Source: a virus | DNA: 64,000 bases | Direction: 5' to 3' (one strand) | IMG/VR virus record: IMGVR_UViG_3300042469_000981 | Notes under the pieces: model-generated | What the model saw: only the letters and a program-made list of their open reading frames with translations | Databases searched by the model: none | What the model was told of the DNA's origin: nothing | Position numbers and translations under genes: made by a program | In this document: positions 1 to 64,000 of the stretch, one piece after another | Numbering within the stretch: the stretch's first letter is position 1 | Layout: each line of letters opens with the position of its first letter

Positions 1-149
1 CTAAAAGCATAATCATCAATTTGAGGGATATCTAATAAAGAAGTTGTTTTACCTATTTTCTTTTCAGTTGGAACATTTTTTCCAAACTTATGAAAGTATT
101 CTCCAATGTAGATATATCCTTGTCCGGGTTGTAATTGAAACTCACTCAT
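1..149 (-). CDS. GIY-YIG/T5orf172-like protein, N-terminal part (runs off window)
   Basis: Manual translation MSEFQLQPGQGYIYIGEYF...KKIGKTT; its ATG overlaps the endolysin stop (TAATG). Confidence 0.5.
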   Translation of the reverse strand, partial: MSEFQLQPGQGYIYIGEYFHKFGKNVPTEKKIGKTTSLLDIPQIDDYAF

Positions 150-979
150 TATTTTAATAAATTATAATACTCGTTAAAATGTTTAATACGATCAGGTAAA
201 CCAATTGTTCCACCATTTACTCTTTTAGTAACAGCAGTTACAGTTCCTTGATCAGCACCTTTATCACAGATACTCCAAAGTCCATTTTTATTAAAGAACC
301 AAGCAGCAGACATTAAAGGATATTTAGTAGCAACTAAATCAGGATTAACTAAAATTTCCTCAGGAACAAATTTATCAAAAGCAGAATAGTTATCTTTACC
401 AGTCAATTGGATATAACCACGACCTCTAAATTTAAATCCTTCTTTTGTAGCTTCAGCTCCATTACCCATTCTACCTCCATAAACACGAGAAGCAATAGCT
501 TCAGGCTTACGAGCGTATTGTTCTGCCAAAGCTAAAGTAGGGAAATATTTTTTAAATATACCCATTAAACCTTTAGAAGAGTAATTCAAGTTTTCTTGAG
601 TAGCTTTCCAACCTCCTGATTCATGACCACACTGGGCTAAGAAATGAGCTAATCTTAAAGGATTAGTAATACCAAATTTAGCAGCAGTATCAGGAATCTG
701 AACTAATACAGAATCTGGAATATGTCCTTTTAATTTATCTAATTTAAAGCCAGAAGCGGGAACTACTACCGCCGGAGCAACAGGTGCCACAGGAGTAGAA
801 CCCATAATTTTATTCCAAGTAGAATCTCCTACTATACCATCTGCTACTAATCCATTAGCAGCTTGATACTTTTTAACAGCTTCTTCAGTCTTAGGACCAA
901 AGTTACCTACAGGATCAACTCCTAATTTAACTTGGAGTTGTTTTACCTGTTCATTATTATCACCTTTTTTTAGTAACAT
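149..979 (-). CDS. Endolysin: N-terminal peptidoglycan-binding domain plus GH19 (chitinase class I/lysozyme-like) domain
   Basis: PG_binding_1-like GxFGPKTEEAVKKYQAANGLVADGIVG; GH19 motifs LAHFLAQCGHESGG, ENLNYS, FRGRGYIQLTGKDNY, VTKRVNGGTIGLPDR. Confidence 0.92.
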   Translation of the reverse strand: MLLKKGDNNEQVKQLQVKLGVDPVGNFGPKTEEAVKKYQAANGLVADGIVGDSTWNKIMGSTPVAPVAPAVVVPASGFKLDKLKGHIPDSVLVQIPDTAAKFGITNPLRLAHFLAQCGHESGGWKATQENLNYSSKGLMGIFKKYFPTLALAEQYARKPEAIASRVYGGRMGNGAEATKEGFKFRGRGYIQLTGKDNYSAFDKFVPEEILVNPDLVATKYPLMSAAWFFNKNGLWSICDKGADQGTVTAVTKRVNGGTIGLPDRIKHFNEYYNLLK

Positions 980-981
980 AG

Positions 982-1395
982 TTATTTATCTTTATGTTTA
1001 TCGATTTTTTCTAAAATTTTATTTAATATAGAATGTTTAATAAAGCCAGCATTTGAAGCATTTTTTAAAGCACTAACTATTTGGAATATTACAAACGGCA
1101 TTATAATAGTTTCTGAGAGCCAAGATGTACCTGGAAATCCAATTTCTACCATTAATATTACTGTTAGTATAACTAACCAAGTAAATGTGGTTTTTAATAC
1201 TTTAACTGCTTTATAAGTTTTAAATCCTTCTTTCTTAGTACCAGCAACTATACCGAAAAACCCATCCATAAAAGCAACAGCCACTATAGCTAAATACTGC
1301 TCACTATTATCTATAGCTAATCCTCCGAAGTAACTACAAACAAAAGCAAAGGTTGTGGTTAATGATAATAATAATACTAGTAATGTAGATTTCAT
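982..1395 (-). CDS. Putative holin (3 TM)
   Basis: Three hydrophobic segments, basic C-terminus, directly upstream of the endolysin. Confidence 0.6.
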   Translation of the reverse strand: MKSTLLVLLLSLTTTFAFVCSYFGGLAIDNSEQYLAIVAVAFMDGFFGIVAGTKKEGFKTYKAVKVLKTTFTWLVILTVILMVEIGFPGTSWLSETIIMPFVIFQIVSALKNASNAGFIKHSILNKILEKIDKHKDK

Positions 1396-1658
1396 TATCC
1401 TTCTATATCTTTATCTTCTTCGTGTTTATCTTTTTTATTCAAAAATTTATCCACAGAGGCAATACCAAATGAACCTAAAATGATTACCATAAATCCATCA
1501 AAAATAAATTCATTAATTACTAAAGCAGTACCCATGTAACCTGTTACTAGGTCTACAATAAGGGCAATACAAAGCATAAAGAAAGCAATAAAGCCTACTA
1601 ATGCTTTTTCATTAATTGAGTTGTTGTCGTCGAACAGTTGTTTAAAGAAATTTTTCAT
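1395..1658 (-). CDS. Small 2-TM membrane protein (possible holin/antiholin)
   Basis: Two TM helices, charged tail, coupled to the holin candidate. Confidence 0.5.
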   Translation of the reverse strand: MKNFFKQLFDDNNSINEKALVGFIAFFMLCIALIVDLVTGYMGTALVINEFIFDGFMVIILGSFGIASVDKFLNKKDKHEEDKDIEG

Positions 1659-1659
1659 A

Positions 1660-2106
1660 TTATAGTTGTTTTGTTGTTTTTGTTAAACTTTCTTGTAACG
1701 CTTTCGAGAACGCCTTTCGGTTTAACGGAACTTCATTATTTTCAACATTTAAAAATGCAGCGAAAATAAATGTTTTTCTAACACCAACTGATTTATGACA
1801 ACCTGTACCTATGCATATTGTAGTTTCAACAATATAATCTTTTTTTAACCATTGTAAACCCATTATGTTTACAATTTGTTGAGGGGAATAAATACTATCT
1901 ATACTTACTTGAACAGACATACCTAATGAATCATCAGGGATATATCCTTTTTCAATTAGTAATTCTTCAATTGTTTCTTTAACTCCAAAAGTAACATCTC
2001 TACCTCCAATAGTTTGGATGTGTTGGACATTAGTTACATTAACATTTACTTTAGTAGTGTCAATAGGTGATAAAAGTAATAATATAGGAGTTAATAAATT
2101 TAACAT
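1660..2106 (-). CDS. Exported protein, possibly CsgG/TolB-N-like fold
   Basis: Hydrophobic N-terminus. The C-terminal helix LNRKAFSKALQESLTKT resembles the end of the neighbouring CsgG-like protein. Confidence 0.4.
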   Translation of the reverse strand: MLNLLTPILLLLSPIDTTKVNVNVTNVQHIQTIGGRDVTFGVKETIEELLIEKGYIPDDSLGMSVQVSIDSIYSPQQIVNIMGLQWLKKDYIVETTICIGTGCHKSVGVRKTFIFAAFLNVENNEVPLNRKAFSKALQESLTKTTKQL

Positions 2107-2118
2107 CTTTTATAAATA

Positions 2119-3102
2119 TTAATAAGATACAGAACCCGCATACCCAGGAGCAATAATATAAAGATTTAATGTTCCTCCTGATGTTAAAGTTCCTGTAGTG
2201 AGAGTACTTACTCCTGGGTAAGTGGCTCTAACATTTGTTTTGGCTGCTACTATTAAATTGTATTGGGCTGTAGTAAAGATTCTAACATCTGGAGCTGTTC
2301 TCCACCTAGAAAAAATACCTGCTTTCCTAGCAGCTATATAGTACTTATCAGCTATTGAAATAGATCCATCATCATTAACATCAAACCTGTGGAAGGATAA
2401 ACCATTTCTTGTTGTTTTTCCTAAAATAATATTTGAAACAGCTTGAATATCTGAAGTAGTGTAGGATTGGACTCTAGTAGGAGCATCTATCTCTATGTAG
2501 TATTCCTTAGAAGGATCATAAGTCTCAGAGATAGAATAGTATCCTGAAGAGTTAGTATAGATTGTTTTATAAAGTGTCCAAGAAGAAGTTGTAACTATGT
2601 AATCAAATTCTAGTACATATGCTAAACTACTACTATTATTTAGGTCATTCCATCTTCCACCACTTACAAATTGAATATAATCTTCATTACCTGAGTTATT
2701 AGGTTCTCCTGAGTTCCAGTTAGTGTAAGAAAAAGTTTCTCCTGTTACCCATTTCCAAGTTCCTTCTGTTACTTCATCTGTAAGTCCTATCCAACCAGAA
2801 GGCCATAGGTTAAATAGAAAACTGTTTTCTCCTGAGCTAGTTACTGTTGCTAGATACCCACCCATTGCTGCGCAGTTAGCTTTAGCAGTAGTCCAGTTAG
2901 CAATACCTGTAGAACGATAATAAGAGTGTCCGTTATAGTTATTCTGAGAAGTAAATCCTGATATAGTAGAGTTAGTTCTTCTATAAAGTTTTACAGCTAC
3001 ATTATTTGCTCCGGATCCATTTGCGTTATAAAGATATCCCGAGTAGGTAAATTGGCCTAATAAATCATTTGTAAATAATAAAAATACAATTAACCACCTC
3101 AT
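2119..3102 (-). CDS. Secreted C-type lectin domain protein with split Ig/SdrD-B-like domain and C-terminal dockerin-like module
   Basis: Signal peptide; CTL motifs WIGLTD, W.W..G, YTNWNSGEPNN, WND; Ca-loop FDVNDDGSISIAD. Confidence 0.8.
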   Translation of the reverse strand: MRWLIVFLLFTNDLLGQFTYSGYLYNANGSGANNVAVKLYRRTNSTISGFTSQNNYNGHSYYRSTGIANWTTAKANCAAMGGYLATVTSSGENSFLFNLWPSGWIGLTDEVTEGTWKWVTGETFSYTNWNSGEPNNSGNEDYIQFVSGGRWNDLNNSSSLAYVLEFDYIVTTSSWTLYKTIYTNSSGYYSISETYDPSKEYYIEIDAPTRVQSYTTSDIQAVSNIILGKTTRNGLSFHRFDVNDDGSISIADKYYIAARKAGIFSRWRTAPDVRIFTTAQYNLIVAAKTNVRATYPGVSTLTTGTLTSGGTLNLYIIAPGYAGSVSY

Positions 3103-4520
3103 ATTTTTAGTTTAGCACCCATTAATATTTGAAAATTAAGAATGTCTTGACCTGCTATGTATGTACCACCACCTGTTAATCCAACTCCAAACGTTTTAGT
3201 TAGTTTATAATTAAGGTTTAAAAAAGGTATGATAATTGGTTTAGCCTCAAAAATAGATTCAGTATAGAACTTAGAATACGGGGAATAAATACCAGCCATA
3301 ATGATTGTAGCATCCACTGCTTTACCAATTTTCCCTTTATACATAAAACCACCTATAACTATAGTTGATATTAACTCTTCACCAAACAATTGTCCATAAG
3401 TACCAGACACACCATATAAAGCAGTAAATGATTTGATTGAGTTAACTCGTATCAATAAGGCATTTGCTGTAGTAGATTTAGGTAATATTCCTAAACCCGC
3501 TGAAGCTACATTAATATGTTTATGACCTGCTTTATTAGTTCCAATCCAAGAACGTATTGCTGATAAATTACCAATTTTAGCATTAACCATATAATCAGCT
3601 GAAAAACCTATTGAGGCTGTTCCATCTCCTTTTACTCTAGTAAAAGACATAGTACCTCTAGCATCTTGAGAACCATCAGCTCTAGTTTGAACCCCAACAA
3701 TATCCCCAGTAACTAAGATCGCTGGTTTTTGAGTTTCAGCTTTTGCTTTACCCGCAGCCTTAGCAGTACCTGCTGATTGGGATTTTTGAGTTTCAGTTTT
3801 AGTATCTTCTACTTGTTGGTCTGTTGGTTTTTCTTCCTTTGGTGTCTCTCCATTACTGTTATTCCCACTCCCACTACCAGAAGAATTCCCAGAAGAACCA
3901 TTGCTATTATTGGAACTATTGCCTCCATTGCCTACTGTTCCTCCTCCTGATCCATTAGACCCGCCTTGATTTTCTGGTGGATTTCCTCCTTCTTGGCCTG
4001 TTCCTGTACTTGGATTCGATCCATCACTAGAATTGGAACTACTATTATTAGAATTACTGTTAGAATTGTTATCATCTTTCTTTTTATTTGTTGTTATACT
4101 TCCTGAACCTGTTGATGTTGTTCCTCCTACATTATTTCCTACACCTCCTGATAATCCTCCTGCTACTGATGATAGGTCTATACTTAAAATATTAGTGACA
4201 TTACCTATTATGTTTGAAACTTGGTTGGTTGAAGTTGTGGTTGTTGTAGTAGTAAGAACGCCTTGACAAGGTGAGGTTGATTGATATTTAATATAAATAC
4301 TATTAATCCAAGCATCGAATGTACCGTCACTTAATTCCCCGTATGTAAACGTTTTTACTTGTCCATAGTATGAGATAACTATGGGAGCGCTCATATCGGC
4401 GTTAATGAATTTACTTTGTTTAGTACACGGATCTATATAACTATAAGTAAAGGATTGCCCGCAGAGGGGCAATCCAATAATCATCAATATTATTAATATT
4501 TTAGTTCGTAAAGATACCAT
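3099..4520 (-). CDS. Exported protein with N/S/G-rich linker and beta-strand-rich C-terminal domain (possible outer-membrane barrel)
   Basis: Signal-like N-terminus, low-complexity linker, alternating hydrophobic strands ending LMGAKLKI. Confidence 0.5.
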   Translation of the reverse strand: MVSLRTKILIILMIIGLPLCGQSFTYSYIDPCTKQSKFINADMSAPIVISYYGQVKTFTYGELSDGTFDAWINSIYIKYQSTSPCQGVLTTTTTTTSTNQVSNIIGNVTNILSIDLSSVAGGLSGGVGNNVGGTTSTGSGSITTNKKKDDNNSNSNSNNSSSNSSDGSNPSTGTGQEGGNPPENQGGSNGSGGGTVGNGGNSSNNSNGSSGNSSGSGSGNNSNGETPKEEKPTDQQVEDTKTETQKSQSAGTAKAAGKAKAETQKPAILVTGDIVGVQTRADGSQDARGTMSFTRVKGDGTASIGFSADYMVNAKIGNLSAIRSWIGTNKAGHKHINVASAGLGILPKSTTANALLIRVNSIKSFTALYGVSGTYGQLFGEELISTIVIGGFMYKGKIGKAVDATIIMAGIYSPYSKFYTESIFEAKPIIIPFLNLNYKLTKTFGVGLTGGGTYIAGQDILNFQILMGAKLKI

Positions 4521-5187
4521 TCTTGATTAAGTTTTCAATTACTTTAGTGGTAGCAGTCTCTAAAGACTTTCTTGTTGCTTTACCTACAGTACTTTGAGAA
4601 AACTTCATATCAAGATTCTTTAAAAAAGATTCACCTACTTTTTGTGACTCACCTTCACCTGAACCGATATATATTTGACCTGTTTTAGCATCTACAAATC
4701 TTACTTGTAAACGAATAAAGGTAGTTACAACTACAGTTGATTTGCCTTTCATTACAGTTTCATCTTCATCTACAGCAAAATCAGCTACAGTCACATATAC
4801 AAAGTATTGGGCTGCTTTAATCTTACCCTTACCATCAATTGGTTCTTCAAAAACACCTTTTTTAGATGCTTTGAACTGAGTTACCATCCTTTCCTTGATT
4901 TCACTCTTCTCTTCAGTAAACACAAAACGATTTGTTTCATCTAAATAATCTAATACGGATTCAGCGAATCCAAGTCCAACATTTTTTTCTTGTAAATCAG
5001 GATATAAAGCTAAAACTTTAGTCATATCAACATTAATCACTTGCACTGTTTTCTTGATAGAATCAGTATAGTTAGAAACAGTTGAAATGTCCTTAGTTTC
5101 AATAACATCTTTTTCAGTGGTGGTTTTCATAGAACCACAACCTACTAATAAGACAGTTAAAAAAATATTACCAAGGATCTTCTTCAT
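4501..5187 (-). CDS. CsgG-like (curli assembly/transport family) lipoprotein
   Basis: Start re-called at MKKILG (5187); lipobox LVGC; motifs NRFVFTEE, AQYFVYVTV.DF, LQVRFVDAKTGQIYIGSGEG. Confidence 0.7.
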   Translation of the reverse strand: MKKILGNIFLTVLLVGCGSMKTTTEKDVIETKDISTVSNYTDSIKKTVQVINVDMTKVLALYPDLQEKNVGLGFAESVLDYLDETNRFVFTEEKSEIKERMVTQFKASKKGVFEEPIDGKGKIKAAQYFVYVTVADFAVDEDETVMKGKSTVVVTTFIRLQVRFVDAKTGQIYIGSGEGESQKVGESFLKNLDMKFSQSTVGKATRKSLETATTKVIENLIKNGIFTN

Positions 5188-5491
5188 CTTTAGCAGGTTT
5201 AGTGGCAGGAGCAGCAACTGGTTTTTCAACTACACGTTCTTTAATAATTGTGTTAGTTCCACCACCTTGTTTAACTTGTTGCTTGTTTTCTTGGTTTTGC
5301 TGAACATTAATAACAACAGGAGCAGCAGAAGCAGGAGCTGCTTGTTCTGTCTTAGCTTCTTCTTTAGGCTCGTCTCCACCGCCTAAGTGGGTTGCAAACC
5401 AGGCACCGCCGGCTGTAACAGCAGTAGTAACAGCACCAATAATTGCTTTTTTGGTAGCTGACATTACGCTTTCTTCTTTTTCTTCTGACAT
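5168..5491 (-). CDS. Single-TM protein with Q/P/A-rich C-terminal part
   Basis: TM AIIGAVTTAVTAGGAWFA; overlaps the csgG-like gene. Confidence 0.55.
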   Translation of the reverse strand: MSEEKEESVMSATKKAIIGAVTTAVTAGGAWFATHLGGGDEPKEEAKTEQAAPASAAPVVINVQQNQENKQQVKQGGGTNTIIKERVVEKPVAAPATKPAKDEEDPW

Positions 5492-5492
5492 A

Positions 5493-7382
5493 TTATTTAT
5501 TTATAATTATTTTGGAGGTTGAGATTTGTGTATCTGTTTTAACTGATACTAAATAAAATCCGTTAGTTAATGGGGTTAAGTTAACAACATACTTGTATTC
5601 ACCTGAAGGCATTTTGGTATTAACAACTTCCATAACTTGTCTTCCTACCATATCTGTAACAGAAACTTCAGTTTCTGATTCTTGTTCAACACGGAATTGA
5701 ATCATTACCTCACCTTCTGTAGGGTTAGGAAATATAAGAATATCATCAAGTTGAGATAATTTAACAGGTTTATTAATTCTACGGACCTCAATCACTCCCA
5801 TAGCAGGAGTGATATTCATATCACGAGAATCATTACCACCAACAAACTTAGGACCAGTCCATAAAGCAGCAGTTCCCCATTCTGATTGAGGTTTTTTAGC
5901 AATAAATTGTATCACAAATACTTGTTCTCCATCATTAACTAAATTTTTATTAGTCAAATCAGCTGCGCCAAAAGCAACTACTCCATTAGAAGGATTAGTA
6001 TAAGAAGTCCAATTCATCATTTTTTCAGACAAATCTATTTTCTTGAACTCTAATAAAGCAGTATCGTACTTTAACTCTAATTGTAAAGCACCTAATTGTT
6101 TTCCGTTAGTGAGCATTTTAACAGGAACATTAACTAAGTTACCTTCATCAACTTTAACTTTAGGCATATTAACCTCTATAGTTTCTATAACGTCGTCATA
6201 TTGAACGGTGTTGTCAATGATGTAGTTCTTAGCATTAGTTGGGTTAACAATTTTAATAGGCGTTAAACGAGCCATTTTAAATCCTGTATTGTTAGCATCT
6301 CCTTTAACAGCTACATAGTAAGTGATAGAATCACGACCATCAATAGTGTAGTTGAAGTTGTTAATAGTAGAGTAAGTAGAAGTTAAGTTAGTAGCTGATC
6401 CATTAATTGAATTGTACTCGGCAACTGTAAAGAACATTACATCCTTTTTGCCGTTAGGCCAAGCCGAGAATCTACCTGCTAATCTTCCATATACTGAATA
6501 AACATCGGCAATGCTAATTGAACCGTCAGTTCCGTTTACATCCATTGTGTAGTAATCAAATCCTGAAGGAGTGTGTTGAGCTAAGATTGATTGATTAATT
6601 TTCTGTGCATCAGCAGTTGAGATAATACTACCAGGAGTCATTGTATCTCCTTTAACTACCATTCTAACATCCCAATAAGTAGTATCTAAGAATTTTCTAA
6701 ATACTACAACACCACTAGAGTTAGTTGATTTAGCTTCTACTTGAGTCCAAGATCCTGAAGGAGCTTTCTTTTCTAAAGATACCCATAAGTTCTTAGCATC
6801 TGAACCAGTAACGTTTTTAAACTTAGCAGCAAATCGTAACACCTTTTGGTTGAAACGACCACCATAAGAATAAACTACTAATGTAGTATCATTACCCCAA
6901 TTAGTAGCTGCTTTGTTAGCAAATGATTTAACACCAGCAACTTTTAAAGTCTTAATAGAATCCAAAGTGTTCCATGTTGCACTACCAGCATGAGTAAAGG
7001 TAAGATCAAAAGTAGCACCATTTGAATAATTGAATGTAGAACTGGTTCCTGTGTAAACCAAAGTAACAGTCAAAAATCCTTGGGTGTTACTATCTACATA
7101 CTGAAGGTATTGATCAGTAGCAGAGATCTTTAGTGAAGGAACAGCTGCAGTAAAAGCAGTGTTATCATAAAATACCCTGTACTGCATACCTGTAATCTTT
7201 TCAGATGTAGAAGTATTGTAGAAGTGTAAAGGGGCAACAGTCTGTCCAACAGTAGTAGTTGCTACTTGGTAACCAGAATCAATTACCACCCAGTGCCCTG
7301 TTCCAGGTGATGTAGAAGCTGATTGTGCTGATACTCCGAAAACGGCTAAGGCCGTTAATAAGAATAGGATTAGTTTTTTCAT
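5493..7382 (-). CDS. T9SS type A sorting-domain protein with cohesin-like, Ig-like and dockerin-like modules
   Basis: Signal peptide; cohesin-like VNVPVKMLTNGKQLGALQLELKYDTALLEF; dockerin-like ISTADAQ...MDVNGTDGSISIADVY; T9SS CTD IFPNPT...DMVGRQV...LTNGFYLVSV...SKIIINK. Confidence 0.85.
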   Translation of the reverse strand: MKKLILFLLTALAVFGVSAQSASTSPGTGHWVVIDSGYQVATTTVGQTVAPLHFYNTSTSEKITGMQYRVFYDNTAFTAAVPSLKISATDQYLQYVDSNTQGFLTVTLVYTGTSSTFNYSNGATFDLTFTHAGSATWNTLDSIKTLKVAGVKSFANKAATNWGNDTTLVVYSYGGRFNQKVLRFAAKFKNVTGSDAKNLWVSLEKKAPSGSWTQVEAKSTNSSGVVVFRKFLDTTYWDVRMVVKGDTMTPGSIISTADAQKINQSILAQHTPSGFDYYTMDVNGTDGSISIADVYSVYGRLAGRFSAWPNGKKDVMFFTVAEYNSINGSATNLTSTYSTINNFNYTIDGRDSITYYVAVKGDANNTGFKMARLTPIKIVNPTNAKNYIIDNTVQYDDVIETIEVNMPKVKVDEGNLVNVPVKMLTNGKQLGALQLELKYDTALLEFKKIDLSEKMMNWTSYTNPSNGVVAFGAADLTNKNLVNDGEQVFVIQFIAKKPQSEWGTAALWTGPKFVGGNDSRDMNITPAMGVIEVRRINKPVKLSQLDDILIFPNPTEGEVMIQFRVEQESETEVSVTDMVGRQVMEVVNTKMPSGEYKYVVNLTPLTNGFYLVSVKTDTQISTSKIIINK

Positions 7383-7837
7383 TTTTGTATATTAGTTAAT
7401 TGAGTTATTGCATGCTGTTTTAACCAAGGTTCAGGATTAGGTAGCTTGTCAATGAAGTCAAGCTCATATCTGTAACACCACACTTCCTCTTGTTCAGGAA
7501 TTATGATGTACCCTTTTTGTAAAACATGCAAATGTAAACTCTCATGAACCAACACTACTGCTAGGTTATTAATTGAGTTTAGTTTTACATCTTTAACAGC
7601 AACTAATATTATTCCTTTTTCACCATATTTTCCTTCATTTGAAGAAAAACCAGAAGACCAAAATTCTACTTTACCACAAACACTATCTAGTAACTGATAT
7701 TTTTTAATATCTGTTTTTTTAATTAATTGTAATGCTGAATCGATTTTTGAATCCCATCCATCACCAGCTTTATCAATTATAATTTGAGAGAATAAAAGAC
7801 TAGGTAATGTTAACAGAATCAATAGTAATGATTTCAC
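7379..7837 (-). CDS. Exported putative zinc metallopeptidase (HExxH)
   Basis: Signal peptide; LVHESLHL followed by EEVWCY. Confidence 0.55.
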   Translation of the reverse strand: MKSLLLILLTLPSLLFSQIIIDKAGDGWDSKIDSALQLIKKTDIKKYQLLDSVCGKVEFWSSGFSSNEGKYGEKGIILVAVKDVKLNSINNLAVVLVHESLHLHVLQKGYIIIPEQEEVWCYRYELDFIDKLPNPEPWLKQHAITQLTNIQK

Positions 7838-7871
7838 ATTGATAAATATGAAATCTTTTTAAAAATTTTAG

Positions 7872-7945
7872 TGGACCCTGTAGGGCTTGAACCTACGACC
7901 CCCAGATTATGAGTCTGACGCTCTGACCAACTGAGCTAAGGGTCC
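7872..7945 (-). tRNA. tRNA with CAT anticodon, probably Ile2 (lysidine type)
   Basis: Cloverleaf GGACCCT/AGGGTCC, loop CT-CAT-AA, TTCAA T-loop, discriminator A; no encoded CCA. Confidence 0.9.
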
Positions 7946-7950
7946 AATAG

Positions 7951-8022
7951 TACTCGGTAGGGGAATCGAACCCCTCTTTCTAGGATGAAAACCTAGCATC
8001 CTAACCGATAGATGAACCGAGC
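7951..8022 (-). tRNA. tRNA-Glu(TTC)
   Basis: Anticodon arm CTAGG-TTTTCAT-CCTAG; T arm AGGGG-TTCGATT-CCCCT. Confidence 0.92.
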
Positions 8023-8060
8023 AAAAAAAAAGGGTTCAATGACGGGTTTAACTTAATGGA

Positions 8061-8360
8061 TTAAAAATAATCCTTTCCTAGAGACTTTCTTAAAAATTCA
8101 ACCTTACGGTTAGTCTCTTCTAATTCTCTTGATATATTATCATATAATTTATCAACACGAGAATCAATTTTGCCATTAATTTTATCTAACTCACGGTAGA
8201 TATTTCCGTTTTCTTCATCTTTAGAACGATAAATATCTTGTATTTCATGTTCTAAATGACTTAATTCATTGACTTTTTTATTTGACTTTAGTACTACATA
8301 AACTAACACAATAGTGCTAACCAACATAATACCCAAACCAAAAGCTAAAATAATTTCCAT
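8061..8360 (-). CDS. Membrane-anchored coiled-coil hypothetical protein
   Basis: N-terminal TM plus heptad-like region; sits inside the tRNA array. Confidence 0.6.
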   Translation of the reverse strand: MEIILAFGLGIMLVSTIVLVYVVLKSNKKVNELSHLEHEIQDIYRSKDEENGNIYRELDKINGKIDSRVDKLYDNISRELEETNRKVEFLRKSLGKDYF

Positions 8361-8400
8361 ATTTTTTCCTTTCTTTTTTTATGTCAAAGAACCCTTTTTG

Positions 8401-8471
8401 TTACCCCCCAGAGATTCGAACTCCAATTAACTGGACCAAAACCAGTTGTCCTGCCGTTAGACGAGAGGGTA
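8401..8471 (-). tRNA. tRNA-Gln(TTG)
   Basis: Anticodon arm ACTGG-TTTTGGT-CCAGT; GTTCGAATC T-loop. Confidence 0.9.
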
Positions 8472-8582
8472 ATTTTGCTAGGTCACCACCACCACCTAGC
8501 ATGAGGAGATTTAACGTGATTTCTTTCTTGCACGAGAAGAACAGGCCTCCTTTGTTCACGAACCCGAATTGGTATTAAGGTG

Positions 8583-8667
8583 CGGAAGATGTAGGATTCG
8601 AACCTACGGTACCTTGCAGTACAACAGTTTTCAAGACTGCCGCGATCGACCACTCTGCCAATCTTCC
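8583..8667 (-). tRNA. tRNA-Ser(TGA)
   Basis: GGAAGAT acceptor, GCAGT-CTTGAAA-ACTGT, long variable arm. Confidence 0.92.
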
Positions 8668-8874
8668 ATTTTGCAACTTTTAGATTACCCCCAGAGTTGC
8701 TAACTGTGCCAACACACGATTTGGAGAGGTTCATACTTTCGTAGAGGACTTACTCTATCTTCGTTCCCTTGTACTTCGGGCTAATATCTTTGTTCCTTAT
8801 TCTATTACCCTTTTATTTCGGAACTAACCTGCTTATCTTTAAATACGAGTTTTTCAAGGGTACAGGTTATTTTG

Positions 8875-8945
8875 TTGCGGACGACAGACTCGAACTGCCA
8901 ATTTAAGGTTATGAGCCTTATGTGTTACCATTACACTAATCCGCC
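8875..8945 (-). tRNA. tRNA-Met(CAT), initiator-like
   Basis: TAAGG-CTCATAA-CCTTA; G1:A72 mismatch. Confidence 0.85.
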
Positions 8946-8951
8946 ATTTTG

Positions 8952-9024
8952 AGCCACCTGACGGACTCGAACCGCCGACCATCTGATTACAAATCAGAAG
9001 CTCTACCAACTGAGCTAAGGGGGC
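8952..9024 (-). tRNA. tRNA-Thr(TGT)
   Basis: TCTGA-TTTGTAA-TCAGA; canonical D and T arms. Confidence 0.93.
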
Positions 9025-9031
9025 TTGAAGA

Positions 9032-9223
9032 TTATTTCTTCAACTCTTGGATTTCTGTATGAAGTGAATCAGCGTGAGCATTAACACTTTCAATAAGAGA
9101 ATCTGTGTTCATAGAATCTGAACAAGTTGAATCAGCACAAACTGAATCTTTAGATGAAGTTGAGGTTTCATTTGAGCAAGAAGCCAAAGTAACCAATGCG
9201 GCGATAAATAATACTTTTTTCAT
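9032..9223 (-). CDS. Small lipoprotein
   Basis: Start re-called at MKKVLFIAA; lipobox LASC. Confidence 0.6.
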   Translation of the reverse strand: MKKVLFIAALVTLASCSNETSTSSKDSVCADSTCSDSMNTDSLIESVNAHADSLHTEIQELKK

Positions 9224-9253
9224 TTTGATATAAATATATAATTTTTTAATTTG

Positions 9254-9339
9254 TACTACTGGCCGGGATCGAACCGGCACGAACATTACTGTTCACGGGA
9301 TTTTAAGTCCCGCGCGTCTACCTATTCCGCCACAGTAGC
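9254..9339 (-). tRNA. tRNA-Leu(TAA)
   Basis: CGGGA-CTTAAAA-TCCCG, long variable arm, GGTTCGATCC. Confidence 0.93.
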
Positions 9340-9356
9340 AATTTTTAATTATGTGA

Positions 9357-9388
9357 TAAATATAAGAACTAATTTTTACTAAACCAAG
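9357..9388 (-). promoter_or_regulatory. Bacteroidota-type promoter driving the tRNA array
   Basis: CTTG-N20-TATATTTA. Confidence 0.65.
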
Positions 9389-9403
9389 CTTGAATACCTT
9401 CCC

Positions 9404-10213
9404 TTACGCGGGAACGTACTCAAGAGCCAAATCATACAATTTCTCGTTCAATTCTAAGTCCTTATTGAAGTTCTTGATTTTACGAGCTTTACGTGTTTTA
9501 ACACCATACTGATAATTGAACATTCCGTGAACCAATTTTTCTTGAACTACATTGTACACACTCCACAAATCAGAACCGTTGTCTTCTTTACGAGTTGGAG
9601 TCAACAAATCTTTCAAATCGATTTTAATGTTATCCAATTCCTCATCTGTGAAACGAGTGGCGAGAGCCTTTTTAGCAAAATCAAGCATTTGATCTTGACC
9701 CATTTCAATTGAACGGAACTTGTTAAGTGACTCAACTGTCAAAGGCAATTTTTCAACCATTGTCTTGATAGTTTCTTGCAACTCTTCAAATGTGTAACCG
9801 TAGTGACGGATTTTCATGTTTTCAAACTCACGGCTTGAAACAACCAATCCATTTTCACAAACCATACGGAACAAACCAGCTGTGAAAGTAAATGCATTTT
9901 TACCGTCATGTGAATTTGTTAACAAAATTTGTGGAGACACATTATCACCATCTTCTGAAGTGATTTGAATCTCGTTGTTACGGAACACAACTAAGTGTTT
10001 TTGAAAGCCCATTGTATCCGCTTTACGGGCTTTAACCTCTTTAGCATCAACTACTCCCCAACCTAGAAGAGCCATGTCGTCGATGATTTTTTCAGTTGAA
10101 ATGTGAGCGTACTTGTCACTTACATTTGGCGCACCTTTTTCTGTGAAGATTGATTTGGCGCGATTTTTAATCTCTTTCTTGTCGATGAATTGTGAATTTT
10201 GAATGTCTAACAT
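9404..10213 (-). CDS. DUF932 (DUF945) family protein
   Basis: Motifs SDKYAHISTEKII, QKHLVVFR, ILLTNSHDG, AGLFRMVCENGLV, DLWSVYNVVQE. Confidence 0.85.
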   Translation of the reverse strand: MLDIQNSQFIDKKEIKNRAKSIFTEKGAPNVSDKYAHISTEKIIDDMALLGWGVVDAKEVKARKADTMGFQKHLVVFRNNEIQITSEDGDNVSPQILLTNSHDGKNAFTFTAGLFRMVCENGLVVSSREFENMKIRHYGYTFEELQETIKTMVEKLPLTVESLNKFRSIEMGQDQMLDFAKKALATRFTDEELDNIKIDLKDLLTPTRKEDNGSDLWSVYNVVQEKLVHGMFNYQYGVKTRKARKIKNFNKDLELNEKLYDLALEYVPA

Positions 10214-10246
10214 AACCTTAATTTTTTATCGTTTTTTATTATGACA

Positions 10247-10278
10247 TAAATATAACATACGGCTCCGGGTGAGCCAAA
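10247..10278 (-). promoter_or_regulatory. Bacteroidota-type promoter
   Basis: TTTG-N20-TATATTTA followed by TGTCATAATAA. Confidence 0.75.
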
Positions 10279-10307
10279 CAAGAGGTTAAGAAAGGTGAAG
10301 AGAGGTT

Positions 10308-10544
10308 TTAAATGTTACCTAAGTACAATATAAAGTCTTCTATAACCGCCTTATCGGCGTTATTAGCCACGTTCCTCATTTCCATCAACATCGTCATAGG
10401 ATCTACTTTAGACTCTAATATAAGGTTTTTGACAGGTTTAAGTACGCTTTCAGCCAACATATGTTGTTCTTGAGAATCATAATCCTCAATATCGTTTAGG
10501 TATAGTTGAATATACTCGTGTAAATTACTTTCCGATAATTTCAT
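10308..10544 (-). CDS. Hypothetical protein
   Basis: ORF coupled to the upstream gene. Confidence 0.55.
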   Translation of the reverse strand: MKLSESNLHEYIQLYLNDIEDYDSQEQHMLAESVLKPVKNLILESKVDPMTMLMEMRNVANNADKAVIEDFILYLGNI

Positions 10545-11007
10545 AAATTGTTTTCTTTATATGTTGAATAAATTCTTTTATTTTTTGAGCTTGTGAGTTT
10601 AACCAAGACAATCGTTCTCCCATTCTCTTACCTTCCATTGGTTTTTCTATATTTTCTGCTGGAATAAAACTTTCAAGTGGCTTCATATACTCTGAACCTG
10701 TTAAGAAAACAAACTTATCAGATTGAGGATTAACTCCCATTTTACCCATTTGATCTTTAACTGTTGAACCCCATTGATCTTTCTCATCTTTCTTCATAGT
10801 CTTAAGAGTTAAATCATAAGGTTCAATTTGTTTATCCATAGGTAATAAACCATACTTAGCAGATAAGATAAACATTTTATCAGGTTTAAGAGCTTCACCA
10901 TACACCTTTGTTTTTTGGAACATAGGAGAAGGTGAGTACATGTCTTTAGCTGGAGCTGGCTTATCCAACTTAGATTTGGTACAACTCAATAATACAATTT
11001 TAGCCAT
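10525..11007 (-). CDS. DUF6884-like protein (YaaA-related fold)
   Basis: IVLLSCTKSK...PAKDMY; FILSAKYGLL; IEPYDLTL; P+EG..MGERL.WL. Confidence 0.7.
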   Translation of the reverse strand: MAKIVLLSCTKSKLDKPAPAKDMYSPSPMFQKTKVYGEALKPDKMFILSAKYGLLPMDKQIEPYDLTLKTMKKDEKDQWGSTVKDQMGKMGVNPQSDKFVFLTGSEYMKPLESFIPAENIEKPMEGKRMGERLSWLNSQAQKIKEFIQHIKKTIYEIIGK

Positions 11008-11021
11008 ATATTATAAATATG

Positions 11022-11747
11022 TTAGAAAGGTAATTCAATATCAATATCCTCAAAAACATACTTATCTAGAATGTATTTAGTATAAATTGTTCCATTACTT
11101 TGTTCTGCTGTTATAGATTTATTCTTTGATCGAATACATTTAACAATTTTAAAGTAATTATCCCAATCTATGCTTTGTATGTCTTGAAAATGTTTATATT
11201 GTTTTCCTACTCTAGTATCTGTTCCATACATCATTTTAGCAGCTAAAATAATACTAGGATGAGTGATTTTAATAGTAGTTCCAAAATAATCTAATTCAAA
11301 CCAATCTTTTGCTTTAAGATAATTTTTATTAAAAAAATCTACTTTATAGTATTTTTCCTTAAAATCTTTAAGAGTATCTCCTAATGATGAATACTCTGAT
11401 AATGAGTATTCTTGGTACTTACAATTATGTTCTAATATAATTAAGTCTTTTTTAAGACTTTCAATAGGAGATTTTAGTTTAATTGTATCACCTTCTTCTT
11501 CATAATCATTGCTACTCCTAGTAATACACAAATCAAAAAAATCAAGTAATGTTAAAAATTCTTTTTCATCAAATGGTTCTGTTAAACTAAAATCTAAATC
11601 TGGATCTCGTTTTTCAAAATCATATTCCATCATTTTAAGGATATACAAAGCCAAACTTCCACCTAACACAAACTTATTATGTATAGTCATTAATGGGATT
11701 ATTTTTTCTTCCCATTTTTCAGGTAATCTATTTAGTAAATGTTCCAT
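11022..11747 (-). CDS. Putative nucleotidyltransferase-fold protein
   Basis: VLGGSLAL...DPDLDF; later helix ILAAK...KHFQD. Confidence 0.55.
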   Translation of the reverse strand: MEHLLNRLPEKWEEKIIPLMTIHNKFVLGGSLALYILKMMEYDFEKRDPDLDFSLTEPFDEKEFLTLLDFFDLCITRSSNDYEEEGDTIKLKSPIESLKKDLIILEHNCKYQEYSLSEYSSLGDTLKDFKEKYYKVDFFNKNYLKAKDWFELDYFGTTIKITHPSIILAAKMMYGTDTRVGKQYKHFQDIQSIDWDNYFKIVKCIRSKNKSITAEQSNGTIYTKYILDKYVFEDIDIELPF

Positions 11748-12928
11748 TATCTTACAATTTTTATTTTAGCACCTGGTAAATCATTATTTATATCATGGCC
11801 TGAACTATGAACCCAAAGCATAGGCTTCATAGGTTGAGTTTTAGGAGAGCAACATTCACCATCAGTTAAATAAATCAAATTAGCATATTCATTTCTATGT
11901 TCTGATAGGTATTGCATCACTGGTTCAAAATCAGTACCACCTCTACCTTGTACTTCAATTTCTTCTCTTTGACCTTTATATTCATAAACTCTTTGAACCT
12001 TAGCATCACATTCAATAATATCAACATAAGTACCTGATTTATATATGTGATAAATTTCATTAAAGAATTCTACTAAATCATCATTACTAACAGAACCTGA
12101 AGTATCAATAGCAACCAATGTTCTTTTCTTTTGTTTTATTTTAAGGGCAGGACCCGTATTGAAACGTCTGTTCGGCTTACGACGAGTCTTTTTAGTATAG
12201 ACCATAGTAGACATACTATTAAAACGTCTAAGGTATGACTTCCAATCAATAACAGGTTCAACAATCTCAAATAAAGAATCAATATAATCTTTCATTTCAG
12301 ATGGAACCAAACCTCTACCAGAACCTTTTTTCTCTAAAGTATCAGTTACATCTTTTAGTTGGTGGTCAATTTGTTTAGCAATAAGTTTCTTTTCAGCCTC
12401 ACTTAAACCTTCAACACCATCTAAATCTAAAACAAACTCACTACCTTCACCAGCCATTTTAGCTACATCACCATCAGGATTGTCTTGAATTTCTTGCATC
12501 AACTTACCATAATAATAATCTGTACCTTTTCTAGGTTCTAAATTAAGTGGTTTAAAAGTAGGACCATCAATTTCTAAACCATCCCAAGCCTCACCTTTCA
12601 TGTCAGAGTTAATATATTGGTTGATTTCTAAATCAGCCGCCATATTATACACTTTCTTATTATCAAAACGATCCCAATTAGTTAAATGAAAGAAACAAAT
12701 ATGAAGTAACTCATGTTTAAGTACTCCCAATTTAGTTTTATCATCTAATGTAGCCCAAAAATCTGGATTAACTTTTAGTTTAGTATTAATCTTGTCTGGT
12801 GTAACACAAGCTGTTTGAATATTTTTATCTAACTCTTTATTTAAAGAGATGAGTACTAAACCATAAAATGGTTCTTTAAGCATTAGATGCTTAGAAAATT
12901 TTGCGATTTCTTCGTATGTATTATTCAT
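11747..12928 (-). CDS. DUF2201-like HExxH metallopeptidase plus vWA domain protein
   Basis: LKHELLH, NMAADLEIN, VAIDTSGSV (MIDAS), GRGGTDF, LIYLTDG. Confidence 0.88.
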   Translation of the reverse strand: MNNTYEEIAKFSKHLMLKEPFYGLVLISLNKELDKNIQTACVTPDKINTKLKVNPDFWATLDDKTKLGVLKHELLHICFFHLTNWDRFDNKKVYNMAADLEINQYINSDMKGEAWDGLEIDGPTFKPLNLEPRKGTDYYYGKLMQEIQDNPDGDVAKMAGEGSEFVLDLDGVEGLSEAEKKLIAKQIDHQLKDVTDTLEKKGSGRGLVPSEMKDYIDSLFEIVEPVIDWKSYLRRFNSMSTMVYTKKTRRKPNRRFNTGPALKIKQKKRTLVAIDTSGSVSNDDLVEFFNEIYHIYKSGTYVDIIECDAKVQRVYEYKGQREEIEVQGRGGTDFEPVMQYLSEHRNEYANLIYLTDGECCSPKTQPMKPMLWVHSSGHDINNDLPGAKIKIVR

Positions 12929-12940
12929 AACCTATTTATA

Positions 12941-12972
12941 TTAATATAACAAAAAATAGCCCGAAGGCCAAA
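12941..12972 (-). promoter_or_regulatory. Promoter overlapping a terminator-like hairpin
   Basis: TTTG-N20-TATATTAA; GGCC-TTCG-GGCT followed by ATTTTTT. Confidence 0.7.
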
Positions 12973-12974
12973 TC

Positions 12975-14069
12975 TTATTTTCTGTTGTGAAGTGATATTT
13001 TAAAGTTATCTATTTGTAACATACAACCTTTAAAACCAAATCCATTTTCTGCTAAATGTCTATTAATATTTTGTAAAACAAATTGTTCAATGATCTCCTT
13101 AGCTCCTTTATCATTAGCATAGTTTTTATATAAACCAGCACTAAATGGTCTATAATCTCGTTTCCAATCAATCCCTTTATTTAAAAAATAACGGTCTAGT
13201 GTTTTATATGCTTGACTACCTGTATTACCATTTCCCCAATTCATATTACTACTATGTTTATTTAATAAAAGGGCAATTGTTAAACCATATTTATTTAAAT
13301 TAACATTAGACATCATTTCAATAGCTAATCTAATATTGTCTGGTTCTTTACTACTAAACATACTATCTAAAGTATTAACATAATCATCATCTAAGTCAAT
13401 ACCATCTGAGTTAAGTGTTTCTAAGATGTTATCATCCCAAATAATATTACCATGTGGATTTAGAAAATAAAGTTTAATAGTATCAAATACATCTTGAATA
13501 TTTTTTGTTCTGTAAGTATGTTGTTCATGATAATCTTCCCAGACTAAATTTCCTAATGCTTGTTTAAAATCAGATGGATAATCAATATAATCACTGTAGT
13601 TTATAAGTAAACTATATTTTTTTACAAAAAACTCTTCATATTGTTTTACGTAGTTAGGTCGACCACTATTATACTTGTTAATAGTATCTAATAAATCTTT
13701 AGTAAAAGGAACATTAACAATTTTTACTTCTTTACAATTATCAAACCATTTGTAAACATCATTAATAATTTTTTTATCAAAAATAACAGTATCTGAATTT
13801 TCAATAATAGTTGTTTTCTTGATTTTATTTTCCTCTACAAGCATTTTAATTTTATGACGAGGAGCATTAGAACCTTTACCCACATAAATTGTTTTACCTA
13901 TTTTACCATTACCCTCATTATTGAAGATAGTTTTAATGTTGGCTTTATGTTTTTCTAGTTCATCTTTAGTATAAAAAGATTTATGATTACCATCATACCA
14001 ACTGGTGTAAAAATACCCATTATTACCAGGATTACTAAATTTAGGTGAAATACATTTTTCTATTTTCAT
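12975..14069 (-). CDS. Hypothetical protein with possible BRCT-like N-terminal region
   Basis: KTIYVGKGSNAPRHKIK...IKKTTIIENSDTVIF; lies between the MoxR and vWA genes. Confidence 0.45.
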   Translation of the reverse strand: MKIEKCISPKFSNPGNNGYFYTSWYDGNHKSFYTKDELEKHKANIKTIFNNEGNGKIGKTIYVGKGSNAPRHKIKMLVEENKIKKTTIIENSDTVIFDKKIINDVYKWFDNCKEVKIVNVPFTKDLLDTINKYNSGRPNYVKQYEEFFVKKYSLLINYSDYIDYPSDFKQALGNLVWEDYHEQHTYRTKNIQDVFDTIKLYFLNPHGNIIWDDNILETLNSDGIDLDDDYVNTLDSMFSSKEPDNIRLAIEMMSNVNLNKYGLTIALLLNKHSSNMNWGNGNTGSQAYKTLDRYFLNKGIDWKRDYRPFSAGLYKNYANDKGAKEIIEQFVLQNINRHLAENGFGFKGCMLQIDNFKISLHNRK

Positions 14070-14083
14070 AACTTTTATTTATT

Positions 14084-14120
14084 TAAATATAACAAAGGGG
14101 ATTTGGATAGCCAAACCCCC
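14084..14120 (-). promoter_or_regulatory. Promoter overlapping a terminator-like hairpin
   Basis: TTTG-N20-TATATTTA; stem GGGGTTTGG-CTAT-CCAAATCCCC followed by TTTGTT. Confidence 0.7.
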
Positions 14121-14131
14121 AATGTCGGATC

Positions 14132-15307
14132 TTATTTCATAATATATTTTACTAACTCTTTATCCATAATCATGGTTTTAAATTTACTCATATTATTATT
14201 GTAAATTGACTTAACCATATTATAACAAATATCAGTAGTAAAAATTTCTTCAGTAACTAGTTTAGAAATTCTATTAATGGTATCTTTTTCAACTGGATTA
14301 TTTTTAGAATAAAAATCCAAATAGTTTATAACCCTAGTAGATAATGTTGAGGCAATATCTGCTCTATATTTAGCATCTTTACCAACTAAACCTTTCAAAG
14401 TAGTCATAACATATTTTTCATCCTGTTTAAAGATATTCTCAGGTGAAATCATTTTGTCCAACTTGTTATTAATAAACATAGTAAACAAACTACTAAATTC
14501 TGGTCCAACTGAACCCTCTCCAATCATTTGAATCAAAGGCAAACTATCATCAAACGATTTAAGTGAAGAAATAGAATTAAAGAACATAGATACACTTCTA
14601 CTATTAACATCTGTAGTAACTAGTTCTGGATGCATCAATAGGAAGTTAATACATCGACCATCAATATCATTCTCCTCAGCCCACTTACCCCAACAATCAA
14701 TATCAAATTTCAAGTTGACACTAATAAATCGAGTCTTTTGAGCATTATCAATACTATTAACTAAATAATCTCCATTATCAGGATTGGCAGTAAGAATAAT
14801 ATGCCAATCTTTAGGCAATGACCAACTAACATATTGTTGACGGTCAATAAGTTCCATAATAGCTTGAATAAACCTAACATCAGCTCTATTCCAGTCATCC
14901 AAAAGCAAAATTCCACCTTTTTCTTTATTAGCAATCCATTCAGGTGGGCAATAACTCATTCTGTTTTGACCAGTTGAATTATACCCTAGTTTAAGGTATT
15001 CATCTAATGTATGTTCATCAATCCAAGTCTTTTCATTATTGATTTCAACTTCAAATTGACGGATTGGAAAACCTACCAAGTCACCAATTTCTTCAATTTG
15101 GGCTAAGTTCAACTTAACAAAGTTAAGATTCTGTTCTTTTGCCAATTGAATAATGGCTGATGTTTTACCAATACCACTCTCACCAATTACTTCTACACTA
15201 ACAGGTGACTTACCTTGTTCTTGCAAATAACGATTATTTGCGATGATGTGACCTAAGAAATCCTTAAGTTCGTTTACGTTGATTGAAATAAGATCCTTTT
15301 TTTTCAT
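14132..15307 (-). CDS. MoxR-like AAA+ ATPase
   Basis: Walker A GESGIGKT, Walker B ILLLDD, sensor ILTANP, Arg finger AQKTRF. Confidence 0.88.
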   Translation of the reverse strand: MKKKDLISINVNELKDFLGHIIANNRYLQEQGKSPVSVEVIGESGIGKTSAIIQLAKEQNLNFVKLNLAQIEEIGDLVGFPIRQFEVEINNEKTWIDEHTLDEYLKLGYNSTGQNRMSYCPPEWIANKEKGGILLLDDWNRADVRFIQAIMELIDRQQYVSWSLPKDWHIILTANPDNGDYLVNSIDNAQKTRFISVNLKFDIDCWGKWAEENDIDGRCINFLLMHPELVTTDVNSRSVSMFFNSISSLKSFDDSLPLIQMIGEGSVGPEFSSLFTMFINNKLDKMISPENIFKQDEKYVMTTLKGLVGKDAKYRADIASTLSTRVINYLDFYSKNNPVEKDTINRISKLVTEEIFTTDICYNMVKSIYNNNMSKFKTMIMDKELVKYIMK

Positions 15308-15333
15308 AACTTTTATTTATTATTTTTTATTTA

Positions 15334-15504
15334 TTATTTAACTTCTTCCTCTTTTCCGAAAAAAATACTTCCGAAAGAAAACCCAAAACAAAATAGAGCA
15401 GCCAATTCTAAAGTTTCAAGACCCAATTGTCCAAATCCCATAGCGATCAAAAATGAACTAACTCCCAAAATCGCCAATTTGTTGTTTTTGCTAATGTTTT
15501 TCAT
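15334..15504 (-). CDS. Small 2-TM protein (56 aa, not in the ORF track)
   Basis: Manual translation MKNISKNNKLAILGVSSFLIAMGFGQ...; has its own promoter. Confidence 0.6.
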   Translation of the reverse strand: MKNISKNNKLAILGVSSFLIAMGFGQLGLETLELAALFCFGFSFGSIFFGKEEEVK

Positions 15505-15531
15505 AACCTTTTATCGTTTTTTATTATGACA

Positions 15532-15563
15532 TAAATATAACATCCCATGTTGATGAGGCCAAA
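15532..15563 (-). promoter_or_regulatory. Bacteroidota-type promoter
   Basis: TTTG-N20-TATATTTA-TGTCATAATAA. Confidence 0.75.
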
Positions 15564-15662
15564 CCTTTCTTTTCTTTCTCCACAAATTTGGCTTGCCCTT
15601 CCCCAACCCATCTATCCGTATATACTAATATATAATATTACATTGGATAAATAAACTAGCCA

Positions 15663-16205
15663 TTAGTCTAGTCTACCAAACATAGGTCCCATTTCCCTAA
15701 CCAATTGAATCGCCTCGGATAAATCAATATCAAAAAACTCACGGTCATTACGAATCCTAACATCGTTTAGCTTCAAATGAATAGCCTGTTCAAAATCATA
15801 TGGACGAGAACATTTATAATCAAAAGCCAAATCCCAATCATTAACAACACCAGCACCATTTATTTTTTGCAAACGATATTGTGGTGATGAGGTAGTAAAA
15901 CCAATTTTACAATTTCCAGGATACTGTTTATTAGTCAGGATATACACATATCCGCCAAGTCCATTCTTACGTGACTCGTCAGTGTTATGAGAACCTATAT
16001 AACGGAAATAAAGAATATCCTCCCACCCGTCACCTAAAGGTGAAGGTACTCTTGTATGGTGAGTGACTTTAGTTAAGCGATGACCCCCATCTCCATCCGG
16101 CTTGATATTAACAGGAACAAACTCGGGATTGTCTAAAATCTTTTCGGGTGGGAAAAAGATACTCATTATATAGTGGGATTTATAGTTTGCATGACAGTTG
16201 TCCAA
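15663..16205 (-). CDS. T5orf172/GIY-YIG domain protein
   Basis: GGYVYILTN...CKIGFTT...RL; EQAIH..L; REFF. Confidence 0.8.
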   Translation of the reverse strand: MDNCHANYKSHYIMSIFFPPEKILDNPEFVPVNIKPDGDGGHRLTKVTHHTRVPSPLGDGWEDILYFRYIGSHNTDESRKNGLGGYVYILTNKQYPGNCKIGFTTSSPQYRLQKINGAGVVNDWDLAFDYKCSRPYDFEQAIHLKLNDVRIRNDREFFDIDLSEAIQLVREMGPMFGRLD

Positions 16206-16361
16206 TCAATCATGTTAGTGGTTAATATACCGTGTTTAACACGTATAAACGCACTGAACCGTGCCTGGTAATCATTGCAAGGTGATGATTTAAGAGAGGA
16301 CAAACAGTCGGGACAGTTCTGGATTATTTTGATTGCTTTGAGAGTGATTTCATTCATAACC

Positions 16362-16559
16362 TTACTTGCCAAATTGTTTAAACTGTTCATAAACAAAATC
16401 AACCATAATATCTTGGTTTGTGTTTGGGTAATGGTGAACCAAATACTTTACAAAACGTAAACGTTCTTGACCTTCTTCCATTAACTCGGGGTGGTGAACT
16501 TCTACCATAGCATCACTTAACATGCTTTGAATTACTAAACTTACTCTAACTTTATCCAT
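16362..16559 (-). CDS. Hypothetical protein
   Basis: Start re-called at MDKVRV, downstream of a promoter. Confidence 0.55.
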   Translation of the reverse strand: MDKVRVSLVIQSMLSDAMVEVHHPELMEEGQERLRFVKYLVHHYPNTNQDIMVDFVYEQFKQFGK

Positions 16560-16574
16560 AACCTTTATTATACT

Positions 16575-16606
16575 TAAATATAACATCCCTCTCTTCAAGA
16601 GCCAAA
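16575..16606 (-). promoter_or_regulatory. Bacteroidota-type promoter
   Basis: TTTG-N20-TATATTTA. Confidence 0.72.
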
Positions 16607-16689
16607 CATTTTGTTTAACCATCTGGATATCTTTTTGAATATCCAAACAATTGTGTAGCACCAACAGAAAATATAAAACAACATCATCA

Positions 16690-17226
16690 TTATTTTACCT
16701 CAAAACCAAACCAAACTGAACGATATAATCCAAGCGCATTCTCATTTGTATTAGCATATAATACTCCATTTATTACTGCTACTGCATGTCCTTGAATAAT
16801 TAATACAAATCGACCTACTGGATTATTTTCGATAAATGATTTTACTGTATATCCTGTTTGTTTTTTGTACTTAGGATTAGTCAATATTTTATTACTTCCG
16901 GTAACTTTCTGCCAACATACTTTAGCTGGATTTAAACCCATAAATCCAATTTTGTAACCATTTTTTGTTTTGCCTTCAATCAATTGAATAGCTTTACCTG
17001 TGTAAGTACCTTTACAATCTTCACGGTTCATATTCTTTTTAACCCATGCGTGCGCTTGATCATATGGAATATCTAAAGCAGCCATAAACGCTCTAACAAC
17101 ACAATCATTATTCTCTTTTTTAGCTAAATCACTTTGTTTTTTAGCTAATTTAATAGTATCAACAAACAAACCTTTTTTTAAAACCTCAATTTCTTTTCCG
17201 AAGTGATTTATTTTTTCTGTGATCAT
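16690..17226 (-). CDS. Hypothetical phage protein (NDCVVRA...H motif, possible papain-like Cys/His fold)
   Basis: NDCVVRAFMAALDIPY and IQGHAVAV. Confidence 0.5.
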   Translation of the reverse strand: MITEKINHFGKEIEVLKKGLFVDTIKLAKKQSDLAKKENNDCVVRAFMAALDIPYDQAHAWVKKNMNREDCKGTYTGKAIQLIEGKTKNGYKIGFMGLNPAKVCWQKVTGSNKILTNPKYKKQTGYTVKSFIENNPVGRFVLIIQGHAVAVINGVLYANTNENALGLYRSVWFGFEVK

Positions 17227-17244
17227 ATAACCTTTATTATGACA

Positions 17245-17276
17245 TAAATATATGTATATATTCTTGGGAGGCCAAA
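17245..17276 (-). promoter_or_regulatory. Bacteroidota-type promoter
   Basis: TTTG-N20-TATATTTA-TGTCATAATAA. Confidence 0.72.
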
Positions 17277-17455
17277 CTTCTTTTTAAGATCTCTTCTTTT
17301 GTTCCTTTGGATTTTTAAAAAAATTGCCCATATGGAAACTGTGGGGTGATGTGGGGGATATAAGTATATACTTGTCGATGGGTTAGTTTTTATTTACGAT
17401 CTAAAAATCGATCTAATGCCCTTTTTCCACATATCCAACATTACGGTGATATCAA

Positions 17456-17518
17456 CGCACGTGGTCTATATTACGTGCACCGTACGTACGTACGCAGGCA
17501 GTACACCGTACGGCGTAC
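17456..17518. repeat. GC-rich palindrome cluster
   Basis: gcacgt..acgtgc inverted repeat; perfect 14-mer cgtacgtacgtacg (17481-17494); near-palindrome gtacaccgtacggcgtac (17501-17518). Confidence 0.85.
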
Positions 17519-17552
17519 CACCCTATAATAAAATAAAATAAAGGTCCTGTTT

Positions 17553-17693
17553 TTAAAATCCCGCGGCTTTGTAAAGGGCAATCACGGTGGCGGCTAAAAA
17601 CAACACAACCGATGCTAGTGCTGTTGTTCCAATCAGTGTTTGTTTAAATGCACTTGTTAGTGTATTGTTTTTAATTACTGTTTTCATCATCAT
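17553..17693 (-). CDS. Small membrane protein
   Basis: C-terminal TM; has its own promoter. Confidence 0.55.
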   Translation of the reverse strand: MMMKTVIKNNTLTSAFKQTLIGTTALASVVLFLAATVIALYKAAGF

Positions 17694-17710
17694 ATTATTT
17701 TTATTGTACT

Positions 17711-17742
17711 TAAATATAACATCTGTGTTTGGTGAGGCCAAA
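17711..17742 (-). promoter_or_regulatory. Bacteroidota-type promoter
   Basis: TTTG-N20-TATATTTA. Confidence 0.72.
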
Positions 17743-17743
17743 A

Positions 17744-18193
17744 TTAAGCAGCTATTACTTCAACCTCATTCATTACATAGGCTTTGTCGGCCCATGTTTT
17801 AGCATTAACAGCACTATATTGGAACTGATTATATAGGGCAGTTTTGCTTAGGTCCTGGTTAATATCACCTACAGTCATTTCACTCAACATTGCTTCTGCA
17901 ATCCATATTTTCTTACCTGAGCGAGCAAATACAGTAACCTCAAATTCATAATCATCAGCCTTCATAATGCGGGCAATAGATTGAATAGCTTTAACTTTGT
18001 AGTTGCGTAAGGCATTTATAGCGCTTGAAGTCTCAACAACGCTAGTAACCATAAACCCAGCTTGGCATTTAGTTATTACACGATATTTACCTGCATCACA
18101 TATTGACTCACCCTCACCGTCCTTGTTAAAGAAACCTAATACTTTCAAATCTCTGTTTTTAACCGCGATAACTAATTTGTTTGTGTTTTTCAT
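17744..18193 (-). CDS. Hypothetical (probably early) protein
   Basis: 149-aa ORF with its own promoter. Confidence 0.65.
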   Translation of the reverse strand: MKNTNKLVIAVKNRDLKVLGFFNKDGEGESICDAGKYRVITKCQAGFMVTSVVETSSAINALRNYKVKAIQSIARIMKADDYEFEVTVFARSGKKIWIAEAMLSEMTVGDINQDLSKTALYNQFQYSAVNAKTWADKAYVMNEVEVIAA

Positions 18194-18219
18194 AACCTTT
18201 ATTTATTTTTATTATGCTA

Positions 18220-18251
18220 TAAATATAACATCACCCATCGCGAAGGCCAAG
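18220..18251 (-). promoter_or_regulatory. Bacteroidota-type promoter
   Basis: CTTG-N20-TATATTTA-TAGCATAATAA. Confidence 0.72.
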
Positions 18252-18296
18252 CGAGAGGTGCGAGGTTTTTAAGAGAGGTATATATTTTTTTATATA

Positions 18297-18357
18297 GTGT
18301 AGGGCTTGGCCGCGCGCGGAAAAGGGGTTAACCCGCCCAACACTTTATACCCTACAC
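18297..18357. repeat. Nested inverted repeats (T/Y-shaped fold)
   Basis: Outer gtgtaggg/ccctacac stem enclosing palindromes ccgcgcgcgg and gggttaaccc. Confidence 0.8.
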
Positions 18358-18415
18358 CACACCCGTATTCTGTCACATACAATACAAATATAATAATATT
18401 TTGATATCCGTATTA

Positions 18416-19713
18416 TTATGGTTCGTCATGTTTGCGTGCATTAGCATAGATGTTATAGCGTTCATATAGGTGTGTTAACTCGTCTATTAACTCATTCCTC
18501 TCATCCAATGTCAATTCATGCATCATCGATTGAATGTCATCTAATACACCTACTAGTTGCATTATTGCTATCTGTTCATCCGTCACGTCCCGCTTATTGT
18601 TTAACCATTCATTTAAACTATCGGCTGTTTCCTTATCCAATGCCATATCTAATTTATCCCGTAACGCATTTATATCTAATTCCATTATTGTATTTTCATC
18701 ATTGCTTGTTTATCTGGATTATTATTATTCGTCATCGTCATCATCCTCCTGTTTGTTTATTGTTACTCATATTAACTTCCAAATGTTGGTCTGCTAATAT
18801 CCATCCATACACTACACACAATAAGGTTTAGTCCAATCATGTAAACTCTAACATGATTATTCTTATTGAATACTTCTTTAGGAGTACCTTTTCTTTTACC
18901 GACTGCTTCATATGTTTTTGCCCACACACCTAATTTTAATGTGCTTTTTAGCTGACGTAGTTCGTAGTCGGTGTAGTCTCCGTCTTCCCATCTGTGACGG
19001 AGTACAAAGTTAACTGTAAACCATTTGTTTCTAATCTTACTTATCATTGTTTATTTTTTAAATACTTCCATTAAATCATTTAGTGACACACCACCATTAC
19101 CCTCTTTTATTTTATATAATTCAGCTTGTACCTCATCATAAAAATTTATTCTATCCATAATAAAAGCAGCATCACTCTCTACTGCCATAAATTCTAATGT
19201 TAGTATAATTCGTTTAACACTTAGTAAAGCACATTCAATACCTTCCTTGTAACGCGAATCACAACTATTACATCCACCATACATGTAACCATTGTTTGGT
19301 AACATGAAATAATAATCATGAACAATTTCTAATGCTGCTTTTTGATGTGGACTCATTACTTCTTTAACTTATCGTTTATAGCACCTAGGTAAAGTATCAC
19401 TATTATTAATAAAAATATAACCATACTATTTCAATTTAACTAATTCACTGATTAACATAGCAACATCATCTGTTGTTTGACGAGGCATAACGTCTGTATC
19501 TCCATTGGTCAATATAACCCAATTATCACCATCCCAAATCATCCAATCATCATTACTGTTCCAAGCTGCTACTTCTGCTGTTGTTTCGCCTTGATCACTG
19601 TAATTATACTTACTGAATTGAACACTAATAGTACACCCGTTATCAAATGTCATTTGAAACCCATGGTGAAATTCATTATTTTCTGCTTTAAATTTCATAT
19701 TAATTTTCTTCAT
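18416..19713 (-). CDS. Run of four small hypothetical genes (18416-18685, 18772-19047, 19051-19356, 19426-19713)
   Basis: Co-oriented, closely spaced ORFs with no recognisable motifs. Confidence 0.55.
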
Positions 19714-20515
19714 TAATTATTACATTACCATAAACAATTTTACTGTTGTTCAATTCATAGTACATTTTATTATCAACTAAACCATTTCTGTTTTTAGTAA
19801 AGTTAATATATGTACCTGAACCATCACGTTCTGATTCGCGGCGCATCTCTCCCATTGCATCAACTAAATGTTTCAATTTGTTTGAACCTGCAAATACACC
19901 TGCTTTAGTAACTTGTTGAATCAACATAAACGAAGTGTATTTATTTGATTTGTTCTCACCTTTATTATTCTTGATACAAACATCAACCAACCATGACTCA
20001 GCCATTTTACGATCCCAATTGTTATCATCACGAACACCATCAATAATTTCAGCTGCTGAATCCATCAATACTAAATCATAACCCATATTTAAAACCTGTT
20101 CAATAACATCTTTAGTGTTGTACTCTAAATAATCTTGCATAAACAATGTTTCAATATTTCCAAATTGTGGGAAACGTTGAGTGTATTTGAACATTTGTTT
20201 CTTACCCATTTCACCTGAAATGAATAAACATTTAGCTCCTTTATTTTGAGCACCTGCTAATACATCCAACAATACAGTTGTTTTACCTACACCCGGATCA
20301 CCAATCATCATAATATTAGTTGCGGCCGGAATACCTCCTTCATGTGAAATCAAATCATCAACTTTCAAACCTGATCTCATAGTAAACATCATTTTAGGAT
20401 CGATGTTTAAATCATTCAATTTAGTAACTTTACTAAAATCAATTAGTGATGGAGTGTAAGTTACATTTTTAGTGCTTGGGCGACCTTTTCTTTTTACTAC
20501 GTTTACGTTTTGCAT
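19700..20515 (-). CDS. RadA/Sms-like RecA-family ATPase (ATPase domain only)
   Basis: GDPGVGKT, LFISGEM, LVLMDS, AGSNKLKHLVD, KNR.G. Confidence 0.8.
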   Translation of the reverse strand: MQNVNVVKRKGRPSTKNVTYTPSLIDFSKVTKLNDLNIDPKMMFTMRSGLKVDDLISHEGGIPAATNIMMIGDPGVGKTTVLLDVLAGAQNKGAKCLFISGEMGKKQMFKYTQRFPQFGNIETLFMQDYLEYNTKDVIEQVLNMGYDLVLMDSAAEIIDGVRDDNNWDRKMAESWLVDVCIKNNKGENKSNKYTSFMLIQQVTKAGVFAGSNKLKHLVDAMGEMRRESERDGSGTYINFTKNRNGLVDNKMYYELNNSKIVYGNVIINEEN

Positions 20516-20537
20516 AACCTTTATTTTTATTATGCTA

Positions 20538-20569
20538 TAAATATAACATCACATTTCGGCAAGGCCAAG
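20538..20569 (-). promoter_or_regulatory. Bacteroidota-type promoter
   Basis: CTTG-N20-TATATTTA-TAGCATAATAA. Confidence 0.72.
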
Positions 20570-20664
20570 CAAGAGGTTAAAAAAGGATCAAAGGGAAAGA
20601 TACCATAATACCTAACCAAATAACTAGGTAAATAAATGTCTTAACCTCATGCCAGTCTATTTTT

Positions 20665-23600
20665 TTATATGAATGTCTCACCCCATTCATCATCTATAAG
20701 TTCATTTTTCTTCCAACTATCCTCATTTATGGCTTTATATTCATCAGGCGCCATACCTTTCATAAGCATGTAGGCCTCAAAGTCAATATCAAGTAATCTC
20801 CACTTATCATTCCACTCTCTAATCCACGTTTGTCTATGTTGTTCAAATTCCTGTTGTGTCATTATTATCTTGTTTTAGGTCCCAATATATAGGCATAAAA
20901 ATAATACCACTAGATAAATGAGCCATACCCATTGGAATGTTTCCTGTTACTAAAAAAGATAATCCAACACTAATGTTACCTATAATTCCTACAAGTACAG
21001 TTATTTTAAATATTTTATTTTTCATTATATTCCTCCCAATTACTATAAGTTAATCCCCACTGTAAGCTAAACCATTGCATTTCTCTTTCTGCTACCTTAG
21101 CATACATCCTTAAATTCTTCATAAGGTATTTCTTACCCCACTTCTTAAATTCTTCTCCTTGCTGGACAGTCATTGAGTATTCTTGAAACCATTTTTCTTT
21201 ACCTAAGATATCATCATAAGTAACATTATGGCCGGCAATAATAAACATCTGATTGATTAGATCAACAACTGCTTTTTCTTTCTTCTCTTCTCTACTTAAT
21301 CGTTTTTTAGTCTCCATAATTCATAATTACTATTTCGTGTTTTGAATTTAACATAACCATCTTGGTTTTCCAAAATTTCTGTAATAGAAGTTGTTAACCA
21401 AGTAAAACTTATTCGGTGTGGATCTAATATACAAGATAAACCAATTTGGGGTTCCTTATGTAATTCACTAAACCTACCATTGTATCCCCATTCAATCCAT
21501 CCCATCTCTCTTCCATAATGTGTTAAACCATCACGTTCACGAACTAGTTTATATTTAGCGTTAGCATTAGGATCACCAAACAGTATCTTACCTACTTCAT
21601 CATCCATTTTTAGATTACCATTCTCATCTTGAGTTAGGTATATTTTGTCTTGTTTAATCTTGCTCATCGTTGTACTTATTTTTTTCATGTATAGTGAATT
21701 TGCTATTTGGACCTTCTTTTATCCTTGCTAATTTCAACTTAGCACTCATCTCTTCATAGATCTTATCAAAACCTTCACCACTCTCTTTTGAGAGTTCGTA
21801 CTGCTCTTCAGTAAGTTCTACTTCATAGATGCGTTCAGTTCTTTCTATTCTAATTAATTTAGGCATTTTTTAATTTGTTTAATCTTGCTCATAATTTTTG
21901 TATTCGTTTTCTAATCATAAATTTAAGACATCCTTTCCAAATTAGCAACCTACATATCCATTTAGGTAACCAACCTGCCATATAAGGTTCGGTTTTAGTT
22001 AGAATGTAATAAGCTACTTCCGAGTCACCTTCTACTTTGCTGAATTCAATAGTGGCTTGTTCACCTCTTGCTCTAAAGTAGAAGTAGTGTCCTAAGAACC
22101 AACCTTCTGATTGAACGGGGCAGTTGCCTGATGGTTTGTAATTCCACTTAATCATATTAATCCATTTCTTTATTATACCCTAAGTTTAATTCTTGAGCTT
22201 GTTTAGTTACAAAGTCTAATTGCTTTTCTCGATTCTCTTTTTCAGTTTCTAGTTTCTCTAACTGCTTTTCAAATCGTTCAATACTACCCCAGATGATACT
22301 TGCATTAGGATCTAGTTCTAAGATTTCAGCTACTAACTCTTTCTGTTTACCCCTAGAATAAAAACCATGTTCAATATCTTCAGACAGGTTTTGCAGATGC
22401 TCAGGACCATGAATTGAAATACGTAAGTCATAGTCTGCCCACTTAGTCTTCCAATCTATAAAGGCAATACCCTTAGTTAGCTTACGTAGTAAGTCATGTA
22501 AAGACCAGTTACGTACTCTAACAATAGACCTATCACTACCAAATACGTGAAGGAATCGTAAGAACCATCTTGGACATAGCTTAGGCTTAGCTTCATAATC
22601 CATAGCTAGTACTAGAGGGTATAGAGCATTAAAGCAGTCACCTTCTTCATTCCATAGATGTGTTCCTAAGTAACCGTATTTCTCAAATCCTTTAGGAAAA
22701 AAGATATAGCGGAAATCATCTAGTGTAATGTTACGGGTGAAAATCATACCCCTCTTTCTTCCTCTCCAAAACAAGAAGAAATACTTAATGTCCTGTAAGC
22801 GCTCTTGTAGGGTAGGAGGCTTATAAAATTTACTATTTTTGTCTATCTTGCTCATTACTTAAGTCTTCTTTTAAACGTTCTAAAAATGTTTGTTCTCCAT
22901 CATCACCACTTACCAACCAATCTATCCTATGAGCATAGATTTGAGCTTTTCTAAGTAGGTCTACTCCTTCTTTAAATTTTTCAATTACTTCATCTGGATA
23001 ATCATAGTAGTAAATTCTATCATCCCAAACTTCATGCCATCTATCTTCATCAGCAACTTCTTTTTTATTTCCTTCAATTATTCTCTCAATTGAATCAGCA
23101 ATCTGTTCAATTTTATATTGCTCGTAATCAAAATGTCCTCCACTCATAACTTTTATTTACTTGATTTCATTTCAACAGCTATATCTGTCATTTGTTTTGC
23201 TTTTGGTTTACGTCCTCGCTTTGATTTAGGTTTTTCAATACCTAGATTTTCAAACCAAGGAAAAATTTGATCAAATTCTTCCATTGAGATAGTAAATGTT
23301 GTAACTATAAATTTTTCTGGATTCATAACTTATTTTTTAACAACAATTAAATAACCCTCAGGTGTTGATTTGAATTGCTCAATAATCATCCCTTTAAATG
23401 ATTTATCAAACATTCCCATATCATGACCTGAATGCATATATGGGCCACCACTGGGGTCAATCATATCAATTTTAGTAGTATCTGAATAGACTAATGGAGC
23501 ATATTTTTTAGCTAATGGAGTTGATTTATATGTTTCTTTATCATACTCATGAACAGCGGTTTTAAATTCACCCATAGTCATTCGCTCGTCTGTATCAACA

Positions 23601-24447
23601 TCATTAGAATAAGCCTCATATGCTCGATCATAAACATTAGGCCAACCACAACGCATCCATTTAAATTCACCTTCAAACAAAATATTTCCATCATCCGTTT
23701 TACTGAATGTAAAAACATCATTGTAACGATTTGTATATTTTATTTTTTTCATAGTCCAAAATTATAATCTTCCATAGCAGCATCTTGTTGGGCTTGAGAA
23801 TCTTCATATCTTTGATTATCTTGGTCTACATTAGCCATATAATCATCCCATTCTGATTCTTCATTCATTTCATCAATGATTTGTTTAGCTTCATCTTCAT
23901 CAACCCAAACACCATTTAGTTCAGGAAAATAATACATGTCGTCAATTGAGTAAAAATCTTTTAATGTGTATCTCATAACCTATTTATTTATCTAAATATA
24001 ACAATACTATCTTAAAAGGCCAAACTAATCCCACCATTCTTCAATCCTATCATTCATTATTTTAAATAATAAACGTTTTGCTTTTTTGTGTTTGGCTATT
24101 ACATTTTGAACTGCTTCAGATGACCTTACACCGGATTTACATAGCTCATCATAGTAATACTCATTTTGAAGCTTATCAATTAACCTAACACAAGTCATCA
24201 TTAATTCTGCATCACGTTGAGCATTATTATGGAAACCATTTTCGGCTAAATGTTTAGCTTGTTTCTCTAATTTAAATTTTAGTACCTCAAAGATATAATG
24301 ATGGTCCCAATCTCTATCTTTCCATATTACCCAAAACCATTTGTATAAATTTTGAATTCCATATTTAATGTACTTGTGTTGGTATTTAAAATTCCATCTA
24401 AACCACCTGTATAATTTCCAATACCACTCATTATATTCTTCACTCAT
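20665..24447 (-). CDS. Run of about 11 overlapping hypothetical genes (20665-20862, 20843-21025, 21015-21317, 21296-21688, 21654-21866, 21889-22155, 22157-22855, 22833-23147, 23330-23752, 23749-23976, 24025-24447)
   Basis: Tightly packed minus-strand ORFs typical of a phage accessory region. Confidence 0.6.
23993..24024 (-). promoter_or_regulatory. Bacteroidota-type promoter
   Basis: TTTG-N20-TATATTTA. Confidence 0.7.
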
Positions 24448-24674
24448 AACTTTCCATTTACTAAAATTGAACCATCAGTCATAATTTGATAATCAAAATT
24501 ATGTTTTTTTAATGCAGTAACAGCTAGTGTTTTCATTTTAGTGCTATTACCTGTAATAATTTTTCCAGCAAATGCTTGAACTCGATAATCCCACATGATA
24601 GCCCATTCTTCAACTATCATCATAGCATCTTCATGTTTAACACCATGCAAATCTAATACTGAAACTTCTGTCAT
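24444..24674 (-). CDS. Stand-alone Smr domain protein
   Basis: VLDLHGVKHEDA...KIITGNS. Confidence 0.7.
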   Translation of the reverse strand: MTEVSVLDLHGVKHEDAMMIVEEWAIMWDYRVQAFAGKIITGNSTKMKTLAVTALKKHNFDYQIMTDGSILVNGKL

Positions 24675-24682
24675 AATTTATT

Positions 24683-24862
24683 TTATTTAGTTAGAATATT
24701 TTTATTACCTGGGGTGTGTTTAGGTTCATAAGGACAATTCAAACATTTATTACCACAACACTTGCCTAACTTAAGTAAAGTTTTAGCGGGGATTGGTAAT
24801 TTGTTTTTTTTATTTAAGTTCCAATCCTCATCATCTAATCTTTCAAGTGTTGCTTTATCCAT
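24683..24862 (-). CDS. DUF5522-like small Cys-rich protein (59 aa, not in the track)
   Basis: LLKLGKCCGNKCLNCPYEP. Confidence 0.65.
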   Translation of the reverse strand: MDKATLERLDDEDWNLNKKNKLPIPAKTLLKLGKCCGNKCLNCPYEPKHTPGNKNILTK

Positions 24863-24868
24863 ATTTAA

Positions 24869-25072
24869 TTATTTACTATTAATATATGTAACTAGCCCAA
24901 CAATTGCTAAAATTACTAATATAGCCCCTAAAGGAATCCATAAAGGAGCAGTTACCCACCACCAAGACCAAGTAGCAACAACACCCCAACCACCAAGTTT
25001 AAGTGTTAAGAAAATCAAAAATAGAATTGTACCTAATCCTAAACCTTGAGAATCTTTATTATTTTTTTCCAT
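24869..25072 (-). CDS. Small membrane protein
   Basis: GLGLGTILFLIFLTLKL.G...WSWWWVTAPLW; start re-called at MEKNNK. Confidence 0.65.
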   Translation of the reverse strand: MEKNNKDSQGLGLGTILFLIFLTLKLGGWGVVATWSWWWVTAPLWIPLGAILVILAIVGLVTYINSK

Positions 25073-25076
25073 GCCA

Positions 25077-25108
25077 TGAATATACAAAAGAAGTTTTACA
25101 AAACCAAA
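25077..25108 (-). promoter_or_regulatory. Promoter, ATG 4 nt downstream
   Basis: TTTG-N20-TATATTCA-TGGC-ATG. Confidence 0.55.
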
Positions 25109-25149
25109 TTAATTTGAAAGAGGTGCTTTAATAGTTGGTAATATAGTAA

Positions 25150-25662
25150 TCATTCTTTGTATTTCCAAATAAATTTATGGGCTGATTTTCTTCTCCCTTT
25201 ACATACTTCACATATAGCTGAACTGGGTACTCCTGTTTTAGAATAGGCTTCACCCATTGATTTATATTCTGCTATGAAATTTCCTTGTTTATCAAATTGC
25301 AAAACAGCTGTACTAGTTCCTAGATCCCAAGTTATTTTTTGTCCCTTAAGTTTATTACTAACTGTTGGTTTTTTTATTCCTTTTTGTTTATTTCCTATTA
25401 ATTTCTTAGCTGATTCAGTTTGTTGGTTTGGTCCGCCACCACCCTTATTTTTATTTAATAAAGTTATATTCCAACCATTAAATAATTCAATCCACCATTG
25501 TTCCCAAAACATCCATTCATTTTCTTCTACTTCATCAATTACTTCTAGAGATACATCTTTACTAAAATTTATTCTATGTTCTCTTAATCGTCTAATAGGT
25601 TCATTAGTTTTACCTAAATAAACAGGTATTTCGTTTTCTAATAATATATAAATTGAAATCAT
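25150..25662 (-). mobile_element. Free-standing GIY-YIG homing endonuclease with C-terminal NUMOD1
   Basis: SIYILL...VYLGKT...RL.EH; E..WI; VLQFDKQGNFIAEYKSMGEA...ICEVCKGRRKSAHKFIWKY. Confidence 0.8.
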
Positions 25663-25697
25663 AATGGCACGTTTATTATAAATATTGTGCCATTATG
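25660..25697 (-). promoter_or_regulatory. 11-bp hairpin occluding the endonuclease ATG, with ATATTTATA motif in the loop
   Basis: Sense strand CATAATGGCAC-AATATTTATAATAAAC-GTGCCATTATG. Confidence 0.75.
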
Positions 25698-25706
25698 TTT
25701 CTTACA

Positions 25707-26702
25707 CTAGTTTGATAAAGGAAATTTAATTGTTGGATGCGGGTCATACCCAATTAACATAAAATCATTTAAATCAATTTCATCAGCTTTACCGGCTAAT
25801 GTGGCTCTAAAATTATGACCTGAACTCATATGTAATCTAGGCAATTCACGAGGTTCTCTATTTATTTGTTCTTTAGCTCCTTCTAAATGGTCTGAATATA
25901 AATGGCAATCACCTAAATGGCCTATAAGGTGTTCAGGAATCATATTAACTTCTCTTGCTATCATTTCAAGTAATAAACCATAAGAAGCAATATTAAAGGG
26001 GAGGCCAAGAGCAGAATCTATACTACGCTGATTCCATAATAAACTTAAATAACGTTGTCCCTCTTTTTCCACAGAATATAGTTGGAAACTATGGTGACAA
26101 GGAGGTAATACCATATCTTCTAATTCAGCTACATTCCAAGCTGAAACCATTAGTCGTCGTGAGTCTGGATTTGTTTTAAGTTCGTTAATTAGGTTTGCGA
26201 TTTGGTCTGTGTATTCACCTGATCCATTATAATAATCTGCCCATCTTCTCCATTGCCTACCGTAGATTGGCCCTAAGTCACCCCACTCTTTAGCAAACTC
26301 ATTATCGGTTTTTATAAAGTTGATGAATTCTTCTTGTGTGAATGGTTCAGTCAATGTTCTATTTTTCTTAGAATTTTCTAATAATTTAGTTTTACCAACA
26401 TATTCACCTTTATTATATCTTTTAATATACGCTTTATAACAATCTCCATCCCAAATATGACATTTATTATCAACCAAATACTTAATATTTGTATCACCCA
26501 TCAAAAACCACATCAACTCAGTTGCCATTGTTTTAAATGGCATCTTTTTAGTAGTTAGTAATGGAAAACCATTCATCATATTGTGATGAATAGTATAACC
26601 AAAAATTGATTTAGTACCTGTTCCAGTACGATCCTTTTTATCTACTCCATACTCAAGAATATCCTTAAGTAATCTTTGATATTGTTCGTCTAATCTATTC
26701 AT
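25707..26702 (-). CDS. thyA: Thymidylate synthase
   Basis: DRTGTGT, FPLLTTKK, LGPIYGRQW, SRRLMVSAWN, LPPCH, QRS.D..LGLPFNIASY, DCHLY. Confidence 0.97.
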   Translation of the reverse strand: MNRLDEQYQRLLKDILEYGVDKKDRTGTGTKSIFGYTIHHNMMNGFPLLTTKKMPFKTMATELMWFLMGDTNIKYLVDNKCHIWDGDCYKAYIKRYNKGEYVGKTKLLENSKKNRTLTEPFTQEEFINFIKTDNEFAKEWGDLGPIYGRQWRRWADYYNGSGEYTDQIANLINELKTNPDSRRLMVSAWNVAELEDMVLPPCHHSFQLYSVEKEGQRYLSLLWNQRSIDSALGLPFNIASYGLLLEMIAREVNMIPEHLIGHLGDCHLYSDHLEGAKEQINREPRELPRLHMSSGHNFRATLAGKADEIDLNDFMLIGYDPHPTIKFPLSN

Positions 26703-26706
26703 GGCT

Positions 26707-26738
26707 TAAATATAAGGAGCCCCTTTCGGGGCTCCAAA
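26707..26738 (-). promoter_or_regulatory. Promoter fused with a GAAA-tetraloop hairpin; thyA ATG 4 nt downstream
   Basis: TTTG-N20-TATATTTA; stem GGAGCCCC-GAAA-GGGGCTCC. Confidence 0.7.
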
Positions 26739-26744
26739 TCAAAT

Positions 26745-27635
26745 TTACTTTTTAATTATTTTTTTACTTGTTCCGTCACTGTAAATATAAACCACTAACT
26801 CATCCTCTTTAACGTTATAAACACGGCGGCCCATCATATCATACATTGCGACAATCTTAGGTTCAGGTTTAATAATGGTGGTTATAGACGTTGTATTGGC
26901 GCGTTTACATACATCCAAACGTCTGAACATAAATGTATCTTGTCTTAAGCACTTATTCCACCATTCAGCATACATCAACACACGTCCACTGTCTTTAAAG
27001 GTATAATCAGCAATTCGTGTTTGAGTATAACCTAAATAATCCGCATCCGGAAAATCATACTCTATACCAATTTGGTAATCAGTTAAATTATCCCATTCTT
27101 TCTGAGACATTGTATCCATCCAAGGTCCTTTATAAAATACCATATAGTACACCATACAAGTGTCTTTCAATGGATATCCTTTAATATAATTCATTTCAAA
27201 CTTATATTTTTTACAATCATTCATATCTATAGAATATCCTAACCCAGCACCTGGAAATTGGATTAGTTCTACTATACGATAAAGTGCTGTATCACATTTA
27301 TTACATTTATTTACTACTTTTATATACAATTTGTATTTACCTCTAGTATTAAATAATACTTCCACAAATCCATTCCTTTCATAAAGATAATACTCAAATC
27401 CTACACCAGTATCTTTTCCACCTTTAAGAACTTGAGATTTTCCTGTTTGAAAATTATAAATGGACATTTGATAACTAACACAAGTGTCATCACCAATCCC
27501 AGCACCACTTACTTGCCACTTATAGTAGTTACGTTCATTCCATTGCTGGAGTTTCAATGTGCTCCAATCACATTTGGCGTTCAAACCCAATACTGTCAAT
27601 AAGGTAAAAACTAGAGTCATTAATTGTTTCTTCAT
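26745..27635 (-). CDS. Secreted protein with T9SS CTD-like C-terminus
   Basis: Signal peptide; ends IVAMYDMMGRRV...VYIYSDGTSKKIIKK. Confidence 0.6.
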   Translation of the reverse strand: MKKQLMTLVFTLLTVLGLNAKCDWSTLKLQQWNERNYYKWQVSGAGIGDDTCVSYQMSIYNFQTGKSQVLKGGKDTGVGFEYYLYERNGFVEVLFNTRGKYKLYIKVVNKCNKCDTALYRIVELIQFPGAGLGYSIDMNDCKKYKFEMNYIKGYPLKDTCMVYYMVFYKGPWMDTMSQKEWDNLTDYQIGIEYDFPDADYLGYTQTRIADYTFKDSGRVLMYAEWWNKCLRQDTFMFRRLDVCKRANTTSITTIIKPEPKIVAMYDMMGRRVYNVKEDELVVYIYSDGTSKKIIKK

Positions 27636-27876
27636 ATTTTATATTTTTTATTGTTTTATTTGTAACCGAAACCGTAGCATTAAATACTATAATTAATAGA
27701 ATACTATACGGGTTTAATCTCATTTTATTGTATCTTTAAAATTAGTTTCTACTTTAAATTTAGGTTTCTTTCTAGCATTCTTATAGTTTTTAACTGAATC
27801 AACTGTACTAATTCCTACTATAAACGCCACTGTTGAATATATTATATAATCAAAATATTTACTATACCAAGGCATA

Positions 27877-28224
27877 TTATCTACTATAAAATGTATTATA
27901 AAACCAATTACCCCAACTGCGTTTTATTTTTTGTATTTTAATATCAAACCTACGCTTAGCACAAACCACAACATATATTTTAGGCTTCTCATTCAATGAA
28001 CGAATATATTGTTTAAGCGCCTTACCAAAATCAGCCTTAAAAATACTAAACAAAAACCAAAACAACTTCTTCTGATCATAGCTATCAAAGATCCATTTAC
28101 CGCCTTTGTAATTAGCAATTTTCTTCAACTCAGAAGCCTCATGCCCTGAATACACTTCAAAATAGTTGTGATTGGGTTTAAATACCAAATACTCTGTTTC
28201 ACTCAAATTGTATGTAAAATTCAT
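27877..28224 (-). CDS. Hypothetical protein
   Basis: ORF with AAGGTTATG start context. Confidence 0.55.
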   Translation of the reverse strand: MNFTYNLSETEYLVFKPNHNYFEVYSGHEASELKKIANYKGGKWIFDSYDQKKLFWFLFSIFKADFGKALKQYIRSLNEKPKIYVVVCAKRRFDIKIQKIKRSWGNWFYNTFYSR

Positions 28225-28249
28225 AACCTTATTATTTTTATTAATATAA

Positions 28250-28939
28250 TTAAATTTTCTTAAATTTACAAGCTAAAATAACAGCTTCTGCCATCTTTTT
28301 ATGACCCGAGGCCGTCATGTGGCATAAAAAATCCCCACAGTCGGTCCTCGAAATACAATGTGTTTTTACTACTTGCGCCCCCACAATCGAATCCATTAAC
28401 AATTGTTGAAACCTAGCGTAGCGTTGCGGATACCCTTTGTATATATCTCGTCCCGCTACATTAATACATGTTACTGGATCAAACCCTGTAACTACTATTG
28501 GTGTTACTCCAAACCGTAAACACCTGTTTACAATCACCTGGATATTCTTAACTGACTTAATAGGCGGTCTGTTACCAGCCATGTCATTTGCCCCACCGTA
28601 AATAAAGCAGTAATCAAAATACTCAGTTATTGACCTACTAGCTACCTCAACCATCCATCCAGTTTGTTTACCTCCAACGGCTGTGTTTAAGTAACTCATA
28701 CCTGTTTTTTTACATACTTGGTGCTGCCATCCATAATCGGCGGCCGTATGTGAATCACCTATAAATAGTGCTTTCTTTCCTCGCACACTGTATACTATTG
28801 GTGTTGTATCCTTATATACAATTACTGTTGTATCTATTTTGGTTGGTTGTGTTGGTTTGGACCAAGCCATAACCGTGATGATAAAGCCGGCTACCAATAA
28901 TAGTATTAATAATAGGGCTACTTGTGTTGTTCGTTTCAT
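28250..28939 (-). CDS. SGNH/GDSL hydrolase with N-terminal anchor
   Basis: FIGDSHT (S), GG.QT (G), YGGAND (N), DFLCH (H). Confidence 0.85.
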   Translation of the reverse strand: MKRTTQVALLLILLLVAGFIITVMAWSKPTQPTKIDTTVIVYKDTTPIVYSVRGKKALFIGDSHTAADYGWQHQVCKKTGMSYLNTAVGGKQTGWMVEVASRSITEYFDYCFIYGGANDMAGNRPPIKSVKNIQVIVNRCLRFGVTPIVVTGFDPVTCINVAGRDIYKGYPQRYARFQQLLMDSIVGAQVVKTHCISRTDCGDFLCHMTASGHKKMAEAVILACKFKKI

Positions 28940-28966
28940 AACTTTATTTTAAATTGTATATACGTA

Positions 28967-30065
28967 TTAAGAGTTGTGGGATGGTTGAGCAAGCTTAATT
29001 TTTTTAAGTTCACTATATGCTTTTTGAACTAATCTATGCTCACACCTTATCTCTCCATTTTGTTTTAATTCTTTTACTTTGTCATGCAACTCATAAAGGA
29101 ATCCTTTAGCATGAGCCTTGTGATATAATTCTTCAATTAGTTCATTATTAGTCATAGATATAAATATACTTATTTCTTATCTAAGTAATGACGTTCATGT
29201 GGTCTTAATTGAACTTCACGCTTCATAGTATGAATATATTGAGTACCAAACTCCTTTGGTTTTTTACATCTAATATTAGTATTCCAATAATATAGAGGAG
29301 CATTATACTCTTCATAACTTGGCTCACCTTTACTATATCTTACAAAACGTCTTGGGCCATTAAAACTTCTAAACTCTCTACAAGTAACTCTATACCATTT
29401 ACCATTTTGTAGTTGGACTTGACTTTCAACAACAGTATTAAAGTCATACCTTAGTGTTTCTGTTTGGCCTCTTTTTTCACTCATATTAATCTAACAAACC
29501 GTTATTTTCTATAGTGTACCATACTCTTTCTTTCCATACTTCCAACTTAACACCTTCAATCCGGTCAGCATCTTTATAACCTAACATAGTATAATCAGCT
29601 AGTTTCCAAACCAATTCCATTAGTTTAGTGTCTGCTAGTTCCATATCACCTGTTTGAAGAATGTTTAGGCAATTTTTCCACATTGGGGTAATTATATTTG
29701 TTTTTCTCATAACTTTTATTTCTTTAATACATGAATTGTCCATCCGGTCCAAGCTGCTGCTATTATTATTGTAACTACCATAACTTTATTTATTAAATAT
29801 AATCTTGAATATCATACATGTGCGTATCTTGATAAATTTCTACCATATCAAACTCGTTAGCTCTTTCATTTAAACTAGCAACTGTTTCAAAATAATCTTC
29901 TTTAGTTTTAACAGGAAAATCAACTTGGTTTCCATTATCTAAACGCTTAACACATATACGAACCATATCGTATGATTCAATATAACCTGTCATTTCAGCT
30001 CTTCTAAGTTCAACATCATTATCAAATGTAAACTTGTAATTAGGATTGATTTTTATTTTTTCCAT
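28967..30065 (-). CDS. Four small hypothetical genes (28967-29155, 29170-29484, 29486-29752, 29793-30065)
   Basis: Co-oriented ORFs with no motifs recognised. Confidence 0.55.
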
Positions 30066-30087
30066 AACCTTTATTTCTTTTATAATA

Positions 30088-30119
30088 TAAATATAACAAA
30101 TTAATCTCCGAAAGCCAAA
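30088..30119 (-). promoter_or_regulatory. Bacteroidota-type promoter
   Basis: TTTG-N20-TATATTTA. Confidence 0.72.
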
Positions 30120-30251
30120 CCCCTCTTTTCCTTTTTACGGTCGTAAACCTTTTTACTTGATTTAACCCTTGTAATCATGTTACGACGAATAATTTGTTTA
30201 ACCTGTCCTTTACTTAAACCGTTAAATTTATCTTCCTGTTTCATCATATTG

Positions 30252-30288
30252 TAAATATAACAAAGGGATCTAGCAAAGCCAAACCCCT
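30252..30288 (-). promoter_or_regulatory. Promoter overlapping a terminator-like hairpin; ATG 4 nt downstream (48-aa basic ORF)
   Basis: TTTG-N20-TATATTTA-CAAT-ATG; stem AGGGGTTTGGC-TTT-GCTAGATCCCT. Confidence 0.65.
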
Positions 30289-30312
30289 TTTTTTATTATA
30301 ATTTGTTTTTTA

Positions 30313-31261
30313 TTATTTAATAATACCTGCTCTATGTAACCACTGACGGTTAATATATTCTTTAAGTTCAGTATCATCTTCTTCAGTTTTTACTTCTGAA
30401 GTTGGTTCTGTGTTTCTAATTTGGTCTAATAAAGTGCCTACAAAGTATTGTCTACCTTTATTCATATCAAGAGTAACCCATTTATCTTCTAACCAAACAT
30501 AAACAACCTCCGCACCTTTTCCCTTAGCATAATAATATAATTCACTAAATAAATCTTCTGGTTCATCATCTGTGATTTGTACTGCACCACCTTTATCATA
30601 GCGTTCTACCTCTCCAGTTTCAGAATCAATAAATCTAATATCATTACCGTTCATTACTAAATCCTCAGCTTCAGAATCTGAATTGAAGTATTCTGGGAGT
30701 ACTTTATTTAAGTCAGAGTCTGATGCATAATGGATATAAATTGAAAATATTGAATTTGAATCTGCTAAATAAGCTATTTGTCCTCTTGTCATAATTTTAT
30801 TATAAATATGCTAAATTTTTAAAGTTTGTATTTAGATTGCCATTTTTGAATAAATATTTCACCTAAACCTACCTCAAGCCAAATAGCTGCTTCTGGTATA
30901 CCTGGCAGTTTACATTTAGGGTCAATTACTTCATCAACATTTTTGTTTTTGAATATTTTCATTTTGGTTTGAGCATTTGACCTATTAGAGGTTTTAAATA
31001 CTACAATAACTGGATCGTCTACATATGATTTACTTCTAGCCATTATCTATACATTATAATAAAATCTCCAAAGTGATGGTCCATAACTTGAATCAACCAT
31101 TCATAGTCTGCACTTGTCATCTCGCTATGAATTATATCCCAATCTTTATTTAATTTATGAGATAAGTCCTTAGCAATAGATAATAATACAAAAGCATTAC
31201 CATCAGGACCTAATAAATCAATTTCAATTTTATCTTTTTTAGGACGTCTACTTGTTATCAT
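30313..31261 (-). CDS. Three hypothetical genes (30313-30792, 30819-31043, 31043-31261)
   Basis: ORFs; the last has the motif IDL.GPDGNAF.L. Confidence 0.55.
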
Positions 31262-31731
31262 TTGCTTAATTGTTTTCTAACTTCTTGAACATGTTTACAA
31301 CCTTTACTTCTATCTTTACATCTAAAAAAACCACTACAGTTACAAGTTAATTTATCACCTTGTTTAGTAACCTTATAAAATAAACCTTTTTCACTTGATG
31401 ATTCAAATTTCCAAGTTTCTTTATTAACTGGTGCTTCTACTTTAACTGGTTTAATCCATTCAATATCCTCTAATGTAGTTTCAGAATGAACTTCTTGCCA
31501 AGTAGGAACAATAAATTTCTTACCTGATACAGGTGAAACAAATAATGTTGGAGGTAATTGTGGATGCTCATAAGTGTATTTAAATACATAAACACCATTA
31601 CTAATAATACTCTTAGATGGTTTGAAACCATAAGATGTAGTTTTAGAATATTTAAGGAACTTATTAGTATAAGTAATTTCTTGACCTAAAATATTTACTT
31701 TATGTGTTTCAATTATTCTATGTAATGCCAT
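31258..31731 (-). CDS. SWIM zinc-finger protein
   Basis: LTCNCSGF...GCKHV. Confidence 0.75.
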   Translation of the reverse strand: MALHRIIETHKVNILGQEITYTNKFLKYSKTTSYGFKPSKSIISNGVYVFKYTYEHPQLPPTLFVSPVSGKKFIVPTWQEVHSETTLEDIEWIKPVKVEAPVNKETWKFESSSEKGLFYKVTKQGDKLTCNCSGFFRCKDRSKGCKHVQEVRKQLSK

Positions 31732-31753
31732 AACCTTTATTTTTATTATGACA

Positions 31754-31785
31754 TAAATATAACAAATGTGTTTTACGAGGCCAAA
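31754..31785 (-). promoter_or_regulatory. Bacteroidota-type promoter
   Basis: TTTG-N20-TATATTTA-TGTCATAATAA. Confidence 0.75.
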
Positions 31786-32392
31786 CCCTTCTTTTTTTCC
31801 TTAGTAAGGATTTCTTTCTTATAATATTCAACCACCATTTGATAGTCTAAAGTAAGAGCAATACATAAACTTTCTAATGCCTCCCAATCATTAATAGCTA
31901 TTTGAACCATTAAATCATCTGGGAGGCTTTGAAAGAATTCTATTGTTCCACTATTATTAGTCTTCATTAAGGATTTCTTTCAACCATTCAGGTTGTTTTT
32001 TGATTTTACCTTTACGTTTAAGTTCTTCTAACCAAATTTTCAGAACCGCTAATCTTTGTACATTACTTGTTTTACTCATTACTTTTTGCTTTATTTAAAA
32101 CTTCGTTATTTTCTTTTATACGTTTATTGAATTTTTTACCATGCGCTCTACTTTTTTTATATCGCTTAGATAAAGTATGAGGTACATATTTTTTATTTAT
32201 AGTACTCATAATTTATCCTTGTCCTACATTTACTTTAACATAGTTTTTAGAGCCTTTATTTTTAGACATTTTAGTCTTTGCATGGATACCTTTTCTAGAT
32301 TTTTTAGGTTTTTCTTTGTAAAGCGATGAAGCGCTTATTGATGTTTTTTTAGATTTTGCTGCTGCCATGCTGATAAATACATGGCTTTGTTT

Positions 32393-32920
32393 TTAAAGTC
32401 TTTCCCATTTATTCTTATAGTCCTTATTAGTAGTAGCATAAACAGCATAGTCATTTCTAATTGGTTGACCACTATTATAAGCACCACAAGCCAATGTCCA
32501 GTCATGGTGGATTGAGTACCAGTTGCGAAGCATTTTCATACTAATCATAACATTTAAATCAATATTAGTTTTTAATTCTTTTTCACTAATACGACGCCTA
32601 ACATAAGGTCTAGCCCAACGTGTAATAATCTGCATTGGCCCTACTGCTCCAGCATATGATTTTTGATATGGATTGTAATTAAAATGAAATGGGCCTTGAT
32701 AACGTGTTTCTAAATAAGCAACATTATAAGCAATATGTTTAGGAATATTAAAACTATCACTCCAGTGTTCAATTGACTCATACATCTGGAGTGAAATAGT
32801 TCCATTAGCTAAATCTAAACGTTCTTCAAAATAATCTAGACGTCGGTTAACATTATAATACATTAACCCAATAATACCTAGAATAATAATCAAATACCAA
32901 CTTTTTAATTTAGCAAACAT
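32393..32920 (-). CDS. Membrane-anchored lytic transglycosylase (SLT domain)
   Basis: N-terminal TM; YLETRY, AGAVGPMQI, N+MISMKML, GAYNSG. Confidence 0.82.
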   Translation of the reverse strand: MFAKLKSWYLIIILGIIGLMYYNVNRRLDYFEERLDLANGTISLQMYESIEHWSDSFNIPKHIAYNVAYLETRYQGPFHFNYNPYQKSYAGAVGPMQIITRWARPYVRRRISEKELKTNIDLNVMISMKMLRNWYSIHHDWTLACGAYNSGQPIRNDYAVYATTNKDYKNKWERL

Positions 32921-32928
32921 ATTTTATT

Positions 32929-33246
32929 TTATTTAGTTACAACAGGACTAGCAATCTTAGAAGCATACATTTTAAAAATGATTCGACCTACTGAATCACT
33001 ATAAATACTATAACTTCCTGTTTTACGATCCATCATAATCAATTTGTCTTCTGAATCAATAGCAATTCGAACTTCTTTATTTAAAATAGTTTCATTAACC
33101 GATTTGGGTTTCATTTTCAATTCATTGAAATAGTAACCTAGACCAAAACCAGCAATCAAAGTTGATGCTACAATAGTAATGTTCATAAAGCGAGCAAATG
33201 CTGCTTTAAATTTTTCCTTGAACTCTTCTGTGATTAATTTTTTCAT
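32929..33246 (-). CDS. Single-TM hypothetical protein
   Basis: TM ITIVASTLIAGFGLGYY. Confidence 0.55.
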   Translation of the reverse strand: MKKLITEEFKEKFKAAFARFMNITIVASTLIAGFGLGYYFNELKMKPKSVNETILNKEVRIAIDSEDKLIMMDRKTGSYSIYSDSVGRIIFKMYASKIASPVVTK

Positions 33247-33263
33247 AACATTTATTTTTGTTG

Positions 33264-33295
33264 TAAATATAATATTAGCTTATTATTAAGCCAAA
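33264..33295 (-). promoter_or_regulatory. Bacteroidota-type promoter
   Basis: TTTG-N20-TATATTTA. Confidence 0.7.
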
Positions 33296-33301
33296 TTTAA
33301 G

Positions 33302-33825
33302 TTAACTTTTTTTAGGCCTACCTCGTTTGACAACAGGTGGATTTTTTAATTTACTAACAGCATTAACAATACGTTGACAATCTTCATATTGTTCTTCTCT
33401 AATATAGTAAGGTAAATTTTCTTCTAATGTCTCAATAAAGTGTTTTCGCTCAACAGTAATGTCATAAATTTCTCCCTCCTCTAAACAGTTTATAGATAAA
33501 ACATGAACATGCTTCTTTTTTGAGTCCATATTATTTAATATACCATCTACAATAGCTTTAGCTATTCTAAAATCTTTATTATCAACAAGTTCTTGGAACT
33601 CATCTGAATTGTTAACTGTTATCTCTTTCATCATAATCAAAATAAGTTAAAGAAATCTGTTTTTATATTCTTCTCTTTTAATTTACTAAATTTTTCTTGT
33701 TCCTCCAAGCTTTTAGTAGCTAATTTTTCTAAATGTTTTTGTTTTTGGACATCAAAATCATTAACAAGGGAATCATGTTTTTTATGTTTGCCTTTTTTTA
33801 GTAATGGTACTCGTTTCTTTTTCAT
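33302..33825 (-). CDS. Two hypothetical genes (33302-33640 with UVR-like EEQYEDC and AT-hook-like KRGRPKK; 33637-33825)
   Basis: Motifs as named. Confidence 0.5.
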
Positions 33826-34466
33826 AGGCGGGAGATAAATTCACTACCATCATCTAAAGGTTTAGGGTCATATAGTCCTAATTCTCTAAGGCGTTGTTGA
33901 GTATAATCATCTACTTCCCAATCAACTTTAGATTCATTTTTAACTAAATGATCTTCTAGACCCTCCAGTTGTTTGTCGCTAAATATGTCTCCAATTTGGA
34001 GGAAATAACAGTTATAACAAAGCATTTCTAGGTTATCAAGACGATAATGTTGTTTGTTACCATCTTTAAAATTTAAAATTAAAGGCATTTTATAATCTAG
34101 TAAACGATGCTCATGAAAACCACATGAGTAACATTCTTCCTTCATATAACCCTCTTGTAATAATCTATATTTAATTTTATTAGGGTTGAATGAGGATGGA
34201 TCTAATCTACCTTCAATAATGTCTAATAAAGCAAAATCACGTCTTGGTTTACCATTACTTAAAAATTTAGGAATGCCTTTACCTGATTGGTTTTTATGTT
34301 GTTCAAATAAATTAGCATAACCAGGTTGTGTTGCCTCATATCTCCTAGCCCACATTTTGTAATGTATGTAAGAACAATTCAAATAGCGAGCTGCTGCTTT
34401 ATTTGATTTGGTTTTAGCCATAGCAGCTAAAATCATTTCCTTACCAAGTGGTCTTGCTTTTGGCAT
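33822..34466 (-). CDS. HTH plus degenerate HNH/zinc-finger protein
   Basis: N-terminal HTH-like SNKAAARYL; CYSCG...LNFKDGN..HYRLDNLEMLCYNCY. Confidence 0.65.
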   Translation of the reverse strand: MPKARPLGKEMILAAMAKTKSNKAAARYLNCSYIHYKMWARRYEATQPGYANLFEQHKNQSGKGIPKFLSNGKPRRDFALLDIIEGRLDPSSFNPNKIKYRLLQEGYMKEECYSCGFHEHRLLDYKMPLILNFKDGNKQHYRLDNLEMLCYNCYFLQIGDIFSDKQLEGLEDHLVKNESKVDWEVDDYTQQRLRELGLYDPKPLDDGSEFISRL

Positions 34467-34762
34467 TACTCTTCGTTTGGTTTTACTTCTCTAAATCCTG
34501 GAGGGATTTCTGTTTGAGTTTCATCAATAGGTTCAAATAATTTATTTCCAGTTTTACGAAGTTTATTTTCAGCTTCAACATAGGCTTTATAATCTTCATG
34601 TTCCAAATGAATAGTTTCAATCCAAGTATGATCACCTTCACCTTTCATTATTGTGACAACACCTTTTTTCTGAACACCTGAACAGCTAACACAGGTTTTA
34701 GCTGTTGGTAGGGCTTTTAATCTTCCTTCTGGAATTATGTCTCCACATTTAATACAATTCAT
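34466..34762 (-). CDS. TraR/DksA C4 zinc-finger protein
   Basis: CIKCGDIIPEGRLKALPTAKTCVSC. Confidence 0.8.
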   Translation of the reverse strand: MNCIKCGDIIPEGRLKALPTAKTCVSCSGVQKKGVVTIMKGEGDHTWIETIHLEHEDYKAYVEAENKLRKTGNKLFEPIDETQTEIPPGFREVKPNEE

Positions 34763-34765
34763 AAC

Positions 34766-35149
34766 TTATTTATTTTTTTCTATATTATCTACTCGTTTTA
34801 AAAATTCCCAAAGTTGTTCTGTTGTCTCAACAATTACATTTTCTTCAGTTTCATTATCATGGTCATTTAATTTAATGGCTACCACATTGCCTTCCTCATC
34901 ATAACGGTTATATACCCACCATAATACAATGTCTGTTTTCCATTCACCGTATTTAATGAATAATAAATTTTCAATCATTATATAAAATGGTTCTTCATAT
35001 GAGGTAATATTTAAGGCGTGTTCCTCTAAGGTTGAACTGCGCTCAAAACATTCATCTAATAAAGAAATAATGTCAATGAAAATTTCTTTTTCACTTAACT
35101 CTTTTTTCTTTTTTGATTTAATATTTACGTTTTTACCAAAGTTTTTCAT
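34766..35149 (-). CDS. Hypothetical protein
   Basis: ORF. Confidence 0.55.
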   Translation of the reverse strand: MKNFGKNVNIKSKKKKELSEKEIFIDIISLLDECFERSSTLEEHALNITSYEEPFYIMIENLLFIKYGEWKTDIVLWWVYNRYDEEGNVVAIKLNDHDNETEENVIVETTEQLWEFLKRVDNIEKNK

Positions 35150-35300
35150 AATATAGTTGTTACACCAAATATTTTTAAAAATTCTTTTAATGGGAGTTGT
35201 TTACGCTCAGCAAACAATTTAGCAGCTTGTAATCTAGATGTTGTAACTACACGACCAATTGTTTCTTTATTTTTATCGTTTCTGTTATAAAATTTAAATA

Positions 35301-36206
35301 TCATAATCTAATATACTTATGTTGTTGTTCTTCTAAACTATTAATAGTTATTTTTAAATTTCCAATTTGGAATGTTCCTGTATCATTTGTTTCTTTTACA
35401 ATATCATTTAATTGTTGAATATAATTATAATCCTGTTGTGTTATAGTCTTACCATCAATTTCTACAATTACATCTTCACCATCATTAAACCATAAGCCTA
35501 ATGATTGTTTTATATTAGTATCCATATCACCATGGATGATTAATTTTTTATTATAAACTACATTGTATGTTGATTTTCTAAACCCCCACTTTTTAACAAA
35601 GTTAAAATTAGATTCTTGTTCTATAGATTGATAGTCACCTACACGAGATGTTTTACTAACAAAATGATAAACATGAGCTGAACTAACTTTATGTTCAAAA
35701 CCAGCTAGTTTATATCTTAAATGCAAATCATCATCTTCACAAAACATTTTAAAAGTATTACCATCAATACCAATATAATCCTCTTTCATACAACCAAAGA
35801 ATAATTGTGAACCACCATCAACTAAACTTTCCTCTATATTAAAATCTAAGAATTTTTGATTATTAAATGTTTTTAAATCATTACCACAATCCAAAATAAT
35901 TTTACCAGCATATATGTCGGGATAAATAGGAGGTTCAATTCTTGTGTAAGTTGTTATTCTTCCTTTTTGAATATGTTTATCCATAGTTTCAAGAAAACCA
36001 GGCTTAATAACCATATCATTATGAAGTAAAATAATTTTTTCACCTTTTGCTTTAGCAACAGCATTATTATAATTTAAACCTAAAGTAATACTGTTGTTTT
36101 CTTCAATAACTACATCAACATCAGGATAAATTTCTTTAATATTATTTAAAATATTAATAGTGTATTCTGTGTTGGTTTTATTTGTTGGGATGATTAATGA
36201 TATCAT
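35301..36206 (-). CDS. Glycosyltransferase family 2
   Basis: ISLIIP, NNAVAKAKGEKIILLHND, EDDDL..R, VYHFVS. Confidence 0.85.
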   Translation of the reverse strand: MISLIIPTNKTNTEYTINILNNIKEIYPDVDVVIEENNSITLGLNYNNAVAKAKGEKIILLHNDMVIKPGFLETMDKHIQKGRITTYTRIEPPIYPDIYAGKIILDCGNDLKTFNNQKFLDFNIEESLVDGGSQLFFGCMKEDYIGIDGNTFKMFCEDDDLHLRYKLAGFEHKVSSAHVYHFVSKTSRVGDYQSIEQESNFNFVKKWGFRKSTYNVVYNKKLIIHGDMDTNIKQSLGLWFNDGEDVIVEIDGKTITQQDYNYIQQLNDIVKETNDTGTFQIGNLKITINSLEEQQHKYIRL

Positions 36207-36207
36207 A

Positions 36208-36897
36208 TTAATATGTTTTATAAAAATCGTCTACTGATATAATATTTAGTAATTCTTCTCTATATGAGTCAAAATAGTTCCATTCTAAACATTTTTCTAA
36301 AGAAGCTTTATTGTAAAGTTCTTGTGGTTTTTGTTTAACTATACCCACTCCCCAATCTGTGTCTACTACTTTTATTTCTAAATTAGGTTCAGTACATCTA
36401 AGTTTAACTACTGATTTCCAAACATCTCCATTCCATAAGCCTGAAATTCGAGGAATAACCTGGTTTGTAAATTCAGGTGGATTACAATCATGTAATATAA
36501 TAAATCCATTAGGCATTAAATGATTTAAGGAATTTTTTATATCTTTATCTACTTGATTTGAATGATGAAGACCATCTATAAAAATAATATCATACTTAAT
36601 ATCATGTCCCTTAATAAAATCAAAAAACTCATCAGAAGTAATAGGATAGTTAATTTCAGGAACATTCATACCTCCAACCTCTGATCCTGGTGAAGGATCA
36701 ACTCCGTCTTTATGTATGGCCTTAATTTTTCTTATACAAAGCCCATCATTTACTCCTATTTCTAAATAGTTTAGAAAATTATAGTTTTTTATTAAATGGT
36801 TAATTAAATCCCATCTTTTAACTCCGTTAGGGTCAGCATAGATATCATTTGAATATTTTTTCATATTATTGTGCTTTACTAAATGCTGCGTAGACAT
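36208..36897 (-). CDS. Class I SAM-dependent methyltransferase (Methyltransf_24-like)
   Basis: YLEIGV..G, SDEFF, YDIIFIDGLH, G.IILHD. Confidence 0.85.
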   Translation of the reverse strand: MSTQHLVKHNNMKKYSNDIYADPNGVKRWDLINHLIKNYNFLNYLEIGVNDGLCIRKIKAIHKDGVDPSPGSEVGGMNVPEINYPITSDEFFDFIKGHDIKYDIIFIDGLHHSNQVDKDIKNSLNHLMPNGFIILHDCNPPEFTNQVIPRISGLWNGDVWKSVVKLRCTEPNLEIKVVDTDWGVGIVKQKPQELYNKASLEKCLEWNYFDSYREELLNIISVDDFYKTY

Positions 36898-37822
36898 TTT
36901 TTGGTATTATATTTTTTTCTTTTAATTGCTCAACTCCTTTATTAATATATTGAGGTAAATTAGCTTCAAATATTGATCTTTGTTCTTTTGCTCCTATTTT
37001 TATACTTAAAAAATCTTTATAATAAGAAGTAAAATCTCTATCTCTTAAATCTCCCATACTGTAATCTAATATAGTTTCTCCTCTTAAAACATATTGCTGG
37101 AAGTCAACATTATTTAGCTTAGTAAAATCAGATAACAACATTGAATAATAATCCCATGGGCCATATCCTGTCCAATCATCATGAATAGGACATAAGTTTT
37201 CATAAAACTCTTTATTATATATGTCAAACCATATAGCCCATTTACTTTTATCTACAGTTTCTAAAAACCTTTCATCTTCTGGATGGTTTATGTCTTTCAT
37301 AAGATGAAAAATATCAAAGTCACCCCATTTATCATAAGGAACATCCATGTATTTTTTATTAGTTATACTATCCCATGTGCTGTCCCACATCTTATGTATT
37401 TCAGGAGTAACAACAAAATATTTATTTTTTACTAAACGAACGGATTCAATTAAGTAAGATAACAAATACTCACTAAAATATATATCAGGGCAAATAGAAA
37501 TATAGTAATCAAATTCTTTACCATAAGCTATTTTTTGCATATCTAATAAACCATAGTTTTCATCTCCATCATAAATGATAGAGTTATGTTTATAGTCTTT
37601 TAGTAAAATAGCTAAATCATTATATTTTTTAATAAAAAATTCTTTTGGTAATTGACTATTGTCCCAATCAATGATATGGTTAGATAAATTTAAATGAGTA
37701 TCAATAGTAATTTCTATATCTTTATTCAAATAATAAAATGATTTTTTTAGTTGGGTATATGACAGTAATGCAAAATCAATTTGCCAAGGCATAATTAAAT
37801 AAAATAGTTTTATCTTAATCAT
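36866..37822 (-). CDS. Hypothetical protein, probable glycosyltransferase-like
   Basis: YISICPDIYFS and GYGPWD motifs; inside the glycan cluster. Confidence 0.45.
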   Translation of the reverse strand: MIKIKLFYLIMPWQIDFALLSYTQLKKSFYYLNKDIEITIDTHLNLSNHIIDWDNSQLPKEFFIKKYNDLAILLKDYKHNSIIYDGDENYGLLDMQKIAYGKEFDYYISICPDIYFSEYLLSYLIESVRLVKNKYFVVTPEIHKMWDSTWDSITNKKYMDVPYDKWGDFDIFHLMKDINHPEDERFLETVDKSKWAIWFDIYNKEFYENLCPIHDDWTGYGPWDYYSMLLSDFTKLNNVDFQQYVLRGETILDYSMGDLRDRDFTSYYKDFLSIKIGAKEQRSIFEANLPQYINKGVEQLKEKNIIPKNVYAAFSKAQ

Positions 37823-38322
37823 AATTTACCGGTTTTAATTTCAGTTACTATTTGCTCAATAGTCAATTTTCTTCCTAAAATATTCATCTCATTTTTAGTA
37901 AAAGGTTTAATTAAATTTACCCAATATAAGAATTCATCTAAACTTAAAACATATCGAGTAGTGTTTTGTACATTAGGTTCTATTCCTTTACTTAGCTGAG
38001 ATTTAAATACATTTAGTATAGTGTTTGGAGTTTTTACCCATTCACAAACTTCAATCCTCACTATAGTATAATATTTAAAATTATTTCTAATATATTCTTC
38101 TATCTCTATTTTATGGTCAGTGTATCTATCTTTTTTATAATAGACTCCTAAATTTGAAAAATAAACTATATGTTTATCTTTTGAAATTGTTTTAAGAAGA
38201 TTAAATTCTCTTTCATATTCATTTTCATCCACACATGTACTATTACTTACCCCGGATGCGAAAAATACTAAGTCATTATTGTCTTTAAGGACATTAGCTA
38301 TACTCCCATTACCTATTATCAT
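37819..38322 (-). CDS. Short NAD-dependent epimerase/dehydratase-like protein
   Basis: MIIGNG.IA, FFASGVSNS, VYFS, Y..HK. Confidence 0.75.
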   Translation of the reverse strand: MIIGNGSIANVLKDNNDLVFFASGVSNSTCVDENEYEREFNLLKTISKDKHIVYFSNLGVYYKKDRYTDHKIEIEEYIRNNFKYYTIVRIEVCEWVKTPNTILNVFKSQLSKGIEPNVQNTTRYVLSLDEFLYWVNLIKPFTKNEMNILGRKLTIEQIVTEIKTGKL

Positions 38323-39131
38323 ATTAACTTATTATGTTTAAAAATTTGAGTTATTGTGTTAACTATGTTTTGTTCGTAATCTACGTAATCTAAAGCTAAT
38401 TTCCAATTTTTTTCAATTATTTCTTTTCTATTTTCATAATAACTTTCATTTAGTTGATTAGTTATATAAACTAAATCATCAACATTATTAAAAGTTATAA
38501 TACCATCCATATCAAAATAATCACCTATGTTTGAGCAACCCCAATATAAAGGAATAGTTTTAAGCAAAAAACAATCTAATATTTTTTCAGTAAAATATCC
38601 TCTGTAAGAAGTATTTTCAATCACTACTCCAAATTGTGAATTACCAAATATAAATTCTTTACCTAAACGAGCATCATCAATATTATTTCTGTCTCCATAG
38701 GTCTCATAAAACTTAGTAGGAATGCTAAATTCATTTTTTCTAGCGGTAGCTTCATGTCTTAAAGAATGACCATATGTTTTAAGTAACTTACCTTGTAAAT
38801 GAGCCAATTGGAATGTTTTATCATGATTTTTATTATATTGATCGGGTTTAAGCCAAGTATGTCCAAAAGGTTGAAAAATAGCATTATCACAATTGTTTAA
38901 TACTTTATCATTTTGAGTTAAAATAATAGTGAATATATCTTTATTTTTAATAACCCAATCATGTAATCCAAAGTATTCATTTGGTTCCTGGAATGCAATT
39001 ATATTAATTGGAGATAATTCTTCTTGAGATTGAGGAGCAGTATCAATAAATAAAGAAAAATCTAAATAAGATAAATGTTTAAGTTTATCTTCAAAAATCT
39101 GTTTATCAAAGTGTGCTACTTTTAATTTCAT
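38319..39131 (-). CDS. Glycosyltransferase family 10-like (fucosyltransferase)
   Basis: FGVVIENTSYRGYFTEKILDCFLLKTIPLYWG. Confidence 0.8.
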   Translation of the reverse strand: MKLKVAHFDKQIFEDKLKHLSYLDFSLFIDTAPQSQEELSPINIIAFQEPNEYFGLHDWVIKNKDIFTIILTQNDKVLNNCDNAIFQPFGHTWLKPDQYNKNHDKTFQLAHLQGKLLKTYGHSLRHEATARKNEFSIPTKFYETYGDRNNIDDARLGKEFIFGNSQFGVVIENTSYRGYFTEKILDCFLLKTIPLYWGCSNIGDYFDMDGIITFNNVDDLVYITNQLNESYYENRKEIIEKNWKLALDYVDYEQNIVNTITQIFKHNKLI

Positions 39132-39736
39132 AACGTATTATAAAACTGGTTTTGTTTTTCTTGTTTTTCAATAGTTTTTGGATGAATTAAAGCTAACTCA
39201 TCAACTGCAGGCAGTACAGTGAAACGTTTATGACCTTCAATCACTTCATGAACCGCATTCCTCCATTTAATTTCAGGAACATTTCTATAAATTCGTGTTT
39301 GATAATCAGGCCAATTTACTCTTTCATTTTCATATTTCCAACCCCATTTTTGTATATGTTCTGATGTAATACCACTTACTGTATTAATTCTAGGAACATA
39401 ATACAAATCAACTTCTGGATTGGCTTTAAGAATTTGAGGAAGTAATTCTAACATTTCAAGAGCTATTAATTCATCAGCGTCAATCTGAAAGATAAATTCT
39501 CCTAAACAGTGTTTTGTTAATTCATTTTTATATGAAGCAAAATCTTTATTTAAAGGATAAAACCAATGTTTTATTCCTCTATCAAGAATAACACTTACTA
39601 CTTCTTTAGTATGATTATCCTGATCAATTTGGACTACGATTTCATACTCAGGTGATAGAGCACGTTCTTGAAGATAATCAAGTAACGTCTCTAACTCCTG
39701 ATGTTCGTTACATACAGTGATTGCTAGGCTAATCAT
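39128..39736 (-). CDS. Glycosyltransferase family 2
   Basis: ISLAITVCNE, DFASYKN, IFQIDADE, WPDYQ.R. Confidence 0.85.
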   Translation of the reverse strand: MISLAITVCNEHQELETLLDYLQERALSPEYEIVVQIDQDNHTKEVVSVILDRGIKHWFYPLNKDFASYKNELTKHCLGEFIFQIDADELIALEMLELLPQILKANPEVDLYYVPRINTVSGITSEHIQKWGWKYENERVNWPDYQTRIYRNVPEIKWRNAVHEVIEGHKRFTVLPAVDELALIHPKTIEKQEKQNQFYNTL

Positions 39737-40188
39737 TCTGGTATAACTCCAATGTATGAGAGGGCATCCATAAATTCCTTTTCACTAAAGTTTTTTATAG
39801 TGTCCATATCCATTCTGAATTTATAATGTTCACCTGGTTTTTTAGGATTAGGGTATTTATGTTTTTCTTCTTCTTTAACTGGTACTGATTTTACTGCTGA
39901 CCAATGCCAGTTAAAAGCAGAGGCTCCGTTAGCAAAAATCATTCCTTTTTCATGTAAGTTGATAGCTGATGGCATCCATACTTTACCTTTTTCATCTTTA
40001 TGGAATAAATCTTTATAAAGTTCAGGTAGTATTTCTTTTTGTTGAGTTAAAAACTCTCCATCTTCAACCATTAATGAATTTGTTTGGAAACCACAACCAT
40101 AACAAAAATAGGTTTTAATGTCTTGGTTTACTTCATCTACGTAACATGCGTCTGAGCCGCAGCGGTCACAAATTATTAAATTATCCAT
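39733..40188 (-). CDS. Zinc-ribbon hypothetical protein
   Basis: CDRCGS...CYGCG. Confidence 0.55.
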   Translation of the reverse strand: MDNLIICDRCGSDACYVDEVNQDIKTYFCYGCGFQTNSLMVEDGEFLTQQKEILPELYKDLFHKDEKGKVWMPSAINLHEKGMIFANGASAFNWHWSAVKSVPVKEEEKHKYPNPKKPGEHYKFRMDMDTIKNFSEKEFMDALSYIGVIPE

Positions 40189-41488
40189 TTATCTTTTTTA
40201 ATTTAGGTATTTCAATTTTTTTAAGTTGAGGTAATGCTAGTTTAACTTCTTTAGGAAACTCAGGAATATATTTAATAAGTAATTCATCTACTTTTTCCTT
40301 CATAGCATCCCAACTAAAATTATTTTTATTTTTACTAGCTAAGCGTTTAGCATTCTCAGTATAGTTTTTATAATTTTCAAAAACATCTTTTAAATAAAAA
40401 CCAGTTTGACCAGGGTCTACAGTGAACCATTTTGATTCAGGTAACAGGAACTGATTTTTAGTGCTTGGATGAACATTAGTTAATTGACCTCCTAATAAAC
40501 AAGTTAATTTAGAATCTAAGAAATCAATTTGGCCTGACCATCCAGAACAAATGATAGGTTTTTTAGTTAAACTAAATTCAAGCAATGGACGACCAAAACC
40601 TTCTCCTTTAGTTAAATTAACCATTGCTTTTACTTTTGGATGGTTATAAAGTTCATTCATTTCTTCATCTGAGAATTCACCATGTAAAAGATATATGTTA
40701 GGTAAGTTTTTAGAGTTTACTGTTTTCTTAATTTTCTTAATTTTCTTAAGAATTTCCTCTCTATCATAATAAGATGAACTTACTTGAGATGTTTTTAAAA
40801 TTAAAGCAGGTTTATTCATTTTATTTTTAAACGTTTCAAAAAACGCTTTAACTAACAAACCAACATTCTTTCTATCCTCACCCATATCGCCTTCCATCCA
40901 ATGTCCTACAAACAAATAAGCAAATTTTTCTTTAATACCCATCAATGAAGTATATAATTCACTTTGAGGTATTTTATCTAATATTTTATAAACATTAGTG
41001 TTAGCTCCTTCAAACAATACTTCAATAGGCTTTTCTATTTTAATAGTAGATTCTAAAACATTTGTTTGTTTATTTCTTTTTTCAAATACACAGTCTTCAA
41101 ATACTTTTTTAGAGTGATTAGATGAAGTAAGAGTTAAATCCATTCTATTAATACCTTCAACCCAATCCCCAGGACAAATATCACTTTCAATACCTGCTGT
41201 AACTCCAATATTAAACTTTCCTATAGGTTGAAATTCATTTGGAACAGTAATCTGCATCCAAATATCAGGTTGTTGATGGTTTGTTGGATTAGTAATCATA
41301 TGATTTAGTAAAAACTCCCATTCTAGATTAGATTTACAGAATCCAAAAGGTGTATTTCCCCATCGTTGAGATAAAAGTTTTACTTCATATTTATTAGTTT
41401 CTATAATAGATTTAACTAAATCTCTGCTTCGTGCTCCATACCCAGAGAAAGTATCAAATGGACAACTAATTACAAATAACGGTTTCAT
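40181..41488 (-). CDS. Glycosyltransferase family 4 (GT-B)
   Basis: Start re-called at MKPLFVIS; SGYG, RKNVGLL, KGEGFGRPLLE. Confidence 0.85.
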   Translation of the reverse strand: MKPLFVISCPFDTFSGYGARSRDLVKSIIETNKYEVKLLSQRWGNTPFGFCKSNLEWEFLLNHMITNPTNHQQPDIWMQITVPNEFQPIGKFNIGVTAGIESDICPGDWVEGINRMDLTLTSSNHSKKVFEDCVFEKRNKQTNVLESTIKIEKPIEVLFEGANTNVYKILDKIPQSELYTSLMGIKEKFAYLFVGHWMEGDMGEDRKNVGLLVKAFFETFKNKMNKPALILKTSQVSSSYYDREEILKKIKKIKKTVNSKNLPNIYLLHGEFSDEEMNELYNHPKVKAMVNLTKGEGFGRPLLEFSLTKKPIICSGWSGQIDFLDSKLTCLLGGQLTNVHPSTKNQFLLPESKWFTVDPGQTGFYLKDVFENYKNYTENAKRLASKNKNNFSWDAMKEKVDELLIKYIPEFPKEVKLALPQLKKIEIPKLKKING

Positions 41489-41492
41489 TTTT

Positions 41493-42926
41493 TTAATATA
41501 ATAATTTATGATTAATAATTCTATCTTTAGCTTCAGTAGCATTAATAAGTTCAAATCTTTCTCTTGGTTGCCAAGTAGAAAATAACTCATCAAATGCTTC
41601 AATTACTCTTTTACCTTGAGTTTCTCCAGTAAATCCAGCTTCATTTATAGCCCATTCTCTACCTTTTAAACCTTGAACTTTACGTTCTTCAGGAGTTAAT
41701 TTATACACATTCATGATTTGTTCAGCAGCGTCTTCAGGACGGCAAGTGTCATCCCAAATGTAAGGAGTTGGAGGTGAACCTACAAGTGTACGTGATGAAG
41801 GAAATACTGGATAGGCCCATTCTTTATGTTTTTTATAAGTACCTTTATGATTTGAAGGAATTTCTGGTGAAGGTGTAAACCATTCTCCATTTTCATCTTC
41901 AAATCCCATTTGATCTTGCATACCCCCAGTCACGTTTGCAATGATTGGGTTACCTGATAGAATTGCTTCTGTTAAACTTAATCCCCATCCTTCATTAGAT
42001 GTTAATAAAATTTGACAATCTGTACTATTATATAACATATTCATATGGGTTGGATCAAATCTAGCATCAGTAAAAATGACATTATATTGATCTCCATTCA
42101 ATATCAACTCAATAACAGCTTCTAAATCAGTACCATGATCACTTATTCGTTCAGTATGAAGTACCAACACACATTTTTTAGCTTGTTCAATAGGCAACTG
42201 ATCAATAAAATACCTATAAGCTAACATTGTATCTGGAATTTGTTTGCGACGAATGTTTCTTGAATTAAAGAATAAAGCAAAATCATATTCTTTACCTTTA
42301 AATAAATTTTTCTTAAATTCTACTAATTTAGAATCCTTTTTATCTAATGGTTTAAAGACTTCATGATTCAGTCCATGAGGAACATATTTAATAATTTTTT
42401 TATCTGCTTTATCACCTAAAACAAGCTTATTAATATTTACTGTTTGTTTTGAAATACCCATCAGCAAATCACAAGCTTCATAATACGGTAAGTTATATAA
42501 TGGTGCTGGGTAGTCATCCCAAATGTTTAGGTAAGTAATTGGAATTGACTTACGAATTTCATTTTCCATAGCAAACAACCAAACAAAGTAACGAGGATCA
42601 GTAATCAACATAATAGCATCTGGCTGTTCAATTTTAATCAATTGTCTTAAAATGTCTGAATTGCCATATTCATTTACAGGATACATTACTACGGATGAAT
42701 CAGTTAGTCCGGTAATGTCATTTGTTGATTGAGATAGATCTAAACGTTGACCTGCTTCTGGATGTGTAATGGCACCTCCTAAATTAACCCAATTAAAATG
42801 TTGAGCAGTGTGGATTACAATTTCTTTGGCTACTGTTGCTACACCAGAAGTAACTCTAATGTCATCACAGATAAGCATAATTTTCTTCCTCTTATCAGGA
42901 GGTAAGTAAGCAAAACTTGAATTCAT
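41493..42926 (-). CDS. Glycosyltransferase family 4 (GT-B)
   Basis: YVPHG, NSRNIRRKQ, SNEGWGLSLTEA. Confidence 0.88.
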   Translation of the reverse strand: MNSSFAYLPPDKRKKIMLICDDIRVTSGVATVAKEIVIHTAQHFNWVNLGGAITHPEAGQRLDLSQSTNDITGLTDSSVVMYPVNEYGNSDILRQLIKIEQPDAIMLITDPRYFVWLFAMENEIRKSIPITYLNIWDDYPAPLYNLPYYEACDLLMGISKQTVNINKLVLGDKADKKIIKYVPHGLNHEVFKPLDKKDSKLVEFKKNLFKGKEYDFALFFNSRNIRRKQIPDTMLAYRYFIDQLPIEQAKKCVLVLHTERISDHGTDLEAVIELILNGDQYNVIFTDARFDPTHMNMLYNSTDCQILLTSNEGWGLSLTEAILSGNPIIANVTGGMQDQMGFEDENGEWFTPSPEIPSNHKGTYKKHKEWAYPVFPSSRTLVGSPPTPYIWDDTCRPEDAAEQIMNVYKLTPEERKVQGLKGREWAINEAGFTGETQGKRVIEAFDELFSTWQPRERFELINATEAKDRIINHKLLY

Positions 42927-42933
42927 GTATTTT

Positions 42934-43128
42934 TTAGTTTTTAATTTCTAGGTTGTTGTGTGAATGAACTTTTTTTCTAAAATCTTCATCTGTAAGATAC
43001 AAATGAATAGTGCGGTCAGCAAGTTTTTGTAAAGAAAATTTGTACTTAACACATGCAATCTTGAAATCCTCAAATAACTCACTCTGTACTTTCACAGAGG
43101 TTAATGTCATATCCTTTTTATTTGTCAT
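42934..43128 (-). CDS. Small putative ribbon-helix-helix DNA-binding protein
   Basis: LTSVKVQSELFEDFK...SLQKL. Confidence 0.45.
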   Translation of the reverse strand: MTNKKDMTLTSVKVQSELFEDFKIACVKYKFSLQKLADRTIHLYLTDEDFRKKVHSHNNLEIKN

Positions 43129-43171
43129 AGCTTTTATTTAATTTTTATATATATAAATATATGAAGATTTT

Positions 43172-44125
43172 TTAAGATATACTAGCGGTACAAAGTTCTT
43201 TTTTATTTTTAAAAGGACAATACATGCAGTTCCATTTTGATGGGTTTGGTTCAAATACTTTATCTTTATATGAACCATCATGGTTAAATACTTCTTCTAT
43301 AAATGAATTAATAGTGTTAGTTGCTTTACCCATTTTAATTTTACCACTAGCAGGAGTGTATTCTTGAATCCTAGATATTGGAAATGGTGATTCTTCCCAT
43401 ATTTTTCTTTTAACAATAAAAAATTCTATTTCAATATTGTCTTCAGGTACTCCAAATTGTTTACTATAAAACTTTTTATAAAGGACTAATTGGAGTTGTT
43501 TAGTTTCATCTTTTTTAGTTTTATCATCCCAACCGCTTCTAGATGTTTTAATATCTATAATTTTAAAAGTATTAGTTGGTTCATGATACAAAACAACATC
43601 CAAGTAGCCTTTATATAAGATAGTTCTAAATTCAGAATGAGGATTAAGTAATAGAGGTACTTCACAGCCCACTAAAAACCATCCTTGTTTACCAAAATAC
43701 CCACTTCGTTTTTTCTTTACAAAATTTAAAATAGCTAAACCATCTTCATAAAACTCTCTCATTTCAACAGGATCACTAAAATGAACATTTTTATTAGATT
43801 TATAATCTTTTAAATATGTTTCTCTAAAGCGTTCCTCAAAATATTCTTCTAAATTAATTCGGTCCGCTTCAGCACCACTAATATTGTATATAGTTGTTAT
43901 ATAGTGTTGTATAACCTCATGTAGTGCAGTTCCGAATGTCATATGAATAGACTGTTCAGATGTATAATAACCGTCTCTATATTGTAAAGACCATTTACGA
44001 GGACAAGACAAAAACATAGACATTTGACTATAGGAAATTGCTTTTTCAGTAGCATAATTAATTTCCTTTAGAGTATGTTGTTTGATTTGTTTTACAATTG
44101 CAGGTATTTTTTTCTTTTTACTCAA
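43172..44125 (-). CDS. PD-(D/E)XK Cas4/RecB-like exonuclease
   Basis: SYSQ...CP; FGTALH; GYLDVV; IIDIKT; QL.LY; C..CPF...C. Confidence 0.85.
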   Translation of the reverse strand: MSKKKKIPAIVKQIKQHTLKEINYATEKAISYSQMSMFLSCPRKWSLQYRDGYYTSEQSIHMTFGTALHEVIQHYITTIYNISGAEADRINLEEYFEERFRETYLKDYKSNKNVHFSDPVEMREFYEDGLAILNFVKKKRSGYFGKQGWFLVGCEVPLLLNPHSEFRTILYKGYLDVVLYHEPTNTFKIIDIKTSRSGWDDKTKKDETKQLQLVLYKKFYSKQFGVPEDNIEIEFFIVKRKIWEESPFPISRIQEYTPASGKIKMGKATNTINSFIEEVFNHDGSYKDKVFEPNPSKWNCMYCPFKNKKELCTASIS

Positions 44126-44128
44126 AAC

Positions 44129-44383
44129 TTATTTTTTACCTTTAAGCATCTGGATTGTTTTCTCTAGATATAGAGCTAAATCCATTGCTTCTTCTTTAGC
44201 ATGTTGTAGATAGTCTAATACAGATAAATCTGTTCTATCTAAAGTATTGTTATACTTGTTTTTACCCATCTCAGCCCTTTTAATATGCTCATCAATAACT
44301 GAGTCTACAATTGAGTCTGTTTCAATTATGGTTCTTGTTTTTGGATGTTCTCCTCTAAAACCTAAATCACTGTTTTTTGTCAT
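44129..44383 (-). CDS. Hypothetical protein, possible all-alpha NTP pyrophosphatase-like
   Basis: G.NKY..TLDR.DL...LQHAKEEAMDLALYL. Confidence 0.4.
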   Translation of the reverse strand: MTKNSDLGFRGEHPKTRTIIETDSIVDSVIDEHIKRAEMGKNKYNNTLDRTDLSVLDYLQHAKEEAMDLALYLEKTIQMLKGKK

Positions 44384-44799
44384 TGGATTTCTTTTAATAA
44401 CTTTTTAATTTCTTTTTCATCAATTCCTGATTTTTCAAGAATGTATTCTACTCCTTCTTTTTTAAGAATGTATAAATAATCCTCAGCCTCACCTAATGAT
44501 ATAGTGTAAAAATTAGCTACATGTTGTAGTAGTGAGTTGCTAGGCTTCTTTTTTGAAGTTTTGATGTATTTGAGGAAGACATTCTTTTTAGGTAACATAG
44601 AACAATAGTATTTATAAGTTTTTTCTTTATCAGGGTAGGGTATTCTTTGGCCAAAATTTGCAACCTCAGTGTATCCTTCATACATACTTACAAATCTATG
44701 AACCATATAAGAGTTAAATGACTCTTGCTGGTCTTCCGTAAAAGAAGACCAGGACGTTTTATTAGTGGTGATTTCTTTTAACCAATCAAATATCGTCAC
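44380..44799 (-). CDS. Clamp loader small subunit (T4 gp62-like)
   Basis: FNSYMVHRFVS; LPKKNVFLKYIK; adjacent to the large subunit. Confidence 0.7.
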   Translation of the reverse strand: MTIFDWLKEITTNKTSWSSFTEDQQESFNSYMVHRFVSMYEGYTEVANFGQRIPYPDKEKTYKYYCSMLPKKNVFLKYIKTSKKKPSNSLLQHVANFYTISLGEAEDYLYILKKEGVEYILEKSGIDEKEIKKLLKEIQ

Positions 44800-45215
44800 C
44801 GCCGTATTCTTTTCTTAATTCCTTAGGCAATGCTTCAAGTAAAATTTCTCCACTTTCTACATCATAAAATACAGGAATAGGAATAAGAGCATCTTCATCA
44901 GCGCCTACTACAAAACGAGATACTTTTCGAAGGATAACTCCTTGACTCCAAATTTTACCACCTGATGGTGTTTCCATTGATGTTGTCTTAGACAAATCAA
45001 AATTAAGGTTCATTTGATTATTTTTCATTTTCTTTATGTTTTTTCCATTCTAAATAAAATCCTACAGCAACTAAGGTATTCATTCCAAATGATGCTATAA
45101 TTTCTTTAATATCATCATACACATTCATAGTTAGGTGAACATGACCTACCATCCAAAAAGGAACAGATAAGTTACTTGCTACCCAAAGTATAAAAAAGTG
45201 GATGAATTTTTTCAT
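44786..45215 (-). CDS. Two small hypothetical genes (44786-45028, 45018-45215)
   Basis: ORFs; the second has 2 TM. Confidence 0.5.
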
Positions 45216-46147
45216 ATTACTCTTTTACTTAAAATTAATGATAAAATTCTAGATATCAAAGCCATAATGTTTATTTCTTTATCAATTCTAAAATTAGCAT
45301 GGTATTGATATTCTTCAATATGAATAATAACTTCACCCATACTTGTAGGAGCATATTTATCTACATTATCAAATAAAAATCTAAATAATTCTTCAAAATC
45401 ATTAACACTAGAATCAGCTATAATCTGTCTAATGTTATTAAATGACTTTGTTGTTGGTTTGCATAATTCCATGAGTACTTGATTTTTGTAGTTACTAGAC
45501 ACTAATATATTTTTATCAATGACTACCTCATCACCTGTTACACCCATTTGAAGTGTATTAAGCATTTTACGTAGATCAGGATAAAATTGATTAATAACTA
45601 GTTTTAAGTCCTCAGCTCCCATCCCAACATTCTCTTTTTTAAGAATGTCTATAATATGATAAGCAATATCTTGTTTTGATGGAGGTACAATTTTAAGTAC
45701 CTGGCAGCGTGATTGAAGAGGATCAATAATACGCTCAACATAATTACAAGTTAAGATAAATCTTGTAGTACGGGCAAATGTTTCAATAATGTTTCTTAAT
45801 GATGCTTGTGCTTGGATTGTAAGAAAATCTGCTTCATCCAAGATAACAACTTTAAGAGGTTTAAACGAGGCCACAGATGAGAAGCCCTGGACCTTATCCC
45901 TAATAGTATCAATACCACGCTCATCGGAAGCGTTAATATAGAGATAATCGCAATTGAGATTATTAACAATAAGTTTAGCAAGAGTAGTTTTACCGGTACC
46001 AGCAGGGCCGTAGAAAATAAAATTTTGAATATCATTCTGTTCTAGATACTTTGAAATAGTACCTTTAATTTGTTCATTTCCTACATATGTAGAAAGATTT
46101 TGAGAACGATATTTCTCAACCCAAAGTGTATGTTGCTTAGAACTCAT
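45212..46147 (-). CDS. Clamp loader large subunit (RFC/T4 gp44-like)
   Basis: LWVEKYR, GPAGTGKTT, INASDERGID, ILDEAD, LQSRC; start re-called at MSSKQ. Confidence 0.93.
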   Translation of the reverse strand: MSSKQHTLWVEKYRSQNLSTYVGNEQIKGTISKYLEQNDIQNFIFYGPAGTGKTTLAKLIVNNLNCDYLYINASDERGIDTIRDKVQGFSSVASFKPLKVVILDEADFLTIQAQASLRNIIETFARTTRFILTCNYVERIIDPLQSRCQVLKIVPPSKQDIAYHIIDILKKENVGMGAEDLKLVINQFYPDLRKMLNTLQMGVTGDEVVIDKNILVSSNYKNQVLMELCKPTTKSFNNIRQIIADSSVNDFEELFRFLFDNVDKYAPTSMGEVIIHIEEYQYHANFRIDKEINIMALISRILSLILSKRVI

Positions 46148-46588
46148 AGTCTCCGTATATTGAATATTTTTTAGGTTCTGGTTCTTTAATTTCAACCTCA
46201 TCACTTACAATAGCATATAATTTTCCTGCTGTTAGATCTAATCTAAATGCTTTAGGTTTAACTACAGCTACTTGATACCAAGCCTCTAGAGCATCTGTAA
46301 TAGACTTTTGAACCTCATTAACATTACTCATCTTCCAATTGTCACCTGGAGGGACACGAGAACCAATCTCGATTAGTTTTTCTTGTATTTCTATTTTGCT
46401 CATAACTTAATTTGATCTTGAAAATATGGAATTAAACTCTCAATAGGATAATTTATGTAGGTATGGTTTGCTGTTGCCATACCCACATAAATCCTATCAG
46501 TACCTGGAATAAAATATAATGTTTTGATAGTTAATAATTGACCATCAATAGTAATAAGTTTTCCAATTAATGATACTGCATCTTGCAT
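46137..46588 (-). CDS. Two small hypothetical genes (46137-46403, 46400-46588)
   Basis: ORFs. Confidence 0.5.
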
Positions 46589-46598
46589 AATTGTTAAT

Positions 46599-48212
46599 TT
46601 ACATCATTCCCATCATGTTGCCAAACCCTTCATCACCTTTCTTTTCTTCTGGTTTGTCAACAATAACAGCTTCTGTTAATAAGATAGTACCAGCCACTGA
46701 AGCAGCGTTTTCGAGTGCTGTACGAGTTACTTTAGCTGGATCAATTACTCCAATTTCTCTCATGTCATGAAAATCTTCATCAAACAAATTGAATCCGTAC
46801 CAATAATCACCTCCTGTTGCTCCTGATAATGCGTTGTAAATGTCTTCTAATTCATAACCAGCATTAGATAAAATTTTCTTAAATGGTTCAGCACAAACAT
46901 TATAAACAATTCTACCACCAATACTATTAAGATCACTAATACCATTTCGAGCATGTAACAAAGCCATTCCACCACCAGGTACAATACCTTCTTCTAAAGC
47001 AGCTTTAGTTGCTTGAAGAGCATCATCTACTCGATCTTTCTTTTCTTTCATTTCCGCTTCAGTAAACCCACCAACATGAACAACTGCTACACCACCAATA
47101 AACTTAGCCAAACGTTCTTGCAACTTTTCTTTTTCATATGGTGAAATTGCTTTTTCAATTTGATTGTGAAGTTCTTCAATACGGTCTGTGATTTTGTCTG
47201 ACTCACCTTTACCATCTACAATAGTAGTTTCATCTTTACCTACAGTCACAACACGAGCTTGACCAAACCAATCCCAACTAAACTTATCCAACTTCATACC
47301 TTTTTCAGTACTGAATACTTGTCCACCAGTCAAGATAGCAATGTCTTCAAGAATTAGTTTACGACGGTCTCCAAAATCAGGAGCCTTAACAGCTACAACT
47401 TTCAAAATACCTCTTGCTTTGTTTACAATCAAAGTAGCAAGCGCTTCACCATCTACATCTTCAGCAATAATAACTAAAGGTTTATTTTGGTTAGATACAG
47501 CTTCTAAAATAGGCAACAACTCTTTTACTTGAGTAAATTTCTTGTCTGCGATCAAAATCAAAGCATCTTGTAAAGTAGTAGTCATTGAATTGTTATCAGT
47601 TACAAAGTAAGGTGATTTGTAACCTCTATCAAACTGCATACCTTCTACTGTTTCAAGATATGTTTCACCGTTTTTAGATTCTTCAATGAATACAACACCT
47701 TCACGACCTACTTTTTGCATCGCTGTAGCAATTAATTCACCTACTTCTGGATCGTTGTTTGCTGAAATTGTAGCGATTTGTTTAAGTTGTTCCTCATTTG
47801 AAATATCTTCTTTAATTTCATGACGGAGATGTTCAATTACTTCTTTTACTGCTTTATCAATACTACGTTTAATCTCAACAGCATTTTCACCATGGTTAAG
47901 ATATTTAAGACCTTGTTTAGCCATTTCACGAGCCAACAAAGTAGATGTTGTAGTACCATCACCAGCATTATCAGCAGTTTTAATAGCTGCTTGTTTAACT
48001 AATTGTACTCCCAATTCTTCAATTGGATCTTCTAATGTGATTGATTTAGCTACTGTGACACCATCTTTAGTGCTTTGAGGAATACCTCCATTAGCAATAA
48101 CTACGTTACGTCCATTAGGACCTAAAGTGGCTGTAACAGCATCAGCTAGTTTATCAATACCACTAATCATTTTTTCCCTTGCTTCGGGACCGAATTCTAT
48201 AACTTTGCTCAT
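46599..48212 (-). CDS. groEL: Chaperonin GroEL
   Basis: [57 protein letters not shown]. Confidence 0.98.
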
Positions 48213-48213
48213 A

Positions 48214-48504
48214 TTAATCTTTATTTACTTTAGCTAAAACTTGATTTTCAGGACCCAGCCAATATTCTTGACCTTCATATTCCATTTTACTAAAACCCAT
48301 TGTAGGCAATACAACTGTATCTCCTACACTCAGCATAGTAGGAATAAAAGTTCCTGTAGCTGAATAGTAACCTTTTCCAACTGCTACTACTTCTCCTAGT
48401 TTGTTTTTCTCATTCCCCAAGTCAGGGACAATAATGCCTCCATATGACGTCTCTTCAGACTCAACAGGCTTAACGATAACTGAATTATAAATTGCTTCTA
48501 ACAT
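48214..48504 (-). CDS. groES: Co-chaperonin GroES
   Basis: T.GGIIVPD...GEVVAVGKG...VGDTVV. Confidence 0.93.
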   Translation of the reverse strand: MLEAIYNSVIVKPVESEETSYGGIIVPDLGNEKNKLGEVVAVGKGYYSATGTFIPTMLSVGDTVVLPTMGFSKMEYEGQEYWLGPENQVLAKVNKD

Positions 48505-48505
48505 A

Positions 48506-49056
48506 TCAAAAATTAAACTTTTGTGTAAATGAATTAATTACATCACTATATTCACCAATGTACTCTTGTAATGAGTCATATGATTTACTATTTACTTTAT
48601 CCTTAGCGATTGATCTTAAAGCGCTTCCTAAATTACTATAATGACCTACAATTTTATTATAGTCTTTACCTGAATCACTATATCTAGTGTCTGGTGTGAC
48701 TTTAATATTAACAGTCATACAGTTGTCATCCATAGAAATGAAATAAGGTTCCATAACAGGATCATTAATAAAACGGGTATATTCTTTTTCAGTACTCATA
48801 ACATTAATATAACATTCTTTTTTTATTGTTCCAAACTTTCTTCAATAAGTGGTTGTTCATCTTCAATCACTTCAGCCTCTTCTATTAAACGAACAAACCA
48901 AAACATTCCATCTTTTCTAAATACATTAGTTGTATTTGTATAACCTTTAAATAAATTTGTATCAATTCCTGTGTGTTCAGGAATTACTCTAATGATGTGA
49001 TACAAGTCATCTTTGATAGTAATTAATGGTATACCCATATTATAGTTCTTTAGCAA
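48506..49056 (-). CDS. Two hypothetical genes (48506-48799, 48823-49056)
   Basis: ORFs. Confidence 0.55.
48804..48835 (-). promoter_or_regulatory. Promoter, ATG 4 nt downstream; upstream of the groES/groEL block
   Basis: TTTG-N20-TATATTAA-TGTT-ATG. Confidence 0.65.
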
Positions 49057-49780
49057 TTACATAATACTCACTTTTGATACTTCCATTGTCAAATGCTAGT
49101 CTCATAATTCCATCTAAATTAATTTCCATAGTACAATTAGCAACATCTTTATTACAGTACATGATTTCTTTAATTAAATTAGAATTATAATGAGCTTTAA
49201 ATTCATTAGGTAAATTATTAGTAGTAATATCTGGTAAGTAAAAAGATACCTTATTTGAGTATTCAATGTTACCTCCAAACATCATTTCCAATTGTAAATC
49301 ACCATCAGCGTTTATAAACGGCTTAAATACAACTGTATCAGTGTCTGCGAGTGCTGATTTTGCTTTGATTATAGCGTTTATACTTTCATTATCTAACGTG
49401 GCTTCAATATTGTATACACCATCACCAACATACTCTCCAGCCTTAGGAATAATCATATTATCAGCTAAAGCATAATTAAGAGTAAATTGATTATCAGCTA
49501 CAATAAGTTTAGTAATTAACTTATGTTGTCTTATATAACTTAAATCTAAATAACCATTTGTAATAGATAATAATTTAAGTAATTGAGATGTATTACTGAT
49601 TGAAATTGTTGCATCTTCTAATTCAAAATCATCACATGTTACTGTTCCGATCATTGAATTGTCAGGGGAATTGAATTTAATAATTAATTTACTATCTTGA
49701 ATGTCCCACTTAACTTTTTCATTCATTCCATTCAAGTAATACTTGGAAATAATTGAAACTAAATCTAATTTATTAATCAT
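49040..49780 (-). CDS. Sliding clamp (T4 gp45-like)
   Basis: About 245 aa, alternating beta/alpha pattern; lies between the polymerase and clamp loader. Confidence 0.7.
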   Translation of the reverse strand: MINKLDLVSIISKYYLNGMNEKVKWDIQDSKLIIKFNSPDNSMIGTVTCDDFELEDATISISNTSQLLKLLSITNGYLDLSYIRQHKLITKLIVADNQFTLNYALADNMIIPKAGEYVGDGVYNIEATLDNESINAIIKAKSALADTDTVVFKPFINADGDLQLEMMFGGNIEYSNKVSFYLPDITTNNLPNEFKAHYNSNLIKEIMYCNKDVANCTMEINLDGIMRLAFDNGSIKSEYYVIAKEL

Positions 49781-49800
49781 AACTTATTTATTATATATAT

Positions 49801-52395
49801 TTAAAATTTAAAGAATTTATTAATGTTACGGTTAAGCACTACAGCACCCCATCCTAAATCTGAATATAATGACTCTAATTTGTTCTTCAAAACTGAATCG
49901 AATAAGCCATCTCGGTCAATATATTTTTCTATAAACTCCATTAGTTCTGGAGGGTCATTATATCCATTAAATCCGACCACATCAATTCTATAGGGATTAT
50001 CTTTTAAGTAAGCAATAAACATTTTATCACCTATTTGAAATGTAGGATATTTTTTATCTAGATTTTTAAATCTTAGAATATCATTATAGTAAATAGCAGC
50101 TTTAGTATTAATAGGACACTTTGAACCTAATTTAGAAAATACCTCACCAGCACGAGGTGGTGCTGCTAAATATTCACTCATTTTCTTTAAGCCTGTAGGT
50201 TTAAGAATTTTTCTCCAATCAATGGTTCTTAATTCAGTTCTAAAATCTAAGATTTGTTTATCAATATCAGTTTTAGGTTTACCAAACATAATTTCATTAA
50301 TAATGTTTTCCCCAAACTTTCTAAATAGGGGTGGAAAATTAGATTTCATCAAATCTAATCCTTTAACATCCAATTCATCTACCGGTACACCTTCTTTATT
50401 AACAATATGTTGGGCGTATCTCCTCTTACCTGCAAAATAACCTCTATCAAGTACAACTTCTTGCTTTAGTTCAAAGTAATGAGTAGCGTCCTTTCCTAAG
50501 TTAAAAGCTGTTTTAGCAAAGTTACCAATAAATTCATTAGCCATTTTTTGTAACTCACTAGCTATAACTAATATTTTATTGATAACATCTTCCCTATTAT
50601 TAAAATCAATATCAGGATGTCTAGCTATTAATAAGTCCTTACATTGAATAAACAATGAGTCTGTATCACTAGTAACAATATAATCTTTATGAATTTCATT
50701 ACCTAATTCTTTATTTAAGTATTCATTCATGTTCCTAATACTTTCTTGTAATAGTCTTTGGCCTGATAAAGTAATAGCTTTACTAATAAATTTATTTCCA
50801 TCTGTGTATCTCCAACCATTTTGAGCAAACACACCATAAACATCATTTAATTTAATTTTATAAGCATGTTGACGTCGGTCATAAAAAGCACCCATAACCG
50901 GATCATTATCTACCTTATATGCTTTTTTCATTAACTTCTTATATTCTTGTCGTTTAGCAAACCAGTCAGCTAAGATTTCACAAACCACACTTGATTTATC
51001 TTTTCTAAACAACACACCAGGAGCAGATACAATTAAATTATTTTTTTCAATAACATCAATAATTTCACTCACTGTTATTTCAGAACGAACTAAAGTTCTA
51101 TTCTTTTTAACTTTTTCAATATAGATAATTTTATCAGGACTCATAGATTTAAGTTCCTGGAGTGACCATTGATTATCGTATTTGTCTTTATTTACAATCC
51201 TACCTACTAGTGTTTCAATACCCATATTAAGAGAGCGGATAATAGAAGGATATAGTGAGGTAAAGTCCAAGTCAATAACCCACTCATATAAACCAGGTGT
51301 AGGATCTTTTAAATAACCACCAGCATATTCTTCTTCTAATGTTCTTAAAGCTGGATTGTAAGTAGTTGGTTTATTAGGTGAGATAATTCCTTTACGTTTT
51401 AAGTAAGTCAAAATAGCTCCCTCATTCAACATAGTTGAATAATAAATAGCCTCATACTCAGTATGACATAAATGACCAATTGTAACTGTTAACTCAATAA
51501 ACTTCATTCTGTTTTCAAGTTCAACAATAATCTCTACATCTCGTAAGTTATAATCAATAAATGTGTGAGGATCTTCTTTAAATAGTTTATCAAGTGAACC
51601 TTGATATTCTATTTTTTCTAACTTAGCATATTTTTTACCTATGTCTCCTAAACGATAAGATGGTTCTTGTTTCATAATATACTTTTTAAATAAAAGCATA
51701 TAATCAAGATGATTAATACCTCCTAAATTAACTGGTTGGTCTGCAAATTGAGGGGTGAATTTAATTTTATTGATAGGAGATAAAGTAGCAGCTATTGTTT
51801 CACCTAATACTTTCTTGATACGATAATATAAATAAGGAATATCAAAGAAACCACTATTCCAACCTGTAATAATAGTAGGATCAAGTTCATACCATTTATC
51901 TAAAAATCCATGTAGTAATTCTTTTTCAGTAGAGTAAGGTATAACTTCTTTATTTTCTTCTTTAACATCCTTAAGTGTTTTATCTTTATCTAAAATCATA
52001 CAATAGTATTTTTTAGAATTATGATCATATAAAGCAACAGCTGTTATTTCACCTTTAGGATCTTTAATATTTTCTTCAGTTAATGCTCCAGCAACAACAC
52101 ACTCAATATCTAAATAAATAATGTTATGAGATTTAGGAGTGTCATCTGTTTCATAATAGTGGTCTACTAAAAAACGAGTTAATTTATCAACATCTTTTTC
52201 ATAGTACTTAGGATCTTTCCAATCATCCATCTTTTTGACTGGTGTTACTTTAGTACCTTCCAATGTTTCAAATTCACCATCAGGGTCTGCTTGATATAAG
52301 GTAGGCCAGTATTTAACTGTTTTAAATCCATCCCATCTATCATCTCGCAAATAATATTGTTTTTCGTCTTTATCGAAATATAGAGCTTGATACAT
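49801..52395 (-). CDS. Family B DNA polymerase
   Basis: Exo DIE, GWNS..FD, YN..D; pol DLDFTSLYPS, KIKLNDVYG, SDTDS, KRRY, KGLD. Confidence 0.97.
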   Translation of the reverse strand: MYQALYFDKDEKQYYLRDDRWDGFKTVKYWPTLYQADPDGEFETLEGTKVTPVKKMDDWKDPKYYEKDVDKLTRFLVDHYYETDDTPKSHNIIYLDIECVVAGALTEENIKDPKGEITAVALYDHNSKKYYCMILDKDKTLKDVKEENKEVIPYSTEKELLHGFLDKWYELDPTIITGWNSGFFDIPYLYYRIKKVLGETIAATLSPINKIKFTPQFADQPVNLGGINHLDYMLLFKKYIMKQEPSYRLGDIGKKYAKLEKIEYQGSLDKLFKEDPHTFIDYNLRDVEIIVELENRMKFIELTVTIGHLCHTEYEAIYYSTMLNEGAILTYLKRKGIISPNKPTTYNPALRTLEEEYAGGYLKDPTPGLYEWVIDLDFTSLYPSIIRSLNMGIETLVGRIVNKDKYDNQWSLQELKSMSPDKIIYIEKVKKNRTLVRSEITVSEIIDVIEKNNLIVSAPGVLFRKDKSSVVCEILADWFAKRQEYKKLMKKAYKVDNDPVMGAFYDRRQHAYKIKLNDVYGVFAQNGWRYTDGNKFISKAITLSGQRLLQESIRNMNEYLNKELGNEIHKDYIVTSDTDSLFIQCKDLLIARHPDIDFNNREDVINKILVIASELQKMANEFIGNFAKTAFNLGKDATHYFELKQEVVLDRGYFAGKRRYAQHIVNKEGVPVDELDVKGLDLMKSNFPPLFRKFGENIINEIMFGKPKTDIDKQILDFRTELRTIDWRKILKPTGLKKMSEYLAAPPRAGEVFSKLGSKCPINTKAAIYYNDILRFKNLDKKYPTFQIGDKMFIAYLKDNPYRIDVVGFNGYNDPPELMEFIEKYIDRDGLFDSVLKNKLESLYSDLGWGAVVLNRNINKFFKF

Positions 52396-52399
52396 ACTA

Positions 52400-52434
52400 T
52401 TAATATAACAAGAAAGGCTTGGTTGCCCAAGCCT
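52400..52434 (-). promoter_or_regulatory. Terminator hairpin fused with a promoter; polymerase ATG 4 nt downstream
   Basis: AGGCTTGG-GCAA-CCAAGCCT-TTCTTG-TTATATTAA-TAGT-ATG. Confidence 0.72.
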
Positions 52435-52455
52435 ATCTTTTCAAAAGTGTTTTAA

Positions 52456-52953
52456 TTATTTTTTATAAGCAGTATTTAATCCTTGCCATTGGCCATCATA
52501 CTGTTCACCTACTTCTTCTACTCTCCAAAAGGCAATTTGAGCAATTCTAGCATCTTTTTCAATAATGATTGAATTATTAACAATCATTGTAGTGTTCATA
52601 ACCTCGCAATGGAAACCTGGATCCCACCAAGGTGATTCAATTTCTGTTCCTGTACGATATAAAGATGAACGGTGAGTAATCTTAGCAGCACAATCATCAG
52701 GCACTTTAATACCTTCATTAAATGTTACTGAGTAAACACCTTTTGATAGCCTCCAACAATCCCTGCCATCAATTTTAATCAATGGTTGTTCATGATAAAA
52801 AGCAGGATCAATATGTGTTTTGTCTTTATAGACTACTGAACCAGCTGTAATCCATTCAATTTTTTGAACAGATAAGTCAATACCGATTTGAGCTCGTTTT
52901 GAAAACTCAGATTCGATAACATAATTTGAAATTTGATTTGAATTTAATAACAT
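52456..52953 (-). CDS. dUTPase/dCTP deaminase family (trimeric)
   Basis: GIDLSV, RSSLYRTG, WDPGF, ARIAQI. Confidence 0.85.
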   Translation of the reverse strand: MLLNSNQISNYVIESEFSKRAQIGIDLSVQKIEWITAGSVVYKDKTHIDPAFYHEQPLIKIDGRDCWRLSKGVYSVTFNEGIKVPDDCAAKITHRSSLYRTGTEIESPWWDPGFHCEVMNTTMIVNNSIIIEKDARIAQIAFWRVEEVGEQYDGQWQGLNTAYKK

Positions 52954-53125
52954 TATTTTTTTAATTTACTTAATATTTTGTCCCAAAACAAGTCTAACTT
53001 GTCTTTTCTTGCTTTACAACCACAATCATTATAGCCCATTTTTTTAGCTATAAATAAAGCAATTCGGTGGCCTTGTCCAAATGTAATTACACGAATTGCT
53101 ATTTCAACAAACCCACCTAGCTTCA

Positions 53126-54806
53126 TTAGATTTGATGTCCTCCGTTATTGATTTTAATACTATCGTCTTCTCCGTAGGTTTGTTCATATAATTCTGTTGC
53201 TACTTCTGCTAAAACATCACCATTTCTATACTTACCCATAACATTTAGTACAAACATTACCATTTCCTTTTTGTGCATTTCTTTGGCTTGTTCTTTAACA
53301 TTTTCTTTTGATTCTTCACTGTAAAATTCTGTTGTTTCAAATTGTTTAATTAGCCACTCCACTGCCGTTTGTTGTTTATTGTTTGTCATTGCTCACCTCC
53401 CTTGTATTCTTATTTTATCACGCATCCATCTAATCCCTGCTTTAAAATTTAATCTTTCTAAAGGATTGTCTAACCATTCAATTTCTTTATCTATCTCCTC
53501 ATCACTTGGTAGTTGGATGGGAATTTGAGATAAAAGTATTTTATCCTCTGAATTATAAGTAAACCTTGCTAAATCTAACATTTTTTTTACTTGTTCTTCT
53601 GTGTATAGTTTCATTGCTCACCTCCTTGTATTTTATTACGCATCCAAGTTGCACCACCTAAGTAAGATACATCGTAAGGATCAAATTCATCAAACTCCAT
53701 ACCATCCAACTCCATCATTTTTTTAATCTCCTCATCACTTGGTAGTTCGATGCATGGCACTAAATTATTTGCAAGGTCGGATAGTTCCATAATACCTTCA
53801 TCTAAAAGGTATCTTGTTAATTGCTTTTCTGTGTATAGTTTCATTGTTCACCTCCTCCGTAGGTTTCGTAGTAGTATTGTTCACCAGTTAGTGGTAGTGT
53901 ACTTTCAGGATAATCAATTCCATGAACTGTTCCTTTGTTGTATGCAGTTTCAATTCTTTCTTTCTCCATTTCTTTGGCTTTTTCAAGTAATTTAATATAC
54001 TGAATCTCAAATTCTTTCAGTGATATTTCCTCATTGTTTAATTTTGTAAGTAAATCCACATAAGATTTTGCTAACCAATCTACTGCCAGTTTATTGTTTG
54101 TCATATTTTCTGTGTTTGTGTAAAGATGAATTATGTTTTTAAGTTTACTTATTTTATTGTTTGTCATTTGTTACCTCCTTCGTAGGTTAATTCAATTACC
54201 TTAAACTCAAGTATACCGACATTGTTATTGCTATTGACAAAATGTTCAATTTCACCCAATGTTGTATTCTGATTACATAACATTGATGGATTTATAACCT
54301 TCCAATCATCTGGGCCAATTTGAATACTTGTCTTAAAAGTTGCTACAAATTGTTTTACTGCCGTTTGTTGTTTATTGTTTTCCATTTACTATTTCAATTA
54401 ATTTTTTAAGACAAGCAAGTTCTGCTTCTTCGTATGGTTGATATTTCATCTCCCATTGTTTAGGGTCTGTATTATAATGACCAATAACAGAAATATCCCA
54501 CCAGGTAGTTTTATTAATTAGTCCTCCAATATAATTGATTTGACATCTAAGATTGTGGTTCTCTCTAAACCATCTAAATGCTTGTGAGAATGTTGGTGCT
54601 CCGAACCATTTTAACCTATCATGTTTTTGAAAAGGTATATAATCTCCTGATGCATCTCTTATATTGTTAAAGTAAAATGATTCAGCATTTTTTCCATCAT
54701 AAAAAGCTAAACAAGGTTCATCAAATCCAAGTTGCTTTAACTCTAAAGCAAGTTCGTAGGGTACAAATTCTTTGTTCATCTCCGTTTGTTGTTTATTGTT
54801 TGTCAT
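53126..54806 (-). repeat. Array of 7 short paralogous/chimeric ORFs joined by shared junction repeats
   Basis: ORFs 53126-53389, 53393-53614, 53611-53844, 53841-54167, 54164-54385 and 54372-54806, plus an internal second MTNNK start at 54104. Repeated ATGACAAACAATAAACAACAAACGG and GGAGGTGAGCAATG. Confidence 0.85.
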
Positions 54807-54825
54807 AACTTTTATTTCTATACCG

Positions 54826-54857
54826 TAAATATACGAACATTATTTCAAAAAGCCAAA
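54826..54857 (-). promoter_or_regulatory. Promoter heading the mini-gene array
   Basis: TTTG-N20-TATATTTA. Confidence 0.7.
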
Positions 54858-54864
54858 TCTGTTT

Positions 54865-55482
54865 TTAAATTTCTTTATATTTCCAAATAAAACCACCTGA
54901 TGATTTTTGTCTTCCTTTACATGTTCCTATTATACCCATTTCTGATTTATAACCTAGATAATCTCTAGCTTCATTTATGCTATCCCATTCTTTAATAGGA
55001 ATACCAGATAAATCACATTGGATAACTGATTTTTTATGGGGGTTAGCATTTTTCATTCTTTGGATTGTATTGAGGGATGTTGATCTTTTTTTAGCTATAC
55101 CTATTTTATCTATGTTTACTTCTGTATAGGTAGGATTAGTTTTAGTTATTAAATGACATAAGTATATTAAATCATTATCATCAATATCTGATTTTATGTG
55201 ATTAATAGCTTTATGGACCCATCTAATATTATCTTTTTCATATCCTTTGGAACTATCAATTCTATCTAAAGAGGCTGTGTTTAAATGGTAATTATAAGAT
55301 ATTGTAGCGTTTACAATATTAATATCTACCTTTGTTAAAGCACATTTTTTGTTTTGTTTTAAAAATAAATCCCATAAGTAATCTATATCTAAATCAAAAC
55401 TTAAACCTCTTTTGATAGCGTTTGATTGTATTTTTTTAAAAAAAGTAATACAAATTTTTTCTGATGATTTTTTTCTAGCCAT
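54865..55482 (-). mobile_element. Free-standing homing endonuclease-like gene (HNH/endonuclease VII-like core plus NUMOD1)
   Basis: KCALT...ASLDRIDSSKGYEKDNIRWV...N..K; VIQCDLSG...EWDSINEA...CKGRQKSSGGFIWKY. Confidence 0.75.
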
Positions 55483-55527
55483 GTTTATGTTCTATGTGTC
55501 TATACATATGCACATAGAAACTAAAAA

Positions 55528-56202
55528 TTAACCCATTTTAATCATCTCTAAAACTTCCATTTTAGCTGTTTTAGTATGATCAGCAAAAACTCCACTTACT
55601 TCACTTGTCATCATAGAAGCACCCTGATGTTTTACACCGCGACATGAGACGCAATTGTGTGTTGCTTTAACCATAACCATTACCCCAACATTTCCTTCAC
55701 AAATTTTGTCAATAGCATTATGAATAGCCATAGTAAGTTGTTCTTGAATAGCACCTCTACGTCCAAAATGATCAACAATGCGGTTTAATTTACTTAAACC
55801 CACCACATTACCTTCAGGACCGGGGATGTAAGCAATGTGAACTACTCCCATAATTGTTTGGTGGTGGTGCGAACATTGACTAATTAAAGGAATATCTTTT
55901 TCTAATACAATTCCTTGATACCCATCACTTGGAAATGAGGTAATGTCACTCATAGCATCGTAACGACCTTTCCACAAATCAAATACATAAGCTTTAGCTA
56001 CACGGCGAGGTGTATCAGCACTGTTAGGATCATTTCTCCAATCACATTGTAAAGCATCTAAAAATTTACCATAAGCTTCTGCTGCCTCATCTACCATTGA
56101 CCACTTTTCTTTCTCAGTAAATGGGAAACCAGGAGCAATACCATTAGCATAACCTTGTTTTACACACTCTAGATCGAGTGTAAATGTTTTATTTTTTTCC
56201 AT
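55528..56202 (-). CDS. folE: GTP cyclohydrolase I
   Basis: DTPRRVAK, SQCSHH, GLSKLNR, QEQLT, H.CVSCRGV. Confidence 0.95.
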   Translation of the reverse strand: MEKNKTFTLDLECVKQGYANGIAPGFPFTEKEKWSMVDEAAEAYGKFLDALQCDWRNDPNSADTPRRVAKAYVFDLWKGRYDAMSDITSFPSDGYQGIVLEKDIPLISQCSHHHQTIMGVVHIAYIPGPEGNVVGLSKLNRIVDHFGRRGAIQEQLTMAIHNAIDKICEGNVGVMVMVKATHNCVSCRGVKHQGASMMTSEVSGVFADHTKTAKMEVLEMIKMG

Positions 56203-56212
56203 AACTTATATT

Positions 56213-56244
56213 GTAATATATTAATCTTCAGGTAAGTGGCCAAG
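56213..56244 (-). promoter_or_regulatory. Promoter upstream of folE
   Basis: CTTG-N20-TATATTAC. Confidence 0.55.
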
Positions 56245-56724
56245 TATATGTGGTAAGTTTCTTTTAGTTCCATCAACTGAATCTAAACCATATCCTACTA
56301 GCCAGTACTCATTTTCTAAATTAAAACCATACATTAGATCAGGATTGTTAACTGTGTGTCTTTTAAACAAAGTTATTGGAGTTATTGATTTTGGATTTGA
56401 TAAATTTAAATGAGTTATTAAAGCATTCATTGTATTACCTGAATCGTAGATATCATCTACAATATAAACATCTCTTCCTTCAATATTAGTTTCAATTGAT
56501 TTAGAAATTTGGATTGTGTTTTGTGTTATACCCTCATAAGATTTAGCACGTATAAAGTCTATATGACAATCACCTACACGCTTCACTAAATCTGTAAAGA
56601 ACATAAACGCCCCATTTAAAACACAAATAAAAACGGGAGGATAATCATGTTGTTTTTTTGTAATATTGTAGGCCAACTCACCTACTTTGTTTTTAATTTC
56701 TTGTTCTGTAAATAAAGTTATCAT
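56221..56724 (-). CDS. hpt: Hypoxanthine/guanine phosphoribosyltransferase
   Basis: ICVLNGAFMFFTDL, RAKSY, VYIVDDIYDSGNT, WLVGYGLD, RNLP. Confidence 0.9.
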   Translation of the reverse strand: MITLFTEQEIKNKVGELAYNITKKQHDYPPVFICVLNGAFMFFTDLVKRVGDCHIDFIRAKSYEGITQNTIQISKSIETNIEGRDVYIVDDIYDSGNTMNALITHLNLSNPKSITPITLFKRHTVNNPDLMYGFNLENEYWLVGYGLDSVDGTKRNLPHILGHLPED

Positions 56725-56960
56725 TTTACTAATTTTTTCAATACATCTTTTACTTCATCAGCACCTTCAAATAAGTGCTTACCATTTTTATCTTCAATAA
56801 CTAAAGTAGGTACCCATTCAATATTAAAAGATTCAGTGATTAAATCTTCTTCATAAGTATTAACCATTTTAATGTTAGTATGTTTACTAAACTCAGTCAT
56901 TATAGGTTTTAATTCGGCACATTTGCCGCATTCATCATTATAGAAAAATGTTATGTTCAT
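56721..56960 (-). CDS. Thioredoxin-like protein
   Basis: CGKC; I..VPTL. Confidence 0.75.
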   Translation of the reverse strand: MNITFFYNDECGKCAELKPIMTEFSKHTNIKMVNTYEEDLITESFNIEWVPTLVIEDKNGKHLFEGADEVKDVLKKLVK

Positions 56961-56971
56961 TATTATAAATA

Positions 56972-57373
56972 TTATAATTTTGATTCGGGGAGTTTAAATA
57001 CACGTTTTACTTGTTCTGAAATAGGTATTGGGGCTCCTTCTTCATCTACTCTAACAAATGTCATATTTGTAGCTAGTAAAATAACCTCATCACCCCTAAA
57101 TACATTATATCCTCTTGCCTCAATATTAAAAGTAGCTGATGTGTTTCCTACTTTAAACATTTCAGCATATATTTTAACAAGTTGTTTTTCTTTAGCAGGT
57201 TTTAAAAATACACACTTATCCATAGCAACAGTAATCATGTTTTGACTTCTACATTTTTCCATTGCATAAGCAGCAACCGCGGCATCTATCCAGCTAAGCA
57301 ATTTGCCGCCAAATAGATTACCGTGGAAACCTAAATCTGATTTTTTAACTGGGTGTGTTGATAGTAAATCCAT
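56972..57373 (-). CDS. Hotdog-fold acyl-CoA thioesterase (YciA-like)
   Basis: HGNLFGGKLLSWID; VTVAMD...F..P; TFVRVDEEG.P.PI. Confidence 0.88.
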   Translation of the reverse strand: MDLLSTHPVKKSDLGFHGNLFGGKLLSWIDAAVAAYAMEKCRSQNMITVAMDKCVFLKPAKEKQLVKIYAEMFKVGNTSATFNIEARGYNVFRGDEVILLATNMTFVRVDEEGAPIPISEQVKRVFKLPESKL

Positions 57374-58164
57374 TATACAGCCCTGCGAGTATCATATGAG
57401 ATTATGTGGTCACGACCAGTCCAATTATATCCCATTTCAAATGCTTTTTCTAAGCTAATAGGATATTGTTTAATCAATTCCTCTCTATTATCACCAGCGG
57501 GCATTAACCAAGTTTTGTTTTTAGGAATATTCATTTCAACCCTAAATGCTTCAATTTCTTGAATGTTTTCTTTAGTACCATCATAAACTGGTTTGTAATG
57601 ATAGTCTGTATGGTAATCTAAAGTTTTACGAATTGCCTCTTTATTCAAACGAAGTTTGTTGTGTTGGTCAATCATTTTCTGATCCACGAGCTTACCCATT
57701 GGAGTGGTAACGTCAAGAGCAGGAACAGAATTACTAAACTTTGGAGATAAAGATACCAACCCAAACGGGTAATCAGTTTCAATAAAATGACTACCTTCTG
57801 TTTCAATGGTTATACATATACCACGCTCATGAGCAAAGTGAGTTAATTCATTACAAAGGTCAGGTTGCATAGTAGGTGAGCCACCAGTTAACATCATTTC
57901 TGTAATTTCAGGATTCTCATCATAAATTTTAATAATGTCATTAAATGTATAAATACCTTTTTCAGGGTGGATACTTGTATACCAACTATCACACCATCCA
58001 CCTGCACCAAACCAACATCTGTGAGTACAACCTGTAGTTCTAATAGCTACTGTTGGTCTACCTTGTCTTGAACCTTCACTCTGAATGCAAGTGTAAACCT
58101 CAAGTACAGGTAATTTTTTATTATAGTCAAGAATACGACCTGGTTTTTTAATTTCTTTTTCCAT
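57373..58164 (-). CDS. queE: 7-carboxy-7-deazaguanine synthase (radical SAM)
   Basis: IQSEG, IRTTGC..RC...WCDS.Y, LTGG.P, ETEG, SLSPK. Confidence 0.92.
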   Translation of the reverse strand: MEKEIKKPGRILDYNKKLPVLEVYTCIQSEGSRQGRPTVAIRTTGCTHRCWFGAGGWCDSWYTSIHPEKGIYTFNDIIKIYDENPEITEMMLTGGSPTMQPDLCNELTHFAHERGICITIETEGSHFIETDYPFGLVSLSPKFSNSVPALDVTTPMGKLVDQKMIDQHNKLRLNKEAIRKTLDYHTDYHYKPVYDGTKENIQEIEAFRVEMNIPKNKTWLMPAGDNREELIKQYPISLEKAFEMGYNWTGRDHIISYDTRRAV

Positions 58165-58166
58165 TA

Positions 58167-58631
58167 TTATCCTTTATAAAATGCTGTGTTTTTTTCATGT
58201 TCCCTAAATTCAACTTGAACTATTTTTACACGCTTATTTGTTTCTTTTTGAATAAATGTGTTTAGCTTGTAATAAAAATATTGAGCAAAACATTCTGCTC
58301 CTGTATTAGGTATTACTCGTAATTGGATTATACCTTCGGCATCCATGTTACGAAAATGAGAAAGATATGGATCATCTTCTGCAATGATTGTAGTATGATC
58401 AAGCATATAATCCATCCATGCTTTAGGATTCATACCGTCGATAGTACCTTGGGAACGCTTCATACCTCCAAAGTCCCATACCCAGTTGCGGTGGTCAAGA
58501 TCGCCTTCAAACCATACTTTTAAACTTACTCCGTAACCATGTAGGAAACGACAATGAGTATCTATAGCTTTCCATTGACGGAATACAGTTGAGTAACCGT
58601 CAAATACTTTTGTTGATCTAAAACTACCCAT
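58167..58631 (-). CDS. queD: 6-carboxytetrahydropterin synthase
   Basis: HCRFLHGY, WVWDFG, LDH, GAE, VEFREHEKN.A. Confidence 0.88.
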   Translation of the reverse strand: MGSFRSTKVFDGYSTVFRQWKAIDTHCRFLHGYGVSLKVWFEGDLDHRNWVWDFGGMKRSQGTIDGMNPKAWMDYMLDHTTIIAEDDPYLSHFRNMDAEGIIQLRVIPNTGAECFAQYFYYKLNTFIQKETNKRVKIVQVEFREHEKNTAFYKG

Positions 58632-58869
58632 TAATAAATTCCATTATTTGTTCAAAACTTTTAACTCCTACAAACCGACGTAATTCTTGTCCATTTTGAG
58701 CTAGTACTACTGTAGGAACACTCATTACATTAGCTGAACGTGCTCTATCTGCTTCATAATCAATGTTAATTTTTTCAACATTAATTTGTTGTCCTACTTT
58801 ATCCATAATAGGACCTAAGGTTCGACATGGTTCACACCATGGTGCGGTAAAATAAAATATCTGTTTCAT
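58624..58869 (-). CDS. Thioredoxin
   Basis: FTAPWCEPC; VMSVPT. Confidence 0.9.
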   Translation of the reverse strand: MKQIFYFTAPWCEPCRTLGPIMDKVGQQINVEKINIDYEADRARSANVMSVPTVVLAQNGQELRRFVGVKSFEQIMEFING

Positions 58870-59290
58870 ACTAATTCTTCTATAATTCCAATAATTTCAC
58901 TAAGGATTAAGATAAAAACTCCTAATCCAATACTATACAACAATGCTCCATACCCAGTCAACCTAACAGCTGATTTAAGAAAGCTAACAATCTGATGTTT
59001 TTTAGGATCAGGATGTTTTTGTTTTTCATTTAAAATTCTATAATGAATTTCATCATTAATAATACTTTCATTTTTCATATAATTTCTTCTTCTTTAACTA
59101 ATTCAGCTCCAAAATTTTCCTCTAGGAGACGAGAGGTATTTTCTTTAAATAATGGTTTGGCTTGAGACCAATCATAAGACCATTGAATAGATCCTTTGAT
59201 TAGTCCCGTAAATACCTCACCATGCTTATTAACCACAACATACATTTGTGGGTACGGTCCTGATTTTCTATACTGTCTTTTCGTAATCAT
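58866..59290 (-). CDS. Two small hypothetical genes (58866-59078 membrane; 59075-59290)
   Basis: Coupled ORFs. Confidence 0.5.
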
Positions 59291-60155
59291 CTAATACTGA
59301 AGATACGTACTCTTTTACATATTCCCAAGTTACTGGTCCAAATTCATCAGCATAGTTTACAGGATCTTTTTTACCTAACTTAAGAAATGCTTCTACACGT
59401 TCAACTGATGATGCTGATTTATAATCTGAAAACCATTCTGGTGATGGGTTTCCATAATTATCAAACACTAAATGAATCATTGGTTTGTAACTTGTGTTTG
59501 TACGGCTATAAACCTCATCAAAATCAATGCCTAGTTGTTCACAACATAATTCACCATCTTTTAAAATAGAAAATTTATTTCCTTCCATATACGGAACATA
59601 ATAATTTACTAAATGTGAATCCCAGTTACCTGTTTTAAACGCTACTTCATCTGCTTTTCTCCATTCATCTGTACAATCAGGATAAACTGAATGGTCACCA
59701 CTATGTACGCCTAAAGCAATAACACATTCTGTGTTTTTAGAATTAGCAATAGATAAAGCTACAGCTTGAGTAATAGATGAAAAGATTTTATTACGATTAG
59801 GAACTACAGTTGCCTTCATATTTTCTTCAGCATAGTGACCTTCAGGTACTTCATCTCCTCCGGTTACAAGTGCTGAATTAAGTAATTGGGACAAACCATC
59901 TAATTTAATTACTTGATAATTAATTTTTGGAAAATGATGCATGATAACTTCTGTTGTATCATTTTTGTACTTAGTTTCATCAGCTTTACTATTTAAATAG
60001 TTAACTAAATCTTGAGCACGTTCAAGTTCAACTGAGTGTTTTTGCCCATAATCAAAGGATAGTGCTGTAACTTCATAACCATTGGCGAGTAGATGAAGCA
60101 GCAAGGTAGAGCTATCCATTCCTCCACTTAGTGATAATACTGCTTGTTTTGTCAT
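59268..60155 (-). CDS. queC: 7-cyano-7-deazaguanine synthase
   Basis: SGGMDS, FDYGQKH..EL, VPNRN, GVHSGD...YPDC. Confidence 0.92.
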   Translation of the reverse strand: MTKQAVLSLSGGMDSSTLLLHLLANGYEVTALSFDYGQKHSVELERAQDLVNYLNSKADETKYKNDTTEVIMHHFPKINYQVIKLDGLSQLLNSALVTGGDEVPEGHYAEENMKATVVPNRNKIFSSITQAVALSIANSKNTECVIALGVHSGDHSVYPDCTDEWRKADEVAFKTGNWDSHLVNYYVPYMEGNKFSILKDGELCCEQLGIDFDEVYSRTNTSYKPMIHLVFDNYGNPSPEWFSDYKSASSVERVEAFLKLGKKDPVNYADEFGPVTWEYVKEYVSSVLDDYEKTV

Positions 60156-60285
60156 AGTTTTGTTTTATTTGCTAATCTACGTAACTGTTCTAAATTAGAC
60201 AAGCTTAGGCGAAAACGATTTTCCCAAATAGCATCTAGTACTTTTTTAATTTCAGCTTCATAAGCTGGATTAATATCTATTTTTT

Positions 60286-60474
60286 TCATTTGTTAAAATA
60301 TTCGTTTAAAAATGATTTAGGGTACATTACAATTTTACCTTTATAAACAGGATTTGATACTTGTTTAATAGTTGTAACAATTTTTTTAGCAGTTGCAGCT
60401 GCAAAAACATCTTTACCTAGTTCTTGACCTGCTGCCTTGCCTAAGTAATCATAAAGTGATAACATTTCTTCCAT
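60286..60474 (-). CDS. Hypothetical protein
   Basis: LSLYDYLGKAAG...YPKSFL. Confidence 0.55.
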   Translation of the reverse strand: MEEMLSLYDYLGKAAGQELGKDVFAAATAKKIVTTIKQVSNPVYKGKIVMYPKSFLNEYFNK

Positions 60475-60477
60475 AAC

Positions 60478-60963
60478 TTATTTTTTTAAATATATTTTTT
60501 CTTTAGTGCCTGCTGTTTGGTCATACCATTGTTCTTTATTCATGTCATACCATCTATAAGGTAATTCTGGGTTATCATTCCAACCATGAGCTCCATAGTA
60601 AACAGCGTCTTTTCTTAACAAATTTGCTCTGTGAGACTTATGAAATTCTTCATCTCCAAACCAAACAGGCATAACAATCTCTTCAGTAATAACCTCTTTT
60701 TTCATAGTATTATTTTTACCTCGAGCAACCCAAACGTCTATAGAGTCGTTTAAATATTGTTTTAACGCAGGTATGTTATTTCTGAACATTTGGCTTATAG
60801 GGTGGTTAACTCGGCTTTTAGAATATGCTTTACCAGTCAGTGTTGGTCTACCTTCTAGACCAGCAATTAACTGATAAGTTTCTACTCGTTGTTTACCTAA
60901 ACGTTTATCATCTAGAGATTCAAGTGATGTTTTAAAGTCGGGGTATGGGAGAAATACTTGCAT
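60478..60963 (-). CDS. Pyrimidine-dimer DNA glycosylase/endonuclease V-like (MSMEG_6728-type)
   Basis: MQVFLPY...LDDKRLGKQRVE..Q; NHP; SHRANLLRKD..Y. Confidence 0.8.
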   Translation of the reverse strand: MQVFLPYPDFKTSLESLDDKRLGKQRVETYQLIAGLEGRPTLTGKAYSKSRVNHPISQMFRNNIPALKQYLNDSIDVWVARGKNNTMKKEVITEEIVMPVWFGDEEFHKSHRANLLRKDAVYYGAHGWNDNPELPYRWYDMNKEQWYDQTAGTKEKIYLKK

Positions 60964-61739
60964 TATTTTAATAGTTTTCTAAACATTCTTAAATTCCAAT
61001 CAAGTAAGTTATAATCAATATCTGTAGTGTAAAAATTATGGTTCATATCTGATTTTGGTTTTTCAGTTAAACCATTTCTACCATATTGAATACCATCTAA
61101 AGTAGCCATAATTGGGTTTGATGTATCAATAGTTTCAATAAAAGGCATATCTTTATACCAACTGAATTCTTGTGGTACTTGACAGCCTAATAGATGTACT
61201 CTATCATTATCTACAATCAAACCCATATGATACATTCTACTTATTACCTCAATTCTACCTAATGCTTTAGCTAGATTTTCATTAGGATGATTAGAGTGAT
61301 TTAAATAATATTCAGCACCATATGAAAATGCTATCTTTTTATAACCTAAATCTTTATATGTTTGATAACATAAAACAGCATCTAAAAAGTTTTGAGCTTG
61401 AACAACTGCTACTTTAGTAACTTCTTTAGGTAATTTAATTTGAGTCCATTTTCTAGCATTAACAATAGAAGCATTTGTATCTTGCCAAACATCAGGAACA
61501 ATAAACTCATTAGGACGTAACTTATCTACCCAATATAATAGACCTGAATCATGGTATGCTGTTCCTAATTCATGGAGTGAATTATCTAAGATAATATAAC
61601 GACCTTGTTGTTTTGCTTTCATAAAGAAATCAACATAGTCTTTATCTTTATCTAAAAGATGAACTAAACAATAATCATAGTCATTAAAATCAAGACTATC
61701 TTCTAACAAACATAAGGGAACTTCATGACTTATTTTCAT
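60963..61739 (-). CDS. DpdA/TGT-like transglycosylase (candidate 7-deazaguanine DNA insertion enzyme)
   Basis: ILDNS..E, IVPDV, VAVVQ, VHLLG and IDTS motifs of the TGT barrel; adjacent to the que genes. Confidence 0.7.
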   Translation of the reverse strand: MKISHEVPLCLLEDSLDFNDYDYCLVHLLDKDKDYVDFFMKAKQQGRYIILDNSLHELGTAYHDSGLLYWVDKLRPNEFIVPDVWQDTNASIVNARKWTQIKLPKEVTKVAVVQAQNFLDAVLCYQTYKDLGYKKIAFSYGAEYYLNHSNHPNENLAKALGRIEVISRMYHMGLIVDNDRVHLLGCQVPQEFSWYKDMPFIETIDTSNPIMATLDGIQYGRNGLTEKPKSDMNHNFYTTDIDYNLLDWNLRMFRKLLK

Positions 61740-62453
61740 ATATTTACTTTTTTAGGTCTACCTCGTCTTTTAGGAGCTACTCTCCTAACATTGTATTTTG
61801 TACTAGCATAAAGATAATAATCCTTTACAGATGAGCCAAACAATTTAATCTCTTCTTCTACTAAAAGTTTATCAATTTCAAAATGATCATAAATAGCATC
61901 TATAAAATTCTCTAATTTAGAATCATCATCATTATAATGGTCTGTCATTAAACGCTCATATTTACTTAACAACAAACCGCCTCGTTTAGCTCTATCAAAT
62001 GGTTCTAAACCAGCATTGTCATTATCATATTTTTCCCAAAGTGCTGATTGTGCCATCCAAAAATAAGGAGATGGATCAAAGTCACCATTGTTTATTCTTT
62101 TTTCAATATGAGCAGACTTAGGTAGTGGTTTTGGAACATCATAATTTCTCCACCATCTAAATGGACTGTAATTAAGTTTTTTAAGTTGTGATAAGTGTTT
62201 TTGAATAACTTCTCTAGAATGCATATTAGAAACCTATTTCTTTTTGTAAATCATATATTTCTTTTTCTACCTCAGAATATACATTAAGATTTAAATAAGT
62301 ATCATTCCAATTATGATAAAATAAATATTCTTTAGCTGCTTTAGGCATAAATTCTTTAACCAATTGAGCTTCTTCAGCGGTTAAAACCTCTTTGTTGTAG
62401 AAAAGCTCCTGAGCGGCTTGGAAATCAATATGTTTTAGAGTTTTATAAATCAT
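61736..62453 (-). CDS. Two hypothetical genes (61736-62224 ending KRRGRPKK; 62226-62453)
   Basis: ORFs. Confidence 0.55.
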
Positions 62454-62475
62454 AACCTTTATTTTTATTATGCTA

Positions 62476-62507
62476 TAAATATAACATCAAAATCTAACAA
62501 GGCCAAA
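62476..62507 (-). promoter_or_regulatory. Promoter heading the dpdA/que block
   Basis: TTTG-N20-TATATTTA-TAGCATAATAA. Confidence 0.75.
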
Positions 62508-62514
62508 CAAGAGA

Positions 62515-63744
62515 TTAAAAATAAGTTATAGTATTATCATCTTTTTTAGACTGGAATTGTTTTGTTAGTAAGTCTTTTAGATTACTTACTTCATTTAAAA
62601 CTTTTTCTTTTTTCCAGTTTTCAGCTGTAGTAAAACTATTAGTTACATCTTCTAGTTTATTAATAGCTTCCATATACTGATTAAGTTGTTGAGTGTCTTT
62701 TATGTTTAGGTTAGCTGCTTTAGCTTCTTCCTCATCTATAATCCCATCATCATTAGTATCTGCTTTATCAAATACTTCTTTAAGTTCTTCTTCCTCAACA
62801 ATACCATCTCCATCTAAATCTAATTTATTTTTATAATATTCTTTATCTTTTTCTTTATAGATTTCATATTGTTTTTCTTCTTCCTCTAAAATATCATTTT
62901 CACCTAACTCAGCTTCTAACCATTCTTTATCTTCATCTGTTAGTTTGTTTATAGGTGTCTTACGTAATTGAGCAAATGCAAAGTTAGCGGCTATAACAAG
63001 AGCAATAGCTAATGGATCAAATACAAATATAATAACTAATATATACCAGTTAATGATTCGGTCCATAGTAACACCAGTAAGAGCACTTAAATATTTTAAA
63101 GGACCTAACTCACTAGTCGCTGTAGCATTAGTTTTAACTTCTAATATTTTAGACTCAATTGAAAAAATAGAGTCATTTATTATATCTAATTTAGAAGATA
63201 ATTTATCATCTGATTTAGAGGCATTCTCAATTTGTTTAATAGAAGCATTGTTAGATCTTACTACTAAATTACCTTTACGATCTGTAAATTGGGTTGTTGA
63301 TCCTTTAGATAAGCTACCTTTTAATTCAGATAAGGATTGTTTTTCTTGTAAAATACCTGCTCTAGTATTTTCATATAATTTCTTTTTAGTTTCTAAAGAT
63401 GCTACTCTAGAATCAACAATACTAGTTTGGTCAGCTGTTTTTTGGTAAGCTGAAGATAAATAACCATAGATACCCGCTGATGTAATTAATATTAAAATAA
63501 CAGCTGCTATAGTTAAATAAATTCTTAGTATTTTATTTAATTTATTCCAGTATTGATATAATAAAGAGGCAATTACTAATTTAGATATCTCTAAAGAAGA
63601 GGCCATAATCATCACAGCAGTACTAGCCCCAGCAAATAACATGCTGAGACCAGTAATACTATAAACGGCTGCGGACGCACTTACTGATAGTGCTGAAAGA
63701 GCAATTATGAATGGGAATACTCTTTCTTTGATTTTTTCAAACAT
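62515..63744 (-). CDS. Membrane protein (3 TM + coiled coil + TM) with an EF-hand pair
   Basis: TM helices; DLDGDGIVEEEE and DTNDDGIIDEEE loops. Confidence 0.7.
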   Translation of the reverse strand: MFEKIKERVFPFIIALSALSVSASAAVYSITGLSMLFAGASTAVMIMASSLEISKLVIASLLYQYWNKLNKILRIYLTIAAVILILITSAGIYGYLSSAYQKTADQTSIVDSRVASLETKKKLYENTRAGILQEKQSLSELKGSLSKGSTTQFTDRKGNLVVRSNNASIKQIENASKSDDKLSSKLDIINDSIFSIESKILEVKTNATATSELGPLKYLSALTGVTMDRIINWYILVIIFVFDPLAIALVIAANFAFAQLRKTPINKLTDEDKEWLEAELGENDILEEEEKQYEIYKEKDKEYYKNKLDLDGDGIVEEEELKEVFDKADTNDDGIIDEEEAKAANLNIKDTQQLNQYMEAINKLEDVTNSFTTAENWKKEKVLNEVSNLKDLLTKQFQSKKDDNTITYF

Positions 63745-63771
63745 AATCTTAAAAATTAAGCTGGTGAGAGC

Positions 63772-63951
63772 TTATTCGCTCTCACCTTTGCTTTTTTTCT
63801 TTTTGTAGTACTTACGTTTTGGTTTTGGGGCAGGAGATTCTTGAGCGGCTACCATTTCTTTCACTGTAGGTTTAACTTCCGCAGGAGCAGGAGTTTCAAC
63901 TACTTTACTTTTACCAAAAATTAAGTTTCTAAGTTTTTGTATAAGATTCAT
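63772..63951 (-). CDS. Small basic P/K-rich protein (59 aa, not in the track)
   Basis: MNLIQKLRNLIFG...PKPKRKYYKKKKSKGESE; preceded by ATATTTATA. Confidence 0.6.
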   Translation of the reverse strand: MNLIQKLRNLIFGKSKVVETPAPAEVKPTVKEMVAAQESPAPKPKRKYYKKKKSKGESE

Positions 63952-63963
63952 AATTATAAATAT

Positions 63964-64000
63964 TTACACTATTTCACAAGCACCTCCAGCACAAGCTGCT
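63964..64000 (-). CDS. 3' end of a class II ribonucleotide reductase (NrdJ-type)
   Basis: C-terminal AACAGGACEIV* with the characteristic Cys pair. Confidence 0.75.
   Translation of the reverse strand, partial: AACAGGACEIV

Follow-up and report, generated by a model that had tools for sequence, protein, structure and literature searches.

Background

Phage-encoded cargo of type IX secretion systems (T9SS) is not new, a precedent missed by the preliminary description of the locus studied here. In the passages of Bellas et al. 2020 that deal with it (PMC7468147), cargo with type A sorting domains is reported for the 'Cryophage', namely an endoglucanase, a GH39 glycoside hydrolase and a PA14 protein. 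These are individually variable genes, for which the authors suggest roles in superinfection or competition. A csgG/csgF 'curli-like' operon is known from pelagimyophages. In the part of that paper concerned with the operon, the authors propose an aggregation of neighbouring hosts, termed 'sibling capture' (PMC7029224). No paper describing the gene cassette reported below was found in the literature.

Genomic context and conservation of the gene block

The window, i.e. the whole stretch of 64,000 nucleotides that was analysed (IMG/VR record IMGVR_UViG_3300042469_000981), carries the hallmarks of a phage: DNA polymerase, clamp loader, GroEL, queuosine genes, seven tRNAs, a holin and an endolysin. 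It belongs to a large lake-water phage whose hosts are Flavobacterium-type members of the Bacteroidota. The block under study comprises seven ORFs (Table 1), all on the minus strand and with intergenic gaps or overlaps of at most ~12 nt except for the overlap at 5168-5229. As stated in the preliminary description, the genes are phage-encoded and closely spaced, and each product has an N-terminal signal, a lipobox or a membrane segment. Hydropathy and motif reading place an N-terminal hydrophobic stretch in five of the seven proteins. These signals are consistent with a putative export of all seven products. In a PHROG search, no block protein reached E <= 0.01 to a structurally annotated family, and the sole match was a weak one of the lipoprotein to an unannotated family.

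Table 1 Features of the gene block and of the neighbouring lysis genes, with positions in the window
Feature	Position (nt)	Residues	Strand	Remarks
Endolysin	149-979		-	PG_binding_1 and Glyco_hydro_19; PHROG endolysin
Holin	982-1395		-	Phage_holin_4_1; PHROG holin
Two-TM protein, 87 aa, lysis neighbour	1395-1658		-	ORF next to holin
Exported protein without family, 148 aa	1660..2106		-	ORF
Putative glycan-binding adaptor, 327 aa	2119..3102		-	Signal peptide, split beta-sandwich frame, no CTD
Adaptor, inserted C-type lectin	2614-2898	69-163	-	Lectin_C; EPN and WND motifs visible
Adaptor, dockerin-like loop	2347-2382	241-252	-	Followed by C-terminal beta domain
Predicted outer-membrane protein, 473 aa	3099..4520		-	Begins with signal peptide; AF2 model
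Barrel protein, N-domain		22-85	-	Conserved, two Cys
Barrel protein, long helix		86-113	-	
Barrel protein, disordered tether, ~150 aa		116-261	-	Ser/Asn/Gly/Thr-rich
Barrel protein, 12-stranded beta-barrel	3105-3722	267-472	-	C-terminal; AF2 model
Lipoprotein, 228 aa (from MKK start) or 242 aa	5187/5229-4501		-	Lipobox LVGC, residues 14-17 of 228-aa form
Bitopic membrane protein, 107 aa	5168..5491		-	Acidic N-terminus; hydrophobic segment, residues 16-36
Scaffold, 629 aa	5493..7382		-	ORF with Pfam/TIGRFAM domains
Scaffold, signal peptide, then N-domain		~22-178	-	N-domain without family
Scaffold, transthyretin-like beta-sandwich		~179-248	-	
Scaffold, dockerin-like loop	6504-6542	281-293	-	
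Scaffold, cohesin	5811-6179	402-524	-	PF00963
Scaffold, T9SS type A CTD	5499-5735	550-628	-	PF18962, TIGR04183
HExxH exported protein, 152 aa	7379..7837		-	HESLH, residues 98-102; N-terminal hydrophobic stretch

Conservation of the block had been named beforehand as a check, and it is strong. The full five-gene core is present and syntenic in 130 of the 158 viral contigs that carry any core gene, and its order is kept across two deep clades with ~27-53% identity between them. All loci with flanks of 3 kb or more contain a lectin-slot gene (89/89). The places of the lectin and HExxH genes within the block differ among relatives, some of which have homing endonucleases, DUF2589 pairs or tail-fibre-like genes as insertions between its genes. 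The block is phage-restricted: among 185,579 species genomes, just five contigs carry parts of it, all from MAGs. Genes for scaffold, 107-aa protein and lipoprotein are present in all five. An endolysin or a holin-like ORF accompanies them in four; the remaining contig is a fragment of 2.6 kb. Matches to the block also occur on short contigs from RNA libraries, with DNA carry-over as a possible source.

The block is tied to lysis genes, a link that the preliminary description had overlooked. In 74 of the 89 contigs with at least 3 kb of flank, made up of 36/36 loci of set 1 and 38/53 loci of set 2, lysis genes are part of the block or no more than 3 kb away from it. Their order differs. The endolysin is encoded upstream or downstream, or a holin-like two-TM ORF is found inside the block, either between the scaffold and 107-aa genes or between the 107-aa and lipoprotein genes. 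No lysis gene is that close in the other 15 of the 53 set-2 loci. Phage Immuto has its endolysin ~6 kb away.

The scaffold and the lectin adaptor

The cohesin and the T9SS type A CTD that had been assigned to the scaffold are both recovered above the curated cut-offs (PF00963, 45 bits vs 24.1; PF18962, 50.2 bits vs 27; TIGR04183, 48.2 bits vs 23). Sequence profiles identify one true cohesin: a profile of 28 relatives matches solved cellulosomal cohesins with E 1.5e-6 to 6e-6. An N-terminal 'cohesin-like' domain was not substantiated, as this region searched alone had no Pfam match and only non-significant PDB matches (E 0.35-1). Because of its type A domain, the scaffold should be directed to the host T9SS and finally either stay on the cell surface or be released. 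The Immutovirus-type clade has a split scaffold gene. A 363-aa protein has its own signal peptide and a degenerate loop module and lacks the CTD, and a 243-aa protein comprises signal peptide, cohesin and CTD. With a stand-alone cohesin-CTD protein and a CTD-less partner, the two parts would have to meet non-covalently to make sense.

The adaptor was described as a C-type lectin without a CTD, and its Lectin_C domain scores 58.7 bits (cut-off 22.6). No other gene of the block varies as much (26-89% identity). That it is a cassette, with a constant frame and a head swapped among C-type lectin, PA14, GEVED and ConA-like domains, is well supported. Heads of 24 diverse slot proteins are Lectin_C in 16, GEVED in four and PA14 in two, with no match in two; four of the 16 Lectin_C proteins also have Laminin_G_3 and one also Ig_7. 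Six further slot proteins have the same spread of heads. This exchange between relatives, read from their domain matches, was missed by the preliminary description.

Dockerin-like loops had been proposed for both proteins. The two loops quoted, MDVNGTDGSISIAD and FDVNDDGSISIAD, are present in the translations, and scaffold and adaptor have a common module of ~160 aa (~32% identity) in which conservation peaks at the loop and the helix after it. The dockerin label itself falls short of its threshold: Dockerin_1 (PF00404) scores 15.8 bits on the adaptor (cut-off 22.9), is likewise sub-threshold in three relatives (L009, L050 and L024) and is not reported for the scaffold. A profile of the common module has only weak matches in the PDB, four of eight to dockerins and one of eight to an EF-hand protein. 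The segment has one canonical 12-residue Ca-type loop, compared to the duplicated pair of a dockerin; the loop in the scaffold of the window is 13 residues long, and that of the split clade is degenerate. One EF-hand-type, dockerin-like loop in the adaptor frame, constant among relatives, is well supported. In relative L003, the scaffold is 94% identical to that of the window but the module of its adaptor partner only 32%, which gives no sign of a tight co-evolution of cohesin and partner.

The 473-aa barrel protein

The AF2 model of the 473-aa protein, built from 59 sequences, has a pLDDT of 68.7 overall and of 80-94 in both domains, and comprises 12 strands. Foldseek returned 100 PDB matches at E <= 0.001 with this model; the 39 entries listed at this threshold are all outer-membrane or membrane-spanning beta-barrels, among them KdgM (TMt 0.74). 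Autotransporter translocators are the nearest structures: VIA Z-scores are 23.8 for EspP, 22.4 for AaaA, 21.1 for NalP, 20.0 for KdgM and 19.7 for FapF. No Autotransporter Pfam match was found in the protein. With 70 clusters among 1.84 billion representatives, the family is a small one, and the barrel forms the C-terminus in the full-length rows examined. A predicted 12-stranded outer-membrane barrel of autotransporter/FapF/KdgM size is well supported by the model. The protein is likely an outer-membrane channel or anchor, a role not recognized in the preliminary description.

The lipoprotein and the small proteins

The lipoprotein is the most conserved block protein (82-99% identity among 13 sequences) and matches 800 database proteins at E <= 0.001. 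At least four of 22 relatives lack a Cys at the signal cleavage region. Its annotation as CsgG-like does not reach the Pfam threshold (13.8 bits vs 20.8; sub-threshold in 5/22 relatives). Its Atlas feature neighbours are CsgG/LpoB clusters (0.95). The AF2 model is poor (pLDDT 47), with CsgG and LptE as non-significant top rows in Foldseek, and the fold is possibly of the CsgG/LptE-type alpha/beta kind. A CsgG outer-membrane channel, as had been suggested, is not supported in view of the ~12 residues between the two core strands, the poor model and the missed threshold.

The 107-aa gene and the beginning of the lipoprotein gene overlap. The 107-aa protein has a Pro/Ala/Gln/Asn-rich tail whose conserved end is acidic (EEDPW in the window), and the C-terminal W107 is invariant in an alignment of 26 relatives. 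The pair of 107-aa and lipoprotein genes always occurs with the scaffold and mostly with the barrel.

The 148-aa protein, for which distant relatives have a clear signal peptide, had been labelled a second CsgG-like protein. CsgG matches none of its 23 relatives. A weak profile-profile alignment to the lipoprotein (hhalign, probability 43%, E 2.5e-4) suggests that it is possibly a distant paralogue of the latter.

The HExxH motif reported for the 152-aa protein is confirmed, and H98, E99, H102, E117 and E118 are invariant in 19/19 aligned relatives. No Pfam, NCBIfam or PHROG family was found, and there is no peptidase among the PDB sequence matches. Judged by these residues, the protein is a candidate small zinc metallopeptidase.

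Possible functions

The block is tentatively interpreted as an envelope cassette of the phage, linked to lysis, through which the envelope of the infected Bacteroidota cell would be refitted with a display of glycan-binding heads. The dockerin-like module would plug into the cohesin and in this way suspend the lectin heads from the T9SS-exported scaffold. For the CTD-less partners, the barrel may be an anchor or an outer-membrane route. The assembly might be held together across the periplasm by the lipoprotein, its putative small paralogue and the 107-aa inner-membrane protein with the invariant C-terminal Trp. Timing would be late, given the vicinity of the holin and endolysin genes. Most likely, we infer, the purpose would be to bind host-type surface glycans around lysis. 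This could mask receptors on debris and the dying cell, so that progeny would not be lost and rivals would be shut out, or neighbouring hosts could be glued to the burst site. The preliminary description had proposed a modular sugar-binding complex on the infected cell. Its inventory of genes, cohesin, CTD and Lectin_C stands and its dockerin and CsgG labels are sub-threshold; of its interpretation, the phage setting, the conservation, the cohesin on a T9SS-tagged protein and the loop module common to this scaffold and the lectin protein are supported and the CsgG channel is not.

The main rival, considered unlikely, is that the core (107-aa protein, lipoprotein, barrel and 148-aa protein) is lysis machinery, a spanin substitute that would open or detach the outer membrane after the endolysin has acted. 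Within this machinery, the 107-aa protein would bridge the periplasm together with the lipoprotein in the manner of an i-spanin/o-spanin pair, with the surface proteins as accessories. O-spanins are far smaller than 228 aa, and the lipoprotein is globular and without the lipobox Cys in some relatives, as noted above. The periplasmic part of the 107-aa protein is low-complexity, Pro/Ala-rich and not obviously coiled-coil. Furthermore, swappable lectins and a T9SS cohesin have no clear membrane-fusion role, yet accompany the core in 89/89 loci, and the set-2 loci devoid of a nearby lysis gene, together with the distant endolysin of Immuto, also argue against a spanin-like function. The lysis linkage in the remaining loci, in several gene orders, is in its favour, as is the position of the lipoprotein as the most conserved gene. 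No other spanin candidate is found between endolysin and block in the window. The 107-aa and lipoprotein genes are adjacent and overlap, and the topology of their products, with a membrane anchor in one and a lipobox in the other, is that of two-component spanins as defined in the abstract of PMC6139136.

Less probable again are separate envelope 'morons' that form no joint complex. Each of them, be it the independent T9SS adhesin, the secreted lectin, the outer-membrane protein or one of the lipoproteins, would modify the host surface by itself, for example through superinfection exclusion or altered adhesion, as proposed for the variable T9SS cargo of the 'Cryophage'. The individually variable T9SS cargo reported in PMC7468147, the abundance of phage-encoded outer-membrane barrels in BFVD, the mobility of the lectin and HExxH genes and the insertions within the block would fit such a collection. 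The conserved order of the five-gene core across both deep clades and its completeness in most loci point the other way, as do the specific module common to scaffold and adaptor and the split scaffold, which implies that separate chains meet. Virion decoration or host-recognition proteins with lectin heads are highly improbable, since virions assemble in the cytoplasm and all seven proteins have a Sec-type signal, lipobox or membrane anchor, one with a T9SS domain and one with a barrel, and none matches a structural PHROG at E <= 0.01, even though tail-fibre genes lie just upstream of the block in one clade, tail-fibre-like genes are inserted in L079 and L011, and the swapped heads resemble the evolution of receptor-binding proteins.

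Comparison with known systems

Like the 'Cryophage', the phage has a Bacteroidota-type host and encodes varying cargo with a type A sorting domain. The words 'cohesin' and 'lectin' are absent from the main text on the 'Cryophage', and its passages on the cargo contain no barrel, lipoprotein partner or lysis linkage (PMC7468147).

With the pelagimyophage operon, the block shares the organization as a conserved phage operon of exported envelope proteins. That operon, as presented in the corresponding part of PMC7029224, has a CsgG-type lipoprotein, recognisable CsgG/CsgF homologues and belongs to Proteobacteria-type phages, whereas the lipoprotein here misses the CsgG threshold, no CsgF is seen, and the partners are a cohesin/T9SS protein, a lectin adaptor and a predicted 12-stranded barrel.

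Two-component spanins (Rz/Rz1) are likewise encoded by adjacent overlapping genes near holin and endolysin (abstract of PMC6139136). In contrast to them, the lipoprotein here is large, globular and not always lipidated, and the periplasmic part of its membrane partner is low-complexity.

Similar to type V translocators and FapF, the modelled 473-aa protein has a C-terminal 12-stranded barrel preceded by an N-terminal domain and a flexible linker. EspP aligns over 240 residues with an rmsd of 2.9 A, and the autotransporter alignments start at model residues 73-85 and include the long helix. Autotransporters differ in that here ~150 disordered residues lie between helix and first strand. For the barrel alone, the match to KdgM-type porins is almost as good (rmsd 1.6 A).

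As in cellulosomal scaffoldins, the scaffold is surface-targeted and has a true cohesin (profile matches to 2vn5_A, 1g1k_A and 6kg8_A, ~E 1e-6). The adaptor joins a head to an EF-hand-type loop-helix, for which the second half of the XynY dockerin is the aligned region. In contrast to cohesin-dockerin assemblies, the system is phage-encoded and anchored by a T9SS CTD rather than by SLH or sortase, the heads are lectins and not enzymes, the putative 'dockerin' has a single canonical loop and fails the PF00404 cut-off, and the scaffold itself carries the same loop module.

Phage setting of the block

The window comes from a large phage genome, and nearly all of its called ORFs lie on the minus strand. 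Its gene content includes a family-B DNA polymerase, a clamp loader, a GroEL-type chaperonin, thymidylate synthase, QueC/QueE/GTP-cyclohydrolase genes and several homing endonucleases. The DNA polymerase is of the T4 type, with best matches from cyanophage-type myoviruses. The nearest virus record, G001, is a 21-kb fragment without the block region. In the phage collection, no record close to the window by DNA was found. At the protein level, the scaffold matches only Flavobacterium phage vB_FspM_immuto (29% identity), represented by three isolates in four records. The host of this nearest cultured relative is Flavobacterium sp. LMO8, and the GenBank annotation of the phage (hereafter Immuto) labels gp013 as lectin protein and gp015 as cohesin protein. 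The same phage is mentioned in the available part of a paper on phage 7-deazaguanine derivatives (PMC10516641). Near-identical DNA is present in lake-water metagenomes of more than 10 studies dated 2016-2024.

The coordinates of the block, its surroundings and selected features of related loci are compiled in the table. The 477-aa protein might, judged by its glycosyltransferase-type match, offer a possible second route to host-surface or DNA modification. The 87-aa protein shows no significant similarity to a 115-aa two-TM ORF of the relatives (BLASTP, E 0.55), and both are termed holin-like from topology only.

Coordinates of the block, its surroundings and selected features of related loci (L-numbers) on other contigs
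Feature	Sequence	Position	Remark
Endolysin, PG_binding_1 + GH19	window	149-979	low end of window
Phage_holin_4_1 holin	window	982-1395	low end of window
87-aa two-TM protein	window	1395-1658	low end of window, lysis set
Block of seven genes	window	1660-7837	minus strand
Adaptor, 327 aa	window	2119-3102	
Barrel protein, 473 aa	window	3099-4520	
Scaffold, 629 aa	window	5493-7382	
Seven tRNA genes (Met x2, Glu, Gln, Ser, Thr, Leu)	window	7871-9339	directly upstream of block
99-aa coiled-coil-like ORF	window	8061-8360	among the seven tRNA genes
HNH/homing-endonuclease-like genes	window	11747-12928, 15663-16205, 25150-25662, 33822-34466, 54865-55482	across replication region
477-aa protein	window	41493-42926	glycosyltransferase-type PHROG match, E 3e-17
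GroEL-type chaperonin	window	46599-48212	phrog_5725, E 5e-160
7-deazaguanine gene set (GTP cyclohydrolase, QueE-like, QueC-like)	window	55528-60155	
Split scaffold	L082	4868-6692	example of L082-L109 type loci
DUF2589 pair (196 + 156 aa)	L008	10475-11562	between scaffold and 107-aa genes; also in L009, L040, L051, L053, L054, L056, L076
GIY-YIG-like insert	L052	11297-11938	in cassette
GIY-YIG-like insert	L053	10265-10867	in cassette
Genes starting MADLKISQLP	L079	12629-14367	between lectin and 148-aa genes
Genes starting MADLKISQLP	L011	6026-7082	between lectin and 148-aa genes
387-aa Ala/Glu/Gly-rich repetitive protein	L043	10261-11424	after holin-like ORF; no family

Contigs of 150-470 nt from four metatranscriptome runs match all block genes at 90-100% identity, with DNA possibly present in such libraries. 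These contigs cannot rank genes or show transcription, and bins without cover carry no meaning. Over the tRNA stretch their depth is far above that of the flanks, to which the tRNAs of other organisms may contribute.

Export signals and family assignments

Translation of the window located the seven ORFs where the preliminary description had placed them. Its claim of export signals throughout the block is consistent with hydropathy and motifs, read directly and not by a trained predictor: the lipoprotein in its 228-aa form has a lipobox (LVGC), the 107-aa protein one membrane segment, and each of the other block proteins a signal-like hydrophobic stretch at its start. Three of the proposed family labels, namely cohesin, T9SS type A sorting domain and C-type lectin, pass their curated cut-offs.

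The scaffold matches the cohesin family PF00963 with 45 bits (gathering cut-off 24.1), residues 402-524 covering profile positions 1-130 of 139, and the excised domain scores 45.3 bits. A profile of 28 relatives aligns over positions 5-140 with 2vn5_A (E 1.5e-6), 1g1k_A (2.6e-6) and 6kg8_A (6e-6) of the PDB. At the sequence level, the assignment of the C-terminal cohesin is solid, the whole domain matching solved cellulosomal cohesins. The label "cohesin-like" of the N-terminal domain is unproven. Residues 1-193 alone have no Pfam match, the PDB matches of the domain are non-significant (5lxv_A, E 0.35; 4dh2_A, E 1), and hhalign relates this domain to the C-terminal cohesin with a probability of 0.6%. 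The transthyretin-like sandwich is a weak match (E 0.03). At the extreme C-terminus (residues 550-628 of 629), the sorting domain is recognized by TIGR04183 (48.2 bits, cut-off 23); PF18962 also matches the scaffold (50.2 bits, cut-off 27), and the CTD matches the PDB CTD chain 8glk_D (E 0.005). Phages of the Immuto-type clade have a split scaffold: one protein is the N-part, which lacks the CTD, the other is a stand-alone cohesin+CTD protein, and both have a signal peptide of their own. The split looks real and not like a sequencing error because it is found in 24-26 independent contigs.

A single-loop module common to scaffold and adaptor

Scaffold and adaptor are paralogous across approximately 160 residues with about 32% identity. 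The common module starts in the last part of a beta-sandwich and continues through a helix, a single EF-hand-type loop (DVNDDGSISIAD in the adaptor) and another helix into a small beta domain. The preliminary description had labeled the loop a dockerin, a label that falls below the Pfam cut-off everywhere examined, in the window as well as in relatives. Dockerin_1 (PF00404) scores 15.8 bits in the adaptor of the window and 17.0 bits in the best relative, as compared to a cut-off of 22.9; for the scaffold, no PF00404 match was reported. The adaptor holds a single 12-residue loop of the pattern DxNxDGxxxxxD, which has 13 residues in the scaffold of the window, and in the alignment of the two proteins the helix before the loop carries no second loop of this pattern. 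Type I dockerins are defined by two tandem Ca-binding loop-helix repeats, a definition of which the module falls short.

Conservation within the module, across both protein classes, is 0.63 at the loop and the following helix versus 0.54 and 0.59 in the flanks, a modest gap. A search of the PDB with the module profile gave eight rows, all non-significant (E 0.4-4.5), four of them dockerins; the alignment with XynY spans helix 1, linker, loop 2 and helix 2. On paper, the loop segment would thus resemble half a dockerin, and by the tests run it is not a PF00404 member. Locus L003 encodes a scaffold 94% identical to that of the window, yet the common module of its GEVED-type adaptor is only 32% identical.

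Exchangeable heads of the adaptor

Residues 69-163 of the adaptor match the C-type lectin family PF00059 with 58.7 bits (cut-off 22.6). The tripeptides EPN and WND, which we take to be Ca/sugar ligands, are visible in its translation. Judged by comparison of relatives, the adaptor is a cassette in itself, with a constant frame and an inserted head that varies. Among 24 diverse proteins of the lectin slot, 16 carry Lectin_C, two PA14 and four GEVED, and two have no recognized head. Four of the Lectin_C proteins add a ConA-like Laminin_G_3 domain and one adds Ig_7. The same range of heads is present in six further slot proteins. Within the block, the adaptor gene is the most variable (26-89% identity) and the lipoprotein the most conserved (80-98%).

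Lipoprotein and small proteins

The CsgG label of the lipoprotein is below threshold (13.8-14 bits, cut-off 20.8). Only five of 22 relatives show any PF03783 match at E ≤ 0.1 (best 0.01), and the lipoprotein profile retrieved chance-level rows and no CsgG from PDB sequences. Its AF2 model (13-sequence alignment) is poor, with a pLDDT of 47, and was not used as fold evidence; Foldseek of this model gave no match at E ≤ 0.001, the top non-significant rows being CsgG (4q79_B, E 8.7e-3, TM 0.2) and LptE. The Atlas language-model feature neighbours are CsgG/LpoB clusters (0.95). As read from the alignment, two conserved core strands are separated by only about 12 residues, and therefore no room is seen, in our reading, for CsgG-type membrane hairpins. 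The idea that a CsgG channel exports the lectin was rejected in that form, since nothing in the lipoprotein points to membrane hairpins and the barrel protein makes a better channel candidate. The lipoprotein has 800 database relatives; the homologue listing displayed only those with >92% identity, so distant kin were not visible there. At least four of the 22 relatives have a plain signal peptide without the lipobox Cys.

The 107-aa protein, whose gene overlaps that of the lipoprotein, has an acidic N-terminus and a single membrane segment; its tail is Pro/Ala/Gln/Asn-rich, and its C-terminal residue is an invariant Trp. The 148-aa protein, previously described as a second CsgG-like protein, has no PF03783 match in any of 23 relatives at E ≤ 0.1; its only link towards CsgG is an hhalign match to the block lipoprotein with a probability of 43%. 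For the 152-aa HExxH protein, the motif stood and a peptidase assignment did not: all 19 aligned sequences keep HExxH and two Glu further downstream, and no peptidase family was recognized. Profiles of the latter two proteins gave chance-level rows only against PDB sequences.

A predicted outer-membrane barrel

The AF2 model of the 473-aa protein (59-sequence alignment) has two domains with pLDDT 80-94, linked by approximately 150 disordered Ser/Asn/Gly/Thr-rich residues. The N-domain, a small alpha/beta unit, contains two nearly invariant Cys and precedes a long helix (residues 86-113). The C-domain is predicted to form 12 strands (residues 267-472, pLDDT 80-92). Foldseek returned 100 PDB matches at E ≤ 0.001, and all 39 listed entries at this threshold are outer-membrane or membrane-spanning beta-barrels, including porins, autotransporter and intimin/invasin beta-domains, FapF and one polysaccharide secretin; KdgM matches with TMt 0.74 and rmsd 3.8 Å. 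VIA ranks autotransporter translocators at the top, namely EspP (Z 23.8, rmsd 2.9 Å, 240 aligned), AaaA (22.4), EstA (21.4) and NalP (21.1), followed by KdgM (Z 20.0, rmsd 1.6 Å, 165 aligned) and FapF (19.7). The autotransporter alignments begin at model residues 73-85 and therefore include the long helix.

The 473-aa family is small (70 clusters among 1.84 billion representatives). In the full-length family rows examined, the barrel domain ends at the C-terminus, and of the 37 full-length members, 35 match no Pfam family and the other two give matches that look spurious. Atlas leads for the barrel domain (Tsx, KdgM porins) were of low overlap and are superseded by the AF2 model. A full-length profile was likewise set aside, its matches to PDB sequences arising only via the low-complexity linker. 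On the basis of the model, the 473-aa protein, not the lipoprotein, is the candidate channel or anchor of the block.

Conservation and linkage to lysis genes

IMG/VR was scanned with the scaffold (88 of 98 candidate stretches were relatives, 80 kept; set 1) and with the Immuto homologue of the lipoprotein (117 of 183, 80 kept; set 2), and ORFs were labeled by their best local BLASTP match at E ≤ 1e-4. The block is conserved: the five-gene core of scaffold, 107-aa protein, lipoprotein, barrel protein and 148-aa protein is complete in 130 of the 158 viral loci with at least one core gene. A filter requiring at least 3 kb of flank on either side of the core removed 25 of 61 loci from set 1 and 16 of 69 from set 2. 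The lectin-slot gene is present in all 89 loci passing this filter. In set 1, an endolysin and a holin-like ORF lie inside the core or at most 3 kb away in 36 of 36 kept loci; in set 2, some lysis gene is found in 38 of 53 and an endolysin in 32 of 53. Small ORFs were labeled holin-like from weak BLAST matches and topology, and some of these labels may be wrong.

The lysis linkage is kept under differing gene orders. The endolysin is located downstream, as in the window, or sits immediately upstream of the HExxH gene, with tail-fibre genes further out (L010, L016), and a 115-122-aa two-TM ORF lies between the scaffold and 107-aa genes in some relatives. Inserts within the blocks of relatives comprise GIY-YIG-like endonucleases, a DUF2589 pair and tail-fibre-like genes. 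The MADLKISQLP N-terminus is presumably tail-fibre-like; for a 426-aa form, family matches are limited to an unannotated PHROG and two weak ones, to a head-decoration PHROG and to phage cement.

The cassette is a phage trait and not a host operon, since a collection of one genome per species for 185,579 prokaryote species contains it on five contigs only, all from MAGs (Bacteroidetes, Sediminibacterium, two Flavobacterium and one labeled Sphingomonadaceae). Scaffold, 107-aa protein and lipoprotein are encoded on all five, and an endolysin or holin-like ORF on four; the fifth, L166, is a 2.6-kb fragment with only these three genes. At least two deep clades of large phages have the cassette, and Immuto is a cultured member of one of them. 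Very long contigs with the cassette (L116, L122 and L147, 270-309 kb; L163, a 254-kb MAG contig) represent jumbo phages or prophage-bearing host contigs.

Possible function of the block

The tentatively preferred reading is that the infected cell displays glycan-binding heads at the time of lysis. It builds on the targeting signals, cohesin, sorting domain, lectin with its head swaps, barrel, conservation and lysis linkage. The loop module would bind the scaffold cohesin, the barrel would anchor or export the CTD-less partners, and the 107-aa protein and lipoprotein could together bridge the periplasm, all steps taking place late. The likeliest purposes would be receptor masking that protects progeny or the capture of neighbouring hosts. 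The latter has been proposed, in the available part of PMC7029224, for the curli-like operon of pelagimyophages.

The main rival, that the core performs the outer-membrane step of lysis, is rather unlikely. It fits the gene neighbourhood and the anchor-plus-lipoprotein topology, whereas lipoprotein size, the lost lipidation of some relatives and the lectin heads that always accompany the core speak against it. Still less probable is a looser cluster of separate morons that form no joint complex. Such a cluster has a precedent in Cryophage (PMC7468147, as far as the accessible text goes), but it fits poorly with the fixed core order, the module common to scaffold and adaptor, and the split scaffold. 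A role of the block proteins as virion parts conflicts with their export signals and was rejected on this ground as highly improbable.

In a bolder reading, large phages of freshwater Bacteroidota would carry their own surface-assembly system, in which a T9SS-exported cohesin scaffold, a type V-like barrel, a periplasm-spanning tether and lectin heads plugged in by a minimal one-loop dockerin act at lysis, either as the outer-membrane opener that Bacteroidota phages are missing or as protection of the progeny by masking of host glycan receptors. In this full form, the proposal is somewhat doubtful. If it were true, the block would stand for a late phage function of a new class and would be the first cohesin-dockerin system of a virus. 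If the one-loop module binds cohesin, the two would form a natural plug-and-socket pair, compact enough to serve surface display in Bacteroidota.

The cassette is abundant and widespread, with 800 lipoprotein relatives, more than 10 lake-water studies and at least two deep clades. It bears on two questions: by what means Bacteroidota phages break through the outer membrane, and for what reason phages exploit the type IX secretion system. The conserved lysis-linked block, the pair of cohesin and loop module and the exchangeable lectin heads make both directly testable.

Comparison with known systems

A literature search, with most subscription journals and paper supplements outside its scope, found no paper that treats the block as a system. 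In PMC7077304, the terms lectin, cohesin, secretion, lipoprotein and immuto do not occur. Individual elements have precedents: phage-encoded T9SS cargo is already published and termed a "unique occurrence" in the accessible part of PMC7468147, and a phage operon with CsgG/CsgF is described in that of PMC7029224.

The modelled C-terminal 12-stranded barrel of the 473-aa protein resembles that of type Va autotransporters. In contrast to these, the protein has no Pfam family at E ≤ 0.1, and its helix 86-113 lies about 150 disordered residues away from the barrel, whereas the type Va arrangement expects a pore helix directly before strand 1. A two-component spanin would fit the topology in the window, with the membrane anchor of the 107-aa protein and the lipobox of its neighbour, as well as the adjacent, overlapping genes and the linkage to lysis. 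The sizes and composition of both proteins are atypical for spanins, however, and at least 4 of 22 lipoprotein relatives lack the lipobox Cys. Taken as a whole, the block is kindred to known kinds of systems, namely non-cellulosomal cohesin/dockerin-like pairs, phage T9SS cargo and phage envelope operons.
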